64,000 nucleotides of DNA, from assembly GCA_963693115.1 (NCBI GenBank), contig OY843750.1, forward strand, positions 1,148,680 to 1,212,679, given 5' to 3'. The first letter of the stretch is position 1; the number at the start of each line of letters is the position of its first letter. The notes beneath the pieces were generated by a model that searched no databases, had not been told where the DNA came from, and was given only the letters and a program-made list of their open reading frames with translations. The DNA comes from Spirochaetia bacterium. GTDB lineage: Bacteria > Spirochaetota > Spirochaetia > WTKD01 > G963693115. This document shows positions 1-64,000 of the stretch, one piece after another. Position numbers and translations under genes: made by a program.

Positions 1-699
1 GAGTCTTTACAGATACCGTTTCTTAATCTAAGTGTGCAAGAACCTCAAAACGGATCAGAAACGGCACTTGCCTTGCAATTGCTTTTCTTACTTACCGTTC
101 TTACCCTATCGCCTGCCATACTCATACTTATGACCTCTTTTCTTAGGATCAGTATAGTACTTTCATTCGTACAGCAGTCGCTGGGTCTACAAAATATACC
201 ACCACGTCAAATTATTCTTGGTATATCAGTATTTGTGACTATTTTTGTTATGTGGCCGGTACTCAATCAAATAAATACTGCGGCTATACAGCCACTTGCC
301 GAAGGCAAGACCACGCTTGAAGAAGCCTACCCAAATTTTATCGATCCTCTCAGGGTGTTCATGTATACACAAATGAAAGAGGAACCAAGGAATATTCAAC
401 TTTTTATGCGTCTTGCAAATCAAGTGGAGCCAGAAACCCTTGCCGATGTTCCTACCTTTGTACTTATTCCTGCCTATGTGTTACACGAATTAACTACCGC
501 ATTTAAAATGGGGGTACTCTTATTTGTTCCTTTTGTAGTAATTGATATAGTAGTTGCCTCAATTACTATGTCAATGGGTATGATCATGCTTCCTCCCATA
601 TTAATTTCACTGCCAATTAAGATTGGACTATTTGTCCTTGTAGATGGATGGGAACTGTTGATTCAACAGCTCATAATGAGCTATGGTGTATTTCGATGA
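1..699 (+). CDS. fliP: Flagellar type III export gate protein FliP (5' end lies outside the window)
   Basis: The frame is open from base 1, with no stop before the GTG at 34. It is a polytopic membrane protein with the FliP-like stretch LTSFLRISIVLSFVQQSLGLQNIPP. It is followed by fliQ and fliR. Confidence 0.9.
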   Translation, partial: ESLQIPFLNLSVQEPQNGSETALALQLLFLLTVLTLSPAILILMTSFLRISIVLSFVQQSLGLQNIPPRQIILGISVFVTIFVMWPVLNQINTAAIQPLAEGKTTLEEAYPNFIDPLRVFMYTQMKEEPRNIQLFMRLANQVEPETLADVPTFVLIPAYVLHELTTAFKMGVLLFVPFVVIDIVVASITMSMGMIMLPPILISLPIKIGLFVLVDGWELLIQQLIMSYGVFR

Positions 700-959
700 G
701 TATAGGTAGAATAGTTCAAATTGTTAATAATGGCGTAGTAGAGATATTCTTACTGGCTGGTCCCGCGCTCTTAGTAGCGCTTCTTATTGGTTTGCTTATA
801 GGAATTTTGCAAGCAGTGACTTCAATTCAAGAACAAACGCTCACATTTGTACCAAAGATTTTAGGAATACTAGGGCTCATGTTTGTTCTCGCTCCTTGGC
901 TTGTTTCGCAAGCGAGGGAATACACCCTGTTTTTTATTAATCTGATGTCAGAGCTATGA
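696..959 (+). CDS. fliQ: Flagellar export gate protein FliQ
   Basis: ATG 696 overlaps the fliP stop (ATGA). The product is an 87-aa two-TM protein (MSIGRIVQIVNNGVVEIFLLAGPALLVALLIGLLIGILQA...). The track ORF start at 648 would overlap fliP by 52 nt and is less likely. Confidence 0.85.
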   Translation: MSIGRIVQIVNNGVVEIFLLAGPALLVALLIGLLIGILQAVTSIQEQTLTFVPKILGILGLMFVLAPWLVSQAREYTLFFINLMSEL

Positions 960-1741
960 TATTTTCACCACTTGTTGATTCTTTTATTGTAATGTTACTC
1001 ATTTTTGTAAGAATATTTACTGTCATATTATTCATACCCTTACTCTCCAACCAAATGGTTCCCATTGTTGTTAAAGTAGCACTTGGTTTATTGTCAGCTA
1101 TGGCAGTTCAGCTTGTAATTGGGGAGAATTTTGTTGTATTACCAGACAGCCTGTTTGGATTCATTGCAGTGGTGGTAGGAGAAGCAATGATTGGGATAAC
1201 CATAGGGCTATTTGTACAGTTAGTATTTCTTAGTCTCAATATGTTTTCAGAGTTCTTTTCCACGCAAATAGGACTTCGTGCAGCACAGGTAGTAAATCCT
1301 CTTTCGGGTGTTGAAGTCGCTGTTTTACAACAATTAATCAACGTACTTGTAATACTCATATTTATTTCTTCGTTCACCTTACAAAAAATATTTTTTTATG
1401 GAATATATGGGAGCTATATTGCCCTTAATGCCTTTAGTTTTTTTTCTGAGTATTCGTCATTTGTCAGTTTTATCCTCAATAATTTTCTTGACCTTTTTAT
1501 GCGTTCTTTTCTCATTGCGGTTCCATTTTTGATAGTACTATCTTCTATTAATGTCGGACTGGGTCTTTTTGGAAGAGTTGCTCCACAGATAAACTTACTC
1601 ATCTTAGGAATTCCCATACAACTCATTGTTGGGTTCGCATTCTTATTTTTGGCAATGCCCTATGTGCTTGAACTTATAGATAATGTTTTTGATTCGTCCA
1701 TCATGACAATAAGGAATTTTTTACATGAAGCTAGCAAATGA
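956..1741 (+). CDS. fliR: Flagellar export gate protein FliR
   Basis: 261-aa polytopic membrane protein with an ATGA overlap onto fliQ. It sits in the canonical fliPQR-flhB position. Confidence 0.85.
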   Translation: MIFSPLVDSFIVMLLIFVRIFTVILFIPLLSNQMVPIVVKVALGLLSAMAVQLVIGENFVVLPDSLFGFIAVVVGEAMIGITIGLFVQLVFLSLNMFSEFFSTQIGLRAAQVVNPLSGVEVAVLQQLINVLVILIFISSFTLQKIFFYGIYGSYIALNAFSFFSEYSSFVSFILNNFLDLFMRSFLIAVPFLIVLSSINVGLGLFGRVAPQINLLILGIPIQLIVGFAFLFLAMPYVLELIDNVFDSSIMTIRNFLHEASK

Positions 1742-2906
1742 TGCGTATAGGGATCAACGAACATGCGATACTACCCTACAGAAAGAAGTGATCTTTGACA
1801 CTATGTGTCAAACGTCACTGCCAGAGCTCAACTTGCAATGGTTTGCTCCCGAAGATGAAGGGCGTACATTTGAACCTACTGAGCGAAAAATTGCAAAAGC
1901 ACGTGAAGAAGGAAGAGTTGCAAAAAGTAGTGATGTACCTATTGCACTTATTATTATAGGTGGGTCTCTTGTTATTCTTGGCTTTGGGAGGGTGATTGTA
2001 CACAATCTTTCTGAGTTATTTAGGATTTTTTTGGGGCACATACATACTGCCGATATAAGCCAGCCCGTGTACGCTATTGTTTTGCAAGGACTTTGGCCCG
2101 TGCTACTTCCCTTTTTACTGGTATCATTCTCTATTGCCATACTTGGTAACGTAGTGCAGTTTGGTTGGGCACCGAGTCTAAAGCCGATAACTCCCGATGT
2201 TTCGCGCATTAGCTTTAAACTAGGAAAATGGATTACTCGTATCTTTTCTACAAGAGGTTTATTTAGTCTGCTTCTGGCATTGGTAAAGTTGGTAGTTATC
2301 ATCGCAGTTATTTTTTTAGTGATGTCCGCTAACTTTAATAAAATTTTTTTTATTGCAGAGTCAACCCTGTTTAATGGATTATCGTATTGGGTTCAGATTA
2401 TCATGACAATAGTCTTGATCTGCGGAGCGGTTTTTTTGCTTATCTCTTATATAGACTATCAATTTCAGAATGCACAATTTAGGAGTGAATTAAAAATGAG
2501 TCGTGAAGAATTAAAAGAAGAGCTAAAAGAAAGTGAAGGGGATGCAGAAGTAAAAAAACGCATACGGCAACAACTCTCAGAGTTTCTTGCACGTAATCTC
2601 CCCGAAGATATTTCACGATCACAGGTAGTAATTACAAACCCTACGCACTTTGCAGTAGCACTACGCTATGTGGTGGGTGAAATGGACGCCCCCTTGGTGA
2701 CAGCCAAGGGAAGAGATCGAATCGCACTGAAGATGAAAGAGCTTGCAGTAGAGTCTGATGTTCCTATTGTTGAGAACAAACCCCTTGCCCGTGCGCTATA
2801 CGCCGAACTTGAAGTCGGTGATGAGATTCCAGAAGAATACTATCACGCGGTTGTCATTGTATTTAAAGAATTATTTGAGTCAAGGAGAATGACAGCACAT
2901 GTCTAG
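1725..2906 (+). CDS. flhB: Flagellar export switch protein FlhB
   Basis: N-terminal FAPEDEGRTFEPTERKIAKAREEGRVAKS, four TM segments, and the NPTH autocleavage motif (VVITNPTHFAVAL). ATG 1803 is an alternative, more canonical start. Confidence 0.9.
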   Translation: MKLANDAYRDQRTCDTTLQKEVIFDTMCQTSLPELNLQWFAPEDEGRTFEPTERKIAKAREEGRVAKSSDVPIALIIIGGSLVILGFGRVIVHNLSELFRIFLGHIHTADISQPVYAIVLQGLWPVLLPFLLVSFSIAILGNVVQFGWAPSLKPITPDVSRISFKLGKWITRIFSTRGLFSLLLALVKLVVIIAVIFLVMSANFNKIFFIAESTLFNGLSYWVQIIMTIVLICGAVFLLISYIDYQFQNAQFRSELKMSREELKEELKESEGDAEVKKRIRQQLSEFLARNLPEDISRSQVVITNPTHFAVALRYVVGEMDAPLVTAKGRDRIALKMKELAVESDVPIVENKPLARALYAELEVGDEIPEEYYHAVVIVFKELFESRRMTAHV

Positions 2907-5028
2907 AACATCATCATTTTTCAATGTACTGCTCAACGGAAGCAGGCGTGAGATATTTATTGCACTCATGGTCGTTTTAGTTATCATGATGCTCATCATA
3001 CCGATGCCTGCCTTCCTGCTTGATTTCTTTATATCTTTAAATTTGTTGCTCGCCGTGGTTGTTATACTTAATGTAATTTATATCAAGTCAGCATTAGAAT
3101 TCTCTGTGTTTCCTTCTTTGTTGCTACTATCAACTGTGTTTTCTTTGGCTTTGAACGTATCGTCAACACGACTTATTCTTTCTCAAGGAGAAGCGTTTAA
3201 TGGGCAAATTGTGCGTGCTTTTGGTCGTTTTGTTGTTGGAACCGAAGGTGTTACGGGAGTATTTATAGGCATAGTTATTTTTGCTATTGTAATTGCAGTG
3301 CAATTTATCGTTATTACCAAAGGTGCAACGCGTGTATCTGAAGTGAGTGCACGGTTTACGTTGGATGCGCTTCCCGGAAAACAAATGTCCATAGAAGCAG
3401 AGTTTAATTCGGGAGCAATTACCGAAGAAGAGCTTTTACAGCGGAGAAGAATGTTGCAACAAGAGGTTGATTTTTATGGCTCTATGGATGGTGCATCTAA
3501 ATTTGTTTCGGGTAATGTAAAAGCAGGAATTCTTATCACCTTTATTAATATCATCGGAGGATTAGCGATTGGCGTATTGCTCAGAGGCGAACAAATCGGT
3601 TCTGCTGCAATCACGTATGTCCAGCTCACTATTGGAGATGGTCTTGTCTCCCAGTTTCCCTCTTTGCTTATATCTACTGCCTCTGGTATTATCGTTACGA
3701 GAACCGCAACCGCCGGAAGTAACCTCGGAGATGAGCTCACTAAGGAATTTTCTAACTATAAGCGTATTTACGTAATAGCAGGAGGTTTACTAGTATTGCT
3801 AGGGTTTTTACCTGGGTTTCCTTGGTATTTACTTATACCACTTGGTGGCTTATTAATATTTGGCTCCTTATATTCAATTCGTTCTACAGAAAAAAAAGTA
3901 ATAGACCAAGAAGCACAAACAAGCGCCACAGAAAAATCGCACGTAGAAGCAGAGCAATTAGAACCACTAGATGCCATTTCCTTAGAAATAGGCTATGATC
4001 TTGTTCCTCTCGTTCAGTCGAGTGATGATAAGACAGAATTACTTAACAGAATATCGAGCATACGTCGTGAGCTTGGTGTTAAACTTGGTCTTGTAATACC
4101 CTTAGTTCGTATTCAAGATAACTATCTATTAAAACCCTCTGAGTATTCTATACATATATACGGTATTGAAGTGGGCAAAGGAACACTACGACCCAGTGGA
4201 TTTCTTGCCATACGGAGTACGGCACAAGAAGGCACCGAATTAGAGGGAGAACAAACAACAGATCCAGTATTTGGAATTCCAGCAATTTGGATACATAAGG
4301 ACAAAAGAGGGGAGGCTGAAAACAAGGGCTTTACCGTTGCAGATCCTGCGTCGATTATTGCAACACATCTCTCGAATGCTATAGAAGGGCATGCCTCACG
4401 ATTATTGTCACGCCAGGACTCGTCACGACTAATAGATAGCTGTAAAGAAAAAAGTCCTGCCCTTATTGAGGATCTTAAGGCTGCCCAAAATTTTTCTATA
4501 GGTATAGTACAATACGTGTTGAGGCGCTTACTAGAAGAAAAGATATCCATTCGCAATATAGAACAAATATTTGAGACTATGGGAGATTTGTTGAGACTTA
4601 CAAACGATAGAGAACTCATTACAGAAAAGGTACGGCAGTCACTCGGTAGGCAAATTTGCAATATGTACGCTGATGACGATATGATCATACACGGCATAGT
4701 GCTTGATCCGAGTGTAGAAGATGGGCTGATACGAGAGTCGCAGGGAAATGCTTCTTTATCGCAAGAGCAAAAAAATCATGTACTCCAAAAATTGCGCGAA
4801 GAAATAACGCACTTTTCGGATGATAAGGGAAGTTCGCCAGTACTCGTCGTTAGTGAAAAGGCACGGCCACTTCTTTTGTCATTTCTCAAGCGAAATATAA
4901 ACAAGAAGCATTATAGTATTCCTATCCTATCCGTCTTAGAGATAACCGAAGAATACACGCTTAAGATAACTACTTCTATCATGCTTGCTAATGTGACTAA
5001 CCAAGAAGGAGGTTTCGTACCGTCATGA
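2899..5028 (+). CDS. flhA: Flagellar export apparatus protein FlhA
   Basis: 709 aa, with an N-terminal multi-TM domain followed by a large cytoplasmic domain. It is in the flhB-flhA-flhF order and overlaps both neighbours. Confidence 0.92.
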   Translation: MSRTSSFFNVLLNGSRREIFIALMVVLVIMMLIIPMPAFLLDFFISLNLLLAVVVILNVIYIKSALEFSVFPSLLLLSTVFSLALNVSSTRLILSQGEAFNGQIVRAFGRFVVGTEGVTGVFIGIVIFAIVIAVQFIVITKGATRVSEVSARFTLDALPGKQMSIEAEFNSGAITEEELLQRRRMLQQEVDFYGSMDGASKFVSGNVKAGILITFINIIGGLAIGVLLRGEQIGSAAITYVQLTIGDGLVSQFPSLLISTASGIIVTRTATAGSNLGDELTKEFSNYKRIYVIAGGLLVLLGFLPGFPWYLLIPLGGLLIFGSLYSIRSTEKKVIDQEAQTSATEKSHVEAEQLEPLDAISLEIGYDLVPLVQSSDDKTELLNRISSIRRELGVKLGLVIPLVRIQDNYLLKPSEYSIHIYGIEVGKGTLRPSGFLAIRSTAQEGTELEGEQTTDPVFGIPAIWIHKDKRGEAENKGFTVADPASIIATHLSNAIEGHASRLLSRQDSSRLIDSCKEKSPALIEDLKAAQNFSIGIVQYVLRRLLEEKISIRNIEQIFETMGDLLRLTNDRELITEKVRQSLGRQICNMYADDDMIIHGIVLDPSVEDGLIRESQGNASLSQEQKNHVLQKLREEITHFSDDKGSSPVLVVSEKARPLLLSFLKRNINKKHYSIPILSVLEITEEYTLKITTSIMLANVTNQEGGFVPS

Positions 5029-6083
5029 GTGTTTTTACAGAAGAATTTCCTCTCAATCAAGAAAGTGAAATAGAAACGCTTCTCAGAAAAAAACATGGCG
5101 ATGTTGTGATTATGGAACGAAAACGGATATATCCGATTTGGTTCTTGAGCAAGCCTCGTGTGCGCATTGTTGGGTATAGCAAAGGGCAAGATTCTCGTAA
5201 GACCTTAGACAGCATTACTCAAAAAATTGATTCTCTACAAACCCAGCTAACATTTGGGCAACATAAGAGTAATCCAGACTCAAGCATAGCACTCATAGAA
5301 GATGACCTTAGATCGATGGGGTTTAGCCAGAGCTATATTTCTGATGCCCTACAATTTTTTAAGCAGACAATGACGGTTTCTCAGATACACGAATACGAAA
5401 CTCTCCAGAGTGTCTGCCATGAACGTTTTAGAAAACAAGTTCATGCTTTGATGACACCAATTGACTGGAATGTTGCCAGAGGAATTTTCGTGTTTGGGAA
5501 TACGGGTGTAGGTAAGACATCAATACTCTCTAAAATCGCAATAGCAATTCGCAAACATGAATTTGAGACTCTACGTGATGTCAGTCTTGTCTTTGTTAAC
5601 CATGATACTTATAAAATTGGCGCAATGGAACAGATAGAAAGCATAGCAACATTGCTTGAATCGCAATGTATGGCCTGTGCTACCAAAGAAGACATAGCGC
5701 ATATTCTAAGAGAAAGAAAGCGTACTCGTTACTTGCTTATCGATTCACCAGGGGCAAACCCACATTCACTAGACCTGCTTGGTTCTTTACAATCGTATAA
5801 AGATGAAAAAAAGATACTACGCTTTCTCGTCCTTTCTGCTGGCGCCTCAGCAGATGAGGTGCGCTTTGCAATACGTCAGTATGAATGCTTGCGTCCCGAT
5901 GCGGTGTTTATAACTAAGTGCGACGAAGTAATTAATTGTGCACCCGTTATGGCTGCTTGTATTGAACATGGTATGCCAATTGCATATATTAGCACTTCGC
6001 CAAGTTTTACTAAAGGCCTCGAAAAAATAGCCGAAGACAAGATTTTAGATGTTTTATCACAAAAATGGAAAAAAAGGAAGTAA
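5025..6083 (+). CDS. flhF: Flagellar biosynthesis SRP-type GTPase FlhF
   Basis: GTPase motifs GNTGVGKTS (G1), DSPG (G3) and TKCDE (G4). ATGA overlap with flhA. Confidence 0.85.
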   Translation: MSVFTEEFPLNQESEIETLLRKKHGDVVIMERKRIYPIWFLSKPRVRIVGYSKGQDSRKTLDSITQKIDSLQTQLTFGQHKSNPDSSIALIEDDLRSMGFSQSYISDALQFFKQTMTVSQIHEYETLQSVCHERFRKQVHALMTPIDWNVARGIFVFGNTGVGKTSILSKIAIAIRKHEFETLRDVSLVFVNHDTYKIGAMEQIESIATLLESQCMACATKEDIAHILRERKRTRYLLIDSPGANPHSLDLLGSLQSYKDEKKILRFLVLSAGASADEVRFAIRQYECLRPDAVFITKCDEVINCAPVMAACIEHGMPIAYISTSPSFTKGLEKIAEDKILDVLSQKWKKRK

Positions 6084-6089
6084 ACTACT

Positions 6090-6938
6090 ATGGCTCATGA
6101 CACAGTAAATTATCAAGTACAAAGTGGAAACACGAGAGTTTTAGCAATTACAAGTGGAAAAGGTGGTGTAGGAAAGACTAATTTTGCAACCAATCTTAGT
6201 ATATTTCTCTCTTCTCTTGGAAAACAGGTCGTCTTATTTGATGGCGATCTTGGGCTTTCGAATGTAAACATACTACTCAAAGTGATTCCCAAATACAATC
6301 TCATTGATGTAATGCGAAAAAACAAGCAAATGACTGAAGTACTCACTGACTCCGGCTATGGATTTCATTTGATTAGTGGTAGTCCGGGATATTCAGGCTT
6401 GGCTGATATCTCGCATAAAACCATGAGATATTTTATCGATGAGATGATGCTTCTCTCGTTTGCAAATTTTATTATTATTGATACTAGTGCGGGTATAGGA
6501 AGCGATGTTACCTCGTTTCTGACTGCATCAAACGATATTATCATCATTACTACCCCAGAACCAACTGCTCTCGCTGATGCTTTTGGTATTATAAAGGTGC
6601 TATCAACAGAAAACGATATACGCGACATACAAGTGCATTTTGTGGTCAATAAAGCTAGTTCGTTCCAGGAAGGAAAAGATGTTGCGTCACGAATTAGCCA
6701 AGCCTGCCATAATATACTTGGCCTAAAGATCAATTATCTCGGATGTATACTGAATGACTCCATAGTTGCCAAGTCGGTTATGCATCAGGTCCCTTTTTTA
6801 CACTTTGCGCCTCATTCTAAGGCCTCCTCTAATCTCAAAGCGATTGGTAATAGACTAATCAATCGAGATGATAATCGATCAAGAGGGCTCGTTCGTTTTT
6901 TGCAGAAAATGATATCCTCCAGTGGTTCTAGTACATGA
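6090..6938 (+). CDS. flhG: MinD/ParA-type ATPase FlhG (YlxH/FleN)
   Basis: Deviant Walker A motif SGKGGVGKT and an amphipathic C-terminal tail (GLVRFLQKMI). It lies immediately after flhF. Confidence 0.85.
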   Translation: MAHDTVNYQVQSGNTRVLAITSGKGGVGKTNFATNLSIFLSSLGKQVVLFDGDLGLSNVNILLKVIPKYNLIDVMRKNKQMTEVLTDSGYGFHLISGSPGYSGLADISHKTMRYFIDEMMLLSFANFIIIDTSAGIGSDVTSFLTASNDIIIITTPEPTALADAFGIIKVLSTENDIRDIQVHFVVNKASSFQEGKDVASRISQACHNILGLKINYLGCILNDSIVAKSVMHQVPFLHFAPHSKASSNLKAIGNRLINRDDNRSRGLVRFLQKMISSSGSST

Positions 6939-7555
6939 TTTATATATACATATATTCAATAACAACAGGAGTTTTAGTGTTTGTACTTCGACTGATCCGT
7001 GGAGCGAATGTATTTGTTGCACTTATCATTGCTCTTGTTGTGGGTACGGGACTTTTTTTCTTGGGAAAAGTTATCTTTGAGTACCTCAGGGCAGTGCTTC
7101 TCACAAATGAAGAAATTGACATAAAAAAATCAGAGCAGAGAGGCGAGCATTCTACAAAATTTGGTGCTTTTTCCGAAGGAGTAAGGAGTGTTTTTGATGA
7201 TGCAAAAGAACCCGGTGAAGAAAATGAAACGCTACAAAGCGACGAAGATGACGAGAATGGCAGTACTGATGATGATGTTGGAGTATACTCTAAAGGAAAA
7301 ATTAGCAAAATTCATCAAACGTATCAGGCTCATACGGGTATAGATAAAAAAAAAGTAAATACACATAATTTAAAAAATGATACTATTAACTATGTGGAAG
7401 ATAAAGAAGCCGAATGGGCGAAAAATATCGCACAGAAAAACAAAAGACATTCTGATGTGTCTACAAGGCTTGATACTGAAGAAATTATTGAGAAAGCTAC
7501 ACGAAATCCAGAAGCTGTCAAGTACGCCATAAGAAAATGGTCGGGCGGCAGTTGA
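6935..7555 (+). CDS. Hypothetical membrane-anchored acidic protein (flagellar operon member)
   Basis: 206 aa with two N-terminal hydrophobic segments and then a D/E/K-rich tail. ATGA overlap with flhG. No family recognised. Confidence 0.55.
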   Translation: MIYIYIYSITTGVLVFVLRLIRGANVFVALIIALVVGTGLFFLGKVIFEYLRAVLLTNEEIDIKKSEQRGEHSTKFGAFSEGVRSVFDDAKEPGEENETLQSDEDDENGSTDDDVGVYSKGKISKIHQTYQAHTGIDKKKVNTHNLKNDTINYVEDKEAEWAKNIAQKNKRHSDVSTRLDTEEIIEKATRNPEAVKYAIRKWSGGS

Positions 7556-7571
7556 TAATATTGAGGTAATA

Positions 7572-8348
7572 GTGGAAGAAGATGAGGTAAAACTCTGGAA
7601 AGAGTACGCCACAACCAAAGACATTGACATACGAAATCAGCTCGTGGAAAAATATGCCCCACTGGTAAAATACGTTGCCGGTAATCTTTTTCAGAGCATG
7701 CCAAAATCTGTCGAGTTTGATGACCTGGTTAGTGCCGGAATTTTTGGTTTATTTGATGCAATAGAAAAATTTGATGTCGATGTTAAAGTAAAGTTTAAAA
7801 CGTATGCAATTACTCGTATACAAGGAGCAATACGGGACGAATTGAGGGCACACGATCCCTTGCCACGTTCTGTTCGTCAAAAAATTAGAGAAATCGAACT
7901 TGTTACTAACAGTCTGCAGGCACAACTTGGAAGAGCTCCTCGAACGCAAGAAATTCTAGATGAAATGAGTATAAGCGAAGAGCAGTATGATAAAATTATG
8001 ACCTATGTGAGTCAAGCCTACGTACTTTCACTTAACAATGTGCTTTTTTCAAATAGTGATGGAGAACAAATTACTTATTTTGATCAAATTGGAACTGCAC
8101 TTGACGATTCTCCTCAAGAAGCCTTTGCTCAAAAAGATCTTGTGAGGGTACTAAAAAAAGCCATACGTGAGCTACCACCGCGCGAACTGCAAGTGCTCAT
8201 ACTCTACTATCACGATGAGCTTACCCTTAAAGAGATTGGGCGTGTACTGGATATAACTGAGTCGCGTATTTCACAACTGCATGGGCGAGCACTTACAAAA
8301 TTGCGTGCAAAGCTTTTTAGCCAACGGAAAGGAGCCTTTGAAAAATGA
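7572..8348 (+). CDS. fliA: Flagellar sigma factor sigma-28 (FliA/WhiG)
   Basis: GTG start with GAGG 6 nt upstream. Contains sigma-70 family regions 2-4 (YAITRIQGAIRDELR; LTLKEIGRVLDITESRISQLHGRAL). Located in the flagellar operon. Confidence 0.88.
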   Translation: MEEDEVKLWKEYATTKDIDIRNQLVEKYAPLVKYVAGNLFQSMPKSVEFDDLVSAGIFGLFDAIEKFDVDVKVKFKTYAITRIQGAIRDELRAHDPLPRSVRQKIREIELVTNSLQAQLGRAPRTQEILDEMSISEEQYDKIMTYVSQAYVLSLNNVLFSNSDGEQITYFDQIGTALDDSPQEAFAQKDLVRVLKKAIRELPPRELQVLILYYHDELTLKEIGRVLDITESRISQLHGRALTKLRAKLFSQRKGAFEK

Positions 8349-10258
8349 TTAGCTATGCTGTGCTACGCGAAAGGCTCGTGCAAAAAGTACAGCAGATTGT
8401 TCCTGAGACTGTATTTCGTTTTAAAGCCAGTACTTCAGAAGAAGTAATCAATCGTTCTGAAAAATTTTTTAATATGTCGTCTTCTGATCTCGTATACGAA
8501 GTTGAAGACATAAAAATTAAGTCGGGATTGCTCAGCAAAAAAGAATTTATTCTTCTTGCTTATCCAAAGGATAGGCATTTGTTTGGAGTTAGCCCGCGTA
8601 TATCGAGCAATGCCTCCAAAAAAAAATTCTTTGTTCGTGGAGATGCTGGGCGTCTTTTGATAAAGGTTCCCTCTTCTATAAACCAAAAAATCACTGTAGA
8701 TGAGATACAGTCTCAAGCAAGAGAAATGCACCCCGAAGTAACAATGGAACCAAAAGAAATAAAGCGTGCTATCAAACAACAATCTAATGAATGGATTGAA
8801 GTCGGTAGCTACGCCTACGACTTTTTTCAGGATGCAAGTTACGAACTTAGGGTTGGTGATGATAATCTTAAAGCGTTTATTAAAGCAAAGAAAGCAGGAA
8901 CAGGGGGATCAGATCCCTCTTCTAACGACATCATAAAATACCTCAAATCTGAAGGAATCGTATACGGTATACGCGAAGACCTACTCGGTGAATTTGAAAA
9001 AGCTCCAATCTATAATCAATGGGTTGAAGTTGCAACAGGTACCCACGCAGTAAAAGGAACAGATGCATATATTGAATTACTGGATACACCCTCATTTTCG
9101 TTGCAGAGAAAAAGGAAACAAAAAAACAATTTTGTGTCGCATGCTCAGTCAGTCCAGACGGTAAAAAAAGGAGAGACATTTGCACGCATTGTGCCCGAAA
9201 CGAGTGGTGTAGAAGGTAAGACGCTTTACGGACTCACCATTTTTCCAGAGGCAACCAAGGGAATGAACTTGGTTGCTGGCAAGCATGTCAAGCTCTCTGA
9301 CGATGGGCAACTTGCAATTGCGCTGGAAGGTGGATCAGTTGTCATAAAAGACAATAGAGTTGATATTGATGAACTGCTTATTGTGGATGGCGATCTCGCT
9401 AAGTCAGAAAAAGCCTTTACGTTTCCAGGTACTGTCATTATTAAGGGTGATGTACTCGATGATTGTGAGGTAGACGTAAAAGGTAATATGCAGGTTGAAG
9501 GAAACGTATATGGTGCGAACATAAAGATTGGTGGGTCACTCCTAGTTGAGCATGGTATTATTGGTAAGGGAAAAGCTCAGATAAACACTCAATACAGTGT
9601 TTCTGCTAAATTTGTAGAAAACTCTACTGTGACATCAGGAGAAAATTGCCATGTCACTGATGGGCTTTTAAATTCAACCATTATAGCCAGCAAGACAATT
9701 TTTATTAATGAAGGAAAAGGTCTAGTGAGCAACAGTAGTTTATACGCACAAGTTTCTATCATCATAAAAGATGTGCATTCTCATTCGGCAGCAGGATCTT
9801 CTTTAAATATCGTTTCTTTTCCAGAGCACAGAGTCAAGATTACTGCTCTTGAGAAAACGCTTACCGACAAACGCAGTGAATTTGCTCGCATACAGAATTT
9901 TCTTGGTCAGTATACTTCGCCTCAAGAATTTAAAAAATTAGAAGAGAATATGCAAAACAAAGTAGAAAAAGAATTTAAAAAACTTGTTGGACTCAAAGAA
10001 GAAATAGAAACAAAGCAAAAGAGCTTAAACAAGATGAAGGAGCTTTTAAAGCGTATAAAAACTGATGGGAAGATAGTAATAATGAACAGTGTTGATGCAA
10101 ATACTACGGTAGTCATCAATGAAACATCACAAGTGCTTAAATCAGACCTGATGAATGTAGTATTTTATTTAAATGATGATACCCTCGCATATAGAAATCT
10201 CAACGAACGTCTTGATGTTATTGACCTAAAACATATTATTGATCAACATAAGGTATGA
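8345..10258 (+). CDS. DUF342/FapA-like flagellar-associated protein
   Basis: 637 aa. It has a beta-helix-like degenerate repeat zone (VKGNMQVEGNVYGANIKIGGSLLVEHGIIGKG...) followed by a coiled coil (KKLEENMQNKVEKEFKKLVGLKEEIETKQKSL). As I recall, DUF342 genes sit after fliA in Treponema. Confidence 0.6.
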   Translation: MISYAVLRERLVQKVQQIVPETVFRFKASTSEEVINRSEKFFNMSSSDLVYEVEDIKIKSGLLSKKEFILLAYPKDRHLFGVSPRISSNASKKKFFVRGDAGRLLIKVPSSINQKITVDEIQSQAREMHPEVTMEPKEIKRAIKQQSNEWIEVGSYAYDFFQDASYELRVGDDNLKAFIKAKKAGTGGSDPSSNDIIKYLKSEGIVYGIREDLLGEFEKAPIYNQWVEVATGTHAVKGTDAYIELLDTPSFSLQRKRKQKNNFVSHAQSVQTVKKGETFARIVPETSGVEGKTLYGLTIFPEATKGMNLVAGKHVKLSDDGQLAIALEGGSVVIKDNRVDIDELLIVDGDLAKSEKAFTFPGTVIIKGDVLDDCEVDVKGNMQVEGNVYGANIKIGGSLLVEHGIIGKGKAQINTQYSVSAKFVENSTVTSGENCHVTDGLLNSTIIASKTIFINEGKGLVSNSSLYAQVSIIIKDVHSHSAAGSSLNIVSFPEHRVKITALEKTLTDKRSEFARIQNFLGQYTSPQEFKKLEENMQNKVEKEFKKLVGLKEEIETKQKSLNKMKELLKRIKTDGKIVIMNSVDANTTVVINETSQVLKSDLMNVVFYLNDDTLAYRNLNERLDVIDLKHIIDQHKV

Positions 10259-10560
10259 GTAGCTATAGCAATTCTTTGCAATCAATTTTAGTAAATTCTA
10301 GCAATATCTCAAAAGAACAAGATCGCACCCGAAAGTCAAGCGAGTCAATAAATGAGCATGCAAGTAATGTAGTCAAAAATGTTCAGCGACTTCAAGAAGA
10401 GTCGGTTGTTGGGACACAAGAACAAAATGATTCATCGAGGGTTAAGGACGATGAAGAGCGTATGCACGTACAAAAAAGAAAAAAGAAAGAAGACGAGCCA
10501 ACAAAAAATACTTTCATTAAAGATGATAAACTAGGGACAGTGCTTGATATTTCCTGTTAA
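10255..10560 (+). CDS. Hypothetical small charged protein
   Basis: 101 aa, S/E/K-rich, with an ATGA overlap onto the upstream gene. No family recognised; it does not look like FlgM at its C-terminus. Confidence 0.4.
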   Translation: MSSYSNSLQSILVNSSNISKEQDRTRKSSESINEHASNVVKNVQRLQEESVVGTQEQNDSSRVKDDEERMHVQKRKKKEDEPTKNTFIKDDKLGTVLDISC

Positions 10561-10583
10561 GGACATACTATACATAGCTTTTC

Positions 10584-11144
10584 GTGTATTTAGCAATTAT
10601 TTCAATTATCGTATCGGTACTTACCTCGACGTTTATCACGGTCTTTCTTATTCATCGAATAAGTAATCCAGATAAAGTCATCAAGAATCTTAAGACACAT
10701 GTCCAAGAGTTAAACAAATCCCTCAGTCGTGTTGCAAACCAGCAGGTAGCTATGGTAGAATCGAAAATCTCTGAACTCAAAAAAATAAATGCGGGCATCG
10801 CACGACGCACACAGTCCGCAGAGCATCATGTCCAAAGAAATAGCAACCGTAAAATTGAAAAAAACTCAATATCAGCTGGTGAGACACCTGTCTATAAAAA
10901 AATGCATCCACATAGAAACACGCGTGTTTCGAATACCATGCCAGAAAATACAGGTTTTACTAATAAGCCAGAGTCTAAAATAGAACATTCGTTCACGAAA
11001 CACTCTACCGAACATTCTTTGGCAGTTAATGCGCAAGTGCGTGATTTATTAAAGGAAGGATATTCGACAGAAGCAATTGCAAAAAAGCTCTCTATTGCAC
11101 AGGCACACATTGAACTGGTGCGCTCACTCCATGACTTAGAATAG
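10584..11144 (+). CDS. Hypothetical single-pass membrane protein with coiled coil and a short helix-turn-helix-like C-terminus
   Basis: GTG start, N-terminal TM (LAIISIIVSVLTSTFITVFLI), coiled coil, and C-terminal LLKEGYSTEAIAKKLSIAQAHIELVRSL. The architecture recalls DUF2802-type proteins found next to fliA. That resemblance is from memory and is weak. Confidence 0.45.
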   Translation: MYLAIISIIVSVLTSTFITVFLIHRISNPDKVIKNLKTHVQELNKSLSRVANQQVAMVESKISELKKINAGIARRTQSAEHHVQRNSNRKIEKNSISAGETPVYKKMHPHRNTRVSNTMPENTGFTNKPESKIEHSFTKHSTEHSLAVNAQVRDLLKEGYSTEAIAKKLSIAQAHIELVRSLHDLE

Positions 11145-12891
11145 TATCAGCGAGAGACGCAGACTCATCAATCCAATTTTGTATGCTGGAAGAACTTGGT
11201 CGTGTTTTGCTAAGTATATCAAGTGTTGTATCTTGCAAATAGAATTCTAAGAATTTAAGTGCTGGGTGTTGTGCAAGTTTTATAAAGCGAGAATGTTCAT
11301 GTAACTGAGCAATATCTGCTGAATTTTGTATCGTGTTTCTATAGTCTTGTATTGTATGCATAAGTACACCAACGTTTTTTTCTAGTTCTTTTCCGTGTGA
11401 AGAGTCGGTGGTGTCCTTTAGTAACCAATATTTTGAACGATGTATCTCCAGTGATATGTCAGGCAATTCAAAAACGCGTGAATCATCCCAAAGCTCCAGG
11501 TCCTTGATTGCACTACTATGCGGTGATTTTGCATAATGGGTAATGGTCTTATATTCATTAATCTTTCTATTAAACCACGTACGAAAATGTTTCATCCGCG
11601 TATCTGAGATAATGAGATGTCCATTGTTGCTCTTTACCAAACATAGGGGTGCGTCATATATGATGCGAAACAGCTCGGTATTAAATGGTTGCAATTTTGT
11701 ATCATTCAATAGTGCATTTTGTTCAAAAAAACTTAGATGTGCATGACTGCTCATTTTTGGAAAGCCTAAGTCAAGTCCAAGATTTACCGCAGTCGTACAG
11801 CCTAGCAAGGAAGCAAGTTCCCATGCGATCGTACTCACCGAACCTCCGCTTTCTAAGTGGGTAGCAAAGGATGTATTGTGCGTGATGTCATTACAAAGGC
11901 TATCGTCTGGGCTGTTAATAAATAACTGCCCTTTACATAGTTGTAGCGAAGAGGGATGAGTAGTTAGGTCAGCAACCCAGAGCGTATTATTAGAATGACT
12001 GCGAGAGAGCAGATGATACGAGTTGATATATTGTGGATCTGCAACGATAGCTATATCAGGATAAATATTATGAGCGTAAAGCGTATTGAGGGCAGTGTCA
12101 ACGGCAATTACTAAGAATTTTGTTCTCTGTTCAACTAACCATGCCATTTCATCATCAAGCGTTGGACCAGCACTACAAATGATACAGGGGATACCGCAAA
12201 ATGTATCCCGTAGTTTTGAAACAGGGATCATGCGAGAAGAAAACCGATTAATATTGCTCAATATGTTTGAAATCCATCGCTTTTTAAACCGCTTTAAAGT
12301 TGCGTAGTTTATAGAACGTGCAAGTGCATAATCTCTGACTGTATTCTCTAGTGTTATATTACAAGTATGCTTGGATGACTGGGCACTGTTATGAGAAGAT
12401 GCTGCTACATTTGGTAATACAATCGGGTAGTTTGCTTTGAGAGACGCAAGCGATGAAATAAGCATGGTCGTAGTTGGTTGTACTAGAAAATGGCACTCAA
12501 CAGTGGCACATAGTTTTTTGAGATTAACAAACGAAAGAATGATAGAGAATAGTTCGGGATTGTTTTCTACCACTAGTACCTTTTGTTTTTTAGAAACTGT
12601 AGTTGATAAGGCTTTGAGAATATAACCAAGACCCATGCCAAATACAACAGCTACGTCACGAATTGTGGATGCAATAGCTTGCACCCGTTGTGTAGCTTCT
12701 CGTGATGGATTAAATGTACTCTGAATAGTTTTTCCATTATATTGCAAACTTGGTTCTCCATTTTTTGCCATCATATAGGTATAGTGTTGTTCAGTATATG
12801 AGAGAGAGTCAAGGTTTATAACGTGCCTGCGATATAAGTAGTCAATATTTTTTTTAAATAATAGTTTGTTATTATGAGCTAGTGTCTGCAT
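11092..12891 (-). CDS. Motility-associated-factor (Maf) / DUF115 (MptE-like) family protein, putative flagellin glycosylation enzyme
   Basis: Central motif CSAGPTLDDEMAWLVEQRTKFLVIAVDTALNTLYAHNIYPDIAIVADPQ matches the DUF115 core (GPS/TLD ... D-x-A ... PD ... D). Its start overlaps the PBP stop (TAATG). Confidence 0.75.
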   Translation of the reverse strand: MQTLAHNNKLLFKKNIDYLYRRHVINLDSLSYTEQHYTYMMAKNGEPSLQYNGKTIQSTFNPSREATQRVQAIASTIRDVAVVFGMGLGYILKALSTTVSKKQKVLVVENNPELFSIILSFVNLKKLCATVECHFLVQPTTTMLISSLASLKANYPIVLPNVAASSHNSAQSSKHTCNITLENTVRDYALARSINYATLKRFKKRWISNILSNINRFSSRMIPVSKLRDTFCGIPCIICSAGPTLDDEMAWLVEQRTKFLVIAVDTALNTLYAHNIYPDIAIVADPQYINSYHLLSRSHSNNTLWVADLTTHPSSLQLCKGQLFINSPDDSLCNDITHNTSFATHLESGGSVSTIAWELASLLGCTTAVNLGLDLGFPKMSSHAHLSFFEQNALLNDTKLQPFNTELFRIIYDAPLCLVKSNNGHLIISDTRMKHFRTWFNRKINEYKTITHYAKSPHSSAIKDLELWDDSRVFELPDISLEIHRSKYWLLKDTTDSSHGKELEKNVGVLMHTIQDYRNTIQNSADIAQLHEHSRFIKLAQHPALKFLEFYLQDTTLDILSKTRPSSSSIQNWIDESASLADTILSHGVSAPVQCVPVQ

Positions 12892-14555
12892 TATTGAGCC
12901 TTAGAAACCAAGTCAGTATTATCGCTATTTTTATTATCACTAGTGATAGCGAGATAGGGCAAGATAAAGGTGAGCATTTCACGGATCATAGGAGCGGCGG
13001 TTCTTCCGCCGTAAATTTCTCCTGCGGTAGGGGAGAAAATAGCTGCGTATATGATTATTTGCGGATCCTGCGTTGGTACTATTCCTAATGTTGACGCGAT
13101 AAATCGATTGTCAGAGTATTGCTGTAGATCAGTATCAAATATTTGTGCAGTGCCCGTTTTCGCGGAGATATTTATCCCTTTTAATGCAATACGGTGCGCT
13201 GTTCCTCCAGGATTGGTTGCTTGGTTCATCATTCCAAGAATCAGAGATGCGGTTTTAGCAGAAATAACCTTTCTTTTCTCAATAGGTTCAAGAAAATGAA
13301 CTATTTCTTGATTGCGGTTCACGATTTTATCGATAATCTGAGGAGTGAGCAAGATCCCGTTATTGGTAAATGCTGTCGCGGCAGTAATAAGTTGCATTGA
13401 AGTAGTCGCAATTTCTTGTCCCAATGCGATAGTTTGTTTGCTTCGAGCCGACCATTTTTGGGGTGGCAATAAAAGACCGCCACTTTCGCCGGGAAGCGGT
13501 ATGTGTGTTTTGCTTCCAAATCCAAACTGTGTTAGGTAATTGTAGAACTCATCTTTTTTTATGGTTTCGACCGCTCGTGATACTCCGACGTTGGAGGAAT
13601 GTTTAATTACTTCTGAGGTAGAGATAGTGCCGGGATACCATATGTCTTGTATAGTAAATCCGTAATACGAATTTGTGTACGGACCACTTGCATCAAACAT
13701 ACTATGTGGGTAAATGGAATTTGAATCAAGTAGGGTAGCAATACTAAAAAGTTTAAATACGCTACCGGGTTCAAAAGATTGTCTTATGGGTCTGTTGACA
13801 AGTTGTTCTGGTGCGTATTCGTAGTATCGGTTGAGATCAAACGAAGGTTCGCTTATATATGCGAGCAAAGCGCCAGTTTTTGCATCCATAAGTAATACTT
13901 GTATACTCTCGGCCTTGCTCTTTTTCATAGTTGCGCGAACTATCTCTTCTATACGATTCTGTAATATGAGGTCTATAGTGAGATAAATTGAGTGACCAAT
14001 TCCATTTCCATTTGCATCAAGCAAGTAGTCATATGTCTTTTCTATTCCTTCAAGCCCGACGCCTGTTTCACCAAAAAAGCCAATAAGTGACGAGAGTGAG
14101 TTTTTGCTCGGGTAGATTCGCCACTCAAATTTTGAGATTTGTACTCCTTTCAGCAGTCCTTTGGATTGTAGGGTTTTAAGTTCTAAATAGGCCTGTACGT
14201 CTATGTATTTTTTTATATTTACAAAACGATTAGGATTTTTTATGACTTTGTCGACTAATTCATCGTCCATGCTAAAAACACTGCCTAGTGCGTCTATTGT
14301 TGTTTCGGGCGTCTTTAAATCTACATATCTAAAACCAACAGTCCAATGAGAACTCGGAAGCGCCAGCACATTGCCTATTCGATCAAATATTGCACCACGC
14401 TCTTCTATGGCGGTTATATTATTAGTATTGTTATTCTTGTTTGTCTTGTTTGATAGAGGATGAATGCTCTGTATTTTTGCAATCTGTGTGCTGGTAAGAA
14501 AAATAATGCTGATAAATGAAAATATAGATATAGTCCACAGTAATTTTGAGTGCAT
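12891..14555 (-). CDS. Class B penicillin-binding protein (PBP2/FtsI-type D,D-transpeptidase)
   Basis: N-terminal TM plus the three transpeptidase motifs: SxxK (SVFK), SxN (SSN) and KTG (KTGT). Confidence 0.88.
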   Translation of the reverse strand: MHSKLLWTISIFSFISIIFLTSTQIAKIQSIHPLSNKTNKNNNTNNITAIEERGAIFDRIGNVLALPSSHWTVGFRYVDLKTPETTIDALGSVFSMDDELVDKVIKNPNRFVNIKKYIDVQAYLELKTLQSKGLLKGVQISKFEWRIYPSKNSLSSLIGFFGETGVGLEGIEKTYDYLLDANGNGIGHSIYLTIDLILQNRIEEIVRATMKKSKAESIQVLLMDAKTGALLAYISEPSFDLNRYYEYAPEQLVNRPIRQSFEPGSVFKLFSIATLLDSNSIYPHSMFDASGPYTNSYYGFTIQDIWYPGTISTSEVIKHSSNVGVSRAVETIKKDEFYNYLTQFGFGSKTHIPLPGESGGLLLPPQKWSARSKQTIALGQEIATTSMQLITAATAFTNNGILLTPQIIDKIVNRNQEIVHFLEPIEKRKVISAKTASLILGMMNQATNPGGTAHRIALKGINISAKTGTAQIFDTDLQQYSDNRFIASTLGIVPTQDPQIIIYAAIFSPTAGEIYGGRTAAPMIREMLTFILPYLAITSDNKNSDNTDLVSKAQ

Positions 14556-14647
14556 AGTTTTTTAGTGTTGCCCGTCTGTTTAGACTATCGATATCATATG
14601 AAAATCCTTTATAGAAAAGGTGATAGTACGATATACCTTAGGTAGGC

Positions 14648-15949
14648 ATGAATCATCTTTTTTCACAATACGATAGAAGCATAGAAAACATGGACGTGGT
14701 TACTTCTGGGCAAGACACACGTTTCTCACATCAATCAATTTTAGATAGAAATACTGAACGCGATCACATAGAACATGAGCGGAAAAAAGGCTTTCATCGA
14801 ACTATGTCGCCTCTACACGTCTCTGCGCAAGCTCCCTTGGGAATAAGCGTATTAAACCATGAGGCTTTTCATACTACTGGACATCAAAATTCCTTTTCAC
14901 CAGTACGTTCTTTTATGTTTATGTTGCTAGGAGGCATTGTATTGAGTATAAAGTATGCCTACACTAGAGGTGTTTCCCGATTGTTCAAAGTACTTACCAT
15001 ATATGCTAAGCAGGTAGTTATTCGTACGGGTACAAAAAAGATTTTTTTATTTTCATTACTAATCTCAACACTATTGTTACTCTGTGCTATTTTAATTTAC
15101 TGGCGCACAACTCCTTCGACTATCATTAATATCGCTGATATACACAAACCACAAGAATTAGTAGTACAGGACACATATGAGATATCATCTAAACATGTGG
15201 GAGCACCGTCCTATGCTCCAAATATTCAAACGTCTACCATACAAGTTAATGCAGGAATGACCTTATCAGATCTTGCGATAGAATATGATATTTCTCTCGA
15301 CACGCTTATAACGTGGAACGGAATACAAGATGTTCGATATGTGCGTGCAGGTGATACCTTAGCCATACCAAATAAAAATGGGGTGCTTCATACAGTCCAG
15401 AACGGTGAATCAATACACAGCATTGCAGAACAATATTCCATCAAGAGAGTCGCAATCTTAGATTCTAATAACCTTCAAACTTCCACTATACATCGAGGTG
15501 ATACTCTTTTTATTCCCGGTGCAAAACTTGATCCCTTTGTTCTTGGACTTGCCTTAGGCACTTCTTTTCTTACTCCCGTAAAAGGAAGACTGACTTCTGA
15601 CTATGGGTATAGGATTAGCCCGATAACAGGAAAGAGACACTTTCACTATGGCATTGACATTGCAAACAGAACAGGGACACCTATTGTTGCAGTTGCAAAT
15701 GGGTATGTGGCATATACAGAGAAAAACAACCCTAGTTTAGGACAAGTAATAATCCTTAAGCATCCACAAGGTTTTCAGAGTCTTTACGGACATCTATCAA
15801 AAATACACGTGAAAAGAGGTGATAGAATAACACGTGGGCACGTGTTGGGTTTAGTGGGTAACACGGGTCAGAGCACCGGACCGCATCTGCATTTTACGCT
15901 TATATACAATAATAAGCCTGTAAATCCAAAAAAATATCTTAAATTTTAA
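14648..15949 (+). CDS. LysM-domain M23 family metallopeptidase
   Basis: One TM and LysM-like segments (MTLSDLAIEYDISLDTLITWN; ESIHSIAEQYSIKRVAILDSN). M23 motifs HFHYGIDIA and GNTGQSTGPHLHF are present. Confidence 0.88.
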   Translation: MNHLFSQYDRSIENMDVVTSGQDTRFSHQSILDRNTERDHIEHERKKGFHRTMSPLHVSAQAPLGISVLNHEAFHTTGHQNSFSPVRSFMFMLLGGIVLSIKYAYTRGVSRLFKVLTIYAKQVVIRTGTKKIFLFSLLISTLLLLCAILIYWRTTPSTIINIADIHKPQELVVQDTYEISSKHVGAPSYAPNIQTSTIQVNAGMTLSDLAIEYDISLDTLITWNGIQDVRYVRAGDTLAIPNKNGVLHTVQNGESIHSIAEQYSIKRVAILDSNNLQTSTIHRGDTLFIPGAKLDPFVLGLALGTSFLTPVKGRLTSDYGYRISPITGKRHFHYGIDIANRTGTPIVAVANGYVAYTEKNNPSLGQVIILKHPQGFQSLYGHLSKIHVKRGDRITRGHVLGLVGNTGQSTGPHLHFTLIYNNKPVNPKKYLKF

Positions 15950-16016
15950 TGTAGCCGTAGAATCGTCTTAAAGGCGCGATATGTGACGCGATATGTGACA
16001 TGTGGTGTGGTGTGCC

Positions 16017-18779
16017 TTAGGTAACGCTACTAGTAGCTGAGCGTCCATGACAATGCTTGTATTTTTTACCACTTCCACAGGGGCAAGGGGCATTACGACC
16101 AATTTTTTCATGTCTTGTAATTGTGGACTGTATGCCTTGTGCTTGTGGCATATTTCTACGAGCATAAGCAACCTGATTTTGGTTCATGTGTGTTTTTTGT
16201 GAGGTTTCGAGTTGTGAAAGATGTGTGTGCTGTGTAGTCATTATTTGGTTTTTTTGTACAGTAAGCTGTGCTTGTTCAATGCTTTCTATTGTAAGTCCTA
16301 CAAACTTTCTTATGATAGAGATTGATATGTCGTTGAGTAGATTTGTAAATATTTCAAAGGCTTCTAGCTTATATTCTGTAAGCGGATTTTTTTGTGCATA
16401 GCCACGAAGACCTGTTGCCTGTCTTAATTCTTCCATGTGAGTAAGATGCTCTTGCCATTTACTGTCTACTGCTTTTAAGTATTCCGCGCGGATTAGTTTG
16501 TTAAAAAAATCTTTTCCTACTAATGAGGCCTTAATGTCTAGATTTTCGTAAAGCTGTTGTACTGTTTCATCTAGCGAATACGAATTCTTGAGCACCTCTT
16601 TAAATCTAACCGTATGTATAAGAGTATTCGTCAATATCGTCGATCGTTCTGAATCTTCGTCTATGCCTTTACATGTTTCCTGTAAATAATCGTGTAGATT
16701 TTTCTTGATGCGTTGTAAGAGATCAGAGTCGTGTAATAGCTCATCTCTGTTAGCATAGATGATTTCTCGTTGCTTATTAATTACAGAATCGTAATCGAGT
16801 AAATGCTTGCGTATTTCAAAATTTCTATTCTCAACATTTTTTTGGGCTCTTTCCATAGCACGGGTAATAAATTTATGAGTGAGTGCTTCGCCTTCTGCAA
16901 GTGAACGACCCATGAGAGAGCGAATTCTTTCTATACCGCTTCCAAAGATTTTTAGTAGCTGATCGTCTAATGATAAGTAAAAACTTGTGTGTCCGGGGTC
17001 TCCCTGTCGACCACTTCTTCCACGAAGCTGGTTATCAATACGTCGGCTCTCGTGACGTTCGGTTCCAAGTATGTACAAACCACCAAGTTTTTTTACTTCT
17101 TCATAATTTTGTTGCCATTCTTCATATGCCTTGTCTTGTATAGATACAATTTTTTGACTGTCAGGTTCATCGGTATCAGTGTTTTCTTGAACATTAAGTT
17201 GGCTCTGCCAGTTGCCACCAAGCTTGATATCGGTGCCACGACCTGCCATATTGGTTGCTATAGTTACGGCGCTTTTGCGTCCTGCTTCTGCGATGATATG
17301 TGCTTCGTGTGCATGATTTTTGGCATTGAGTACTCGGTGAGGTATATGCGCTTTTTTTAGCGCCTTACTCAGTAGCTCAGAATTCTCAATAGATACAGTA
17401 CCAAGCAAAATAGGCTGTCCGCGCGAATGTAGTTCTTTGATTTTTTGAGTGAGCGCTTGTATTTTAATCTCTTCGGATATAAATATGAGGTCTTCGTCAT
17501 CGATACGTATTACGGGTTTGTTAGTAGGTAATTCAACGACGTCAAGTCCATATATATTAAGAAATTCTTTTTCTTCAGAGGCAGCAGTGCCCGTCATACC
17601 AGAAATTTTATGGTAGAGTTTAAAAAAGTTTTGAATGGTAATGCTTGCAAGGGTACGATTTTGTTTTTCTATCGTGATGCCTTCTTTTGCTTCTATAGCT
17701 TGATGAAGCCCATCCGAGTATCTTCTTCCCTTTAGTATGCGCCCAGTAAATTCGTCAACAATTTCTACGCGTCCTTCTTGCACTACGTAATCGACATCCC
17801 GAGTATATAAATAATGTGCACGCAAGGATTGACTTACATAATGTACATACTCAAAATTCTCCAAGTCGTCCAGGCTACGGGTAATAATCTTCTTTTGTTG
17901 CAATAGCGATTCAAGTTCTTGCATGCCCTTTTGAGTAAAAGAGACCGACTTATTTTTTTCATTTAGCTTAAAATCACCCCTTAGATCTTCTTCATTTTCT
18001 GGGTATTTTTCTGTTTCGGGGTCTTTTTTGCATTCTTTTAGGAGATGGGTTATGGAATGTGCGTTTTTTATGATTACCGTGTCGTCTCGTGCAGGTCCAG
18101 AAATAATGAGAGGAGTTCGAGCTTCGTCAATAAGTATTGAGTCAACTTCATCAATAATACAAAATTGATACCCACGCTTACAGAGTTTTTCAGTTTGTAT
18201 CCTTAGATTGTCTCTGAGGTAGTCAAATCCTACTTCGTTATTTGTTGCATATACAACATCACAGTCATACATTTGTTGTCTATCGGCGGATGACATGCCA
18301 GAAACAACAAAGCCTACAGAAAGACCAATGAGATTGAACACAGGTTGCATCCATTCGGCATCTCGCTGCGAGAGATAATCATTAACAGTAATAATGTGAA
18401 CTTGCATTCCTTCTAGCCAAGCACAAAATGCAGCTCCTATGCTTGTAAGCGTTTTTCCTTCACCAGTTTTCATTTCTGCAATTCTACCTTGTTGCAAGAC
18501 CAGCAAGCCGAGCAGCTGTGAGTCAAACATACGTTCGTTTAAGGTTCTTCTGGCCGCTTCACGAATAAGAGCTATTGCTTCCGCAAAGCGAATTTGTCCT
18601 TTTGATGGACTCATAAGTTCTGCTTTAATACGTTGCGCGTGAGGTTTAAAGTCCTCATTTTTTATCTGTAAGAAGGAATGCTCAAAAGAATTTATGGCAG
18701 ATAATATTGGAAAATAATTTTTTTGTTCGCGCATACTTCTTTTACTTGCGCCAGCAACTGTACGAGAATCAAAAAACAT
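16017..18779 (-). CDS. secA: Preprotein translocase ATPase SecA
   Basis: 920 aa with Walker A MKTGEGKT, the DEVD box, and the C-terminal zinc motif CPCGSGKKYKHCHG. Confidence 0.97.
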   Translation of the reverse strand: MFFDSRTVAGASKRSMREQKNYFPILSAINSFEHSFLQIKNEDFKPHAQRIKAELMSPSKGQIRFAEAIALIREAARRTLNERMFDSQLLGLLVLQQGRIAEMKTGEGKTLTSIGAAFCAWLEGMQVHIITVNDYLSQRDAEWMQPVFNLIGLSVGFVVSGMSSADRQQMYDCDVVYATNNEVGFDYLRDNLRIQTEKLCKRGYQFCIIDEVDSILIDEARTPLIISGPARDDTVIIKNAHSITHLLKECKKDPETEKYPENEEDLRGDFKLNEKNKSVSFTQKGMQELESLLQQKKIITRSLDDLENFEYVHYVSQSLRAHYLYTRDVDYVVQEGRVEIVDEFTGRILKGRRYSDGLHQAIEAKEGITIEKQNRTLASITIQNFFKLYHKISGMTGTAASEEKEFLNIYGLDVVELPTNKPVIRIDDEDLIFISEEIKIQALTQKIKELHSRGQPILLGTVSIENSELLSKALKKAHIPHRVLNAKNHAHEAHIIAEAGRKSAVTIATNMAGRGTDIKLGGNWQSQLNVQENTDTDEPDSQKIVSIQDKAYEEWQQNYEEVKKLGGLYILGTERHESRRIDNQLRGRSGRQGDPGHTSFYLSLDDQLLKIFGSGIERIRSLMGRSLAEGEALTHKFITRAMERAQKNVENRNFEIRKHLLDYDSVINKQREIIYANRDELLHDSDLLQRIKKNLHDYLQETCKGIDEDSERSTILTNTLIHTVRFKEVLKNSYSLDETVQQLYENLDIKASLVGKDFFNKLIRAEYLKAVDSKWQEHLTHMEELRQATGLRGYAQKNPLTEYKLEAFEIFTNLLNDISISIIRKFVGLTIESIEQAQLTVQKNQIMTTQHTHLSQLETSQKTHMNQNQVAYARRNMPQAQGIQSTITRHEKIGRNAPCPCGSGKKYKHCHGRSATSSVT

Positions 18780-18793
18780 AGTACTATTATACT

Positions 18794-19900
18794 ATGTTAA
18801 CGTTTTGTCGCATCTCACACGTAATATTATGTATATTTGTATTGCTTAGTAGTGCGTGTCGTATTCAAAATGCGGATAGAGAGGCGCGGCTTCTCTTTTC
18901 CATTGAATATGGAGCTATTCCCGGACAAATATTTCCCTGGGATTCAAGTACAAATAGCCTTAACAAAACAGTAATTGTTTCTAGAGATAGAAAAATATAT
19001 ATTAGTAATCGTGGTACGCTGATGGTGTTTTCATCAAAAGGCATACTCTTAAATCACGTCTCAAATGAAACAAGTGATCGTTTTATACGCTCGCTTGCAG
19101 AACGAGGAATTGTTCATACTCCTATATATAGACCGAAAAATATTATTCTGAGAGACGTTACTGATTCAGGTATTGTTTTTATTGAGGAAAAAACAGCGAT
19201 TCAGACAGAAAACAATCAGAGTCAACAACGTACACAATTTTTCATGTTTAACCCTAGTGAACAAGTGGTTACAGAATTTCCTGATACGATTAAAGACGCT
19301 CATTTTACTGTGGTGCCTTATTTTTCACTGAGTAGGGGCTTGGTATTTATATATCAGTCAGTAAGTGACGAATTTACCGTTTTTACCTATACCCAACAAG
19401 GAAAAAAAATTCAAGAAATGCATACCACTGTACTAAATTTTGTATCCGCTACAAGCCCTAATACTGTCAACCAAATTGAGGCAATGGTGCCTCATCCCAC
19501 CGAATCTGAGTTGTACTTTCAGGTAAATACGTATAGTAGTCCAGTATCGGCAAGCACCACAGATACTTCATCATCAATCGGAAATTTCATCGTCAAGTTG
19601 AATCAACTAACCGGAGACATTGTTAGCTATATGGATATGAGTGATGTGTCTGAGTCTGAGTTTACCTTAGAGTATATTAAAAAAGACAATACCCTAGTAT
19701 TTTCTGACTATTCAGAAAAAGACGGTGTATACAAGATCCTTGTAGTAAACAAGAAAAAAAAAGTGGAGTATGTGTATGCATTGATTCCGCCTTACCATGT
19801 ACCTGTGGAGTCATATTTTACTTTTGATCCAGCGGGATACGTGGTATCGCTTTATATGTCTTCTCAAAGAGCAGAAGTATATAGATGGAATGTTTTATGA
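18794..19900 (+). CDS. Hypothetical lipoprotein
   Basis: Signal peptide ending in a lipobox-like LLSSAC. 368 aa, no family recognised. Confidence 0.55.
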   Translation: MLTFCRISHVILCIFVLLSSACRIQNADREARLLFSIEYGAIPGQIFPWDSSTNSLNKTVIVSRDRKIYISNRGTLMVFSSKGILLNHVSNETSDRFIRSLAERGIVHTPIYRPKNIILRDVTDSGIVFIEEKTAIQTENNQSQQRTQFFMFNPSEQVVTEFPDTIKDAHFTVVPYFSLSRGLVFIYQSVSDEFTVFTYTQQGKKIQEMHTTVLNFVSATSPNTVNQIEAMVPHPTESELYFQVNTYSSPVSASTTDTSSSIGNFIVKLNQLTGDIVSYMDMSDVSESEFTLEYIKKDNTLVFSDYSEKDGVYKILVVNKKKKVEYVYALIPPYHVPVESYFTFDPAGYVVSLYMSSQRAEVYRWNVL

Positions 19901-21477
19901 TAAAACTGTACTCACATGAAACATCAAAGTATATAGACAATGCTACTCAAACCACGTACAAAATACCTGATTTAGTATTGATGGAAAGAGCGGGAGTTGT
20001 AGCTACAGAATTATTTATACGTCATGTATTGCCTTCGCATACTCAAACACATTCATCAAAAGACACGGTAGTAGTAATAGTTGCAGGAAAAGGCAATAAC
20101 GGGGCAGATGCTCTTGTGTGTGCAAGAGAGCTATCAAAACATCACATACAAGTGTTGCTGTATCAAGCACATAAACCAAAAACCCAGCTATGTAAACTAC
20201 AAGATAGAATTATTCGTGCAATGGGCCTTCGTCTTCTTACGAAAAAAGAATTCTTTGAAATTGTATCCAGTCTGCAAAGTAATGACTGGATTATTGACGG
20301 AATATATGGGATAGGTCTTTCGGATACAATACGTGATACACAACTAGTAGAGGTGTTAAATTCTTCAAAGGGGTCAGTGTTTTCGCTCGACGTTCCTTCG
20401 GGATTTTATGATAGCGCCAGTAGTGATGAGCTCGTAGTACATGCAGACCATTGCGTGTGCTTTGGTGTTACTAAGATGAGTCTATTTAATCCTCTCTTAC
20501 GTAAGCATGCGGGGGTAGTTCATACCGTTGATATTGGATTTCCTACAGAATTAGTATGTTCTACTGCGCCACAAGCATTATTGTTACAAAATAGTGACTT
20601 AGATGGAGCACTTTCTCCGCTCAGTCCAGAAGCGTATAAGTACTCAAAAGGAGTGTGTTTGATTGCTGCAGGCAGTGATGAAACCCCCGGCGCCGCCATT
20701 CTCGCACTCAAAGCGGCGACATTAGGGGCGTGTGGGTTAGTTGTGGGGCTCCTTGATAAAGAAGTACAAGGCATAGCTACTGGTTCGGTACCCTCTGTAA
20801 TCACTGGTCTTACCTATGAGCAGGTGCGTAAGATTGATTCTATAGTAGTCGGTCCCGGCTGGGGAAAAAAACGCAAAACGATGCTTAAAACACTGCATGC
20901 ACGGAAAGACTATATTGTCATGGATGCAGATAGCCTTCATGAATACAAATTGCATCCCTTCATCCTTTCGCCTTACACAGTAATGACGCCACATAGTGGA
21001 GAATATTCCATGCTTGAGCACGACACTGCTATGCATAGCAATTCTTTCATTCATAGAACACAAGAACTAGCGAACGTATTCTCTGCAACTATTGTGGCTA
21101 AGGCACCAACTAGTCTGATATGCTTTCCAGATCATTTTGAACAATGCCCACTTATCGTTGATGGTAGTACGCCCATCCTCGGAACTGCGGGCAGTGGAGA
21201 TATACTTTCTGGAGTGTTAGGAAGTACCCTTGCCTATGCGCATGCTACTCGAGGATTTGATAAAAAAGAATTTGTAAAAGCGGTGTGGTTTTCGGTGCTT
21301 TTACACAATTATCTTGGACAACGAGCACAATCCTTGTACGGTAGTGCAAACTCAGAGCTACTCTTACATACTATTCCCCATATCTACGACTATGCTTCTG
21401 GAAAACGCAAATTTAAGAACAAAAAGAGCGAAGATAAGAAGATAAGAAGAGATGGGGTATTAAATGACCATAGATAG
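19885..21477 (+). CDS. nnr: Bifunctional NAD(P)H-hydrate repair enzyme Nnr (YjeF epimerase/dehydratase)
   Basis: YjeF_N motif GKGNNGADALVCAREL and the C-terminal carbohydrate-kinase motif GTAGSGDILSGVLGS. Confidence 0.85.
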   Translation: MECFMIKLYSHETSKYIDNATQTTYKIPDLVLMERAGVVATELFIRHVLPSHTQTHSSKDTVVVIVAGKGNNGADALVCARELSKHHIQVLLYQAHKPKTQLCKLQDRIIRAMGLRLLTKKEFFEIVSSLQSNDWIIDGIYGIGLSDTIRDTQLVEVLNSSKGSVFSLDVPSGFYDSASSDELVVHADHCVCFGVTKMSLFNPLLRKHAGVVHTVDIGFPTELVCSTAPQALLLQNSDLDGALSPLSPEAYKYSKGVCLIAAGSDETPGAAILALKAATLGACGLVVGLLDKEVQGIATGSVPSVITGLTYEQVRKIDSIVVGPGWGKKRKTMLKTLHARKDYIVMDADSLHEYKLHPFILSPYTVMTPHSGEYSMLEHDTAMHSNSFIHRTQELANVFSATIVAKAPTSLICFPDHFEQCPLIVDGSTPILGTAGSGDILSGVLGSTLAYAHATRGFDKKEFVKAVWFSVLLHNYLGQRAQSLYGSANSELLLHTIPHIYDYASGKRKFKNKKSEDKKIRRDGVLNDHR

Positions 21478-21549
21478 CAACTACCCTTATTCAGTCATAT
21501 TCGGTTACGGAATGGTAAAGTTAGTTTTGTGGTACTATAATACTTAGTC

Positions 21550-21972
21550 ATGTATCAGATATATTTTTTTGGTAGTGTATTTTTATTTCTTTCTGGGCTT
21601 GTGCTTAGCTATAACAGGTTTGGAAAATTGATGAAATTGGATATCATATTTAAAGATGAGATTATGAGTTCCAAGAAACTAAGGATACTTTTGGGAGTCC
21701 TTGTATCGGTGTTTTCTTTTTTGATGCTCCTCAGCCCGCTTAAGTTAGATACCAATAAGCCCTTTGGCGACTTTATTCCTGCCCTTGTGGGTATTGTGGG
21801 TGGAGTTTTTATGATTTTTGGTTCTGTTCAAAAAACTGAAGGTTATCTCAAAAAGTCAAAGGTAGCGCAGTCATTGTACGGGTTCCTTAATACAAATATC
21901 GCTATGCTCGGCATTCTCATGATGTTGCTTGCCCTTTTTCATGCAATATTTGGTGAAACACCTTTTCTATAA
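21550..21972 (+). CDS. Hypothetical integral membrane protein
   Basis: 140 aa with four hydrophobic segments. No family recognised. Confidence 0.5.
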   Translation: MYQIYFFGSVFLFLSGLVLSYNRFGKLMKLDIIFKDEIMSSKKLRILLGVLVSVFSFLMLLSPLKLDTNKPFGDFIPALVGIVGGVFMIFGSVQKTEGYLKKSKVAQSLYGFLNTNIAMLGILMMLLALFHAIFGETPFL

Positions 21973-22294
21973 GCAGTAATATACAACTATTGCCAAATAA
22001 TTTTGCTATTTTTTCTTGTATTATCTGCACAGTTTTATTGGTATAAGCGCGTCTTTTCAGGTTTGTACATCTCATTGGTTCTTTTATCCTCATAGATCTT
22101 TTCGATATAACCCTCGCTGTCGTTTTTTATTATCACCTATACTTAGTTTAATTAAGGGCTTAGCTAATATAGTGCAGTGTGCACGCATATGTGGTATATA
22201 CGTGCAATAGAAATTATATTTGACTACTGTATAACAATCCTAATAAACAGGTATTTTAACTAATATATTTTGATAAAAGTCCGTATATCTAAGT

Positions 22295-22804
22295 ATGGAT
22301 ATACAAGTGCATCGGACTACATCCACAGTTCATACAGAACTTGAGCGAGATCTCAATATCTTGCTTCATTGTCTTGAAGAGCATCACAAAGCGCTAAAAC
22401 ATATTTTTGATAGGCTTGAGACTTCTGAGAATACTGATGCTTTGGAACATCTTTCAACAAAAAGTAGTCAATTAGGGAGACTACGTACAAGTATTCATAA
22501 AAAGCAGACAGAAATTTGTCAAATGATCAATAGGGGTGAGATTTTCTCATTAAGTGAAATTTACGAACTATACTCTGATTATTATGAGAGCGATATAGGC
22601 GAAACAGGCAAGGAGTGCATTGCTCTTTATCGTAGCATTGCGCATTACGCTGATGCAATAAAAATTTATTTTGAGAGTAAAGGAAGCCTTTATCAAAACT
22701 TCATAAAAAATTTGTATAGTCAAATCTCGCCTACATACACCTATGGAAGCGACGGAGAGCTTAAAACCAATAAGTCAGGAGTACTCGTTGCAAAAAACAT
22801 ATAG
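22295..22804 (+). CDS. FlgN/FlbF-like putative flagellar chaperone
   Basis: 169 aa, predicted helical, immediately upstream of flgK-flgL. As I recall, that is the position of FlbF (FlgN family) in Borrelia. The call rests mostly on position. Confidence 0.45.
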   Translation: MDIQVHRTTSTVHTELERDLNILLHCLEEHHKALKHIFDRLETSENTDALEHLSTKSSQLGRLRTSIHKKQTEICQMINRGEIFSLSEIYELYSDYYESDIGETGKECIALYRSIAHYADAIKIYFESKGSLYQNFIKNLYSQISPTYTYGSDGELKTNKSGVLVAKNI

Positions 22805-22812
22805 GAGGCAGC

Positions 22813-24717
22813 ATGCAATCTACATTTAGCGGTGTTGAGTTATCAAAACGGGCTTTGTTTGCCCAAATGCAAGGATTAACAACTGTAGGACATAATCTCA
22901 GCAATATAAATACGGCAGGGTATAGCAAGCAGAATGTACGACTTCAATCAACACAACCCTTATATGAACCCGGTGCCATGCGTAGGCATACCCCAGGGCA
23001 GATAGGGCAAGGGGTAGACATAGCTGCCATAGTTCGTCAGCGCGACATGCAGATTGAAGGGCAGATAGTAGAATTTTCTCATCTTGAGGGATTCTGGAAT
23101 AAAAAAAGCAGCTATATGCTCAAACTCGAAGAGGTTTATAACGAAGTAGGAAACTCTTCTTTACGCAATGCCTTTGACAAGTTCTGGGAGTCGTGGCAAG
23201 AAGTGAGTGTGTATCCCGAGCAGGTAGGGTCAAGACAGGTGCTTGTAAGGCGCTCAGAAACACTCATGTCTGAGGTAAAAACGCAACACTCTCGTCTCAG
23301 TCAAATAGAAGAAGCACTCAACACCGAAGTCAATGTGATTGTTGGTACAATCAACACCTTGCTTGCAGATATATCAGCACTCAATCGTCGTATAGAAGAA
23401 GTTCGACAGCTGGGAGATAACCCAAACGATCTACTAGATAGAAGAGATGTACTTGTCGGACAGTTGAGCCATATCATCAATGTGCAAACAGATGAGAGTG
23501 ATCCCGATGAATTTTTTGTACATTTTAATGGCAAGGTAATCGTCCAAGGAAAAATAAACAGACCGCTTGAGGTGTATCTCCCTGAAAACAGTCGTGGTAA
23601 TACTGACGTTCGATGGGCTGACACGCAAGATAGTATAGACAGAACAGGGGGTACGCTTTCAGCGGTATTAGAGCTAAGAGACACGGACGTAAAACACGAA
23701 TTAGACAACCTTAACCTATTTACAATATCTCTTACAGACGCTGTAAACCGTCTCCATAGACAAGGTTTTGGTCTTACAGGAGAGACAGGAGTTTCTTTTT
23801 TTACTGAGAGTTCTGCTGTCATAGATGCGAGAGGTAATTTTGATAGCGACAATGATGGAGTGCTTGATCAGACACTCGTCTATAGTCTAGGGGGGGCACA
23901 CTCGCTTGACTCTACAGCATTAATTGGTTTTGAAGGAGAGATCACACTAGAACGAGCCATTGATAGCACTACAAGTTCTACTCTAGACCCTTTTGTGACT
24001 ATAGGATACGGAGCAAATGATACTGTTCAAGATGTAATAGACAGAATAAACGCAAGCGGAAGTCAAATAAATGCCTATCTTGACAATAATAGCAGGCTTA
24101 TCATGAGGGCGGTTCCATCGCAATCCTTCGATACTCCTGATTTTGTCATTAAAAGCATAGCAGATACAGGAGAATTTCTTGCAGGGTATTCGGGTCTACT
24201 AGCAAACCCCGGATCAATTGATTCTTTAAATGCATATACGTGGCAAACTGCTGACGCACTCAGCGTACTTAATCCACAAAGTGACTTTGGGGTTGCGCCT
24301 TTCAAAAATCCTTCGGCATATACAGAGGTCAACGCTGCAATAGTAGAAGATCCGCGCTTAGTGGCAGCATCAGAACAATATGCGCTAAGTGGTGGAGAAC
24401 CTGGTGATGGAAACCTTGCTCGTAAAATTGCTTCTCTCCGTAGTCAAAATATACAAATAGGACTTTCAAAAAATTTCAATGATTTTTTTGCCGATGCACT
24501 TGCTTTTATTGGGAGCAAAGGCGAAGAAGCCGAAACTAAAATGAAGACCTACGATCTCATTTTACAAAAACTAGGAGATCAACAGCAGGCGGTTGCAGGG
24601 GTAAATCTTGATGAAGAACTACAAGACATGATTAAATATCAAACGGGTTATGAAGCGGCGGCGCGTTTTTTAACAAATTTAGAAGAGATGTACGAAGTAC
24701 TACTCACAATGGTGTGA
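22813..24717 (+). CDS. flgK: Flagellar hook-associated protein 1 FlgK
   Basis: N-terminal STFSGVELSKRALFAQMQGLTTVGHNLSNINTAGYSKQ and C-terminal VNLDEELQDMIKYQTGYEAAARFL, both typical of FlgK. Confidence 0.92.
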   Translation: MQSTFSGVELSKRALFAQMQGLTTVGHNLSNINTAGYSKQNVRLQSTQPLYEPGAMRRHTPGQIGQGVDIAAIVRQRDMQIEGQIVEFSHLEGFWNKKSSYMLKLEEVYNEVGNSSLRNAFDKFWESWQEVSVYPEQVGSRQVLVRRSETLMSEVKTQHSRLSQIEEALNTEVNVIVGTINTLLADISALNRRIEEVRQLGDNPNDLLDRRDVLVGQLSHIINVQTDESDPDEFFVHFNGKVIVQGKINRPLEVYLPENSRGNTDVRWADTQDSIDRTGGTLSAVLELRDTDVKHELDNLNLFTISLTDAVNRLHRQGFGLTGETGVSFFTESSAVIDARGNFDSDNDGVLDQTLVYSLGGAHSLDSTALIGFEGEITLERAIDSTTSSTLDPFVTIGYGANDTVQDVIDRINASGSQINAYLDNNSRLIMRAVPSQSFDTPDFVIKSIADTGEFLAGYSGLLANPGSIDSLNAYTWQTADALSVLNPQSDFGVAPFKNPSAYTEVNAAIVEDPRLVAASEQYALSGGEPGDGNLARKIASLRSQNIQIGLSKNFNDFFADALAFIGSKGEEAETKMKTYDLILQKLGDQQQAVAGVNLDEELQDMIKYQTGYEAAARFLTNLEEMYEVLLTMV

Positions 24718-24776
24718 TTTATGATATATGATATGATCCACCGCAAAATGTCACATAGGTATAAAGGAATCAAATA

Positions 24777-26021
24777 ATGATAGGAAGAATAAGCTATAAT
24801 AAGTTTCACAATGATGTTGAGATGCACATACGTAATAAAAATGCAAATCTCAGCACACAACAAAATCAAATAGCAAGTCAGAAAAAGGTTCTGAATCCTC
24901 GCGAAAATCCCATTGCTATTTCACAAGGATCAAGATATGCTAGTTCGATACGGGTACGAGAACTCTACGCCACACAAAATAGAAAATTGTATGATACGTT
25001 TCAAGCTGCAGAAGGTTCACTTAGACAGAGTATAGAGATATTTCAGCGTAGCCGAGAATTGTCAATACAAGCGGCAAATGGGTATCTTGCGAATGATGAC
25101 AGAACGGTTATGGCCGAAGAAGTAAATCAGCTCATTGACCAGCTTGTGAGCGTTGTAAACCAGAAGAGCGGAGATGGAAACTTTCTATTTGGTGGCACGA
25201 GTTCGCAACGCGAGCCTTTTAGAGCATTACAAACAGCATCAAATAGATTGAGAAAAGATGTTATTACACAGGTTGAGTATACAGGAAGCAATAGAGTTTC
25301 CATGGTTGAAATTTCAGAAAATGAACTCATTCCGCATAGGCTTGCAGGAAACGAGGTCTTTTGGGCTAATAAATCGCGAATTACGGGTGGCGCATCGGGT
25401 CTTACGTATTCGCTGGGAGAAGATGCAGTAGTCAAGATAAATGATCATCAAATTAGCCTAAGTCAAGGTGATTCAATCTATGCGATAGTAGAGAAAATAA
25501 ATGCAGCTCCTGTAGCTGTACAGGCGAGTATCGATAGTGTGACGGGAGCTTTGAGTATTGAGTCAACAAAATTTGAACAATTATGGCTAGAAGATGAGCA
25601 AGGAAATGTTTTACAAGACTTACAAGTAATTGAAAGCCCTTTTGGACCTTATAATGTCCATCCCAATGCACTAAATTTTCAGGAGTCTATCTTTGATGTA
25701 CTTATTCGACTAAGAGACTCGTTATTTGAAGATAACTACGAGCTTGCAGGTGGAAGGGCGCTCGGAACTATAGATAAAGGATTGGAGTCTATACTCAATT
25801 CTATGGGTAAAATGGGTGCCTATTCCGAGCGCTTATCGTTTACATACGAACGAATAGAACGGTATGAAATACCTAATTTTACTCGACAATATGACGAATC
25901 TATGTCTATAGATCTCGCTCAAGCTACTGTTCGATACTCAGAATTGCAGGTGGCTCTTCAGGCTGCCTACAAGGTCGGTACCGATATCATGACAACATCG
26001 CTATTGCAATATCTACGATAG
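24777..26021 (+). CDS. flgL: Flagellar hook-associated protein 3 FlgL
   Basis: 414 aa with flagellin-like N and C helices (IASQKKVLNPRENPIAISQ...; DLAQATVRYSELQVALQAAYKV). It follows flgK. Confidence 0.85.
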   Translation: MIGRISYNKFHNDVEMHIRNKNANLSTQQNQIASQKKVLNPRENPIAISQGSRYASSIRVRELYATQNRKLYDTFQAAEGSLRQSIEIFQRSRELSIQAANGYLANDDRTVMAEEVNQLIDQLVSVVNQKSGDGNFLFGGTSSQREPFRALQTASNRLRKDVITQVEYTGSNRVSMVEISENELIPHRLAGNEVFWANKSRITGGASGLTYSLGEDAVVKINDHQISLSQGDSIYAIVEKINAAPVAVQASIDSVTGALSIESTKFEQLWLEDEQGNVLQDLQVIESPFGPYNVHPNALNFQESIFDVLIRLRDSLFEDNYELAGGRALGTIDKGLESILNSMGKMGAYSERLSFTYERIERYEIPNFTRQYDESMSIDLAQATVRYSELQVALQAAYKVGTDIMTTSLLQYLR

Positions 26022-26030
26022 GAGGATCTC

Positions 26031-26477
26031 TTGCTAGTAACACCACAAAAAACCAATTATTCCCTTTATAAAGACTCTCTTGAAAAAACATTCTTTTTGC
26101 CCAACGGATTGTTTGGCATTGAGAACATCCACGAGTATCGTATTCAAAAAGTTTCTGATACTCCTTTCTATGACATGCAGGCAACACAAGAGGACTATTC
26201 ATTCTTTTTAATTAATCCTTATTTTATATCGCAAGAATTTGAATTAAATATTTTGCCTCATGACTACCAAGCTCTTGGTAGCCCTGCTTATATGGATCTT
26301 ATTGTGTTTTCTATTGTGACGCTCAATAGCGACGTACAAAAAGTGAGTTGCAATTTGTTAGGTCCTTTAGTGATAAACACGGCAACACTTATTGCTCGAC
26401 AATGTATCAATCAAGACGAAAAATGGGTAACTAAGCACTCTCTCCTGACAGGAAAATCACTTTCTAGCACATTATAG
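26031..26477 (+). CDS. fliW: Flagellar assembly factor FliW
   Basis: TTG start with GGAGGA 4 nt upstream. 148 aa with FLPNGLFGIENIHEYRI...FYDMQATQEDYSFFLINPY, typical of FliW. It sits next to csrA. Confidence 0.88.
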   Translation: MLVTPQKTNYSLYKDSLEKTFFLPNGLFGIENIHEYRIQKVSDTPFYDMQATQEDYSFFLINPYFISQEFELNILPHDYQALGSPAYMDLIVFSIVTLNSDVQKVSCNLLGPLVINTATLIARQCINQDEKWVTKHSLLTGKSLSSTL

Positions 26478-26559
26478 CTCATACAAAGTAGAAATTATAC
26501 TGTAAATATAGTATAAATAAACAGAATCTCTAGGCACATTGTACTATAATTAGTGATAT

Positions 26560-26802
26560 ATGCTGGTGTTGTCAAGGAAGAAAGACGAATCTATAGTCAT
26601 AGAGATTGAGCAAGGAATTAACATAAAAATCTTAGAGGTGAAAGGTGACAATGTCAAGATTGGTATTGATGCCCCTCCACATATCAGAGTATTTCGAGAA
26701 GAAGTAATCAAAAAGATTGCGCAGGAAAATCTTGCTGCAAACAAGCCACGTGGTGCTAGTCAGCCTGACGATGCCATGTTAAATACTATTTTGAAACAAT
26801 AA
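26560..26802 (+). CDS. csrA: Carbon storage regulator CsrA (flagellar type, with C-terminal extension)
   Basis: MLVLSRKKDESIVI...GDNVKIGIDAPPHIRVFREEV; 80 aa. There is no Shine-Dalgarno, and a TATAAT hexamer (26545-26550) lies 9 nt before the ATG. Confidence 0.93.
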   Translation: MLVLSRKKDESIVIEIEQGINIKILEVKGDNVKIGIDAPPHIRVFREEVIKKIAQENLAANKPRGASQPDDAMLNTILKQ

Positions 26803-27745
26803 AACTATCTTCGTACCGTATATCAAAACTTTTTTCTGTGCTATAGGTACATTTAGCCTTTAGTTGATGTACAAGTTTTGTTGTAGATTCAGTGAGATCG
26901 CGAGTGTTAGGGATAAAAAAGATACATAGCCTTGAATTTTTTATCTGTGGCAAGCACATAATGCGTCTATTTGTTGAGATAAGCGCATGCGTATCCGTAC
27001 TGCTGTATTTTTGGAGGGTAGCGATGAGCTTGTCATTCATGAGAGTCCCACGAAACACACAGCGTGGTGCTTTGTTCTCTAATGCATGTATTATTTGTAC
27101 AAAGCTTGCATGCGTGCTTTTTTCTAATACGCTTGTATAGTAGCGTATTCGCGTGTTGGGGTATGTGTTTTTTACATGTGTCTTTAATGCAAGAAAAAGA
27201 GCGTAGTGGCTTGAAAATCCAATAAGTGGGATAAGCCTTGCTGCTGACAAGCCATGACAAAATGCGTGGACTACTCGTAATAGTGAATATCTTCCTGGTC
27301 CCCAAGGGCATGCAAGGTATGAGAGTTCTAGCCCTTTTTTTTGCATCGCTACTATAAGTGTATGTACGTAGGGTGCAAGCATGGTGTCAATGGTGCTTTG
27401 GGATGGATTTGCATTAGAAATATTGGTAGTGCTAGGCTTACTTTTTTTAGCATTAGTACTTTTTAAGAGAGTGCTTTTTGAGAGCAGGTCCGTACGTGTG
27501 CTTATAGAGAGGGGGATATCCTGCATAACAGGTGGAACAGTGGTGGTAGCTATAAAATTGTGATCACCACTCGTGTAGATAATCATTCCGTAGCTTGTGC
27601 AGTTTTGCTGAGATGAAAAACTTGTTGCTATGCTTTGTGGAGTTATTGAGATGAAGGGGCTTGATGAGACAAAGGGGGCAATAGTGTGAAAAAGAATCGG
27701 TGTCACGTCATATGCTGGTAAGTAGGGGAAGCAGTTCATATTCAC
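26786..27745 (-). CDS. Hypothetical protein (orf319), distal gene of the fliD transcription unit
   Basis: 319-aa ORF overlapping orf273 by 38 nt and converging on csrA with a 17-nt overlap. The N-terminal third is S/T-rich. No family recognised. Confidence 0.5.
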   Translation of the reverse strand: MNMNCFPYLPAYDVTPILFHTIAPFVSSSPFISITPQSIATSFSSQQNCTSYGMIIYTSGDHNFIATTTVPPVMQDIPLSISTRTDLLSKSTLLKSTNAKKSKPSTTNISNANPSQSTIDTMLAPYVHTLIVAMQKKGLELSYLACPWGPGRYSLLRVVHAFCHGLSAARLIPLIGFSSHYALFLALKTHVKNTYPNTRIRYYTSVLEKSTHASFVQIIHALENKAPRCVFRGTLMNDKLIATLQKYSSTDTHALISTNRRIMCLPQIKNSRLCIFFIPNTRDLTESTTKLVHQLKAKCTYSTEKSFDIRYEDSFIVSK

Positions 27746-28529
27746 AAATATCCCCTATAGTAATCCAATCTTTTGCTTCTATGGCATCGTGTAATGTAGA
27801 AAGGTAATTAGTAGTGTTTGTAATCAATGTAAGGGTGTCTGGGTGCATTGATTTTTCTGCGTAATGAACATATACTTTAAAGGCTTCAGAAAAAGTAAAT
27901 ATCAATTGAAGTACTTCTTTGTAGTACTGTGCGTGCAGAAGCTGAGGGAGTATCCTAAAAGAACGAATAAAACTTTGCAAGAGGAGGCGCATTGTCTCAG
28001 TAGTATGTTCTTCGCTGTAATTCTGTATAAATGAACGAAGGTCGGTAAGAAGTGTGATTGATACATCAATGTGAAGTTGCGATGGGCTAGCGTGACGGTT
28101 TGCAAAGCCCCCAGAATTCCATATAAGTTCAAACAAACTTGATAGTACGACGTGTGTACTATCCTTAAAGAAAAATGAGTCGATAGTAGTATGTACTTTT
28201 TTATATTCTACCTCAAGGTTTTGAGGAGGGAGAGTATCAGACTTTAAAGCAGTGAGCAACTGCCCTAAAAATTCAAAAATGATTGTACGTGACCTCAAAA
28301 GCATTTCGGTTCGAGATATAGCGAGTACGCGTAGTGTTTCTATATCAGCGATTGGTGTATTATCTTTTGAAATATTGTTAAGGTCTATGCTATGCTGGTT
28401 GACGGTAATGTCGGTTATTATCGCATTCTCTTTGTCCAATAATAGAGTCAGGCTTGCATATACATCGGCTACGTTTTTTTCTTGTTCTAACGAAAAATGT
28501 AATTCGGTATCATTTATAAATAGTCGCAT
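27708..28529 (-). CDS. Hypothetical protein (orf273), translationally coupled to fliD
   Basis: Its start overlaps the fliD stop (TAATG). 273 aa, predicted mostly helical. No family recognised, and it does not resemble FliS. Confidence 0.55.
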   Translation of the reverse strand: MRLFINDTELHFSLEQEKNVADVYASLTLLLDKENAIITDITVNQHSIDLNNISKDNTPIADIETLRVLAISRTEMLLRSRTIIFEFLGQLLTALKSDTLPPQNLEVEYKKVHTTIDSFFFKDSTHVVLSSLFELIWNSGGFANRHASPSQLHIDVSITLLTDLRSFIQNYSEEHTTETMRLLLQSFIRSFRILPQLLHAQYYKEVLQLIFTFSEAFKVYVHYAEKSMHPDTLTLITNTTNYLSTLHDAIEAKDWITIGDICEYELLPLLTSI

Positions 28530-30601
28530 TACTGACCACTAGAATTAAAACGATCGAGTACATCCGACTGGTCTTGCAGTTGTTCTATAGCGGATTCCAT
28601 TCTGCCAAAATCTCTACGTAGCGTATCTTCATAGCGACTTATTCCATCTTCGTATCGATCAATACGAGTTTGGCTTCGACCAATATCTCCCGAAAGTGTT
28701 TGCTTTGCTTGATATACTATTCCATTTGCCTGAATATACGGTTGTAGTAAGTTTGAAACTCCGTATGCAAGGCCATTGTCAATGACAAGGTCTCCATCAA
28801 TATCGTATCCAAGCAAGGTCTTAACCGCATCGAGCGATCCATTTATAGTAGTATCAAGGACTGCTTCGTCCAAGCCTAGATACTGCTGATTGTTATCAGG
28901 AGTAAAGGTATTTGCTCTAAAAGAAATTCCTATCTCTTGTATGCTATTTAATGACTGTTCGGCAGAAAGATTCCACCTACGGGTAATGAGGCTTTGGAGT
29001 TGGCTTTCAAGTCGTATAAGACTTATTGTGCCCGACAGAGCTCCAAGGCGTGAGACATATTCTTCCCGCTCTTCTATAGATTCAAAACTCACGTTGTCTA
29101 AGAGGCTTTCATTATTTTCTGTATATATATTGATTATCTGAAGAAGAATATTATAAGCACCGACAAAAGTGATTATGCTGTCTTTTATATATTCTGCATT
29201 GCTTGCAATCGTGACTTGAACTGGGATCTGAGATGCTCTTAGCAGGTCCAATGTAACGCCAGGAATGATATCGTCTATGGTATTACTGGGTCTCTGTAGG
29301 GCGACTCCTTCGAACGCAACTTGTGCATCAGAAGCCTGCGATAATGGATTTTTTGGTACAAGAGTGCTTTTTGTACTTTTTCCTAAACTAAAATTAAAAA
29401 GGCGAAGATCTTTTTGTACAAGTGGACTTACAATTGATACGCGTATTCTATTTTCTGTTGTTACTGACTCTAGGGGAATTTGAATAGTGCCGTTCAATTC
29501 AGCGTCTTTAGTGCCTACGAGCATGTATTGAGGTATTTTGTCTGCGTTTAGAACAAGCGGGTATTCGGCGGAAGGATCTATGAGATCAAATGCCTCAAAT
29601 AATGGAGATTCAATACCGTCGATGACAATGTCTTCGTATACGCCTGCGGTACTATTGTGCAGATGTTTGTCTTCTGATTTTGAGAGGTCGGTTGTGTTTG
29701 CCAAAGAAGAATCTGCCAAAGAAGAATCTGGCAAAGAAATAGTGCTTTCTATATCTGTTGAGGTTTGAGTTGCGTTTTGTGAAGCAATTAATTCATATGA
29801 AAATTCTAAACTATATTCCCTTGGTTGCGCTACAATGTCTTGTGGCAGATTAATACTGATTTCTGAAATAGAGCCGCTTTCAAATAGCACCCCCTCAGCT
29901 TCACGCCTCATTGTTGGGGGCTGTGTTTCTGAAACAAGCATGATATCCGATGGTTGAATGATACGTTGCGTCTGGCGTGAATCGCTCAAAAGACCAATTT
30001 TTTTTGCGTACTCTAGGGCTACTTCTTCAAAAGTGAGTGTATTGCGCGTTCCAGATATCAGAGATTCGATTAAAAATCTATATTCTTCAGTTTGGTTATC
30101 AACTTGATATAGTGTTGCCCGTAATTGTGATGGGTCTAATTCGTTTATACGTGCAACAAGATCTTTTAATGTATCGCCATCAAACATAAAAGAGAGTGTA
30201 GTATCAGCTACTTTGAATACGTAGTTTCCTTGTGGCACAGAAAAATCAAGGCTCACAGGATCGCTCAAAAAGCGGTCTGTCTTGGCAGTTTCTAAAACTT
30301 CTATCTGATAGTCGGCGAGGTCGACTCCTCGTTGTGCACGCGCTCTTAGTACTGATTCGTCGCTACTTGTGACAAGCCTCTCTGCAAATGGATTTTGGAA
30401 TCCATAAAGACGTTTTGCTGCATCCTGAAGATTACGCATTTTTCCAGCCAAGTCATCCCATATTTTAATTTCTTGTTGCGAGGTAGTTATGTCTTGTTCA
30501 AGGCGGTTTATCGGTATACGCTCAGCGTCTAAAAGGTCTTCGATGAGTTTATTGGTATCAATGCCAGTACTGCTCGAAATACCGGGTACGTTTATTTCCA
30601 T
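28529..30601 (-). CDS. fliD: Flagellar filament capping protein FliD
   Basis: N-terminal GIDTNKLIEDLLDAERIPINRLEQDITTSQQEIKIWDDL and C-terminal TRIDRYEDGISRYEDTLRRDFGRMESAIEQLQ, both typical of FliD. 690 aa. Confidence 0.9.
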   Translation of the reverse strand: MEINVPGISSSTGIDTNKLIEDLLDAERIPINRLEQDITTSQQEIKIWDDLAGKMRNLQDAAKRLYGFQNPFAERLVTSSDESVLRARAQRGVDLADYQIEVLETAKTDRFLSDPVSLDFSVPQGNYVFKVADTTLSFMFDGDTLKDLVARINELDPSQLRATLYQVDNQTEEYRFLIESLISGTRNTLTFEEVALEYAKKIGLLSDSRQTQRIIQPSDIMLVSETQPPTMRREAEGVLFESGSISEISINLPQDIVAQPREYSLEFSYELIASQNATQTSTDIESTISLPDSSLADSSLANTTDLSKSEDKHLHNSTAGVYEDIVIDGIESPLFEAFDLIDPSAEYPLVLNADKIPQYMLVGTKDAELNGTIQIPLESVTTENRIRVSIVSPLVQKDLRLFNFSLGKSTKSTLVPKNPLSQASDAQVAFEGVALQRPSNTIDDIIPGVTLDLLRASQIPVQVTIASNAEYIKDSIITFVGAYNILLQIINIYTENNESLLDNVSFESIEEREEYVSRLGALSGTISLIRLESQLQSLITRRWNLSAEQSLNSIQEIGISFRANTFTPDNNQQYLGLDEAVLDTTINGSLDAVKTLLGYDIDGDLVIDNGLAYGVSNLLQPYIQANGIVYQAKQTLSGDIGRSQTRIDRYEDGISRYEDTLRRDFGRMESAIEQLQDQSDVLDRFNSSGQ

Positions 30602-30645
30602 ATATATGCACTAACTATATACTATAGCAAGTATACTCTCTTTAA

Positions 30646-30672
30646 CTATCGAAAGCTTATATGAATTAATTA
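30646..30672 (-). promoter_or_regulatory. Weak sigma-28-like motif upstream of fliD (TAAT-N15-TTCGATAG)
   Basis: Read on the minus strand: TAAT (30672-30669), a 15-nt spacer, then TTCGATAG (30653-30646), about 45 nt upstream of the fliD ATG. It matches 3/4 and 5/8 of TAAA-N15-GCCGATAA. Confidence 0.25.
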
Positions 30673-30886
30673 GAAAAAAAGGGAATTATCAATGATGAAA
30701 TTATGAAAAGTGATACAGTAGAAAAAAATGACCAATTATGATTTAACTACTTTCAGAAACCATGTATTCGGTTTTGTTTAGTGTAAGTACTCCATAGGTA
30801 ATAAATTTTAGGCCTGCCACCTGTTTCTCCGTACTGACTTTCTACAAAAGTAAAAAAAAATGTTGCTGTGTTCATGTTTCATTTAT

Positions 30887-31255
30887 TTACTCTCTTAATA
30901 TTTTTTCCATTTTACGACCCCTTGCTAATTCGTCAATCAGTTTTTCCATTTGTCTACATTGCTTATACAATTCAAATTCAGCTTCTATTTCTTCAATTCG
31001 ATATCCACAAACGACTCCTTTAATCATGTGTGCATTGGGGTGTATGTTAGCTTTTTGAAAAAATGTTCTAAAAGTTACTTTTGTATCGATAAGAGTTTGT
31101 AATTGATCTTCGTCAAAACCAGTAAACCACTTAATTACTTGATTAAGTTCTTCTTTTGTTCTACCTTTTCTCTCCAATTTATTCACGTATAATGGGTAGA
31201 TGGATGCAAATATCATATTCGCAAATTGTTCATTTTTTTCTGCTGTAACTTTCAT
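30887..31255 (-). CDS. DUF2200 family protein
   Basis: 122 aa. FASIYPLYVNKLERKGRTKEELNQVIKWFTGF...IKGVVCGYRIEEIE...MEKLIDELARGRKMEKILRE matches the conserved DUF2200 pattern as I remember it. Confidence 0.8.
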   Translation of the reverse strand: MKVTAEKNEQFANMIFASIYPLYVNKLERKGRTKEELNQVIKWFTGFDEDQLQTLIDTKVTFRTFFQKANIHPNAHMIKGVVCGYRIEEIEAEFELYKQCRQMEKLIDELARGRKMEKILRE

Positions 31256-31586
31256 GTCTATCCTTATTTTATTGTAGTGTTTTTAATTGCTGTCAAGGAT
31301 CTCGTATATAAAACGTATCGGATCTTAAATACAAAATTTCGGGAAAGCCATATATTTAATTAAAAGCCAGTACTTAGTAAAAACCAGTACTTAATTAAAG
31401 ACAAGAACGGTTCGGGGGCACCTAAACCGCTATTTTATATATATTGTTATCTGATTTGTTTCTTTCGTTCGTGTTACTTACTACTTATCAATATCAAAAT
31501 AGTTTTTTGCAAAAACAGAAACCTTTTTATGTCTTTCCTCAATTTCTTTTTCAGTTATTAGTTGAATTAGAGTTGGATTAGATTGT

Positions 31587-31614
31587 AAAAAAAAAAGAGG
31601 TCAATAAGACCTCT
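31587..31614 (-). terminator. Rho-independent terminator of flaB (bidirectional hairpin)
   Basis: On the minus strand: AGAGGTC-TTATT-GACCTCT (7-bp stem, 31596-31614) followed by a 9-T run. On the plus strand the same hairpin is followed by TTCTTT. Confidence 0.8.
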
Positions 31615-31696
31615 TTCTTTATATTGCTGTTTATTTAGACTGTTTTTTGCTATTGCAAAATGCAAAAACAAAAAGCGTGACAGTGTTACATCAGCG

Positions 31697-32557
31697 CTAC
31701 TGCAAGAGTGACAGCATGACCTGCGGTTGCGTATTTGCCTGAGCGAGCACTGCTGCCGAGGTTTGTGTCAAAATCTGTGTTCTCACGTATTCCGATACCT
31801 CTTTTGCTATATTGACATCACGTATACGAGATTCAGAAGCTTGAAGATTCTCGGCACCGATATCTATACCTTTTCTCATATATGAGAGTCGAGAACTCAC
31901 CGCACCAATTTCTGCTCTCTGGGTGACTACCCCCTGTAAAGCGGTGTCAATGAGCGCTAAGGAACGATTTGCCTCTTCTGGACTTGCTATATTAATCTTA
32001 TCGACTTGCCCATCTAGGTTAGTGAGACCGAGTGCCTCAGTGGTTGCGCTTCCTATATTGATAGAAATGTTTTGGTCTACATTAGCACCAATGTGAAATA
32101 CCAAGGGGGTAGATTCAACACCTTCTTCAGAAGCAGCAAAACGACCGGTAAGCATATTCAAGCCATTAAACTGTCCTTGTGATGCAACTCTATCTAACTC
32201 TTCAATGAGCTGATTAAACTCTACTTGTATAAGTGCCCTATCATCGGAGTTGTAGATTCCGTTTCCAGATTGGACTGCAAGCTCTCTCATACGATGGAGT
32301 ACATCGGTAGTTTCTTCAAGATATCCTTCGGTAGTTTGAAGAAATGATGTGGCATCCTGCACATTGAGCGATGCGCGATTAAGACCGCGTATCTGAGATC
32401 TCATTTTTTCTGAAACAGCAAGACCTGATGCGTCATCAGCAGCCTTGTTTATTCTCATACCCGAAGATAACTTCTCGATATTTGCTTGTATTTCATCAGT
32501 TCTGAGGTTAAGTACTCTACTTGCAAATGCGGAACTGAGATTGTGGTTTATAATCAT
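31697..32557 (-). CDS. flaB: Periplasmic flagellar core flagellin FlaB
   Basis: MIINHNLSSAFASRVL...GMRINKAADDASGLAVSEKMRSQIRGL... and C-terminal SAAVLAQANTQPQVMLSLLQ. 286 aa, typical of spirochaete FlaB. AGGAGGA Shine-Dalgarno. Confidence 0.95.
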   Translation of the reverse strand: MIINHNLSSAFASRVLNLRTDEIQANIEKLSSGMRINKAADDASGLAVSEKMRSQIRGLNRASLNVQDATSFLQTTEGYLEETTDVLHRMRELAVQSGNGIYNSDDRALIQVEFNQLIEELDRVASQGQFNGLNMLTGRFAASEEGVESTPLVFHIGANVDQNISINIGSATTEALGLTNLDGQVDKINIASPEEANRSLALIDTALQGVVTQRAEIGAVSSRLSYMRKGIDIGAENLQASESRIRDVNIAKEVSEYVRTQILTQTSAAVLAQANTQPQVMLSLLQ

Positions 32558-32636
32558 AGATTATGTCCTCCTAACATAGTATTCTCTAAATACTATACCA
32601 CAATAGATAAATAAAATCAATAGACTAAATTAATAT

Positions 32637-32663
32637 TTATCGGGTTTTTTTTATAAATCTTTA
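32637..32663 (-). promoter_or_regulatory. Sigma-28 (FliA) promoter of flaB
   Basis: Minus strand: TAAA (32663-32660), an exact 15-nt spacer, then CCCGATAA (32644-32637). This compares with the consensus TAAA-N15-GCCGATAA. It implies a 5' UTR of about 75 nt. Confidence 0.8.
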
Positions 32664-32810
32664 GCCTTTTATTTGAGGATATATTTTTAATATAGTGCTC
32701 ATATGCTCAAAAAATAAGGAATTTTATCATAAAAACAAAGCAAGCCATGAGGACAGATGCTACGTAACACTCTGAATAGTGCAAATTATGAGTCTTAGAG
32801 CAGGGATAGT

Positions 32811-33110
32811 TTATAAAGAAGACTCGCTATGTTCGTCTTTAATTTCTTTATCAAGTATATCGATTAGTTTTATCACCGAATTTTTTGTGTGAGAGTGGCG
32901 AGAAGAGTACATATCGGTTGCTTTTTCGAGATCATGTGCCAAAAGCAAGGCAGCAAGAACAAGTAATTTATGAGGATCTTCGTTTTCTAAGTCCTCTTTA
33001 ACAAGCCGTATTTTTGAGTCAATGATATCGACAAGGTATTGTACATATTCTTCTTCTTGGTCGCTATGAAGTATAAAGGATTTTCCGAGAAGACTGATTT
33101 GTGTTTTCAT
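32811..33110 (-). CDS. zapA: Cell division protein ZapA
   Basis: 99 aa. ISLLGKSFILHSDQEEEYVQYLVDIID...KLLVLAALLLAHDLEKA fits the ZapA pattern. Confidence 0.7.
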   Translation of the reverse strand: MKTQISLLGKSFILHSDQEEEYVQYLVDIIDSKIRLVKEDLENEDPHKLLVLAALLLAHDLEKATDMYSSRHSHTKNSVIKLIDILDKEIKDEHSESSL

Positions 33111-33187
33111 GTGGTAGGTACTATCGATGTTAGCAGGATTATATACGATCGTATGTTACATGCAAATTGATACATAGTATCTGTGCC

Positions 33188-33862
33188 TTATGTACTTGAT
33201 TCCTCTAGTATTTCTTCGTCAAAAAAGGCAAAGGAGTCATCGTTATCAATACTCACGTCTTTTTGTGGTGATGTCTCCTCAGAAAGAGCATCGTAAGGGG
33301 TGTCTTCGTGCACGTGAGAATCATCTTCTACTTGCTCCAAATCGAGTTCGCCAATTTCAAAGGTATCGGTGTATTCTTCTTCTGGTTTTATAGAGGTTTC
33401 TGCAGGGGGAGAGATGTCAGTCTGATTTTGGTTTTTGGTCAAATCCTCGCTCACATTTTTGTCTAAAGCCAAATTCTCATCCAAAGAAAGAACTGAATTT
33501 TCGCCAATAGTTTTATCAATAGTTTCGTTGATAGAATGTCTAGCAGAGCCTTTGGTAGTATCTGTAGCTGGGCGTTTAGTCTTATTTGTTGCCTTTGTAC
33601 TAAGGGCAGTATGTTCAACCCCTACTTCTTCAAGATTATGTATGACAGAGAGTACCAAGTTCTCAAATTCTTCATGCTCGTGTTCGGCTTTCTCTATTAA
33701 GGCCTCTAGTTCTGAAATTTTACTGTCGTGAGAATTCAGTGTGTCTTTTAGCGAGGTATTCTCGCTGATAAGACGCTGATTTTCTTGTTTGAGTTCATTT
33801 ATCAGTTTGATTGCACTAAGTACCTTGCTTTCAAGAGTAGATAAAAGTGAATGTTCTCCCAT
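33188..33862 (-). CDS. Coiled-coil protein, ZapB-like N-terminus with acidic disordered C-terminus
   Basis: The N-terminal ~80 aa form a heptad coiled coil (LESKVLSAIKLINELKQENQRLISENTSLKDTL...). The C-terminal half is D/E/T-rich. It lies adjacent to zapA. Confidence 0.45.
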   Translation of the reverse strand: MGEHSLLSTLESKVLSAIKLINELKQENQRLISENTSLKDTLNSHDSKISELEALIEKAEHEHEEFENLVLSVIHNLEEVGVEHTALSTKATNKTKRPATDTTKGSARHSINETIDKTIGENSVLSLDENLALDKNVSEDLTKNQNQTDISPPAETSIKPEEEYTDTFEIGELDLEQVEDDSHVHEDTPYDALSEETSPQKDVSIDNDDSFAFFDEEILEESST

Positions 33863-33896
33863 TGATTCCTCCCATGATATCTAACTATGGCTTACC

Positions 33897-34250
33897 CTAA
33901 GGCTTGACCTTACTTTTTTCAAGTAGGGTTTTCATAAAGTCAGGATTTTCAAATAGCATATTTGAAAGTACTTTTCTGTTGATTTCGATTCCCGATTGTT
34001 TTAATGCGTTCATGAAACTAGAATAGTTCATTCCATGTTGCCGTGCTGCGGCTGAGATGCGGGCTATCCATAGAGAACGAAATTCGCGTTTTTTGGCACG
34101 CCTGTCTCTATAAGCATAAAGCAGGGCTTTTGCTACTGCGTCTTTAGTAGTTCGATGAAGATTTTTTCTTCTTCCCCAAAAACCTTTTGCTAGTTTTTGA
34201 TATTTTTTGCGTCGATTCTTTCGTACGGTTCCGTTAATTGCTCGTGGCAT
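33897..34250 (-). CDS. rplT: 50S ribosomal protein L20
   Basis: MPRAINGTVRKNRRKKYQKLAKGFWGRRKNL...AYRDRRAKKREFRSLWIARISAAAR is canonical L20. Confidence 0.97.
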   Translation of the reverse strand: MPRAINGTVRKNRRKKYQKLAKGFWGRRKNLHRTTKDAVAKALLYAYRDRRAKKREFRSLWIARISAAARQHGMNYSSFMNALKQSGIEINRKVLSNMLFENPDFMKTLLEKSKVKP

Positions 34251-34286
34251 ACACTAGTAATATTCCTTAATAGTCTCTCATTGTAA

Positions 34287-34481
34287 TCATTTTGGGAGCA
34301 ATGAGGTAATGCGTTTTTGCTCGCTAGGGTGAAGTATCCCCGCACTTCTTAGATTTCTCTTTCGTTTTGTACTTTTTTTTGTAAGTATGTGGCGTAGCCC
34401 TTGGCGCTTAAACTTGACTTTACCGCTCGCTGTGAGAGAGAAACGTTTTGATACACTTTTTTTCGTTTTTAGTTTAGACAT
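34287..34481 (-). CDS. rpmI: 50S ribosomal protein L35
   Basis: [45 protein letters not shown] is canonical L35. Confidence 0.95.
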
Positions 34482-34512
34482 GGTATTCTCTAACTAGGTT
34501 AGTATAGTGAAT

Positions 34513-34542
34513 AGTATACCACATAATCTATGTTATTGTCAA
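34513..34542 (-). promoter_or_regulatory. Sigma-70-type promoter of rpmI-rplT
   Basis: Minus strand: TTGACA (34542-34537), an 18-nt spacer ending in TGG, then TATACT (34518-34513). infC is not upstream. Confidence 0.6.
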
Positions 34543-34598
34543 TGGCTAGCAATGGTTATTGAACTTTTATATAAGCATTATACAAGCATCCGGCAGAC

Positions 34599-34627
34599 TT
34601 GACAAAATTCTTTATCCATACTATAAT
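34599..34627 (+). promoter_or_regulatory. Consensus sigma-70 promoter of the rpsF-ssb-rpsR operon
   Basis: TTGACA (34599-34604), a 17-nt spacer, then TATAAT (34622-34627). The rpsF ATG is at 34636, only 8 nt after the -10 element. Confidence 0.75.
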
Positions 34628-34635
34628 GAGATAAC

Positions 34636-34953
34636 ATGAAAAAATACGAAGTAGCCTGCGTAATTGAGCCTGATGAAACCATTTTAGAAGAATGTAAGGT
34701 GGCAATTACTAAGCGATTTGAGGAACTTAAGATAGAAGTGCTTGACACCCTTGATATGGGTGTGCGTCCGACAAGCTATCCGTTAAAAAAATTTAACAGT
34801 GCCCATTATGTGGTATATACACTCAATTCTCCTCCTGATGTAATTAGTTCGTTACGATCATATTTGTTGCTTGTAAAAAACCTACTCCGATTCCTTATTA
34901 TTATAAAAGACGAAAAAAAAGAAACAAAGGTTCAAAATAAAGATGGCGAGTGA
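34636..34953 (+). CDS. rpsF: 30S ribosomal protein S6
   Basis: MKKYEVACVIEPD... has an S6-like N-terminus. It is in the rpsF-ssb-rpsR order. Confidence 0.88.
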   Translation: MKKYEVACVIEPDETILEECKVAITKRFEELKIEVLDTLDMGVRPTSYPLKKFNSAHYVVYTLNSPPDVISSLRSYLLLVKNLLRFLIIIKDEKKETKVQNKDGE

Positions 34954-35383
34954 TATAAATTCTGTAATGCTGGTAGGGCGACTCACGCGAGACGCTGAGT
35001 CAAAGACTATTGGTACAAGTTTCTTAAGTACCTTTTCCATTGCTGTCAATAGGCGAGCAAAAGATGCAAACGATAACTGGTCAGATGAAGCAAATTTTTT
35101 TGATATTGAATTTTGGGGAAAACAAGCAGAGGCTATTATTGGATTCTTAAAAAAAGGAAAACAAATTGCCATTGTTGGAAGCCTTAAGCATTCTCGATGG
35201 GAACAAGATGGGCAAAAGCGTAGTAAGGTGACAATCACTGCCCAGAATGTACAACTTCTTGGTTCTGCGTCTAGCGGACAGAATATGTCTGATAATTCTG
35301 CGATTACGCCACAGGCGACCTCGCACACTACACCTCAAAATAGTACTTCATCCGAAGGCTTTGATGATGATATCCCTTTTTAA
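34943..35383 (+). CDS. ssb: Single-stranded DNA-binding protein
   Basis: OB-fold N-terminus INSVMLVGRLTRDAE...FFDIEFWGKQAE and the acidic tail DDDIPF. Confidence 0.95.
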   Translation: MASDINSVMLVGRLTRDAESKTIGTSFLSTFSIAVNRRAKDANDNWSDEANFFDIEFWGKQAEAIIGFLKKGKQIAIVGSLKHSRWEQDGQKRSKVTITAQNVQLLGSASSGQNMSDNSAITPQATSHTTPQNSTSSEGFDDDIPF

Positions 35384-35398
35384 CAATAAAAATACACT

Positions 35399-36301
35399 AT
35401 GAGTCAAGAAACAAACGATAACTCCACTTTAAGTAAGAATGAAGGTACTGAGGCTGTTCAGTACCAAGATACTACAGACCCAGCGTCTGATACTGTGTCT
35501 CTAACAAAAGAAACACCTGTATCAACGCTAGAACCTTCCTTAGAACACGCAGAGCCTCCTGTAGATGTAGGAGACCCAATACCACAGTCGCCAAAAGAGG
35601 TACCAAAAGAGGCACCAATAGAAGCACCAGTAGATGCACCAATAGATGCACCAGTACCTTCAGACTCTGTGACAAGCCCAAAGGAGCAACTAGAAGAACA
35701 ACTAGAAGAACAACCAAAAGAACAACCAAAAGAACAACCAAAAGAACAACCAGAGACAGCAATAGAGCATACAGTGCCCAATGATAATAAGCTCGAGTTA
35801 GAAACAAAATCCGCAACAGAGCCAATAACAAAATCTACAGCAGAGCCTACAACAGAGCCTACAGTGACAAATACGACTCATGACTCGTCATCACCAGTAA
35901 CATCACCATCTGCGTCAGGTATATCTGAACAAGATCCCTCTACTCGTGGCGAAGAATATTCACAATTCGGACACAGTGCACAAAGACATCCTTCTTCATA
36001 TGGCTCTAGCACACAGGCATCATCGACCCGACTAGACATAAGCGAAAAGTCGGGATATCCACGAGAAAACTATGCAAACAAAGACCCCGTGTTGAGAGTA
36101 AGAAGGCGTAGAAAATTTGACAGGATTTCGTCAAAAAATCTTATCATTGATTATAAAAAACCAGAGTTGTTAAAGGACTTCATGAGTGAGTCAGGTAAGA
36201 TTATGCCCCGTATGATTACGGGAGTTTCAGCAAAAAGTCAACGAAAAATAACAAGGGCAATAAAGAGTGCACGTTTCTTGGGGTTGCTACCGTATAAGTA
36301 A
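35399..36301 (+). CDS. rpsR: 30S ribosomal protein S18 with a ~225-aa N-terminal low-complexity extension
   Basis: The C-terminal ~72 aa ([66 protein letters not shown]) are canonical S18. The same frame stays open back to ATG 35399, 16 nt after the ssb stop. Internal GTG/TTG codons near 36083 would give a normal-length S18. Confidence 0.8.
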
Positions 36302-36304
36302 TTC

Positions 36305-37195
36305 ATGGTAATAAGCGCTGCACTCTACGCAATCATAGGATTTGTGTTACACGCGATCCCATTGTTTTCATTTTTTGCTGGGGTACCGCTTTGCATAGCA
36401 TACTATCATGGAGGATATCGTTTTCTTGTATATGTAGGAGGTATGTTTTGCGCGCTCCTATCCCTTCAATACCTTGTTGTACCTTTATTTTTACAAGAAA
36501 TAGAGTCATATCAGTTTTCCCGAACTGCTATATACATACGGATCGGGCTCGCTGTTTCGCTCACGCTATGGTATGTGCTCCATCGAACCAGGTTTTTTAC
36601 TCGTATCTCTATTGTCTCGCTATTATTGTCTTTCTTTTGGATACCTCAAACGCGATTTGTTAGCGAGGTATTTGAAAATATAACACTTACTGAAGCCATA
36701 GACTTTATGTTGCCACCGTTTTCTATTGAAATTGTACAGTTGCTCCTTATGTCATCGCTTATGACAGTGAGTTTTGTTTTGATTATGTTTAGTATCTCAG
36801 TGGCAAAGGTACTCGCTTTTAGATCAAGGATAGCGCTTCATGATTTGTTGCAGTATTTTTTTGTCGGGGTGCACCGAGTATATCGCCCTACACAAATTAT
36901 TTCTCTGGTGGTCTTGGCAGTGCTAGTGTATGTGAGTTCTCTGTTTACCTCTCAAATTTTTTTAATTATAATGCTCAATATTTTCTTTTTTTCATTTGCA
37001 ACCATCCTCTTATATGGATATATATTGTTTTATTTTGTGCTGATGCAACGTGTCAGGTCTAGTTTTACTTTAAAGCTGTATCCACTGTTGGTAATTCTTA
37101 TGTTGGTACCGTATGTTAATATGGCACTTACGGCATATTTTTTGCTTTTGGTAGTGCGACAATCCTTTGGTAGGACCAAAGTGGTAGAGTTTTAA
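36305..37195 (+). CDS. Polytopic membrane protein (possibly DUF2232/YybS-like)
   Basis: 296 aa with 7 or more hydrophobic segments. It lies between rpsR and rplI, where Bacillus carries yybS. That is positional analogy only. Confidence 0.5.
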   Translation: MVISAALYAIIGFVLHAIPLFSFFAGVPLCIAYYHGGYRFLVYVGGMFCALLSLQYLVVPLFLQEIESYQFSRTAIYIRIGLAVSLTLWYVLHRTRFFTRISIVSLLLSFFWIPQTRFVSEVFENITLTEAIDFMLPPFSIEIVQLLLMSSLMTVSFVLIMFSISVAKVLAFRSRIALHDLLQYFFVGVHRVYRPTQIISLVVLAVLVYVSSLFTSQIFLIIMLNIFFFSFATILLYGYILFYFVLMQRVRSSFTLKLYPLLVILMLVPYVNMALTAYFLLLVVRQSFGRTKVVEF

Positions 37196-37221
37196 TGTGA
37201 TATAATGAGGAAGTTAAGCGT

Positions 37222-38031
37222 ATGAAAGTAATACTAAATGAATATATAGATAAGTTAGGGCAAGAAGGAGATGTGGTCAATGTACCTCGTGGCTATGCAA
37301 GGAATTTTCTCATTCCCCAAAAAAAGGTAATGTATTTTAGTCCACAAAGTCTTGCAGAAATAGAGAGTAAACGAAAGATAATAGAAGAAAAGAAGAAGAT
37401 GCGTTCTGATGCGCTTCTTGCTCTCAAAGAAAAAATTGCAAAGACAAGCGTTGAATTTTCTCTTAAGGCAGGTCTTAAAGGCGTGCTTTATGGATCGGTG
37501 ACCCCGCATATGATTGTGGAAACACTTGAAGCGAAGGGAATCAATCTCAATCGAAAGCAAGTTGTTCTTCCCCATAATCTTATTAAACATATTGGTACCT
37601 ATACCCTTACTGTACAACTCAATCCTCAAGTAACTGCAGAGTTAAAAGTGATTGTAAGTAGTGCGGATGGACAGGGTAGCCTTGATGATGAGGTGAGTGA
37701 AGAAGGCGATGCCTACGATAAAAAAGCAAGCACAAAAGACAGTTCTGAAAAAAGCCCCGAAAGTAATGCCGAAAGAAATACAGATGCAGAGAGGAGTCTA
37801 GAAATAGATGCCAAAGTGCAATCAAAAGTTGGTGATAGCGATGTAAACAAAACATCCCTTGCTCAGAGCTCAACAGAACACGTACAGAACACGCAAGAAG
37901 TGGCGCAACCAGAAATGCTAAAATCAACACAAAAAGAACAATCGAAAGAACAAGACGAGGCGACGCCATCCCATGGCATAGATGCGGATAGTTCGGATAC
38001 TGTAGAAGACCTAGCGAGCGATAAGGAATAA
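37222..38031 (+). CDS. rplI: 50S ribosomal protein L9 with a ~120-aa acidic C-terminal extension
   Basis: MKVILNEYIDKLGQEGDVVNVPRGYARNFLIPQ is canonical L9. The conserved body ends near residue 147. The remainder is S/D/E/K/Q-rich. Confidence 0.9.
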   Translation: MKVILNEYIDKLGQEGDVVNVPRGYARNFLIPQKKVMYFSPQSLAEIESKRKIIEEKKKMRSDALLALKEKIAKTSVEFSLKAGLKGVLYGSVTPHMIVETLEAKGINLNRKQVVLPHNLIKHIGTYTLTVQLNPQVTAELKVIVSSADGQGSLDDEVSEEGDAYDKKASTKDSSEKSPESNAERNTDAERSLEIDAKVQSKVGDSDVNKTSLAQSSTEHVQNTQEVAQPEMLKSTQKEQSKEQDEATPSHGIDADSSDTVEDLASDKE

Positions 38032-38249
38032 GATAACGAGTACGCAGTGCACATGAAGATTTGTATGTCATTTTGTGCAGATCTGAAAAAAGCAAACTTG
38101 TTCCAAGACTGCACCAAAAATGTACCAAAAATATACCAAAAATATAGCAGGAATGTAATAGAGCTAGGGTATGCAAGAGCTAAACATTGTTGTTGCTATT
38201 TTGTAAGAACTTTGTTGTGTATTAAAAATCCATTTGGTGCGTGTAGAAT

Positions 38250-39560
38250 TTGAGCGAACACATAGAGTTACCCAGCAATGTTGAGGCAGAACGAGCCCTT
38301 CTCTGTATTTTTATTAATGAGCCTAGCTCACTTAATCTTTTAGATTTGAGCATATACCCTGAGGATCTGTTTTTAGAAAGACACCAAGTCATCTTGAGTT
38401 CGCTTTTTGATCTTTCAGATTCGGGGCGACAGATTGATATTATTTCTTTAGTAGAGCAGCTTGCATCGGCTGGTGAACTTGAGCGATCGGGTGGCGCTGT
38501 GTATGTGAGTGAATTAAGTGGTCTTGGCATATCAGGGGTTAATGTTTCGTACTATGTAGAATTGATCATAGAAAAAAGTCAGCGACGTGCCTTGCTTGAG
38601 CTTTCGCAGACCTTACAACGGCATGCACCAGACCCTCGCGAAGATGTATCGAGTATACTTGAGAACACCGAAAAGAACATATTTACGATAACAGATCGAA
38701 CCCAGCATTTTACCTATCAGCCTTTTAGCTCTATTGGAAAGAAAGTTGTAGAGATCATACAAGAAAGAGATAAACAGGAACATGAGGGAACCTTACGGGG
38801 TATTCCTACAGGATACCATAGGTTAGATGCTTTGCTTTCGGGCTTGCAAAACGGCGAATTTGTGATTATCGGTGCGCGCCCTTCTATAGGTAAGACTGCC
38901 TTTGCGCTCAATCTTATAAACAATATATGCTTTGGTAACAAGATAGCAGCAGGATTTTTTTCATTAGAAATGTCTGATATAGATATTATTGGAAGACTCA
39001 TATCCATGCGTACGGGTATAAATAGTAGCCGTATACGCAGTAATAACCTCTATCCAGATGACTTTACAAAGATATCACAAAAAATACTAAAAAATCTTGA
39101 CGATCCTCTCTTTATTTCTGATGTGCCAAGTATGAGTCTGTTTGATATACGTATTCAGGCTCGGCGATTGGTAATAAAGGAAGGAGTTAAGATAATTTTT
39201 ATCGATTATCTTGGTTTGATAGATTATACGCGTCGCGATGATGTACGTGGTCTTACCATACCTCGGTTTGAAAAAGTAACCGAGATTTCTCGTTCTCTTA
39301 AAGCGCTTGCGCGGGAATTATATATCCCGATTGTTGCACTTTCTCAGGTTAATAGAGACTCAGAAGGTCGCGAGCCTACACTCGCCAATATTCGTGACTC
39401 GGGCTCAATAGAACAGGATGCCGATGTAGTTATGTTTTTACACCGAGAGTCACGCGATGATAATGCTACAAAATTAATAGTAGCTAAACAACGAAATGGC
39501 CCTGTAGATTCTATAAACTTTAATTTTGATGCAAAAACACTCAATTTTTTTGAGACCTAA
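38250..39560 (+). CDS. dnaB: Replicative DNA helicase DnaB
   Basis: TTG start, which is the first possible start after an in-frame TAG. N-terminal LPSNVEAERALLCIF, Walker A GARPSIGKTAFALN, and SLEMS, IIFIDYLGLI and LSQVNR motifs. Confidence 0.93.
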   Translation: MSEHIELPSNVEAERALLCIFINEPSSLNLLDLSIYPEDLFLERHQVILSSLFDLSDSGRQIDIISLVEQLASAGELERSGGAVYVSELSGLGISGVNVSYYVELIIEKSQRRALLELSQTLQRHAPDPREDVSSILENTEKNIFTITDRTQHFTYQPFSSIGKKVVEIIQERDKQEHEGTLRGIPTGYHRLDALLSGLQNGEFVIIGARPSIGKTAFALNLINNICFGNKIAAGFFSLEMSDIDIIGRLISMRTGINSSRIRSNNLYPDDFTKISQKILKNLDDPLFISDVPSMSLFDIRIQARRLVIKEGVKIIFIDYLGLIDYTRRDDVRGLTIPRFEKVTEISRSLKALARELYIPIVALSQVNRDSEGREPTLANIRDSGSIEQDADVVMFLHRESRDDNATKLIVAKQRNGPVDSINFNFDAKTLNFFET

Positions 39561-39666
39561 TACGATTTAAAAATACTCCACTATGCTCCAACATGGATGA
39601 GATGCCTCCTTTGTCTTGTAGAACCGCGCTGGTTGGGGTTTAGTAGGACATGCCTATCTGATATAC

Positions 39667-42000
39667 CTATCTGACATGCACCGTACTTCTTTGAATCAAA
39701 CTGAGTCGTGCGTATTCTTGATTATCGTAGTATACTGCGTAGGAGTGTATGATCCCATGGGCATCTAAAAGTAAGAGATGGGTATCGTTTACGGTGAGGG
39801 AAATAATTTTCCCTACCTTATTATGCAAAGCATAGCTTGAGATAAGCATGTCGTTTTCATCATTGTTGATCTGTACGAGGTATAATTTTTTGTGCGTCAC
39901 AATGTAAAGCGTATTGTTATATTGACGCGAAAAGACATAGGAATCGAGTGGAATTTCTAAAAGTTGTTCAAAGGCCTGAGTGGTGAATGATAGATTTTCT
40001 TTCTCTCGATTTTCTTCTTCTGAGTTTTTTTCTTGACTGGTTTTTGTGCTTTGAGAGAGGGCTTTGTCTTGTATAGCTTGCTGAGCACGCAGTCGATAGA
40101 GTATAAAAGCATCATCGATTTCAGCACCTATGACAAGGTCAACGGTTTCTTTGGTAGATTTTCTGGTAAATTTTTTGTCAAGAAAAAAGTATTCTCTGAC
40201 ATGCGAACTTGAAAAAGGAATATCAATAAATGCTAGTGTCTGTAAATCACTAGCATTAGACAAGACAAGCTTAGGTAGTTCGTATTGAAATGTTTCTGTA
40301 AGGGTAGAAAGAGGTCGATTTGAGAGTAAGTGGGGTTCAGGGTGAGCAGGCCAGATTTCAGCGTAGAGGTTTTTTTCCTGCAAGCTGAAAAGTTTCTTGT
40401 CCTGTGGGTCGGGTATTGAAATAGTGCTATCAATATGTGCAAAACTATATAGGCGTTGATTGTACAGTTGTACGCTATATGGATAATGGGGTAGTAAAGC
40501 GAGAGGTGAGATTGTGGATGTTGTGGGTATGTATGTATTTACAAAGGTATCTCCGTTTTTATTTTGAAAATACAAATACAGTGATGAGTCTGAAAATTTC
40601 TGAGGATCTTCATTTTTGTCAGAAGCTGTGGTAGCAAGGGACTGTATTGTAGGGAAACTATTAACAGGATCGGAGGAACGTATATGGTCAACAAATCGTG
40701 CTTTTTGACTTACATAAGAAATATGTTGTATATCCTTTGTATGCGTATCACGAATAGAATGCTCTAGTTTAGTAGAGGTAAATATTGCTGTGGGAATGCT
40801 ACGAAGCCCATCATTTGACAATGCGTATAGAGACTCCTCACGTAATGCAATGTCAGTAAATGCTATTGTGGTGTCATCAAATTCGTAGTGAATCATGCGA
40901 GTAGGCATTGCATAGCGTAGCAATTGCCCCTTTTCTGTTCCTAACCATAAATGATTATCTGTCAACAGGCTTGCGGTTATATGTGACTCAACGCTCATTC
41001 TAAATTCAGGAAGTTCTACAAGCCTGTCGTTTAGGCGTTGATAGAGGGAGATATGTGCTCTTCCTACAGAAGTATTGTAGATTGTAGCGATTCTATTCTG
41101 ACTATTTACGTTGCTTAAGCTATATTGTGGGATGGAAGGAGGCGAGTTGATACGAGTAGTGGTTTCTGTCGAATCGTTTTTAGTGATGGGCGCTTCGCTA
41201 CTCGATAAGGCTACCGAATCAAAGAGTTCTCCCCTTACGATGTCATATGTCAGCAGGGTACGTTGATCATTGAGTGCAAACACGTATCTACCCTTAGGTG
41301 ATAAGTGCATGTCGTGTAGATTGGGACTAAGTATGACCTCGCCAAGCAAAGAATTATTCTGCCATTCAAAATAACTGAGTACGCCCGATTCGGCCTTGTA
41401 CTGAAAATAGCTATCTCCGCTTTCTGATAATGCTATGCGACTGTCTTTGTTGTTTATGGGCATCTTTGTTGCAAAGATAGACTCACTGTTCGTACCAATG
41501 GTCATATGAACAAGGCCTTCTCGTGTCAAGTAAACGATGCGTCCATTTTTACTTGCTATGTCAAACTGAACTATGTCCGTAGAGCTTGTTGTTATGCTTG
41601 TGTTATATTGTATGTCCAGTCGAAAGAGTTGAAGAGAGGAGATCTGATCTGTGTGCGTGCGTGTTGCGTGTGTTGTATAAAGCACATAGGGGTAGTCAAA
41701 GCGTACGCGACTTATAGAATCGTAGGCGTGGAGATAGTAGTACGATTGAAGGGCTAAGTGAATATCATGCGTATTGCCTTGCTTTTCTTGGGGCTCTTTT
41801 AATTGGTTTTCTTTTAGGGCATGTATGAGGACAAGCCCGCCCGCATCGACTGTGTATAATTCTTTGGTTTCTTGGTGCAGATATATTGCTTGTATGCTTG
41901 ACTCATGGAGTGGATGGTGCCTAATAATATAGGCCTGTACTGGTGTACCAAGCACTACTATACACAGGGCTACAATGACAATATATATTCGCACTAGCAT
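39667..42000 (-). CDS. Large secreted hypothetical protein (possible beta-propeller-like repeats)
   Basis: 777 aa with an N-terminal signal-like segment (IVIVALCIVVLGTPVQA). No family recognised. Confidence 0.55.
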   Translation of the reverse strand: MLVRIYIVIVALCIVVLGTPVQAYIIRHHPLHESSIQAIYLHQETKELYTVDAGGLVLIHALKENQLKEPQEKQGNTHDIHLALQSYYYLHAYDSISRVRFDYPYVLYTTHATRTHTDQISSLQLFRLDIQYNTSITTSSTDIVQFDIASKNGRIVYLTREGLVHMTIGTNSESIFATKMPINNKDSRIALSESGDSYFQYKAESGVLSYFEWQNNSLLGEVILSPNLHDMHLSPKGRYVFALNDQRTLLTYDIVRGELFDSVALSSSEAPITKNDSTETTTRINSPPSIPQYSLSNVNSQNRIATIYNTSVGRAHISLYQRLNDRLVELPEFRMSVESHITASLLTDNHLWLGTEKGQLLRYAMPTRMIHYEFDDTTIAFTDIALREESLYALSNDGLRSIPTAIFTSTKLEHSIRDTHTKDIQHISYVSQKARFVDHIRSSDPVNSFPTIQSLATTASDKNEDPQKFSDSSLYLYFQNKNGDTFVNTYIPTTSTISPLALLPHYPYSVQLYNQRLYSFAHIDSTISIPDPQDKKLFSLQEKNLYAEIWPAHPEPHLLSNRPLSTLTETFQYELPKLVLSNASDLQTLAFIDIPFSSSHVREYFFLDKKFTRKSTKETVDLVIGAEIDDAFILYRLRAQQAIQDKALSQSTKTSQEKNSEEENREKENLSFTTQAFEQLLEIPLDSYVFSRQYNNTLYIVTHKKLYLVQINNDENDMLISSYALHNKVGKIISLTVNDTHLLLLDAHGIIHSYAVYYDNQEYARLSLIQRSTVHVR

Positions 42001-42031
42001 AGTCTATCGTACCATATCTGTATGCGATGAT

Positions 42032-43387
42032 TTATAGGCGTAGGATATCACCATACATAACCAGGATAAATATAAAGAGCAGTAGCAGTGCACCGATGCC
42101 GTTATACATAGCGAGTCCTTTGACAGTATATCCTTTTTTTCTGAGATGAGCTACTAGGTAGAACAACATCTGTCCTCCGTCTAGTATGGGAAGGGGGACG
42201 AGATTAACTATTGCAAGTGAAAGGTTAATGGCGGCAGTGAGATTTAGTAGTGCAATTAATACGCCACTCAGTCCTCCACTAGCTAGGCTACGTTGCGTGG
42301 TGCGTGCGATACCTCCCACGATGCCTATGGGTCCTGAAACATCGCTGACAAACTGCGAAGGATGGACGTAGGCTGAAAAAATAGCTCCAAATGTTGCGAC
42401 GACAGTATTGCCAACTCTCAAAAAGACCGAATTCATGTACTGAAGATATGATTGAGGTCGAGTTCTTACCACCACATACTCAAATAATATACCTAGGGAA
42501 TCGACTATAGAGCTTTCTTCTGTAGCTGAGCGCCTGTTATCTTGAGTGATTTGTACTGTTGTCTCTTGTGGTCCTTCCTTATTTTGGTATTGAATAGTGA
42601 GTGTTTCTTGTCCTTTGACATATTTGTAAAATTGGTCTGCGTGAGCAACGGAAAGCCCATTTACTCCAGTGATGGTGTCTCCCACTGCAATGGGGGCAGC
42701 TTTAAATGGTGATTTTCTTCCAATTTCGCCAATGACGGGAGGAATGAATGGACTCAGCCCAATGAGTCGTGTTCCTTCTTGAGTCGTATAGGGTAGTATC
42801 TCTGCTGTCTTTGAAAGACCTGCTCGAGCAAATGTAACGGTAAGCGAGCCCTGTGAATTTTTGATAATCCGAATGATGTCATCAAAGTTGTTTACTGGTA
42901 TTTGATTGATTGCAGTAATTGTATCTCCAGTACGTAATCCAGCTATCTTTGCAGGGGCGTTTTGTTCAGCTAGTGTATCTTGCACTACCACTGTATTGGA
43001 ATATGTTATGAGTGTGGTGCCAGTATAAAACAGTATCCACGAACACAAAAAATAGAAAAGAATGTTTGACGCAGGACCCGCGAGTATAATAATAATTTTT
43101 TTTGATATGCTAGTTGAAAAAAAATAAGGACTTGTAGCATCTGTTTCAATTCTGCCTGTGTGAAAATGTTCGTTTATATCTCCGTTATCAAACTTAACAT
43201 AACCGCCGAGGGGGATACACCCGAGGCTAAAACTGGTACCACGTATGTTTGTGGTCAATAGCTTTGGTCCAAAGAAAAGCCTAAATTCTTTTACTTTTAT
43301 CTTAAGTGAGACTGCAGCTAGTAGGTGTCCTAGTTCGTGTATGATGATAATGAATGATAATATAAAGAGTCCGATGATTATGTTCAT
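42032..43387 (-). CDS. rseP: Site-2 protease RseP (M50 zinc metalloprotease with PDZ domains)
   Basis: HELGH near the N-terminus, central PDZ-like segments (AGLRTGDTITAINQIPV; IAVGDTITGVNGLSV), and C-terminal NLVPLPILDGG. Confidence 0.9.
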   Translation of the reverse strand: MNIIIGLFILSFIIIIHELGHLLAAVSLKIKVKEFRLFFGPKLLTTNIRGTSFSLGCIPLGGYVKFDNGDINEHFHTGRIETDATSPYFFSTSISKKIIIILAGPASNILFYFLCSWILFYTGTTLITYSNTVVVQDTLAEQNAPAKIAGLRTGDTITAINQIPVNNFDDIIRIIKNSQGSLTVTFARAGLSKTAEILPYTTQEGTRLIGLSPFIPPVIGEIGRKSPFKAAPIAVGDTITGVNGLSVAHADQFYKYVKGQETLTIQYQNKEGPQETTVQITQDNRRSATEESSIVDSLGILFEYVVVRTRPQSYLQYMNSVFLRVGNTVVATFGAIFSAYVHPSQFVSDVSGPIGIVGGIARTTQRSLASGGLSGVLIALLNLTAAINLSLAIVNLVPLPILDGGQMLFYLVAHLRKKGYTVKGLAMYNGIGALLLLFIFILVMYGDILRL

Positions 43388-43763
43388 ATATTTAGTGTAT
43401 GTGTCCTTGATAATAATATGTTCTTTGTTTGACTATGGTGGTAGTACTATGGTGACAGTACTCTGGGATAGTACTCTGAATAATGTTAAGTGATAAGGGC
43501 TTCTTCATAAGGTTTAATTATAATACCCAACCAATAAAAATTTTAGCAAAAAAATTCTTATTTATCAGATTTTGCAAGTAAGTTTTACAAGGAATAGTGG
43601 CAATAATCGTAATACAAGGACAATAGCCAGAATCTCCATACATAAAAATGAGCACTTGGTTGCTTCTTTATTGTGTTATTATTAACTCCTTTCTTGGAGG
43701 AAGTAGTATCCTCTGGTGTTTTATCATATTTCTGTTAGGGCATCTCATTATGGTATGTCCTCG

Positions 43764-44750
43764 CTATGTCGTAGAAAATAGACTCAACATCATGATATAG
43801 TACATTGATGCTCCAAAAAGCAATGAGTCAATGGTGTCCAATACACCACCTTTACCAGGCAGTATGTATCCTGTATCCTTGAGAGCACTCATGCGCTTAT
43901 ATACTGATACGTAAAGATCTCCTAGTATGGTACCAATATTTACAAAAAAAATAGTAACAACATAACGAGCTATTATTGGTTCGTAGGTGTCGCGAAACAA
44001 AAAAAATGATATGAGGGCTGCAATATAACCTGCAATAAATCCTGCAGTAAACCCCACCAAGGACTTCGTTGGACTTACGTGCACACGTATTTTTTTTCTG
44101 CTATTACGATCCGATGAAAACAGTTTTCCAAATACAAGAGCCATTGCATCATTAGAAAATACAACGAATGCAATAGTAAAAATATGAGCAGGGCTTGACT
44201 CAAATCCTGCAATAAGAATCATGGCTGCAATAAAAACACCGGGATAACACAGCGTATAGGTAAATAAAGAAGATGTATGATAGACTATTTTGTATTTTTT
44301 TTGTAAGGACAGAACAGAACTTAGGATTATCGAAAGAAGTATCAAGGCGAGTACACCCTGGAATGAATAACTATGTGACAGAGAAAGTGGCAAGAAATAC
44401 TGGTGCACGAGAATGATGCTCGGTAAGAGCATACATCCAACAATGGATGCTATATATAATAAAATTTTCTGTTCTAAGAAAGATCCATCCCTAGAGGTAT
44501 TGGATTCCACCTCTTTTTTTAACGCGATGTCGTTTTTTTTGTTTGAAATAGTCAATGTAGTTTTATTAATGCGTACATACATGCCTGCGATTTCTAACCC
44601 AGCGATGATAGAGGCAATGAGGAGTACTGATTTACTCGCTACGTAATCCAACCATGGAAGCATGACTACCCCCATAGCTATTGGAAATGCAACAAAAGCT
44701 ACAAGTAAACGACCCATTCGCCCCGAAGGTTTATGATGGTTAAGACTCAC
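43764..44750 (-). CDS. cdsA: Phosphatidate cytidylyltransferase CdsA (signature variant)
   Basis: Polytopic membrane protein. C-terminal SVYKRMSALKDTGYILPGKGGVLDTIDS corresponds to the CDS signature S-x-x-KR-x4-KD-x-G-x3-PGHGG-x-DR-x-D, with H to K and R to T. It lies between uppS and rseP. Confidence 0.8.
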   Translation of the reverse strand: MSLNHHKPSGRMGRLLVAFVAFPIAMGVVMLPWLDYVASKSVLLIASIIAGLEIAGMYVRINKTTLTISNKKNDIALKKEVESNTSRDGSFLEQKILLYIASIVGCMLLPSIILVHQYFLPLSLSHSYSFQGVLALILLSIILSSVLSLQKKYKIVYHTSSLFTYTLCYPGVFIAAMILIAGFESSPAHIFTIAFVVFSNDAMALVFGKLFSSDRNSRKKIRVHVSPTKSLVGFTAGFIAGYIAALISFFLFRDTYEPIIARYVVTIFFVNIGTILGDLYVSVYKRMSALKDTGYILPGKGGVLDTIDSLLFGASMYYIMMLSLFSTT

Positions 44751-45586
44751 GAACCAAAATTCCTCTTTGCACTCTGATAGAATTGCAAAGCTGATTCAAA
44801 GTCACTCTCTTGCCAATCTGGCCAAAGCACGTCGGTAAAATATAGCTCGCTGTAGGCTATCTGCCATAAACAAAAATTACTGATTCTTTTTTCTCCCCCT
44901 GTGCGGATAACGAGATCTACATTAGGAAGAGAAGGCTGATCAAAATACGAATATAGAAGCGACTCCGTTATTTTCGGAACACGAGGAGTTGTAAAGCGTG
45001 GTAACTCGTCTAGTAGCTCTGACTGTTGCTGAACCCCAAGTGTATCTAATACACTAGTGTGTGAGTGAGTAGGAGAGCTATCCTTAGTATGAGTGTTGAC
45101 ATCTTCTTTTGAGTTGGAGTCATGAGAAGGTACGCATTCGTTCTCAATGAGTCTATGTACGGCACGCACTATTTCATTTCTTCCGCCATAATTACAGGCG
45201 AGATTTACTGTGATGCTTCCATTGTTGACCGTAGACTGTGTTACTTTATTTATTTCTTGTACCGATCGTGCTCCAAGTGCATCAATAAAACCGCTGTATA
45301 CCACTTTTATGTCGTGTTGTTCATAGAAATTGTAGTGCTTTCTCAACTTTCCTGAGAGAAGCGATACAATAAAATCGACCTCACGCCTAGGACGTTTCCA
45401 ATTTTCTGTGGAAAATACAAAAAAACTTACATAGGGTATCAAGTATCGTTTGCACGAGAGTACGAGCCGTTTTGCAGATTCGACTCCTTGGTAGTATGCA
45501 TCTGTGTAGTTTTTATGTTTGAGTGTCGCCCAACGACGATTGCCATCCATAATCACTGCAAGGTGCTGAGGGTGACTCACAGACAT
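44747..45586 (-). CDS. uppS: Undecaprenyl-diphosphate synthase UppS
   Basis: HLAVIMDGNRRWA and RTGGEKRISNFCLWQIAYSELYF motifs. It carries an internal S/T/H-rich insertion. Confidence 0.9.
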   Translation of the reverse strand: MSVSHPQHLAVIMDGNRRWATLKHKNYTDAYYQGVESAKRLVLSCKRYLIPYVSFFVFSTENWKRPRREVDFIVSLLSGKLRKHYNFYEQHDIKVVYSGFIDALGARSVQEINKVTQSTVNNGSITVNLACNYGGRNEIVRAVHRLIENECVPSHDSNSKEDVNTHTKDSSPTHSHTSVLDTLGVQQQSELLDELPRFTTPRVPKITESLLYSYFDQPSLPNVDLVIRTGGEKRISNFCLWQIAYSELYFTDVLWPDWQESDFESALQFYQSAKRNFGS

Positions 45587-45589
45587 CGG

Positions 45590-46147
45590 TTATTCTTCCA
45601 TTATTTCCTTTTCTTTTTCTGAAGCAATAGTAGTAATGGTGTGGGTGGCTTTTTCAACTTCTGTTTGTATGATTTTTTCATAATGTGAGAGATCGTCTTC
45701 GCTGATTTCAGAACTATGCTGGAGTTTTTTCATTTTATCTATGGCGTCTCTACGTATATTTCTGATTGCTATTTTTGCGTCTTCGGCAAGTTCGTAGGCA
45801 TGGGTAACGGACTCTTTTCTAGTGGTGTCGGTCAAAGGAGGAATCTGTATGCGTATGAGTTTTCCGTCGTTAATAGGATTAATCGATACCGTATCTTTCT
45901 GTATGGCTTTTTCAATCTCTACGAGGAGGCTATTATCCCAGGCTTGTATAACTACTTGTCGTGCTTCTTGGACACGGATGGAGGCGACTTGGTTGAGTGG
46001 TGTGGGACTTCCATAGTTGTTTACCATGATATTTTCAAACATTCTTGCAGAGGCGCGACCAGTTCTTACTCCGTCGTATTTTGATTCTAGTGTGTGTATG
46101 CTTTTTTGGATTTTGTCTTTTAGTGTGGAAATTACTGGATGTTCCAT
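45590..46147 (-). CDS. frr: Ribosome recycling factor
   Basis: 185 aa; TGRASARMFENIMVNNYGSPTPLNQVASI...IRNIRRDAIDKMKK is canonical. Confidence 0.95.
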   Translation of the reverse strand: MEHPVISTLKDKIQKSIHTLESKYDGVRTGRASARMFENIMVNNYGSPTPLNQVASIRVQEARQVVIQAWDNSLLVEIEKAIQKDTVSINPINDGKLIRIQIPPLTDTTRKESVTHAYELAEDAKIAIRNIRRDAIDKMKKLQHSSEISEDDLSHYEKIIQTEVEKATHTITTIASEKEKEIMEE

Positions 46148-46153
46148 CTGTTA

Positions 46154-47086
46154 TTATTCTCCGTTAGTGCTATCAGAATTGTCTGACGTATTGTTAGAAC
46201 CAAGTTGGAATACGACAAAATGCTGAATGCGTATTTGTTCAAGTTTTGGTTTTAGTTCTGCCACCACCGCTTGTACAGTTTTTTTATCATCCTTTACCCA
46301 GGCTTGTGTCAAAAAACTAACTTCTTGTAGGTGTTTATTGAGTTTTCCTGTGATCATCTTTTCTAGTATTTCTGGAGGTTTTCCTGTCTGTTCTGCCTGC
46401 TTAATAAAAATTTCTTTCTGTTCATCAATATACTGTTGTTGTGCTGAACCAGGGTCAAGAAAAAGAGGGGTTCGCGCAACTGCATGAAGTGCACATTCGT
46501 AGGCAAAGCGGTTCAAGAGTTCTTTTTCTGATTCAGAAACTTCTACTGCACCTTCGTCGACTTTATCACTAGAAACAGTAACGACGGCACCAAGTCGTGC
46601 TGGTATTCCATGAGTATAACTGCCAAATACCTGAGAGTCTTTTTTCTGTATTTTTTCAAATCGAATACACTGACACTTTTCTTTTAGTACTATGGCTGCC
46701 TCCGTTACAAATGCATTGACTGCCTCACTAATTGTTGTAAGATCGGTGGTGGTAATATCGGGTTGTGCCTTGCCCCGAGTATGCTCAATTATGTATTGGG
46801 TGCATTTTAGACCGAGTGCGTTAAAGTCATCAGTTTTTGCTACAAAGTCAGTTTCACAAGAAAGTTCAATAATTACCGCGTCATTTCCTTCAACTCTTAC
46901 AAAGACGCTTCCTTCCGAAGAAGTTCTTCCGCTACGTTTGGCGAGCTCTGCAAGACCCATTTTTTTTAGGATCTTTTCTGCTTCTTTAAAGTCGCCGTTT
47001 GCCTCAGTGAGCGCTTTTTTGCAATCCATGAATCCTGCACTTGTTTTGTCTCGTAATTGTTTAATGTCGGTAAGGGTAATGCCCAT
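46154..47086 (-). CDS. tsf: Elongation factor Ts
   Basis: N-terminal IKQLRDKTSAGFMDCKKALTEANGDFKEAEKILKKMG is canonical EF-Ts. It ends in a short S/N/D-rich C-terminal tail. Confidence 0.93.
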   Translation of the reverse strand: MGITLTDIKQLRDKTSAGFMDCKKALTEANGDFKEAEKILKKMGLAELAKRSGRTSSEGSVFVRVEGNDAVIIELSCETDFVAKTDDFNALGLKCTQYIIEHTRGKAQPDITTTDLTTISEAVNAFVTEAAIVLKEKCQCIRFEKIQKKDSQVFGSYTHGIPARLGAVVTVSSDKVDEGAVEVSESEKELLNRFAYECALHAVARTPLFLDPGSAQQQYIDEQKEIFIKQAEQTGKPPEILEKMITGKLNKHLQEVSFLTQAWVKDDKKTVQAVVAELKPKLEQIRIQHFVVFQLGSNNTSDNSDSTNGE

Positions 47087-47101
47087 ATTCTTCTCCTTGT
47101 A

Positions 47102-48016
47102 TTACTCTTCGTATAGCTGTGTTTCGGATATACCCGAGTCTTTTGCTACTTCTTCTTCGTGTATATGTACTTCGCTTATCTCTTTGTCTTCGTCTGGATG
47201 ATATTTTGAAAAATCTTCTGACTGAAAACTAGAGAACACCTCTTTTGTTTCATCTGTTTCTTCTTGTTTTGGATATGTTCCATCCGTGAGTACGCCTTCA
47301 TTATCTTGTAGTGTTTCAATGACTTGTAGTCCTACTTCATTATCAGCTTCTATGACGCCTTGTGCAAGGATATCACAGTAGAGACGTATTGCGCGTATAG
47401 CGTCATCATTTCCGGGTATCGGGTACTGTATATGAGTAGGATCACTGTTAGTGTCGACAATGCCAATAATTGGTATGTTAAGTTTCTGTGCTTCGGCTAT
47501 GGCAAGCGAATCAGCGCGAGTGTCGATAATAAAAATGATACCGGGTAGCTCTTTCATGTTTTTAAGACCACCAAATTTACGGTTGAGACGGCTTATCTCT
47601 TTATTAACTTTCATACGCTCTTTTTTTGTAATTTGATCAAGAGAGCCATCGATTTGCATTTTTTCTAACTTTTTTAGATGGGTAATGGTTTTGCTTATGG
47701 TCAAAAAATTGGTGAGCAATCCACCCATCCAATGATAATTGACATAATGCATGCCACATTTGGTGGCGGCTTCTTCTACAATTTGTTGACTTTGTTTTTT
47801 GGTTCCCACAAAAAGCACAGACTTATTCGCGAGTGCAGTCCTACGAACAGCTTCGTATGCATCTCGTATGCGATGTATGGTTTGTTGCAGATCAATTATA
47901 TGAATATTATTTCGAGCTGCATAGATGAATTTTTTCATCTTTGGATTCCAACGATTTACCTGGTGACCAAAATGTACGCCACACTCAAGCAAGTTTTGCA
48001 TGGTGACTATTGCCAT
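47102..48016 (-). CDS. rpsB: 30S ribosomal protein S2 with acidic C-terminal extension
   Basis: LLECGVHFGHQVNRWNPKMKKFIY... is canonical S2. The last ~60 aa are E/D-rich. Confidence 0.95.
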   Translation of the reverse strand: MAIVTMQNLLECGVHFGHQVNRWNPKMKKFIYAARNNIHIIDLQQTIHRIRDAYEAVRRTALANKSVLFVGTKKQSQQIVEEAATKCGMHYVNYHWMGGLLTNFLTISKTITHLKKLEKMQIDGSLDQITKKERMKVNKEISRLNRKFGGLKNMKELPGIIFIIDTRADSLAIAEAQKLNIPIIGIVDTNSDPTHIQYPIPGNDDAIRAIRLYCDILAQGVIEADNEVGLQVIETLQDNEGVLTDGTYPKQEETDETKEVFSSFQSEDFSKYHPDEDKEISEVHIHEEEVAKDSGISETQLYEE

Positions 48017-48227
48017 ATAACGACACTCCTAATTATTACTCATCACATAAAGACGGTAGTTGTTCTACATGATGGAAGATACTTATAGTCTATCATATCG
48101 TATATGTCAGCCAAATAAATAAGCAGATATATGATGCGCCTTGTGGTTTTACGTCCTGAAATCTATGCAAAACGAGCTATAAGGGAAAAACGTGTGAGTC
48201 CAGTACTCGGTAGCCATGTACAGAGCC

Positions 48228-48273
48228 ACGCACAAAATTACGCACAAAACTACGCACAAAACTACGCACAAAG
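48228..48273. repeat. 12-bp tandem repeat (acgcacaaaact, about 3.8 copies) in the maf-rpsB intergenic region
   Basis: Direct reading: acgcacaaaatt acgcacaaaact acgcacaaaact acgcacaaag. It is followed (48290-48400) by degenerate aactagacca-like repeats. Confidence 0.9.
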
Positions 48274-48415
48274 AAGGAAGCATAGCAAAAGTTACTAGAG
48301 GAAAAAATTAGGGTAGAGAAAACTAGACCAGGAAAGTTAGACCAAAAAACTAGATCAAAGAACTAAACCAGAGAAAGTAGAGAAAAACTAGTGTTACTAT
48401 GAGAATACTACAGGG

Positions 48416-49063
48416 CTACTGAGAAAAGGAGCGGAGAAGCAGGTCGTAGAGTTTGTGTATGGGTAGTCCCATAACGGTAGCAACATGCCCTTCTATGCGT
48501 TCAATTAAGCAGGCACCCAAACTGTCAATATTATAGCCACCAGCATAGTCCTTCCAGTCGTCCCATTCGCAGTAGCGATGCACGGTGTCTTTGCTTAGTT
48601 TTTTAAATACAACATCGGCAGAGTCACTTACCATCAGTGGTTTTGTATGCGGGGGAAAGAGAAGACAAACGGAACTTACTACTTCGTGTTTTCTTCCAGA
48701 TAGGCGACATATCATTTTATATGCATCTTCGGGAGATTGTGGTTTTTCAAGAATTTCATTTTTGAGTGAAACGACCGTGTCGGCACCAATAATTAAGTAC
48801 GGAGCGTTTTGTGTGGGCTTGTTTTTTTCTTGTTTTTGACTTTTGCTGTGGTCAGCAAGAGCACTCTCATGGGTATAAAGGTGGGCGTATACGGCAGACG
48901 CTTTTTTTCGTGCAAGTATTCTCGTATGTGCCTGTGCGCGTTTTGCTTTTGTCTCTTCCACGATGGCAGGAGCGATTACTTCAAAGCCAAACGAGAGCAT
49001 ACGTCCTAGCCGTGAGAGAAGCATTTTTCTCCGCGGTGACTGTGAGGCAAGTATAACACGCAT
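48416..49063 (-). CDS. maf: Maf-family nucleoside triphosphate pyrophosphatase (septum formation protein Maf)
   Basis: MRVILASQSPRRKMLL... and the C-terminal GGYNIDSLGACLIERIEG pattern. It carries an internal K/Q-rich insertion. Confidence 0.85.
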   Translation of the reverse strand: MRVILASQSPRRKMLLSRLGRMLSFGFEVIAPAIVEETKAKRAQAHTRILARKKASAVYAHLYTHESALADHSKSQKQEKNKPTQNAPYLIIGADTVVSLKNEILEKPQSPEDAYKMICRLSGRKHEVVSSVCLLFPPHTKPLMVSDSADVVFKKLSKDTVHRYCEWDDWKDYAGGYNIDSLGACLIERIEGHVATVMGLPIHKLYDLLLRSFSQ

Positions 49064-49197
49064 ATATTCATTGTACTGTTTATTATGCTGGACTGTTACT
49101 ATATTGGCTTGGATTTGGTTTATGCAAAGGCAGAAATACTATAAACTACTGTATAAGACGTGATATATAAAAGCAATTTTATAAAAGCTAAATTGAA

Positions 49198-50055
49198 TTG
49201 TATGAGCTGTATAGACACTCGTACAACACAAAGCAGACTTATCACGCCTATGTCTTTATGTGTCTGTGTTTCTTACTTGTGGGTACTACGCTGAGATCGT
49301 GTCTAGAGAATTTTAATGATAATAATCCCACTCTAAAAAACCTCCCCTTAATAAGGAAGGGTAGTGAGGAAACCAGTGGAACAGCACCAGTAAATAGTCT
49401 ACTTTTTAAGAATTTGACAGAAACAGCTACCGAGTTCGAATCCGAATCCGATGACAATAAACTTGGTCTAAGCTATATCGATGTTTCAAACGTATCTAGC
49501 ATGAGTGAGTTGTTTAAAAGTAAGACCACCTCTAGCGGTGGTATAGAATGTTGGGATGTTTTACGTGTCAAAAATATAGGTAATATGTTTAATGGTGCAT
49601 AGGCATTTGACCAAGATCTCACAACATGGGATGAACATGTATTATCGACGGTAGATACAATGTCTATGTTTGCTCGAATAAGCAAGGCATGTGCCATATT
49701 CGACTGGAAAGAAGTGGGTATGTGGTGTTTTACCTTCACCGACCATGCCAATGTGATGGAAAACAAAGCAATGTTATCAGGAGAAAATAAATGCCTCAAT
49801 AGCCGATACTATTTCGTCACTCAATCTTTAATTACTTAGAAACCTGTAATGTCGATGATATGTGCTATTTGTTTAGTAGTAAGGCCATATTTAGAGGAAA
49901 CATTACCAAGTGGGATGTAAATGCGTGAGAAATATGGGATATATGTTTTGGAATGCGGAGTCGTTTAATTGAGATATCAGTGGCTGGAATGTAGGCAAAG
50001 TGACAAATATGGAAGAGAAATTTTGGAAGGCGATTAGTTTTTACAAGGATAAGTA
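49198..50055 (+). pseudogene. Decayed BspA/DUF285 leucine-rich-repeat lipoprotein gene
   Basis: There is an in-frame TAG at 49600-49602 within MFNGA*AFDQDL. The intact paralog has CTG at the equivalent place (near 52305). The frame changes before LETCNVDDMCYLFSSKAIFRGNITKWDV (from about 49836). It changes again before MFWNAESFN*DISGWNVGKVTNM (about 49945-50015). Confidence 0.8.
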
Positions 50056-50157
50056 AGTCTTGAGTCATGTAATGCCAAGAAATTAGCAACTACCTACCCT
50101 CGCTTTATGACAAATACATCAAGGTCAGTACAAGAAAATTTTGATTATAATTAAGGT

Positions 50158-50553
50158 ATGAGCTCAACAACATTTAGCAGAGCTAGAGTATCATTTGGAC
50201 AGTTGATAATTCCCATATTGATTTCTCTTTCATATTTATTTTTCTGTATCATGGCCACTTTTTTTACCGAGCGTTTACTTGGACGAATTGGGCTTACAGT
50301 ATCTGAAACAAGGAACTTCTATCCAATTATTTCGTGGATAGGAGCAAATTTCGCGATTTTTATTGGGTTACTCTTTACTATTATTAGTCGAAATCTTAGA
50401 ACGATGCAATTGCTATTTGTGGTGGTATTTGTTGATACTGTTATAGGCTTAATGGCGAGTATATATACGGGGGGCACGTTCATTGCCCAAATAGTGGTAC
50501 TTGTACTCATTACTGTTGAACTATTCTTATTAGCTAGGTCAAAAAAAACATAG
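50158..50553 (+). CDS. Hypothetical small membrane protein
   Basis: 131 aa with four hydrophobic segments. No family recognised. Confidence 0.45.
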   Translation: MSSTTFSRARVSFGQLIIPILISLSYLFFCIMATFFTERLLGRIGLTVSETRNFYPIISWIGANFAIFIGLLFTIISRNLRTMQLLFVVVFVDTVIGLMASIYTGGTFIAQIVVLVLITVELFLLARSKKT

Positions 50554-50794
50554 GCTACAAGACTAGCTATTAGAAAAAATATTGAAGATGTAGATGACCT
50601 TATATTTTTTTATGAAATACAAATACATTGTTGTGTTAGAGATGGTATTGCCAAAACGTTTGCATAAGTACCTCACAAAATAGAAATGCACCAAATATAA
50701 CATTGTCATTTTCATACAAGAGCGTATAAATAAAGCACGGAAAAGTGTGAAAATTGCAAACTATATCTTGCTTGGCTACAGTGTATAGTGTCTA

Positions 50795-50840
50795 AAATGC
50801 TACAAATAGTGCACTAAAATGTTATAGTTTTTTCTGTTAT
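50795..50840 (+). promoter_or_regulatory. Conserved upstream block of DUF285 gene A: 10-bp perfect palindrome plus extended -10
   Basis: aaatgctacaaaTAGTGCACTAaaatgtTATAGTttttt. The palindrome is at 50807-50816 and the TGtTATAGT at 50820-50828. The same block recurs at 53295-53342. Confidence 0.6.
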
Positions 50841-50886
50841 ATACGACTAAAATAGTATAATAAAGATTGATTAAAAGGAGATTTTT

Positions 50887-52992
50887 ATGATTATACTTTA
50901 CAAGCATATAATTGTTACGGCATTATTCGGTCTTTTGTGTTTACTATTGGTTATTGGAGCATTTTCGTGTGCTTCTGATCCCGAAGAAGGAGGTGATAAC
51001 CTTGGCGGAAACAATAAAAATATTGGTGATAGGTGGTTTGATGCTGGTGAGGATTGTGACAGCATAGATGCTACCAAACAATATGTACTACAAGATGAGT
51101 CTGAATTAATAAAACTCGTACAGAGAGATACCGAGAATCAAGGAGCAACAGTCAATCTAAACTACTTAGACACTTCGGGTATAACTACTATGATGGATCT
51201 GTTTGCCAGTGACGGTGTAGAAGGAGTGGCATTTAATGGGGTGTTGAACTGCTGGGACGTGAGTAGTGTGACAGATATGAGCAACATGTTTAAGGGAGCG
51301 ACAGCATTTAACGGAGATATCAGTGGCTGGGATGTGAGTAGTGTGACAGATATGAGCAACATGTTTAAGGGAACGACAGCATTTAACGGAGATATCAGTG
51401 GCTGGGACGTGAGTAGTGTGACGACCATGGCAAGTATGTTTCAGGATGCGACAGCATTTAGTCAGGACCTCTCAAATTGGAGTAACACAGTGCAAGATAC
51501 GGTAACTACTGAGTCTATGTTTGTTGGGTCTGGGGTAACAACGATGCCTAACTGGAAAGAGGCGGGGGCGTGCTTTCATCCGACAAACCATGAGGATATA
51601 GTTGCAGGCAAAGAAGAGCTACAAGATAAGATAAATGATTTATTAGTTGATGGCACGCTCTCTCCCGATCTCAATCATATCGAAACATGTAATGTTATGG
51701 ATATGAGCAGTCTATTTAGCGCAAATGCTACGTTTAATGGAAACATCAGTGAGTGGAATGTGAGTAGTGTGACAGATATGAGCAACATGTTTAAGGGAGC
51801 GACAGCATTTAGCGGAGATATCAGTGGCTGGGATGTGAGTAGTGTGACAGATATGAGCAACATGTTTAAGGGAGCGACAGCATTTAACGGAGATATCAGT
51901 GGCTGGGACGTGAGTAGTGTGACGACCATGGCAAGTATGTTTCAGGATGCGACAGCATTTAGTCAGGACCTCTCAAATTGGAGTAACACAGTGCAAGATA
52001 CGGTAACTACTGAGTCTATGTTTGTTGGGTCTGGGGTAACAACGATGCCTAACTGGAAAGAGGCGGGGGCGTGCTTTCATCCGACAAACCATGAGGATAT
52101 AGTTGCAGGCAAAGAAGAGCTACAAGATAAGATAAATGATTTATTAGATCCCACCACGCCCTCTCCCGATCTCAATCATATCGAAACATGTAATGTTATG
52201 GATATGAGCAGTCTATTTCGCGCAAATGCAACGTTTAATGGAAACATCAGTGAGTGGAATGTGAGTAGTGTGACAGATATGAGCAACATGTTTAATAACG
52301 CACTGGCATTTGACCAAGATATTGGTAGTTGGAATGTGAGTCAGGTTACTACTATGAGTGGGATGTTTGATAACGCAAAGGTATTTGACCAAGATATTGG
52401 TAGTTGGGATGTGAGCAATGTAACAAAAATGGATTATATGTTTAGTAACGCAAGGAAATTTGACCAAGATATTGGTAGGTGGGATGTGAGCAATGTGGAC
52501 GATATGCATCAAATGTTCTATTATGCTATAAAATTCAATCAATCATTAAAAGAATGGAAAGTAGGAAAAGTGAAGAGTATGGTATCTATGTTTTTATTTG
52601 CAACAGCATTTAACGGAGACATAACAGGATGGGATGTAAGTGCAGTAACAAACATGGATTCAGCGTTCTATGGAGCGGTAGAATTTAACCAAGATATTAG
52701 TGAGTGGGATGTGGGTAACGTGATTAAGATGCCTAATATGTTTGCCTCGGCAGAACTATTTAATCAAGATATTAGTGGATGGAATGTAGGCAATGTAACA
52801 GATATGAGTTATATGTTCTCGAATGCGAGTAGTTTTTGCAATGGGGATAAGAGTTTTGAGTCATGGGGTACCAAAATACCAACGACTACTAAGATAGCTG
52901 ATATGTTTAAAGATGCAGATCCCGATAACTCATGTACACACGTACCTCCAGCGTGGTATACCGAAAGAACTGCGGATAATTCTGGGGCTTGA
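50887..52992 (+). CDS. BspA-family / DUF285 leucine-rich-repeat surface lipoprotein (paralog A)
   Basis: Signal peptide with lipobox-like GAFSC. Many ~25-aa repeats of the form FNGDISGWDVSSVTDMSNMFKGATA. Three repeat blocks are separated by two linker modules (...NWKEAGACFHPTNHEDIV...SPDLNHIETCNV...). Confidence 0.85.
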   Translation: MIILYKHIIVTALFGLLCLLLVIGAFSCASDPEEGGDNLGGNNKNIGDRWFDAGEDCDSIDATKQYVLQDESELIKLVQRDTENQGATVNLNYLDTSGITTMMDLFASDGVEGVAFNGVLNCWDVSSVTDMSNMFKGATAFNGDISGWDVSSVTDMSNMFKGTTAFNGDISGWDVSSVTTMASMFQDATAFSQDLSNWSNTVQDTVTTESMFVGSGVTTMPNWKEAGACFHPTNHEDIVAGKEELQDKINDLLVDGTLSPDLNHIETCNVMDMSSLFSANATFNGNISEWNVSSVTDMSNMFKGATAFSGDISGWDVSSVTDMSNMFKGATAFNGDISGWDVSSVTTMASMFQDATAFSQDLSNWSNTVQDTVTTESMFVGSGVTTMPNWKEAGACFHPTNHEDIVAGKEELQDKINDLLDPTTPSPDLNHIETCNVMDMSSLFRANATFNGNISEWNVSSVTDMSNMFNNALAFDQDIGSWNVSQVTTMSGMFDNAKVFDQDIGSWDVSNVTKMDYMFSNARKFDQDIGRWDVSNVDDMHQMFYYAIKFNQSLKEWKVGKVKSMVSMFLFATAFNGDITGWDVSAVTNMDSAFYGAVEFNQDISEWDVGNVIKMPNMFASAELFNQDISGWNVGNVTDMSYMFSNASSFCNGDKSFESWGTKIPTTTKIADMFKDADPDNSCTHVPPAWYTERTADNSGA
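51259..52260. repeat. Two near-identical 501-bp (167-codon) in-frame tandem units inside paralog A
   Basis: Unit 1 (51259-51759) and unit 2 (51760-52260) differ at only a handful of positions, clustered at 51647-51660 versus 52148-52161. A third unit starts at 52261 and matches for about 35 nt before diverging. Confidence 0.9.
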
Positions 52993-53294
52993 GAAGGTCT
53001 TATCGACCTCGCAAGCTACTAATAGTACTAACACCAGCCTACTATTGCTAAGCCTTTTGGTGATACGTAGGAGTTGTGTATTGAGAGGCTCCTTATTCAA
53101 AGAGTAAAGAATACAGGAAGCAAAGGCTAAGACCAAGAGTAGCACGATATGGTAATTGCTTGATGTGCAAAATGCTCGGTTCTGTATCTAGCAACCTAGC
53201 AATGTTTGCTTTTCATGAAAGGTTGCTGAGTGCTCTGACTATGCTATTACACGTTTTTTTATAAAACCTGTTGCTTTTGGTTTATCCTATTAGC

Positions 53295-53342
53295 AAATGC
53301 TACATATAGTGCACTAAAGTGCTATAGTTTTTTTTCTGTTAT
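53295..53342 (+). promoter_or_regulatory. Conserved upstream block of DUF285 gene B: the same palindrome plus extended -10
   Basis: aaatgctacataTAGTGCACTAaagtgcTATAGTttttttt. The palindrome is at 53307-53316 and the TGcTATAGT at 53320-53328. Confidence 0.6.
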
Positions 53343-53427
53343 GCAAGGTTAATATAGTACAATGTAAAATTATTGTATATACGTTATATATACACAACAA
53401 TATGTATAAGGATAATAGGAGAATTTT

Positions 53428-55476
53428 ATGATTATATTTTACAAACGTATAACTGCTAGAGTATTGTGGAGTCTTTCATGCTTATGTTTGGCGATAGGAG
53501 TACTTTCGTGTGCTTCTGATCCCGAAGAAAATTCGGGAGGTGGCAATAACAAGAAGGGAGGTGATAAATTTAGTGATGTCACTGCCACGTATTATGATGT
53601 AGGCGAGGATTGTAATAGCATAAACGAAGATGAACAATATGCGCCAAAAGATGCAACAGAACTAAGGCGTATCATACAAAGAGATATGTACCAGCAAGGA
53701 GCAACAGTCAATCTAAACTACCTTGATACTTCGGGCATAACTACTATGGTAGATCTATTTCTCAGCATAGGTGATACTACCGAAGAAGCGACATTTAATG
53801 CTGTTATGAACTGTTGGGATGTGAGTGGTGTCAAGTATATGAGCAATATGTTTGAGGGACTGACGGCATTTAATGGAGATATAACAGAGTGGGATGTGAG
53901 TCAGGTAATAGACATGAGTGGTATGTTTATCCTTGCTAGTGCGTTTAACCAAGATATCAGTGGCTGGAAAGTAGATAATGTGACGAACATGGATGATATG
54001 TTTTATGAAGCAAGGGCATTTAACCAAAATATCGGTAGTTGGAACGTGAGCAAGGTAACAAGTATGAGGGCTATGTTTCAAGATGCTACTGCATTCAATC
54101 AAGATCTCACCGATTGGAAAAATACAATACAAGCTACAGTAACTACAGAGTCAATGTTTGTTGGTTCGGGGATAACAGAGACACCCGATTGGAGGGAGGC
54201 AGGAGCATGCCTCCATCATACAGCGCATGATCATGTAGTAGAAAATAAGGACGAACTACAAGAAAAACTGAATACGCTGATGACGGTAGACGTTCCATCT
54301 CCCGATCTCAATCATTTAGAGACCTGTAATGTCAAAAATATGAGTAGCCTTTTTTGGACACAAACCGTATTTAACGGAGATGTAACAGGGTGGAATGTCA
54401 GTTCGGTTGAAGACATGAGATTGATGTTTTCGAATGCATATGACTTTGACCAAGATCTCAGCAGTTGGGATGTAGGCAAGGTGAAAAATATGTCGGCGAT
54501 GTTTGGAAATGCTATTTCGTTTAATCAAGATATCAGCGGGTGGAATGTGGGTAGTGTGACGACCACGCAAGGTATGTTTTCGGGTGCAAAAGCCTTTGAT
54601 CAAGATATCAGCGGGTGGAATGTGGGTAGTGTGACGACCATGCGAGGTATGTTTAGCTTTGCAGAAGAGTTTGACCAAGATCTCTCAGGCTGGGGTGATA
54701 CAATACAAGCCAGCGTAGTTACAGACAATATATTTAATGGCTCAAAAATAACGACATTGCCTGATTGGAAGAAAGCAGGGGTGTGTCTTAATCATACTGC
54801 TCATGAAAATGTAGTTGAAAACAGAGATGAGTTGATAACAAAGGTGCATGCTTTGATAGACAGTGATCCTTTGCAAAGCCTTAATCATCTTGAGACTTGT
54901 AATGTCGGGAGCATGGCAGGCCTTTTTTCAGAGGAAACTACTTTTAATGGAGATATAACCGGTTGGGATGTGAGTAATGTTATAGCTATGGGCGAAATAT
55001 TCAAAAATGCTAAGGCTTTTAACCAGGATATCAGCGGATGGGATGTAGGTAAGCTCAAATATTCTGAGAGTATGTTTCATGGTGCGAGCGCATTCAATCA
55101 AGATATTAGTGGATGGAATATGAGCGCTGTATTGGATATGGGCTCAATGTTTGAGGGTGCCGTGGCATTCAACCAAGATATCAGCGGATGGGATGTAGGT
55201 AAGCTCATACATTCTGATAAAATGTTTCATGGTGCGAGCGCATTCAATCAAGATATTAGTGGATGGAATGTAAGCAATGTAACAAATATGGAAAATATGT
55301 TCTCGAATGCGAGTAGTTTTTGCAATGGGGATAAGAGTTTTGAGTCATGGGGTACCAAGGTAGTAGAGACTGCTAAGATAGCTGATATGTTTAAAGATGC
55401 AGATCCCGATAACTCATGTACACACGTACCTCCAGCGTGGTATACCGAAAGAACTGCGGATAATTCTGGGGATTAA
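53428..55476 (+). CDS. BspA-family / DUF285 leucine-rich-repeat surface lipoprotein (paralog B)
   Basis: Lipobox-like GVLSC. It has the same three-block architecture and the same N- and C-terminal cassettes as paralog A, with a diverged centre. Confidence 0.85.
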   Translation: MIIFYKRITARVLWSLSCLCLAIGVLSCASDPEENSGGGNNKKGGDKFSDVTATYYDVGEDCNSINEDEQYAPKDATELRRIIQRDMYQQGATVNLNYLDTSGITTMVDLFLSIGDTTEEATFNAVMNCWDVSGVKYMSNMFEGLTAFNGDITEWDVSQVIDMSGMFILASAFNQDISGWKVDNVTNMDDMFYEARAFNQNIGSWNVSKVTSMRAMFQDATAFNQDLTDWKNTIQATVTTESMFVGSGITETPDWREAGACLHHTAHDHVVENKDELQEKLNTLMTVDVPSPDLNHLETCNVKNMSSLFWTQTVFNGDVTGWNVSSVEDMRLMFSNAYDFDQDLSSWDVGKVKNMSAMFGNAISFNQDISGWNVGSVTTTQGMFSGAKAFDQDISGWNVGSVTTMRGMFSFAEEFDQDLSGWGDTIQASVVTDNIFNGSKITTLPDWKKAGVCLNHTAHENVVENRDELITKVHALIDSDPLQSLNHLETCNVGSMAGLFSEETTFNGDITGWDVSNVIAMGEIFKNAKAFNQDISGWDVGKLKYSESMFHGASAFNQDISGWNMSAVLDMGSMFEGAVAFNQDISGWDVGKLIHSDKMFHGASAFNQDISGWNVSNVTNMENMFSNASSFCNGDKSFESWGTKVVETAKIADMFKDADPDNSCTHVPPAWYTERTADNSGD

Positions 55477-55612
55477 GAGATACTATCAAACTCGTGTAGG
55501 TGAGCCATTATGTGTGGCTTGCCTATTAGCACTGGTTTATTTTTATTGGCTTGATGATGGCCTAGGTCTTGTTCACTTTGGGGTGTAATTGCCGCAAATT
55601 TTTTAAAATCTC

Positions 55613-55641
55613 TTGACAATATTTTTATTTTTTGTTATTAT
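55613..55641 (+). promoter_or_regulatory. Strong sigma-70-type promoter in front of the Cys-run ORF
   Basis: TTGACA (55613-55618), a 17-nt spacer, then TATTAT (55636-55641). Confidence 0.7.
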
Positions 55642-55696
55642 ATAGGTTAAGGTGAGGTTACTGCAAGCAGTAGCTATACCAAATGAGGATACTGTT

Positions 55697-55885
55697 ATGA
55701 ACATTTTAGATAGACACATTCTTAAAGATCTCATCCTCTTCTCCCTTAATTTTCTCGGGGGAGAGTCAAAAGAGCAATATTCATGCATATCGCCGGCTAA
55801 GGGTAATACGGACACTTGTTGTGGCTGTTGTAAATCTGGATCCTGTGGATGTTGTTGTGAGTGTTGTTCAAATCATTCATGCTAA
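55697..55885 (+). CDS. Small ORF (62 codons) ending in an 11-Cys-codon run; candidate leader peptide or Cys-rich peptide
   Basis: GAGGA (55685-55689) lies 7 nt before the ATG. Product: MNILDRHILKDLILFSLNFLGGESKEQYSCISPAKGNTDTCCGCCKSGSCGCCCECCSNHSC. The track ORF starts at GTG 55652, but the ATG with a Shine-Dalgarno is the better start. Confidence 0.6.
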   Translation: MNILDRHILKDLILFSLNFLGGESKEQYSCISPAKGNTDTCCGCCKSGSCGCCCECCSNHSC

Positions 55886-56189
55886 CAAAGCAGAAAAGAA
55901 AAAACAAGAATTTAATATAAGATAGTAACTATTGTAAACCCATCGCTGTTTGTAGTTGTAGGGTTATAGTAGTAAGGTCTATAGAGTTGTATTATGTATG
56001 CCATGTGCTACGGTACGTATATGACATTCTTGTTTATCTAGTAGTACTGGTGTTATACTGGTCTTGCATTCTGCTGTCTTATATATTGCTATTCTTTATA
56101 TCTACTAGTTCTGGATTTCTAAAGAGCATATATAATAACCAATAAACATATATTCTCGATATAATACGAGAAAGTTATAAGGAAAAAAA

Positions 56190-57263
56190 ATGAACAAAAG
56201 AAAACTATTTATATTTGTGCTGTATCTGATTACAGCATCTACATTAACCACACTTTGGTCGCTTGGCTCGTCCGATAGTCAAAATGATGAATCCGAAGTA
56301 CAATTGCTTCATGTTTCGTTTGATATAGCAAGAGAAATAGGTCGAAGGCTAAACGAGGGCTTTATTCCGTGGTATAAAGAACAGACAGGAGTGAGCGTTG
56401 CGATAGAACAGTCAAACGCTGGATCTAGTCGTCAAGCACGAGCTGTGTCAGAGGGCCTGCCTGCTGATGTTGTAAGCATGAACCAGTATCTCGACATAGA
56501 TCTAATTTATAATGAGACTGCTACCAAGCCCGAAGGCGCACTTATTCCGCGTGATTGGCAAAGTCTGTATCCAAACCAATCAAGCCCTGCGAGTTCTACC
56601 ATGGCCTTTGTTGTACGAAAAGGAAACCCAAAACAAATACGAGATTGGGACGACCTCATACGTGACGATGTAGCAGTCATTGCACCAAACTACCGTAGTA
56701 CTGGCAACGGGCGCTATAGTCTTTTGACTGCATATTCTTATGGACTCAATAAATACGGATCATCTCCCGAAGATGCGTATCGTTTTGTTAGTGCTCTTAT
56801 TGATAATACTGGCATACTTGCGACAGGTGGGCGGGATGCAACCAATATCTTTGTAGAGCGAGGGCAGGGGGATGTTTTGCTCACGTTTGAAGCAGAAGTC
56901 AATCTCATAGTACAAGATCTAGGTCCCGACTCATTTGAGGTTGTCGTGCCAAGCTACGGCGTTGATGCCAAAATATACGTCGTCGTGGTAGAAAAAAATG
57001 CCAAAGAAAAAGGAGAGGCACAGTATCAAGCTGCAAAAGCCTATTGGGATTTTATCTACACTGACCAAGGGCAAGAAATCGTAGCGCAGAGTTTCTTTCG
57101 TCCAATACAAAAAGATATTGCTGCACGTTATCAGAATGCACTGCCAAATATAGAGCTGTTCACGGTAGAAGATGTATACGGTGATTGGGGACGAGTGCGC
57201 GATCTCTTGTTTGATGATGATGGCGTAGTTGAGTCAATCTACCAAGAACTAGGAAAGCAGTAG
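56190..57263 (+). CDS. cysP: Sulfate/thiosulfate-binding periplasmic protein (Sbp/CysP)
   Basis: It aligns along its length with E. coli Sbp as I remember it (LLHVSFD...QSNAGSSRQARAV...FVVRKGNPKQIRDWDDLIR...TNIFVERGQGDVLLTFE...GQEIVAQSFFRP). It has a signal peptide. Confidence 0.88.
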   Translation: MNKRKLFIFVLYLITASTLTTLWSLGSSDSQNDESEVQLLHVSFDIAREIGRRLNEGFIPWYKEQTGVSVAIEQSNAGSSRQARAVSEGLPADVVSMNQYLDIDLIYNETATKPEGALIPRDWQSLYPNQSSPASSTMAFVVRKGNPKQIRDWDDLIRDDVAVIAPNYRSTGNGRYSLLTAYSYGLNKYGSSPEDAYRFVSALIDNTGILATGGRDATNIFVERGQGDVLLTFEAEVNLIVQDLGPDSFEVVVPSYGVDAKIYVVVVEKNAKEKGEAQYQAAKAYWDFIYTDQGQEIVAQSFFRPIQKDIAARYQNALPNIELFTVEDVYGDWGRVRDLLFDDDGVVESIYQELGKQ

Positions 57264-57274
57264 CCTTCGATCAT

Positions 57275-58114
57275 ATGCAGACCTTAAGACATACACGAGG
57301 AATTCCTGGATTTTCTATTAGTCTGGGAATCACGATGGGGTGGTTAGGTTTTATTTTTATTATTCCTGTTGTAGCGCTCGTCTTGAGAGCTACAAGTTTG
57401 GGAAGCGAGACCTTGCTCTCTATAATAACGAGACCAGCTGCCCTGTATTCGCTCAAAATCACGATGGGATACGCCTGTGCCGCCGCTATTTGTAGTACGA
57501 TAATTGGTACATGTATAGCGTGGTCGTTTACACGGTATCGATTTCCTTTTTCGAGATTTTTTGATGCTCTTATTGACCTTCCATTTGCCCTTCCCGGGGC
57601 AGTGGGGGGCATTGCGCTCGCTTCTGTATTTGGAAGCAATGGATGGATAGGAAAACAGTTTGACGCAGTGGGGATACAGCTTATTTATAATCAATTTGGA
57701 ATTTTTATTGGTCTTTTGTTTGTAATGTTGCCTTTTGCAGTTCGTTCTGTACAGGCACTCATACAAGAGCTAGATGAACGGGAGATTCAAGCTGCACGCC
57801 TTTTAGGGGCAAGCAATGTACAAATTTTCTTTCGGATACTATTTCCACAGCTTGTACCGGGTATATATAGTGGCTTTATTACTTCTTTTGCACGGGGAAT
57901 AGGCGAATACGGCACGGTCATTTTTGTGGCAGGTAATATTCCTTATCAAAGCGAAGTGCTGTCGCGGTATATTTACAATAAGATAGATCAGTATGATGTG
58001 ACGGGTGCCACGGTAGTTGCCGCAGCGCTTTTGCTTATATCGTTTGCCTTGCTAAGCTTGCTTAATATTAGTAAGCGATACGTATATGGAGGAGCGCATG
58101 AGTCATACCGTTAA
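57275..58114 (+). CDS. cysT: Sulfate ABC transporter permease CysT
   Basis: Six-TM permease with an EAA-like loop (ELDEREIQAARLLGASNVQIFFRILFP). It follows cysP. Confidence 0.85.
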   Translation: MQTLRHTRGIPGFSISLGITMGWLGFIFIIPVVALVLRATSLGSETLLSIITRPAALYSLKITMGYACAAAICSTIIGTCIAWSFTRYRFPFSRFFDALIDLPFALPGAVGGIALASVFGSNGWIGKQFDAVGIQLIYNQFGIFIGLLFVMLPFAVRSVQALIQELDEREIQAARLLGASNVQIFFRILFPQLVPGIYSGFITSFARGIGEYGTVIFVAGNIPYQSEVLSRYIYNKIDQYDVTGATVVAAALLLISFALLSLLNISKRYVYGGAHESYR

Positions 58115-59015
58115 AATACGTACAATACGGCATTCTTTGGGTTTGCTAGCAAAAAAGATCATCAGCAATCGAACCATACTTATTGTCATAAGTATATGTT
58201 TTCTGTTATTATTGCTCGTAATACCACTTTCTTCGATAGTCGTACTGGGCTTATCTAAAGGATTAGACACCTTTTTGGGTCATATAAACAGTCCTAGTAC
58301 TCAATTTTCGATTGGTCTCACTGTCCTCGTGTCGCTTGCATCGGTTATCGCGTCTACCTTATTTGGTGTGTTTGCGGCGTGGTGTATAGTACACTTTCGT
58401 TTTTGGGGAAGACGTATGCTCCAAAGCATCATAGAGCTACCCATTACTATTTCACCTATTATCGTGGGATTTATGTTTACCTTGCTATACGGAAAATATG
58501 GGTATCTTGGAAATATTATCGAGAACACCGGCATTACTATTATTTTTTCGTGGCCAGGGCTTGTCTTAACAAATATGGCAATTACCCTCCCGTATGTAGC
58601 GCGTACCTTGATTCCTGCTATGGAATCACTTGGGGCCGATCAAGAACGTACAGCACGATTGTTAGGAGCAAATGGTGTACAAATATTTTTTCGCATTACC
58701 TTACCACGAATTAAGTGGGCTCTGCTCTATGGCATTATTCTTGCGATGGCACGAGGTGTAGGCGAATACGGGGCAGCAGCCGTAGTGTCAGGGCTGGTTC
58801 GAAACAAAACTGTTACGCTTCCATTGCAGGTCGACATTTATTATAGCGAATATCAGAGCGTGGCTGCGTTTGCCTGCGCAACATTGTTTCTCTTTGTGTC
58901 GTTCATTACTATTGTGAGTAAGAAGCTAATAGACATTCAGAATAGCCCCGCTAAAAGAATTTCCAAAAAAATAGTAGGAAGGATAGATGAAAGTAGAATT
59001 ACAACATATACATAA
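58086..59015 (+). CDS. cysW: Sulfate ABC transporter permease CysW
   Basis: Permease paralog with the loop [27 protein letters not shown]. It overlaps both neighbours. ATG 58098 is an alternative start. Confidence 0.85.
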
Positions 59016-60063
59016 AAAATATGGAGCGTATAGTGCACTCACCGATATATCGTTTGAGGTGCCAGAAGGAACGCTCTTGTCATTACTCGGTCCTTCGGGC
59101 TGTGGCAAAACGACATTACTAAGAATTATATCGGGCTTAGAAACGCCCGATGCTGGTAACGTGTTTTTAGACGGTAAGGATATCACGAATATTGGAGACA
59201 GATCAAAGGTTGGGTTTGTATTTCAGCATTATGCATTGTTTCAGCATATGCGCATATTTGATAACGTCGCTTTTGGACTGCAAGTGAAGCCAGCGCATAT
59301 TCGCCCGAGCAAAAAGGAGATTGAAGAACGTGTTCATGAGGTGTTGGCACTCGTTCAACTTGATAATCAAAGTAAAAAGTATCCGTCTCAGCTTTCTGGT
59401 GGACAGCAACAAAGGGTAGCGCTTGCGAGGGTGCTTGCAATACAGCCACGAGTTTTACTCTTGGACGAACCTTTTGGTGCTTTGGATGCCAATGTGCGAC
59501 GTAGTCTCAGAAGATGGCTCAGAGACTTGCATGAACGGATTCAGATAACGACTATATTGGTGACTCACGATCAAGAAGAAGCGCTTGAAATATCAGATAA
59601 TGTTGTCCTCCTTAACCAGGGAGTGCTTGAACAGATAGGGAGTCCACAACAGGTATACGAGCAGCCCAGCAATCATTTTGTTTACGAATTTCTCGGTCAG
59701 GTTAATATATTCAACCCGCGATTTCATAATGACCACCTTGTGCACTATACACCCGATGGTAAAGAATCTCCGATCGCACATAAAGGGCACTTTTACGTGA
59801 GACCTCATGACATAGAGATAGTATTGCTTGATTCCAAAAAAAAGAAGGCGCAGGGAGTGATCATTCGAACAAGTTTTGTTGCAGAAAAAGTTCTCTTGCA
59901 AATACGCTTGGATGAATCAAGTCCTTTTGTTGCACGCTCCAGTGATAAAAAATCGTCAAAGCCTGATGGACAGGAAAATCTTGTAGAAGCAAGCATAGGA
60001 CTGCGTCAATGGAGAACTTACAACTATGCAGTGGGGGATAAAGTTGGGCTCAGCTTTTCGTAG
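58987..60063 (+). CDS. cysA: Sulfate ABC transporter ATP-binding protein CysA
   Basis: Walker [10 protein letters not shown], signature [13 protein letters not shown], Walker B LLLDEP, and a C-terminal regulatory (TOBE-like) domain. Confidence 0.88.
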
Positions 60064-60111
60064 TTAGTACATAGGGGGCGTGTTTTTCTCTGGTTATTTC
60101 TGCTTTTTTCT

Positions 60112-60185
60112 GGGGCTATTGCGGGGCTATTGCGGGCGCTTGGGCTATCTCTGATCTATTTTTGGTCTATCTTTGGTCTATCTTT
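60112..60185. repeat. Short tandem repeats in the cysA/peptide-ABC convergent gap
   Basis: ggggctattgc occurs twice (60112-60133), followed by the 11-bp unit ggtctatcttt twice (60164-60185) with a degenerate preceding copy. Confidence 0.85.
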
Positions 60186-60194
60186 GGTGCCTGC

Positions 60195-61181
60195 TTAATT
60201 ATAGAGGTGACACGCGCCGTAGTGGTTGGGGCGTATTTCTCTGAGCCTAGGAATCCGTGTTTTGCATATATCCATGGCCACAGGACATCGCGGATGAAAA
60301 GGACATCCCGAAGGTGGGTGTATTGCAGAAGGGACATCTCCTCGTATGGTGGGCTTGTTTCGTGCGATATGTGGGTCAGGTAGTAGATGAGATGTGAAGA
60401 GAGCTTTGCTGTACGGATGAAGTTTATGGGTTTTGAGTTCATCGGCAGGCGCACTTTCTATGATTTTTCCTAAGTACATAACGATGATTCTATCCGCAAT
60501 AAATTCTACAACGCTAAGGTCGTGTGATATAAATATATACGAGAGACCACGTTGCTCCTGTAAGTCAAGGAGTAGGTTTAGTATTTGTGCCTGAATCGAA
60601 ACATCAAGCGCAGAAACTGATTCATCACATATAATAAGTTGTGGTTGTACGCTAAGCGCTCGTGCAATACATACGCGTTGTCTTTGCCCTCCCGAAAGCT
60701 GGTGTGGAAACCTGTTTACAAAAATCTCGCTGAGCCCCACTTCTTTTAGTAGCTGAGCAACTATCTTGTTATGTTGTGCACGAGGGGCGATGGCATGTGT
60801 CTGGAGTCCTTGTTTTATAGAATCTCCAATAGTTCGACGTGGATTGAGCGAAGAATAAGGATCTTGAAATATCATTTGTACGTGTTTTCTGTACTGTTTG
60901 AGTTGTTTTCCTTTAAATTCTGAGATCTCTTCTCCATTAAATAAAATAGTGCCACCCGTTTTTTGTTCTAGGCGTATGAGGGTACGAGCAAGCGTTGATT
61001 TTCCACATCCCGATTCGCCTACTATGCCCACGATTTCGCCCTTATTGACACTGAACGATATATCATCAACTGCTTTAAGGAGGGATTTTTTTCCTCTTAT
61101 GGTTTGAGAAGGAAGGGTATAATGAGTTTTAAGCGCTTGTACCTTGAGCAGAGAAGGAGGTGTCGCTGTATTTTTGTTCAT
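60195..61181 (-). CDS. Oligopeptide/dipeptide ABC transporter ATP-binding protein (OppF/DppF type)
   Basis: Walker A GESGCGKST, LSGGQRQRVCIARAL, and the C-terminal Cys-rich oligopeptide-type tail CPFHPRCPVAMDIC. Confidence 0.88.
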   Translation of the reverse strand: MNKNTATPPSLLKVQALKTHYTLPSQTIRGKKSLLKAVDDISFSVNKGEIVGIVGESGCGKSTLARTLIRLEQKTGGTILFNGEEISEFKGKQLKQYRKHVQMIFQDPYSSLNPRRTIGDSIKQGLQTHAIAPRAQHNKIVAQLLKEVGLSEIFVNRFPHQLSGGQRQRVCIARALSVQPQLIICDESVSALDVSIQAQILNLLLDLQEQRGLSYIFISHDLSVVEFIADRIIVMYLGKIIESAPADELKTHKLHPYSKALFTSHLLPDPHIARNKPTIRGDVPSAIHPPSGCPFHPRCPVAMDICKTRIPRLREIRPNHYGACHLYN

Positions 61182-62473
61182 GTAGGACCTTTTTTGAGAA
61201 TCTGCTGGTTTTTGATATGGTCTTTTATTTTGTTTTGAGTTGGCTTCTTGTTTTGAGTTTGGTTTTTTACCCTGCTTGGGGGTGGAGAGGGGGGCTTGGG
61301 GTCTAGGGAGTGTAGTGTTGTGATTGAGTGACAGTAACTTGTGTGATGAGAATTAAGGCGGGTGCCCTGTGGAAATTCTACTGCACATATATCTTTGCTG
61401 ATAGTGCAGCGATTTTTAAAGGGACAGCCACGCTCGGTATGTCGCAAATCGGGTACGGTACCAGGCATGGCGTATAGTCGTTTGGAACTGCTATGGTGAA
61501 AATAAGGCATTGACTGAAGTAGTCCCCGAGTGTATGGATGTGAGGGATTGTCAAAAACAGAAGCTGTTTCGCCTTCTTCTACTTTTCTTCCTGCGTAGAG
61601 TACAACAACTCTATCGGCAGTTTGTGCGACGACTCCCATATCGTGGGTAATGAGTAAAAGAGAGAGTGAATGGCTTTGTTTGAGTTCGTATAATATATCG
61701 AGTATTTGTGCCTGAATGGTTACGTCCAACGCGGTGGTTGGTTCGTCTGCAATGATGAGTTTAAGCGATGGATTTGATAGGGCAATTGCTATCATAACAC
61801 GCTGTTGCATACCACCTGATAGTTGAAAAGGATAACTCTTCATGTTTTTTTCAGGGTTCGGGATTCTGACCTGCTTGAGTAGGGCAAGCGCACGGGTATG
61901 TGCATTTTGTTTTGGTATGTCTTGATGGCTACGAATAGCATCAATAATTTGTCGTTCAATTTTTATTGTGGGATTTAGGCTCGACATGGGTTCTTGAAAT
62001 ATCATCGATATTTGAGCATTTCGTATGGTGCGCATCTGAGAGTCGCTAAACGTGAGTAGATCTTGTCCCTCAAAAAATATCTTTCCCTTTGGTATTGTGG
62101 CAGGCGGGCTTGGGAGCAAGCCCATAATGCTGTGGGCAGTGATAGATTTTCCACAGCCAGACTCACCGACCATTGCTAGAGTCTCGCCTTCTTGTATTGT
62201 TATATTGAGATTTTTTATTGCCTTTATCACGCCATTATGGGTATGAAACTCTATACAGAGATCGCGCATGTCGAGCAAGGGTTTTTTATTTTTCAGATTA
62301 GTGGTATTGTTCCATTTTCTTGTGTGGGTTTTTGCTTGTTTTTTGGGCTGAGCTGTGGCCTTGTCTGTAGTTTGGTTTGTGGTCTGGTTTGTAGGCTGGT
62401 GGTTTGTGGTCTGGTTTTTGTTTAGCATTTTTTTCGTTTTCTTGCTACTGTCTGTACTACGCTCTGTTGTCAT
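61178..62473 (-). CDS. Oligopeptide/dipeptide ABC transporter ATP-binding protein (OppD/DppD type) with low-complexity N- and C-terminal extensions
   Basis: GESGCGKS, LSGGMQQRVMIAIAL, and CPFKNRCTISKDIC. The conserved body starts near MRDLCIEF (alternative start ATG 62269). The first 68 codons are T/N/Q/K-rich repeats. Confidence 0.85.
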   Translation of the reverse strand: MTTERSTDSSKKTKKMLNKNQTTNHQPTNQTTNQTTDKATAQPKKQAKTHTRKWNNTTNLKNKKPLLDMRDLCIEFHTHNGVIKAIKNLNITIQEGETLAMVGESGCGKSITAHSIMGLLPSPPATIPKGKIFFEGQDLLTFSDSQMRTIRNAQISMIFQEPMSSLNPTIKIERQIIDAIRSHQDIPKQNAHTRALALLKQVRIPNPEKNMKSYPFQLSGGMQQRVMIAIALSNPSLKLIIADEPTTALDVTIQAQILDILYELKQSHSLSLLLITHDMGVVAQTADRVVVLYAGRKVEEGETASVFDNPSHPYTRGLLQSMPYFHHSSSKRLYAMPGTVPDLRHTERGCPFKNRCTISKDICAVEFPQGTRLNSHHTSYCHSITTLHSLDPKPPSPPPSRVKNQTQNKKPTQNKIKDHIKNQQILKKGPT

Positions 62474-62629
62474 TTTGCTACCGTAATCGATACCATTTTT
62501 GCAAGTAGTTGCTAGCCACGTGCTTTTTTGGGAGGTGTTTTGGCAAGGTCTGGGTAAAAGATGGATATCTATATTGGTGGCGTGTGGGTATTATTATCCC
62601 AGAAGAAATGGTCATAATTGTACGTACCA

Positions 62630-63544
62630 TCATAGCCTCAATTTAGGATCAAGCATATCACGAAGGCCATCTCCTAGTATATTAAATCCGAGTACTGTTA
62701 TAAGTATGCAAATGCCCGGCATAGTAATAACCCACCATGCACTAGTGATAAATTCTCTTCCTGTTGCAATCATGAGTCCCCATTCGGGCGTTGGTGGCTG
62801 AGCACCCAATCCTAAAAATGATAAGGCGGCAGAGCTGAGTATTGCATCTCCAATACCCAATGTTAGCCGCACAATCACTGGCGAAAGACAATGAGGCAAC
62901 ACAGATCTCCCCATAAGCACAAGGTGTGACACGCCGAGTGCGCGTTCTGCCTTTACAAAATCCCGCTCTTTTGTTTCTAAAACGGCTACTCTGACTATCC
63001 GTGCATAAGACGGAATTTGAGCTATGCCTATCGCTATCATTGCGTTTATGATGGATCTTCCTAAAAACGTTACAACGACAATAGTGAGCAAGATATAAGG
63101 AAAAGCTAACATAATGTCTATAAGGCGCATGAGAATTTTATCAAGCCATCCGCCACAATAGCCAGCAATCAATCCAATCAAACCACCAAGCAAAAGACCA
63201 ATGCTCACAGATATGAGGCCTACTTGTAGGGATACACGAGCGCCGTAAACTATACGCGAAAAAATATCTCTCCCAAGTTCGTCGCTACCTAGTAAGAATC
63301 CTTCGGTGAGGGGCTGGCTTGTCTTAAGTTGGATATTTTGTACTATGGGATCGTGACTTGCTAGTAGTGGTGCAAAAATCGCAATGATTGTCAGGCTTAA
63401 GACGATACTTGCTCCTATCATCGATGAGCGATTTTGTATAAAGCGATGAAAAAAAGGCTGGCTTTGTAGGTCTTCTTGACCCTTTTTGTCTATATTCACT
63501 ATGGTCTTGTCATATGGGGTCTTGTCATATGGGGTCTTTGTCAT
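62630..63544 (-). CDS. Oligopeptide/dipeptide ABC transporter permease (OppC/DppC type)
   Basis: Permease with an EAA-like loop (ERDFVKAERALGVSHLVLMGRSVLP). ATG 63544 overlaps the upstream permease stop (ATGA). The track start at 63580 is the alternative. Confidence 0.85.
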   Translation of the reverse strand: MTKTPYDKTPYDKTIVNIDKKGQEDLQSQPFFHRFIQNRSSMIGASIVLSLTIIAIFAPLLASHDPIVQNIQLKTSQPLTEGFLLGSDELGRDIFSRIVYGARVSLQVGLISVSIGLLLGGLIGLIAGYCGGWLDKILMRLIDIMLAFPYILLTIVVVTFLGRSIINAMIAIGIAQIPSYARIVRVAVLETKERDFVKAERALGVSHLVLMGRSVLPHCLSPVIVRLTLGIGDAILSSAALSFLGLGAQPPTPEWGLMIATGREFITSAWWVITMPGICILITVLGFNILGDGLRDMLDPKLRL

Positions 63545-63547
63545 GTG
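63503..63547. repeat. 15-bp tandem repeat at the 5' end of the OppC-type gene
   Basis: ggtcttgtcatatgg occurs twice, plus a degenerate third copy. On the minus strand it encodes M-TKTPYD-KTPYD-KT. Confidence 0.9.
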
Positions 63548-64000
63548 AGCCGTACTTTGGGGTTGATGATTGAATAACACACATCTACGAGTATGTTGAT
63601 GAGTATAAACATGAGCGCAATTATGAGTATACCACCCTGTATTGCGGGGTAGTCACGTGCTTCTATAGAATGATAAATCCAACGACCAATACCAGGCCAT
63701 GCAAAGATAGTTTCTGTAAGAACAGCACCTGCCATCAGAGTGCCGAGTTGTAAGCCTATGACCGTGACGATAGGCAAAAGAGCATTCTTTAATGCATAGC
63801 GAAAGGTTATAGTGAGCGGGTGCAAGCCACTCGCACGAGCAGTACGAATATAGTCTTGTCCGAGTACTTCGAGCATACTACTACGAGTTGTGCGGGCAAT
63901 CATCGAAGCAGGAATAGTAGCAAGTGCTATAGAGGGCAATACAATATGTCGTAAGGCCGAAACAAAATATTCGTATTCTCCTGTAGTAAGCAGATGCCAA
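63541..64000 (-). CDS. Oligopeptide/dipeptide ABC transporter permease (OppB/DppB type), 5' part outside the window
   Basis: The minus-strand frame stays open to base 64000 (...WHLLTTGEYEYFVSALRHIVLPSIALATIPAS...). The EAA loop is QDYIRTARASGLHPLTITFRYALKNALLP. Confidence 0.85.
   Translation of the reverse strand, partial: WHLLTTGEYEYFVSALRHIVLPSIALATIPASMIARTTRSSMLEVLGQDYIRTARASGLHPLTITFRYALKNALLPIVTVIGLQLGTLMAGAVLTETIFAWPGIGRWIYHSIEARDYPAIQGGILIIALMFILINILVDVCYSIINPKVRLT

What the first reader, a model, noticed from the sequence alone, without database searches (positions are those of the whole stretch)
55613..56189. Well-signalled small ORF ending in 11 Cys codons directly upstream of the sulfate importer operon: candidate cysteine-sensing leader peptide
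Seen in the sequence:
- A near-consensus promoter: TTGACA, 17 nt, TATTAT (55613-55641).
- GAGGA 7 nt before ATG 55697.
- A 62-codon ORF whose last 22 codons (55817-55882) include 11 Cys codons (10 TGT, 1 TGC): CCGCCKSGSCGCCCECCSNHSC.
- After its stop come 304 untranslated nt and then cysP-cysT-cysW-cysA on the same strand. I see no comparably good promoter in between.

Established knowledge: classical leader-peptide attenuators (trpL, hisL, leuL, thrL, pheL, ilv leaders) place runs of codons for the regulated amino acid near the 3' end of a short ORF. Sulfate import feeds cysteine synthesis.

Inference: ribosome pausing in the Cys run when charged tRNA-Cys is scarce could license transcription or translation of the importer. 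I am not aware of an experimentally characterised Cys-codon leader in spirochaetes; this needs a literature check.

Caveats:
- The ORF is longer than classical leaders.
- By eye I found no convincing intrinsic terminator or alternative hairpins in 55886-56189. The only pairing I saw is a ~10-nt complementarity, 55902-55911 with 56026-56035.
- A Rho-dependent or translational mechanism, or a functional peptide product, therefore remain open.
Basis: partly seen in the sequence, partly recalled or inferred. Interest (0 to 1): 0.8.

Follow-up and report, generated by a model that had tools for sequence, protein, structure and literature searches.

The report
Cysteine-codon leader ORF before sulfate importer
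A strongly signalled 62-codon reading frame whose tail is half cysteine codons sits at the head of the transcript for a sulfate-import operon in an isolated spirochaete lineage. It most likely acts as a ribosome-based gauge of cysteine supply, a design so far shown only in mycobacteria, but the mechanism could not be demonstrated from sequence.

Summary
These are the TTGACA-17-TATTAT promoter with an extended TG, GAGGA 7 nt before the ATG, a 62-codon ORF with 11 Cys codons in its last 22, 304 untranslated nt, and then sbp/cysP-cysT-cysW-cysA. The Cys density is far beyond chance. Shuffles of the window reach at most 7 Cys per 22 codons, and the proteins encoded in the window have a median of 0.44% Cys.

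The peptide has no homologue in any protein, family, structure or metagenome search. No RiPP-maturase or metal-resistance family was detected among the 17 flanking genes I annotated.

Twelve other spirochaete sbp loci lack such an ORF. The lineage is isolated, however: its ribosomal protein uS2 is at most 65% identical to any other known protein. Conservation is therefore untestable rather than absent.

No intrinsic terminator, no stall-dependent alternative fold, no pairing of the Cys run with the cysP Shine-Dalgarno site, and no clear Rho-loading site was found.

Best reading (about 0.5): a Cys-tRNA-sensing leader ORF that controls the importer in cis, by an unresolved mechanism that does not use an intrinsic terminator. 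It is functionally analogous to the mycobacterial polycysteine short ORFs but fails their defining structural features. Rivals are a functional Cys-rich peptide and an unused ORF in a long leader. I class it as a new variant of a known kind, of moderate interest.

The parts
55613..55641 (+). Near-consensus sigma-70 promoter: TTGACA, 17 nt, TATTAT, with an extended -10 TG. An A/T-rich stretch lies upstream. The predicted transcription start is near 55648-55650.
   Evidence: It matches 11 of 12 positions and is one of only four such sites in the window. The perfect-consensus site lies directly upstream of rpsF.
55651..55680 (+). Predicted stem-loop at the 5' end of the transcript, with an 8-bp inner stem at 55656-55675. 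It may stabilise the mRNA.
   Evidence: It appears in both the minimum-free-energy and centroid structures. Its function is inferred.
55685..55689 (+). Shine-Dalgarno sequence GAGGA, 7 nt upstream of the ATG.
   Evidence: About 44% of the window's genes have a Shine-Dalgarno-like motif at this distance, against 6% of all ATGs.
55697..55885 (+). 62-codon leader ORF (ATG to TAA) encoding MNILDRHILKDLILFSLNFLGGESKEQYSCISPAKGNTDTCCGCCKSGSCGCCCECCSNHSC.
   Evidence: It is an orphan with no homologue. Codon usage of codons 2-40 is inconclusive, although this frame scores best of the six. The AlphaFold2 model has mean pLDDT 58.8.
55817..55882 (+). Cys-codon run: 11 Cys codons (10 TGT, 1 TGC) in the last 22 codons, with a longest consecutive run of 3. 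This is the proposed ribosome stall site when charged tRNA-Cys is scarce.
   Evidence: 11 of 22 against a maximum of 7 in 50 shuffles; 19.4% Cys in the peptide against a median of 0.44% in the window's proteins.
55886..56189 (+). 304-nt untranslated, A/T-rich spacer between the leader stop codon and the cysP start codon. It is predicted to form a branched domain.
   Evidence: No intrinsic terminator. No Rfam match. The + strand fold has z = -1.83, the - strand z = -0.48. No C>G region follows the stop codon.
55902..55919 (+). 5' arm of the long-range complementarity. It starts 17 nt after the leader stop codon.
   Evidence: 16 of 18 positions are complementary to 56018-56035, with a duplex energy of -12.6 kcal/mol. 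This exceeds all 60 dinucleotide shuffles. It forms with probability 0.7-0.95 in transcripts truncated at 56040-56060, whether or not a stall is imposed.
56018..56035 (+). 3' arm of the long-range complementarity. It overlaps a weak hairpin with a U-rich tract, and also overlaps a weak internal promoter candidate (TTGTTT, 18 nt, TG-n-TATACT, 56030-56059).
   Evidence: The promoter candidate comes from reading the sequence and falls below the scan threshold.
56093..56100 (+). Predicted anti-Shine-Dalgarno segment UCUUUAUA, which pairs with the cysP Shine-Dalgarno region (56176-56184).
   Evidence: Pairing probability is 0.55-0.92 under every condition modelled. It is not relieved by a simulated stalled ribosome.
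56153..56172 (+). 6-bp inverted repeat TTCTCG-N8-CGAGAA, 8 nt upstream of the cysP Shine-Dalgarno site. It encloses a TATAAT hexamer and could be a hairpin or an operator.
   Evidence: Its function is unknown.
56190..57263 (+). sbp/cysP, the sulfate/thiosulfate-binding protein. It is 357 aa long and contains no Cys.
   Evidence: TIGR00971 at 310.8 bits against a cutoff of 155.5. Cys count.
57275..58114 (+). cysT, a permease subunit.
   Evidence: TIGR02139 at 294 bits.
58086..59015 (+). cysW, a permease subunit. It overlaps cysT by 29 nt.
   Evidence: TIGR02140 at 294 bits and TIGR00969 at 258 bits.
58987..60063 (+). cysA, the ATPase subunit. It overlaps cysW by 29 nt.
   Evidence: TIGR00968 at 348.6 bits against a cutoff of 342.75.

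Best explanation
The near-consensus promoter at 55613 drives one long transcript. It begins with an efficiently translated 62-codon ORF and continues, through a 304-nt structured spacer, into sbp/cysP-cysT-cysW-cysA.

The ORF acts in cis as a sensor of charged tRNA-Cys. When cysteine is plentiful, ribosomes read through the 11 Cys codons and release at the UAA stop, and the importer genes are poorly expressed. When cysteine, and hence sulfur, is short, ribosomes stall or queue in the Cys run, and expression of the sulfate importer rises.

The step that couples stalling to expression is not resolved. It is not a classical intrinsic terminator/antiterminator switch, and it is not direct pairing of the Cys run with the cysP Shine-Dalgarno site. 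The remaining options are:
- Rho-dependent termination in the untranslated spacer, modulated by ribosome occupancy, as in tnaC or mgtL.
- Protection of the mRNA by a ribosome stalled near its 5' end, as in ermC.
- Remodelling of the spacer fold, which includes the 55902-19/56018-35 helix.

What is shown: the sequence anatomy, the operon identity, the extreme Cys-codon density, and the orphan status of the peptide. What is inferred: that the ORF is translated, that it is co-transcribed with the importer, that ribosomes stall in the Cys run, and the direction of regulation.
For: 1. The Cys density cannot be chance: 11 of 22 codons against at most 7 in shuffles, in a proteome with a median of 0.44% Cys.
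2. The ORF lies directly upstream of, and on the same strand as, a sulfate ABC importer. Such importers are a very small fraction of a genome of about 1.8 Mb, so the position is unlikely to be coincidence (inference).
3. The expression signals are strong: an 11/12 promoter with TG, comparable to the rpsF promoter, and GAGGA at optimal spacing.
4. No site at or above 9/12 lies between the ORF and cysP, and no terminator lies between them. The importer is therefore probably transcribed from the 55613 promoter. The closest relative (L004) instead has a promoter-like site about 35 nt before the sbp start codon and no leader ORF.
5. A near-consensus promoter needs no activator, which leaves control after initiation as the natural regulatory layer (inference).
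6. Precedent: polycysteine short ORFs control cysteine-related operons in M. smegmatis through ribosome pausing, and as few as 2-4 Cys codons suffice (10.1101/834739). Actinobacterial Cys leaders without terminators were predicted earlier, with Rho suggested as the mechanism (PMC1262725).
7. The peptide has no homologue among 5.8 billion proteins, among 1.84 billion cluster representatives, or in Pfam, NCBIfam, PHROGs, PDB sequences or JGI metagenomes. No RiPP-maturase or metal-resistance family was detected among the 17 flanking genes annotated. This fits a fast-evolving cis-acting leader.
8. The spacer shows modest, strand-specific structure (z = -1.83 on the + strand, -0.48 on the - strand) and one inverted repeat above shuffle level.
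9. Canonical intrinsic terminators are only weakly enriched in this window and none follows cysA. The absence of one in the leader therefore says little.
Against: - No mutually exclusive structures tied to the Cys run were found. In constrained folding, the cysP Shine-Dalgarno site stays paired to 56093-56100, and if anything more so, when a ribosome is placed on the Cys run. The 55902-19/56018-35 helix forms regardless of a stall.
- Complementarity between the Cys run and the downstream RNA is no better than in shuffles.
- No C-rich, G-poor Rho-loading region follows the stop codon.
- The ORF is 62 codons long, longer than classical leaders. Its Cys codons are interspersed in CC, CxC and CCC patterns that also resemble metallothionein motifs.
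- Codon usage of the N-terminal 40 codons falls between real genes and random small ORFs, so translation is not independently supported.
- No such ORF precedes sbp in 12 other spirochaete loci. Cys-run upstream ORFs are not a general feature of sbp leaders, being found in only about 10 of roughly 150 loci at a lenient threshold.
- Weak internal promoter candidates exist (56030-59, and TATAAT hexamers at 56131 and 56160), so cysP could have its own transcription start.
- The whole case rests on a single genome.
Confidence: 0.5

Rival explanations
1. The ORF encodes a functional Cys-rich small protein, for example a metallothionein-like metal or redox buffer, or a persulfide or sulfur carrier. 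It is made from the same promoter as the sulfate importer because its synthesis demands cysteine. It might serve as both product and sensor.
For: The expression signals are strong. At 62 codons it has the length of a small protein rather than a classical leader. The CC, CxC and CCC motifs, 12 Cys in all and a penultimate His resemble metal-thiolate cluster peptides (my own knowledge). The N-terminal 20 residues are predicted to be helical. No attenuator structure was found.
Against: There is no similarity to any metallothionein or any other protein, even at E-values up to 10, and no homologue in any database. No metal-resistance, redox or maturase family was detected in the flanking genes. The structure model is of low confidence. 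Making a peptide that is 19% Cys from the very transcript that is needed when sulfur is short would be wasteful. Its position directly before a sulfate importer would then need a separate explanation.
Confidence: 0.22
2. The ORF is not used. The 55613 promoter is simply the operon promoter, with a long 5' UTR of about 540 nt regulated in some other way: a protein repressor or operator such as the 56153-72 inverted repeat, an unknown riboswitch in the structured spacer, or a small RNA. The TGT-rich tract would be a compositional accident or an RNA or protein-binding element.
For: Codon usage is inconclusive. ORFs of 50-77 codons occur by chance on both strands of this A/T-rich region. Another Cys-dense frame in the window is a pure artefact. 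The spacer has modest structure on the + strand and an inverted repeat above chance. The tract is also open in the +1 frame, where it is Val-rich.
Against: Eleven Cys codons in 22, in frame with a start codon that has a Shine-Dalgarno site 55 nt downstream of a near-consensus promoter, and directly upstream of a sulfur importer, is a conjunction of improbable events. The tract is not a tandem repeat. No Rfam family matches.
Confidence: 0.15
3. The ORF is the precursor of a ribosomally synthesised, post-translationally modified peptide, such as a SCIFF/ranthipeptide-like or double-glycine-leader bacteriocin. It would have an N-terminal leader ending in GG at residues 21-22 and a Cys-rich core.
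For: There is a Gly-Gly at residues 21-22 after a hydrophobic, helical N-terminus, and a Cys-rich C-terminal core (sequence).
Against: There is no match to SCIFF or any other precursor family in NCBIfam or Pfam. No radical-SAM/SPASM maturase, C39-peptidase ABC exporter or lanthipeptide enzyme family was detected among the 17 flanking genes annotated (44.7-63.6 kb); of these, 50158-50553 matched no family, and small unannotated ORFs remain. The residues before the GG do not fit the double-glycine leader consensus: F and S stand where E and L are expected (my own knowledge).
Confidence: 0.05

Closest known systems
Mycobacterial polycysteine leaderless short ORFs (Ms5788A/Rv0815A, Rv2334A and others; the 'Cys ribulon'; Canestrari et al. 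2020, bioRxiv 10.1101/834739, published in Mol Microbiol 114:93)
   Same: A short ORF at the 5' end of an operon transcript has a C-terminal cluster of Cys codons and lies upstream of sulfur or cysteine metabolism genes. The promoter is strong and apparently constitutive. The proposed signal is ribosome pausing when charged tRNA-Cys is low. The ORFs are not annotated and evolve independently at each locus.
   Different: The transcript here is not leaderless: it has a 5' UTR of about 48 nt with a Shine-Dalgarno site. The ORF is 62 codons long and its Cys codons are interspersed, with a longest run of 3, against up to 8 consecutive in Ms5788A. The stop codon lies 304 nt from the regulated gene, not immediately adjacent to it. 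The defining duplex between the Cys tract and the Shine-Dalgarno site is absent. The phylum differs (Spirochaetota against Actinomycetota), and there is no sequence homology.
Predicted actinobacterial Cys leader peptides without terminators (cys operons of Mycobacterium and Propionibacterium acnes, cbs of Bifidobacterium longum; Seliverstov et al. 2005, PMC1262725)
   Same: Candidate leader peptides have runs of Cys codons near the stop codon, with no conserved terminator hairpin. Rho-dependent termination was proposed.
   Different: Those leaders are short and conserved among related genomes. This one is long, has no known relative, and shows no C-rich Rho-loading site next to the stop codon.
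Classical ribosome-mediated transcription attenuators (trpL, hisL, leuL, thrL, pheL, ilvL)
   Same: A leader ORF with its own Shine-Dalgarno site carries regulatory codons for the relevant amino acid clustered near its 3' end, on the same transcript as the regulated operon.
   Different: No intrinsic terminator or terminator/antiterminator alternative could be found. The ORF is 2-4 times longer. The regulated operon imports a precursor (sulfate) and does not make the amino acid itself.
Terminator-independent leader-ORF controls: tnaC (a stalled ribosome blocks Rho loading), mgtL/mgtP and toiL (translation-dependent RNA remodelling with Rho), ermC (a stalled ribosome unmasks the Shine-Dalgarno site and stabilises the mRNA)
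   Same: Control by ribosome position in an upstream ORF acts over a long untranslated spacer without an intrinsic terminator. This is the kind of mechanism that remains possible here (my own knowledge, and the discussion).
   Different: None of their specific signatures was found: no Rho-loading site beside the stop codon, no arrest-peptide motif, and no structure that sequesters the Shine-Dalgarno site and overlaps the stall site.
Bacterial metallothioneins (SmtA/BmtA, MymT)
   Same: They are small, Cys-rich peptides of about 50-60 residues.
   Different: There is no sequence similarity to any family or solved structure, no metal-related family among the neighbouring genes annotated, and a 40-residue N-terminal part that is poor in Cys.

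Membership tests
Classical leader-peptide transcription attenuator (trpL/hisL type) | A short ORF with translation signals on the same transcript as, and upstream of, the regulated operon | tested here: met
   The promoter, GAGGA, the ATG and the 62-codon ORF precede cysPTWA with no intervening site at or above 9/12 and no terminator. The ORF is longer than is typical for this family.
Classical leader-peptide transcription attenuator (trpL/hisL type) | A cluster of codons for the regulating amino acid near the 3' end of the leader ORF | tested here: met
   11 of the last 22 codons are Cys.
Classical leader-peptide transcription attenuator (trpL/hisL type) | An intrinsic terminator (G+C-rich hairpin followed by a U tract) between the leader ORF and the first structural gene | tested here: not met
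   The consensus scan finds none on the + strand. A relaxed scan finds only a hairpin of -7.7 kcal/mol at 55997-56028, made of A-U and G-U pairs and followed by a U-rich tract. Its predicted occupancy is at most 0.08.
Classical leader-peptide transcription attenuator (trpL/hisL type) | An antiterminator structure whose formation depends on a ribosome stalled at the regulatory codons | tested here: not met
   Constrained partition-function folding shows no stall-dependent switch. Such predictions are unreliable for 300 nt of A/U-rich RNA, so this is weak negative evidence.
Mycobacterial polycysteine leaderless sORF attenuator (Ms5788A type) | Leaderless mRNA, in which transcription starts at the ORF's AUG or GUG | tested here: not met
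   The -10 element ends 55 nt upstream of the ATG and a Shine-Dalgarno site is present. The transcription start is predicted, not mapped.
Mycobacterial polycysteine leaderless sORF attenuator (Ms5788A type) | At least 2 consecutive Cys codons at the C-terminal end of a short ORF upstream of a cysteine or sulfur metabolism operon | tested here: met
   The tail contains CC, CC, CCC and CC, with 11 Cys in the last 22 codons, upstream of the sulfate importer.
Mycobacterial polycysteine leaderless sORF attenuator (Ms5788A type) | The Cys tract base-pairs with the Shine-Dalgarno region of the downstream gene | tested here: not met
   The duplex energy is -11.0 kcal/mol, and 20% of shuffled Cys runs do as well. 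The Cys-run window ranks 42nd of 89 windows of the transcript. The Shine-Dalgarno site is instead predicted to pair with 56093-56100.
Mycobacterial polycysteine leaderless sORF attenuator (Ms5788A type) | Downstream gene expression responds to cysteine and requires translation of the sORF | not testable with these tools
   This needs reporter or proteomic experiments.
Rho-dependent leader-ORF attenuator (tnaC type) | A C-rich, G-poor Rho-loading site adjacent to or overlapping the leader stop codon, which a stalled ribosome can mask | tested here: inconclusive
   The C/G ratio is 0.33-0.73 in 78-nt windows from 55860 to 55980. Regions with C>G occur only at 55680-55740 and 56070-56130. Composition is a poor predictor of Rho sites, and Rho dependence cannot be tested here.
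Bacterial metallothionein | Sequence or profile similarity to a metallothionein family or to a solved metallothionein structure | tested here: not met
   There are no Pfam hits at E-values up to 10 and no hits to PDB sequences at E-values up to 10.
RiPP precursor (SCIFF/ranthipeptide or double-glycine bacteriocin) | A match to a precursor family, with an adjacent maturase or a C39-peptidase exporter | tested here: not met
   There is no NCBIfam or Pfam match. The neighbours are PARCEL lipoproteins, cysPTWA, oppCDF, maf, rpsB, tsf, frr and uppS. One neighbour, 50158-50553, matched no family.

The most novel reading that the evidence does not exclude
An isolated spirochaete lineage has independently invented a cysteine-sensing leader ORF of a new architecture. 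It has a Shine-Dalgarno site, is 62 codons long with 11 interspersed Cys codons, and acts across a 300-nt structured spacer. It uses neither an intrinsic terminator nor pairing with the downstream Shine-Dalgarno site, so it would work through Rho, mRNA protection or ribosome queuing. This would make it the first ribosome-based Cys attenuator outside Actinobacteria, and one that controls sulfate import directly. A still more novel possibility is that the peptide is both the sensor and a Cys-rich product.
Probability: 0.35. Interest if true: 0.65.

Novelty: new variant of a known kind. Interest (0 to 1): 0.5.

Why it matters
If the reading is correct, sensing an amino acid through ribosome pausing at cysteine codons would not be a peculiarity of leaderless mycobacterial mRNAs. 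It would be a solution reached independently in a distant phylum, using ordinary Shine-Dalgarno-led translation and applied to sulfate uptake.

It would also add a case of leader-ORF control that works without a terminator or sequestration of the Shine-Dalgarno site. That would be useful for working out how stalled ribosomes signal over hundreds of nucleotides.

In practical terms, it shows that scanning for extreme single-amino-acid codon runs in well-signalled small ORFs upstream of cognate pathway genes can reveal regulation in uncultured lineages that homology searches cannot reach.

If the reading is wrong and the peptide is a real product, it is an orphan Cys-rich small protein linked to sulfur import, which would also be new. 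The evidence is from a single locus and is entirely computational.

Tried and rejected
1. Homologues of the peptide. I searched with the word-indexed search of 5.8 billion proteins, phmmer against 1.84 billion cluster representatives, Pfam, NCBIfam and PHROGs, PDB sequences, a JGI metagenome scan, and tblastn and blastn against all fetched loci. Nothing was found.

2. Exact look-up of the peptide and of Sbp, to reach the source contig. Neither is on record. The cluster look-up gives no name.

3. Synteny. I examined 80 genome loci carrying sbp and 8 loci (L081-L088) fetched by six exact-protein look-ups. None of the 12 spirochaete loci has a Cys-rich ORF upstream of sbp. The 7-Cys GTG ORF in L004 has no promoter or Shine-Dalgarno site and lies about 490 nt upstream of sbp, so I rejected it.

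4. Whether Cys-tailed ORFs are a recurrent design upstream of sbp. One candidate turned up in an Acidobacteriaceae MAG (L018). It is not conserved in 71 metagenomic relatives that are 67-85% identical in Sbp, so I rejected the idea.

5. RNA families. Rfam gives no match at gathering thresholds or at E-values up to 10.

6. Attenuator structure. I tried full-leader folding, ribosome-footprint constraints, co-transcriptional truncations, a relaxed terminator scan, and duplex searches of the Cys run against the downstream RNA and against the cysP Shine-Dalgarno region. No stall-dependent switch appeared.

7. Rho-loading composition. No convincing site was found.

8. Coding potential from codon usage. 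The result was inconclusive.

9. Structure prediction of the peptide. Confidence was low, so I did not run a fold search.

10. Tandem repeat or duplication as the origin of the tract or locus. There is no tandem repeat. The duplication shared with the neighbouring PARCEL paralogue ends at 55478, upstream of the promoter.

11. A type I toxin with an antisense RNA. The only antisense promoter-like site (55938-55909, 9/12) is at chance level, so I rejected this.

12. Sulfur sparing in CysP as a discriminator. CysP has no Cys, but neither do 12 of 35 other proteins in the window, so this is uninformative.
Full report
OBSERVATION. Every element of the finding is present at the stated coordinates.
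- The promoter is TTGACA (55613-18), 17 nt, TATTAT (55636-41), with a TG two bases before the -10 element. It scores 11/12 and is the only + strand site at or above 10/12 between the upstream gene and cysP.
- Only four sites in the whole window reach 11/12. The perfect 12/12 site lies immediately upstream of rpsF. E. coli-like sigma-70 promoters are therefore meaningful in this organism.
- GAGGA (55685-89) lies 7 nt before ATG 55697. Only 6% of all ATGs in the window carry a Shine-Dalgarno-like motif at that distance, against about 44% of likely gene starts.
- The ORF runs for 62 codons to TAA at 55883-85. Its last 22 codons read CCGCCKSGSCGCCCECCSNHSC, with 10 TGT and 1 TGC.
- Fifty shuffles of the window never exceed 7 Cys in a stop-free 22-codon stretch.
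- Cys is 0.86% of residues in long ORFs and has a median of 0.44% per protein, so the peptide at 19.4% is about 40-fold enriched.
- The only other Cys-dense frame, at 35804 on the minus strand, is the antisense of an EQPK repeat inside an unusually long rpsR. It is an artefact of a kind that does not apply at 55817, where no gene overlaps.
- Tandem Repeats Finder does not call the tract a tandem repeat. The duplication shared by the two upstream PARCEL lipoprotein genes ends at 55478.
- The spacer is 304 nt long. The four downstream genes are a sulfate/thiosulfate ABC importer: sbp/cysP, cysT, cysW and cysA.

WHAT THE PEPTIDE IS NOT. It matches no family in Pfam, NCBIfam or PHROGs, even at permissive thresholds.
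- It has no homologue among 5.8 billion proteins, 1.84 billion cluster representatives, JGI metagenome contigs or PDB sequences.
- An AlphaFold2 model made without an alignment has low confidence, with mean pLDDT 58.8.
- The genes within about 10 kb are PARCEL/DUF285 lipoproteins, cysPTWA, oppC/D/F, maf, rpsB, tsf, frr and uppS. One of them, 50158-50553, matched no family. No radical-SAM or lanthipeptide maturase, peptidase-exporter or metal-resistance family was detected.
- This argues against a RiPP precursor and gives no support to a metallothionein. An orphan functional peptide cannot be excluded.

COMPARATIVE EVIDENCE IS UNAVAILABLE, NOT NEGATIVE.
- The best Sbp relatives are 65-70% identical and come from Spirochaetia MAGs. 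None of the 12 spirochaete sbp loci examined has a Cys-rich ORF upstream.
- The closest relative, L004, has a promoter-like site about 35 nt before the sbp ATG (TTGACA, 17 nt, CATCAT) and a good Shine-Dalgarno site. The long leader is therefore specific to this lineage.
- Ribosomal protein uS2 of this genome has no relative above 65% identity among 5.8 billion proteins. At that distance, intergenic leaders are not expected to be conserved.
- I also asked whether Cys-tailed ORFs recur upstream of sbp elsewhere. An Acidobacteriaceae MAG (L018) has a 52-codon ORF ending CSFCLCCCRSL, 62 nt before sbp. Only 3 of 71 metagenomic relatives have any Cys run upstream on the coding strand, against 1 on the opposite strand. 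There is no general pattern.

MECHANISM: WHAT COULD AND COULD NOT BE SHOWN.
- No intrinsic terminator lies in 55886-56189. A relaxed scan finds only a hairpin of -7.7 kcal/mol, made of A-U and G-U pairs and followed by a U-rich tract (55997-56039). Its predicted occupancy is at most 0.08.
- Intrinsic-terminator-like sites are only mildly enriched across 60 kb of the window, 57 against about 38 expected, and none follows cysA. The lack of one in the leader is therefore weak evidence.
- The spacer folds somewhat better than shuffles on the + strand (z = -1.83, 8 of 200 shuffles as good) but not on the - strand (z = -0.48).
This is more than in any of 60 dinucleotide shuffles.
- That helix is predicted to form, with probability 0.7-0.95, once the RNA reaches 56040-56060. 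It forms whether or not a ribosome footprint is imposed on the Cys run.
- The cysP Shine-Dalgarno site is predicted to pair with 56093-56100 under every condition. It pairs more, not less, with a simulated stall.
- The Cys run is no more complementary to the downstream RNA than shuffled sequence is: 69% of shuffles do as well against the whole downstream region, and 20% against the Shine-Dalgarno region.
- The region after the stop codon is G-rich, not C-rich (C/G 0.33-0.73). Mild C>G regions occur only inside the ORF's 5' half and at 56070-56130.
- The classical trp-type design and the Ms5788A-type design were therefore both tested and not met. The remaining ways to couple stalling to expression are Rho-dependent termination, mRNA protection by a stalled 5'-proximal ribosome, ribosome queuing, and remodelling of the spacer domain. 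These remain open and cannot be tested here.
- Codon usage of codons 2-40 (0.066 bits per codon) lies between random small ORFs (-0.04 ± 0.15) and real genes (0.22 ± 0.10). This frame is the best of the six, but the test is inconclusive.

WEIGHING THE READINGS.
- The conjunction is the argument: an extreme Cys-codon run, in frame with a well-signalled start, at the head of a transcript whose next genes import the sulfur needed to make cysteine. A chance origin is excluded by the Cys density. A coincidental location is unlikely, because sulfur-acquisition operons are a very small fraction of a genome of about 1.8 Mb (inference).
- A near-consensus promoter implies that control acts after initiation (inference). 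This matches what Canestrari et al. found in mycobacteria, where robustly transcribed polycysteine sORFs relieve attenuation when cysteine is limiting and 2-4 Cys codons suffice.
- A peptide that is 19% Cys is an odd product to encode on a transcript that matters when sulfur is scarce, but a sensible sensor.
- Against this stand the length of the ORF, the metallothionein-like spacing of the Cys residues, the absence of any demonstrable switch, possible weak internal promoters (TTGTTT, 18 nt, TG-n-TATACT at 56030-59, and TATAAT hexamers at 56131 and 56160), and reliance on a single genome.
- I put the cis-acting Cys-sensor reading at about 0.5, a functional Cys-rich peptide (possibly a sensor as well) at about 0.22, an unused ORF in a long leader regulated otherwise at about 0.15, and a RiPP precursor at about 0.05.

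COMPARISON WITH KNOWN SYSTEMS.
- In function, the closest systems are the mycobacterial polycysteine leaderless sORFs (10.1101/834739) and the actinobacterial Cys leaders without terminators predicted in 2005, for which Rho was proposed (PMC1262725).
- This locus is not a member of that family in any structural or evolutionary sense. It is not leaderless, its Cys tract does not pair with the Shine-Dalgarno site, it lies 304 nt from the regulated start codon, it shares no sequence similarity, and it comes from a different phylum.
- My literature searches found Cys-codon leaders only in Actinobacteria.
- If functional, it is therefore an independently evolved new variant of a known kind.

VERDICT. 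Interest is moderate (0.5). It is a clean, cheap target for a reporter experiment, but not a categorical novelty.

Noticed in passing
window 35399-36301 (+): The rpsR gene (ribosomal protein S18) encodes a 300-aa protein. It has an N-terminal low-complexity extension of about 200 aa rich in EQPK and APxD repeats, whereas typical S18 proteins are about 75-100 aa. Its antisense frame produces the only other Cys-dense stretch in the window (10 of 22 at 35804, minus strand), which is an artefact.
   Followed up: partly
window 34513-34627: A perfect sigma-70 consensus promoter (TTGACA, 17 nt, TATAAT, at 34599-34627) lies just upstream of rpsF (ATG 34637). Two 11/12 sites lie on the opposite strand at 34605 and 34542. 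Together they form a cluster of very strong divergent promoter-like sites in one intergenic region.
   Followed up: partly
window 47102-48016 (-), and the genome as a whole: Ribosomal protein uS2 has no relative above 65% identity among 5.8 billion proteins. The nearest named relatives, Alkalispirochaeta and Spirochaeta lutea, are about 55% identical. The window therefore comes from a deeply isolated Spirochaetia lineage with a contig of about 1.8 Mb.
   Followed up: partly
window 49198-55478 (+): Two tandem PARCEL-repeat (DUF285, Mbov_0838-like) surface lipoprotein paralogues lie at 50887-52992 and 53428-55476, with a DUF285 fragment at 49198-49602. They share 75-nt internal periodic repeats, 237-nt 3' ends that are 93% identical, and conserved upstream regions. 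This looks like a recently duplicated and possibly variable surface-protein array.
   Followed up: partly
L018 3735-3893 (Acidobacteriaceae MAG, palsa): A 52-codon ORF ending ...CSFCLCCCRSL lies 62 nt upstream of sbp in this acidobacterial MAG. It is not conserved: only 3 of 71 metagenomic relatives have any Cys run upstream of sbp. It is probably chance, or private to that lineage.
   Followed up: yes
L004 3230-3700: The closest relative has a G+C-rich stretch of about 500 nt inside the 746-nt intergenic region upstream of sbp. It has no long ORF, and it contains a 25-codon GTG ORF with 7 Cys that lacks any start signals. Its nature is unknown; it might be an RNA gene or a gene remnant.
   Followed up: no
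window 56153-56172 (+): An inverted repeat TTCTCG-N8-CGAGAA encloses a TATAAT hexamer and lies 18 nt before the cysP ATG. It could be an operator for a protein regulator, or a small hairpin abutting the Shine-Dalgarno site.
   Followed up: no
window 55821-55925 (+), the +1 frame of the Cys run: The +1 frame of the Cys tract is also open and Val-rich (VVAVVNLDPVDVVVSVV...). It extends 40 nt beyond the leader stop codon into the 5' arm of the 55902-19 helix. A +1 shift at starved Cys codons would carry ribosomes into that arm. This is purely speculative.
   Followed up: no
window 59900-60300: No intrinsic-terminator-like site lies between the convergent cysA and oppF genes. Terminator-like sites are only mildly enriched over shuffles across 60 kb of the window (57 against about 38). 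This suggests the organism relies little on canonical intrinsic terminators.
   Followed up: partly
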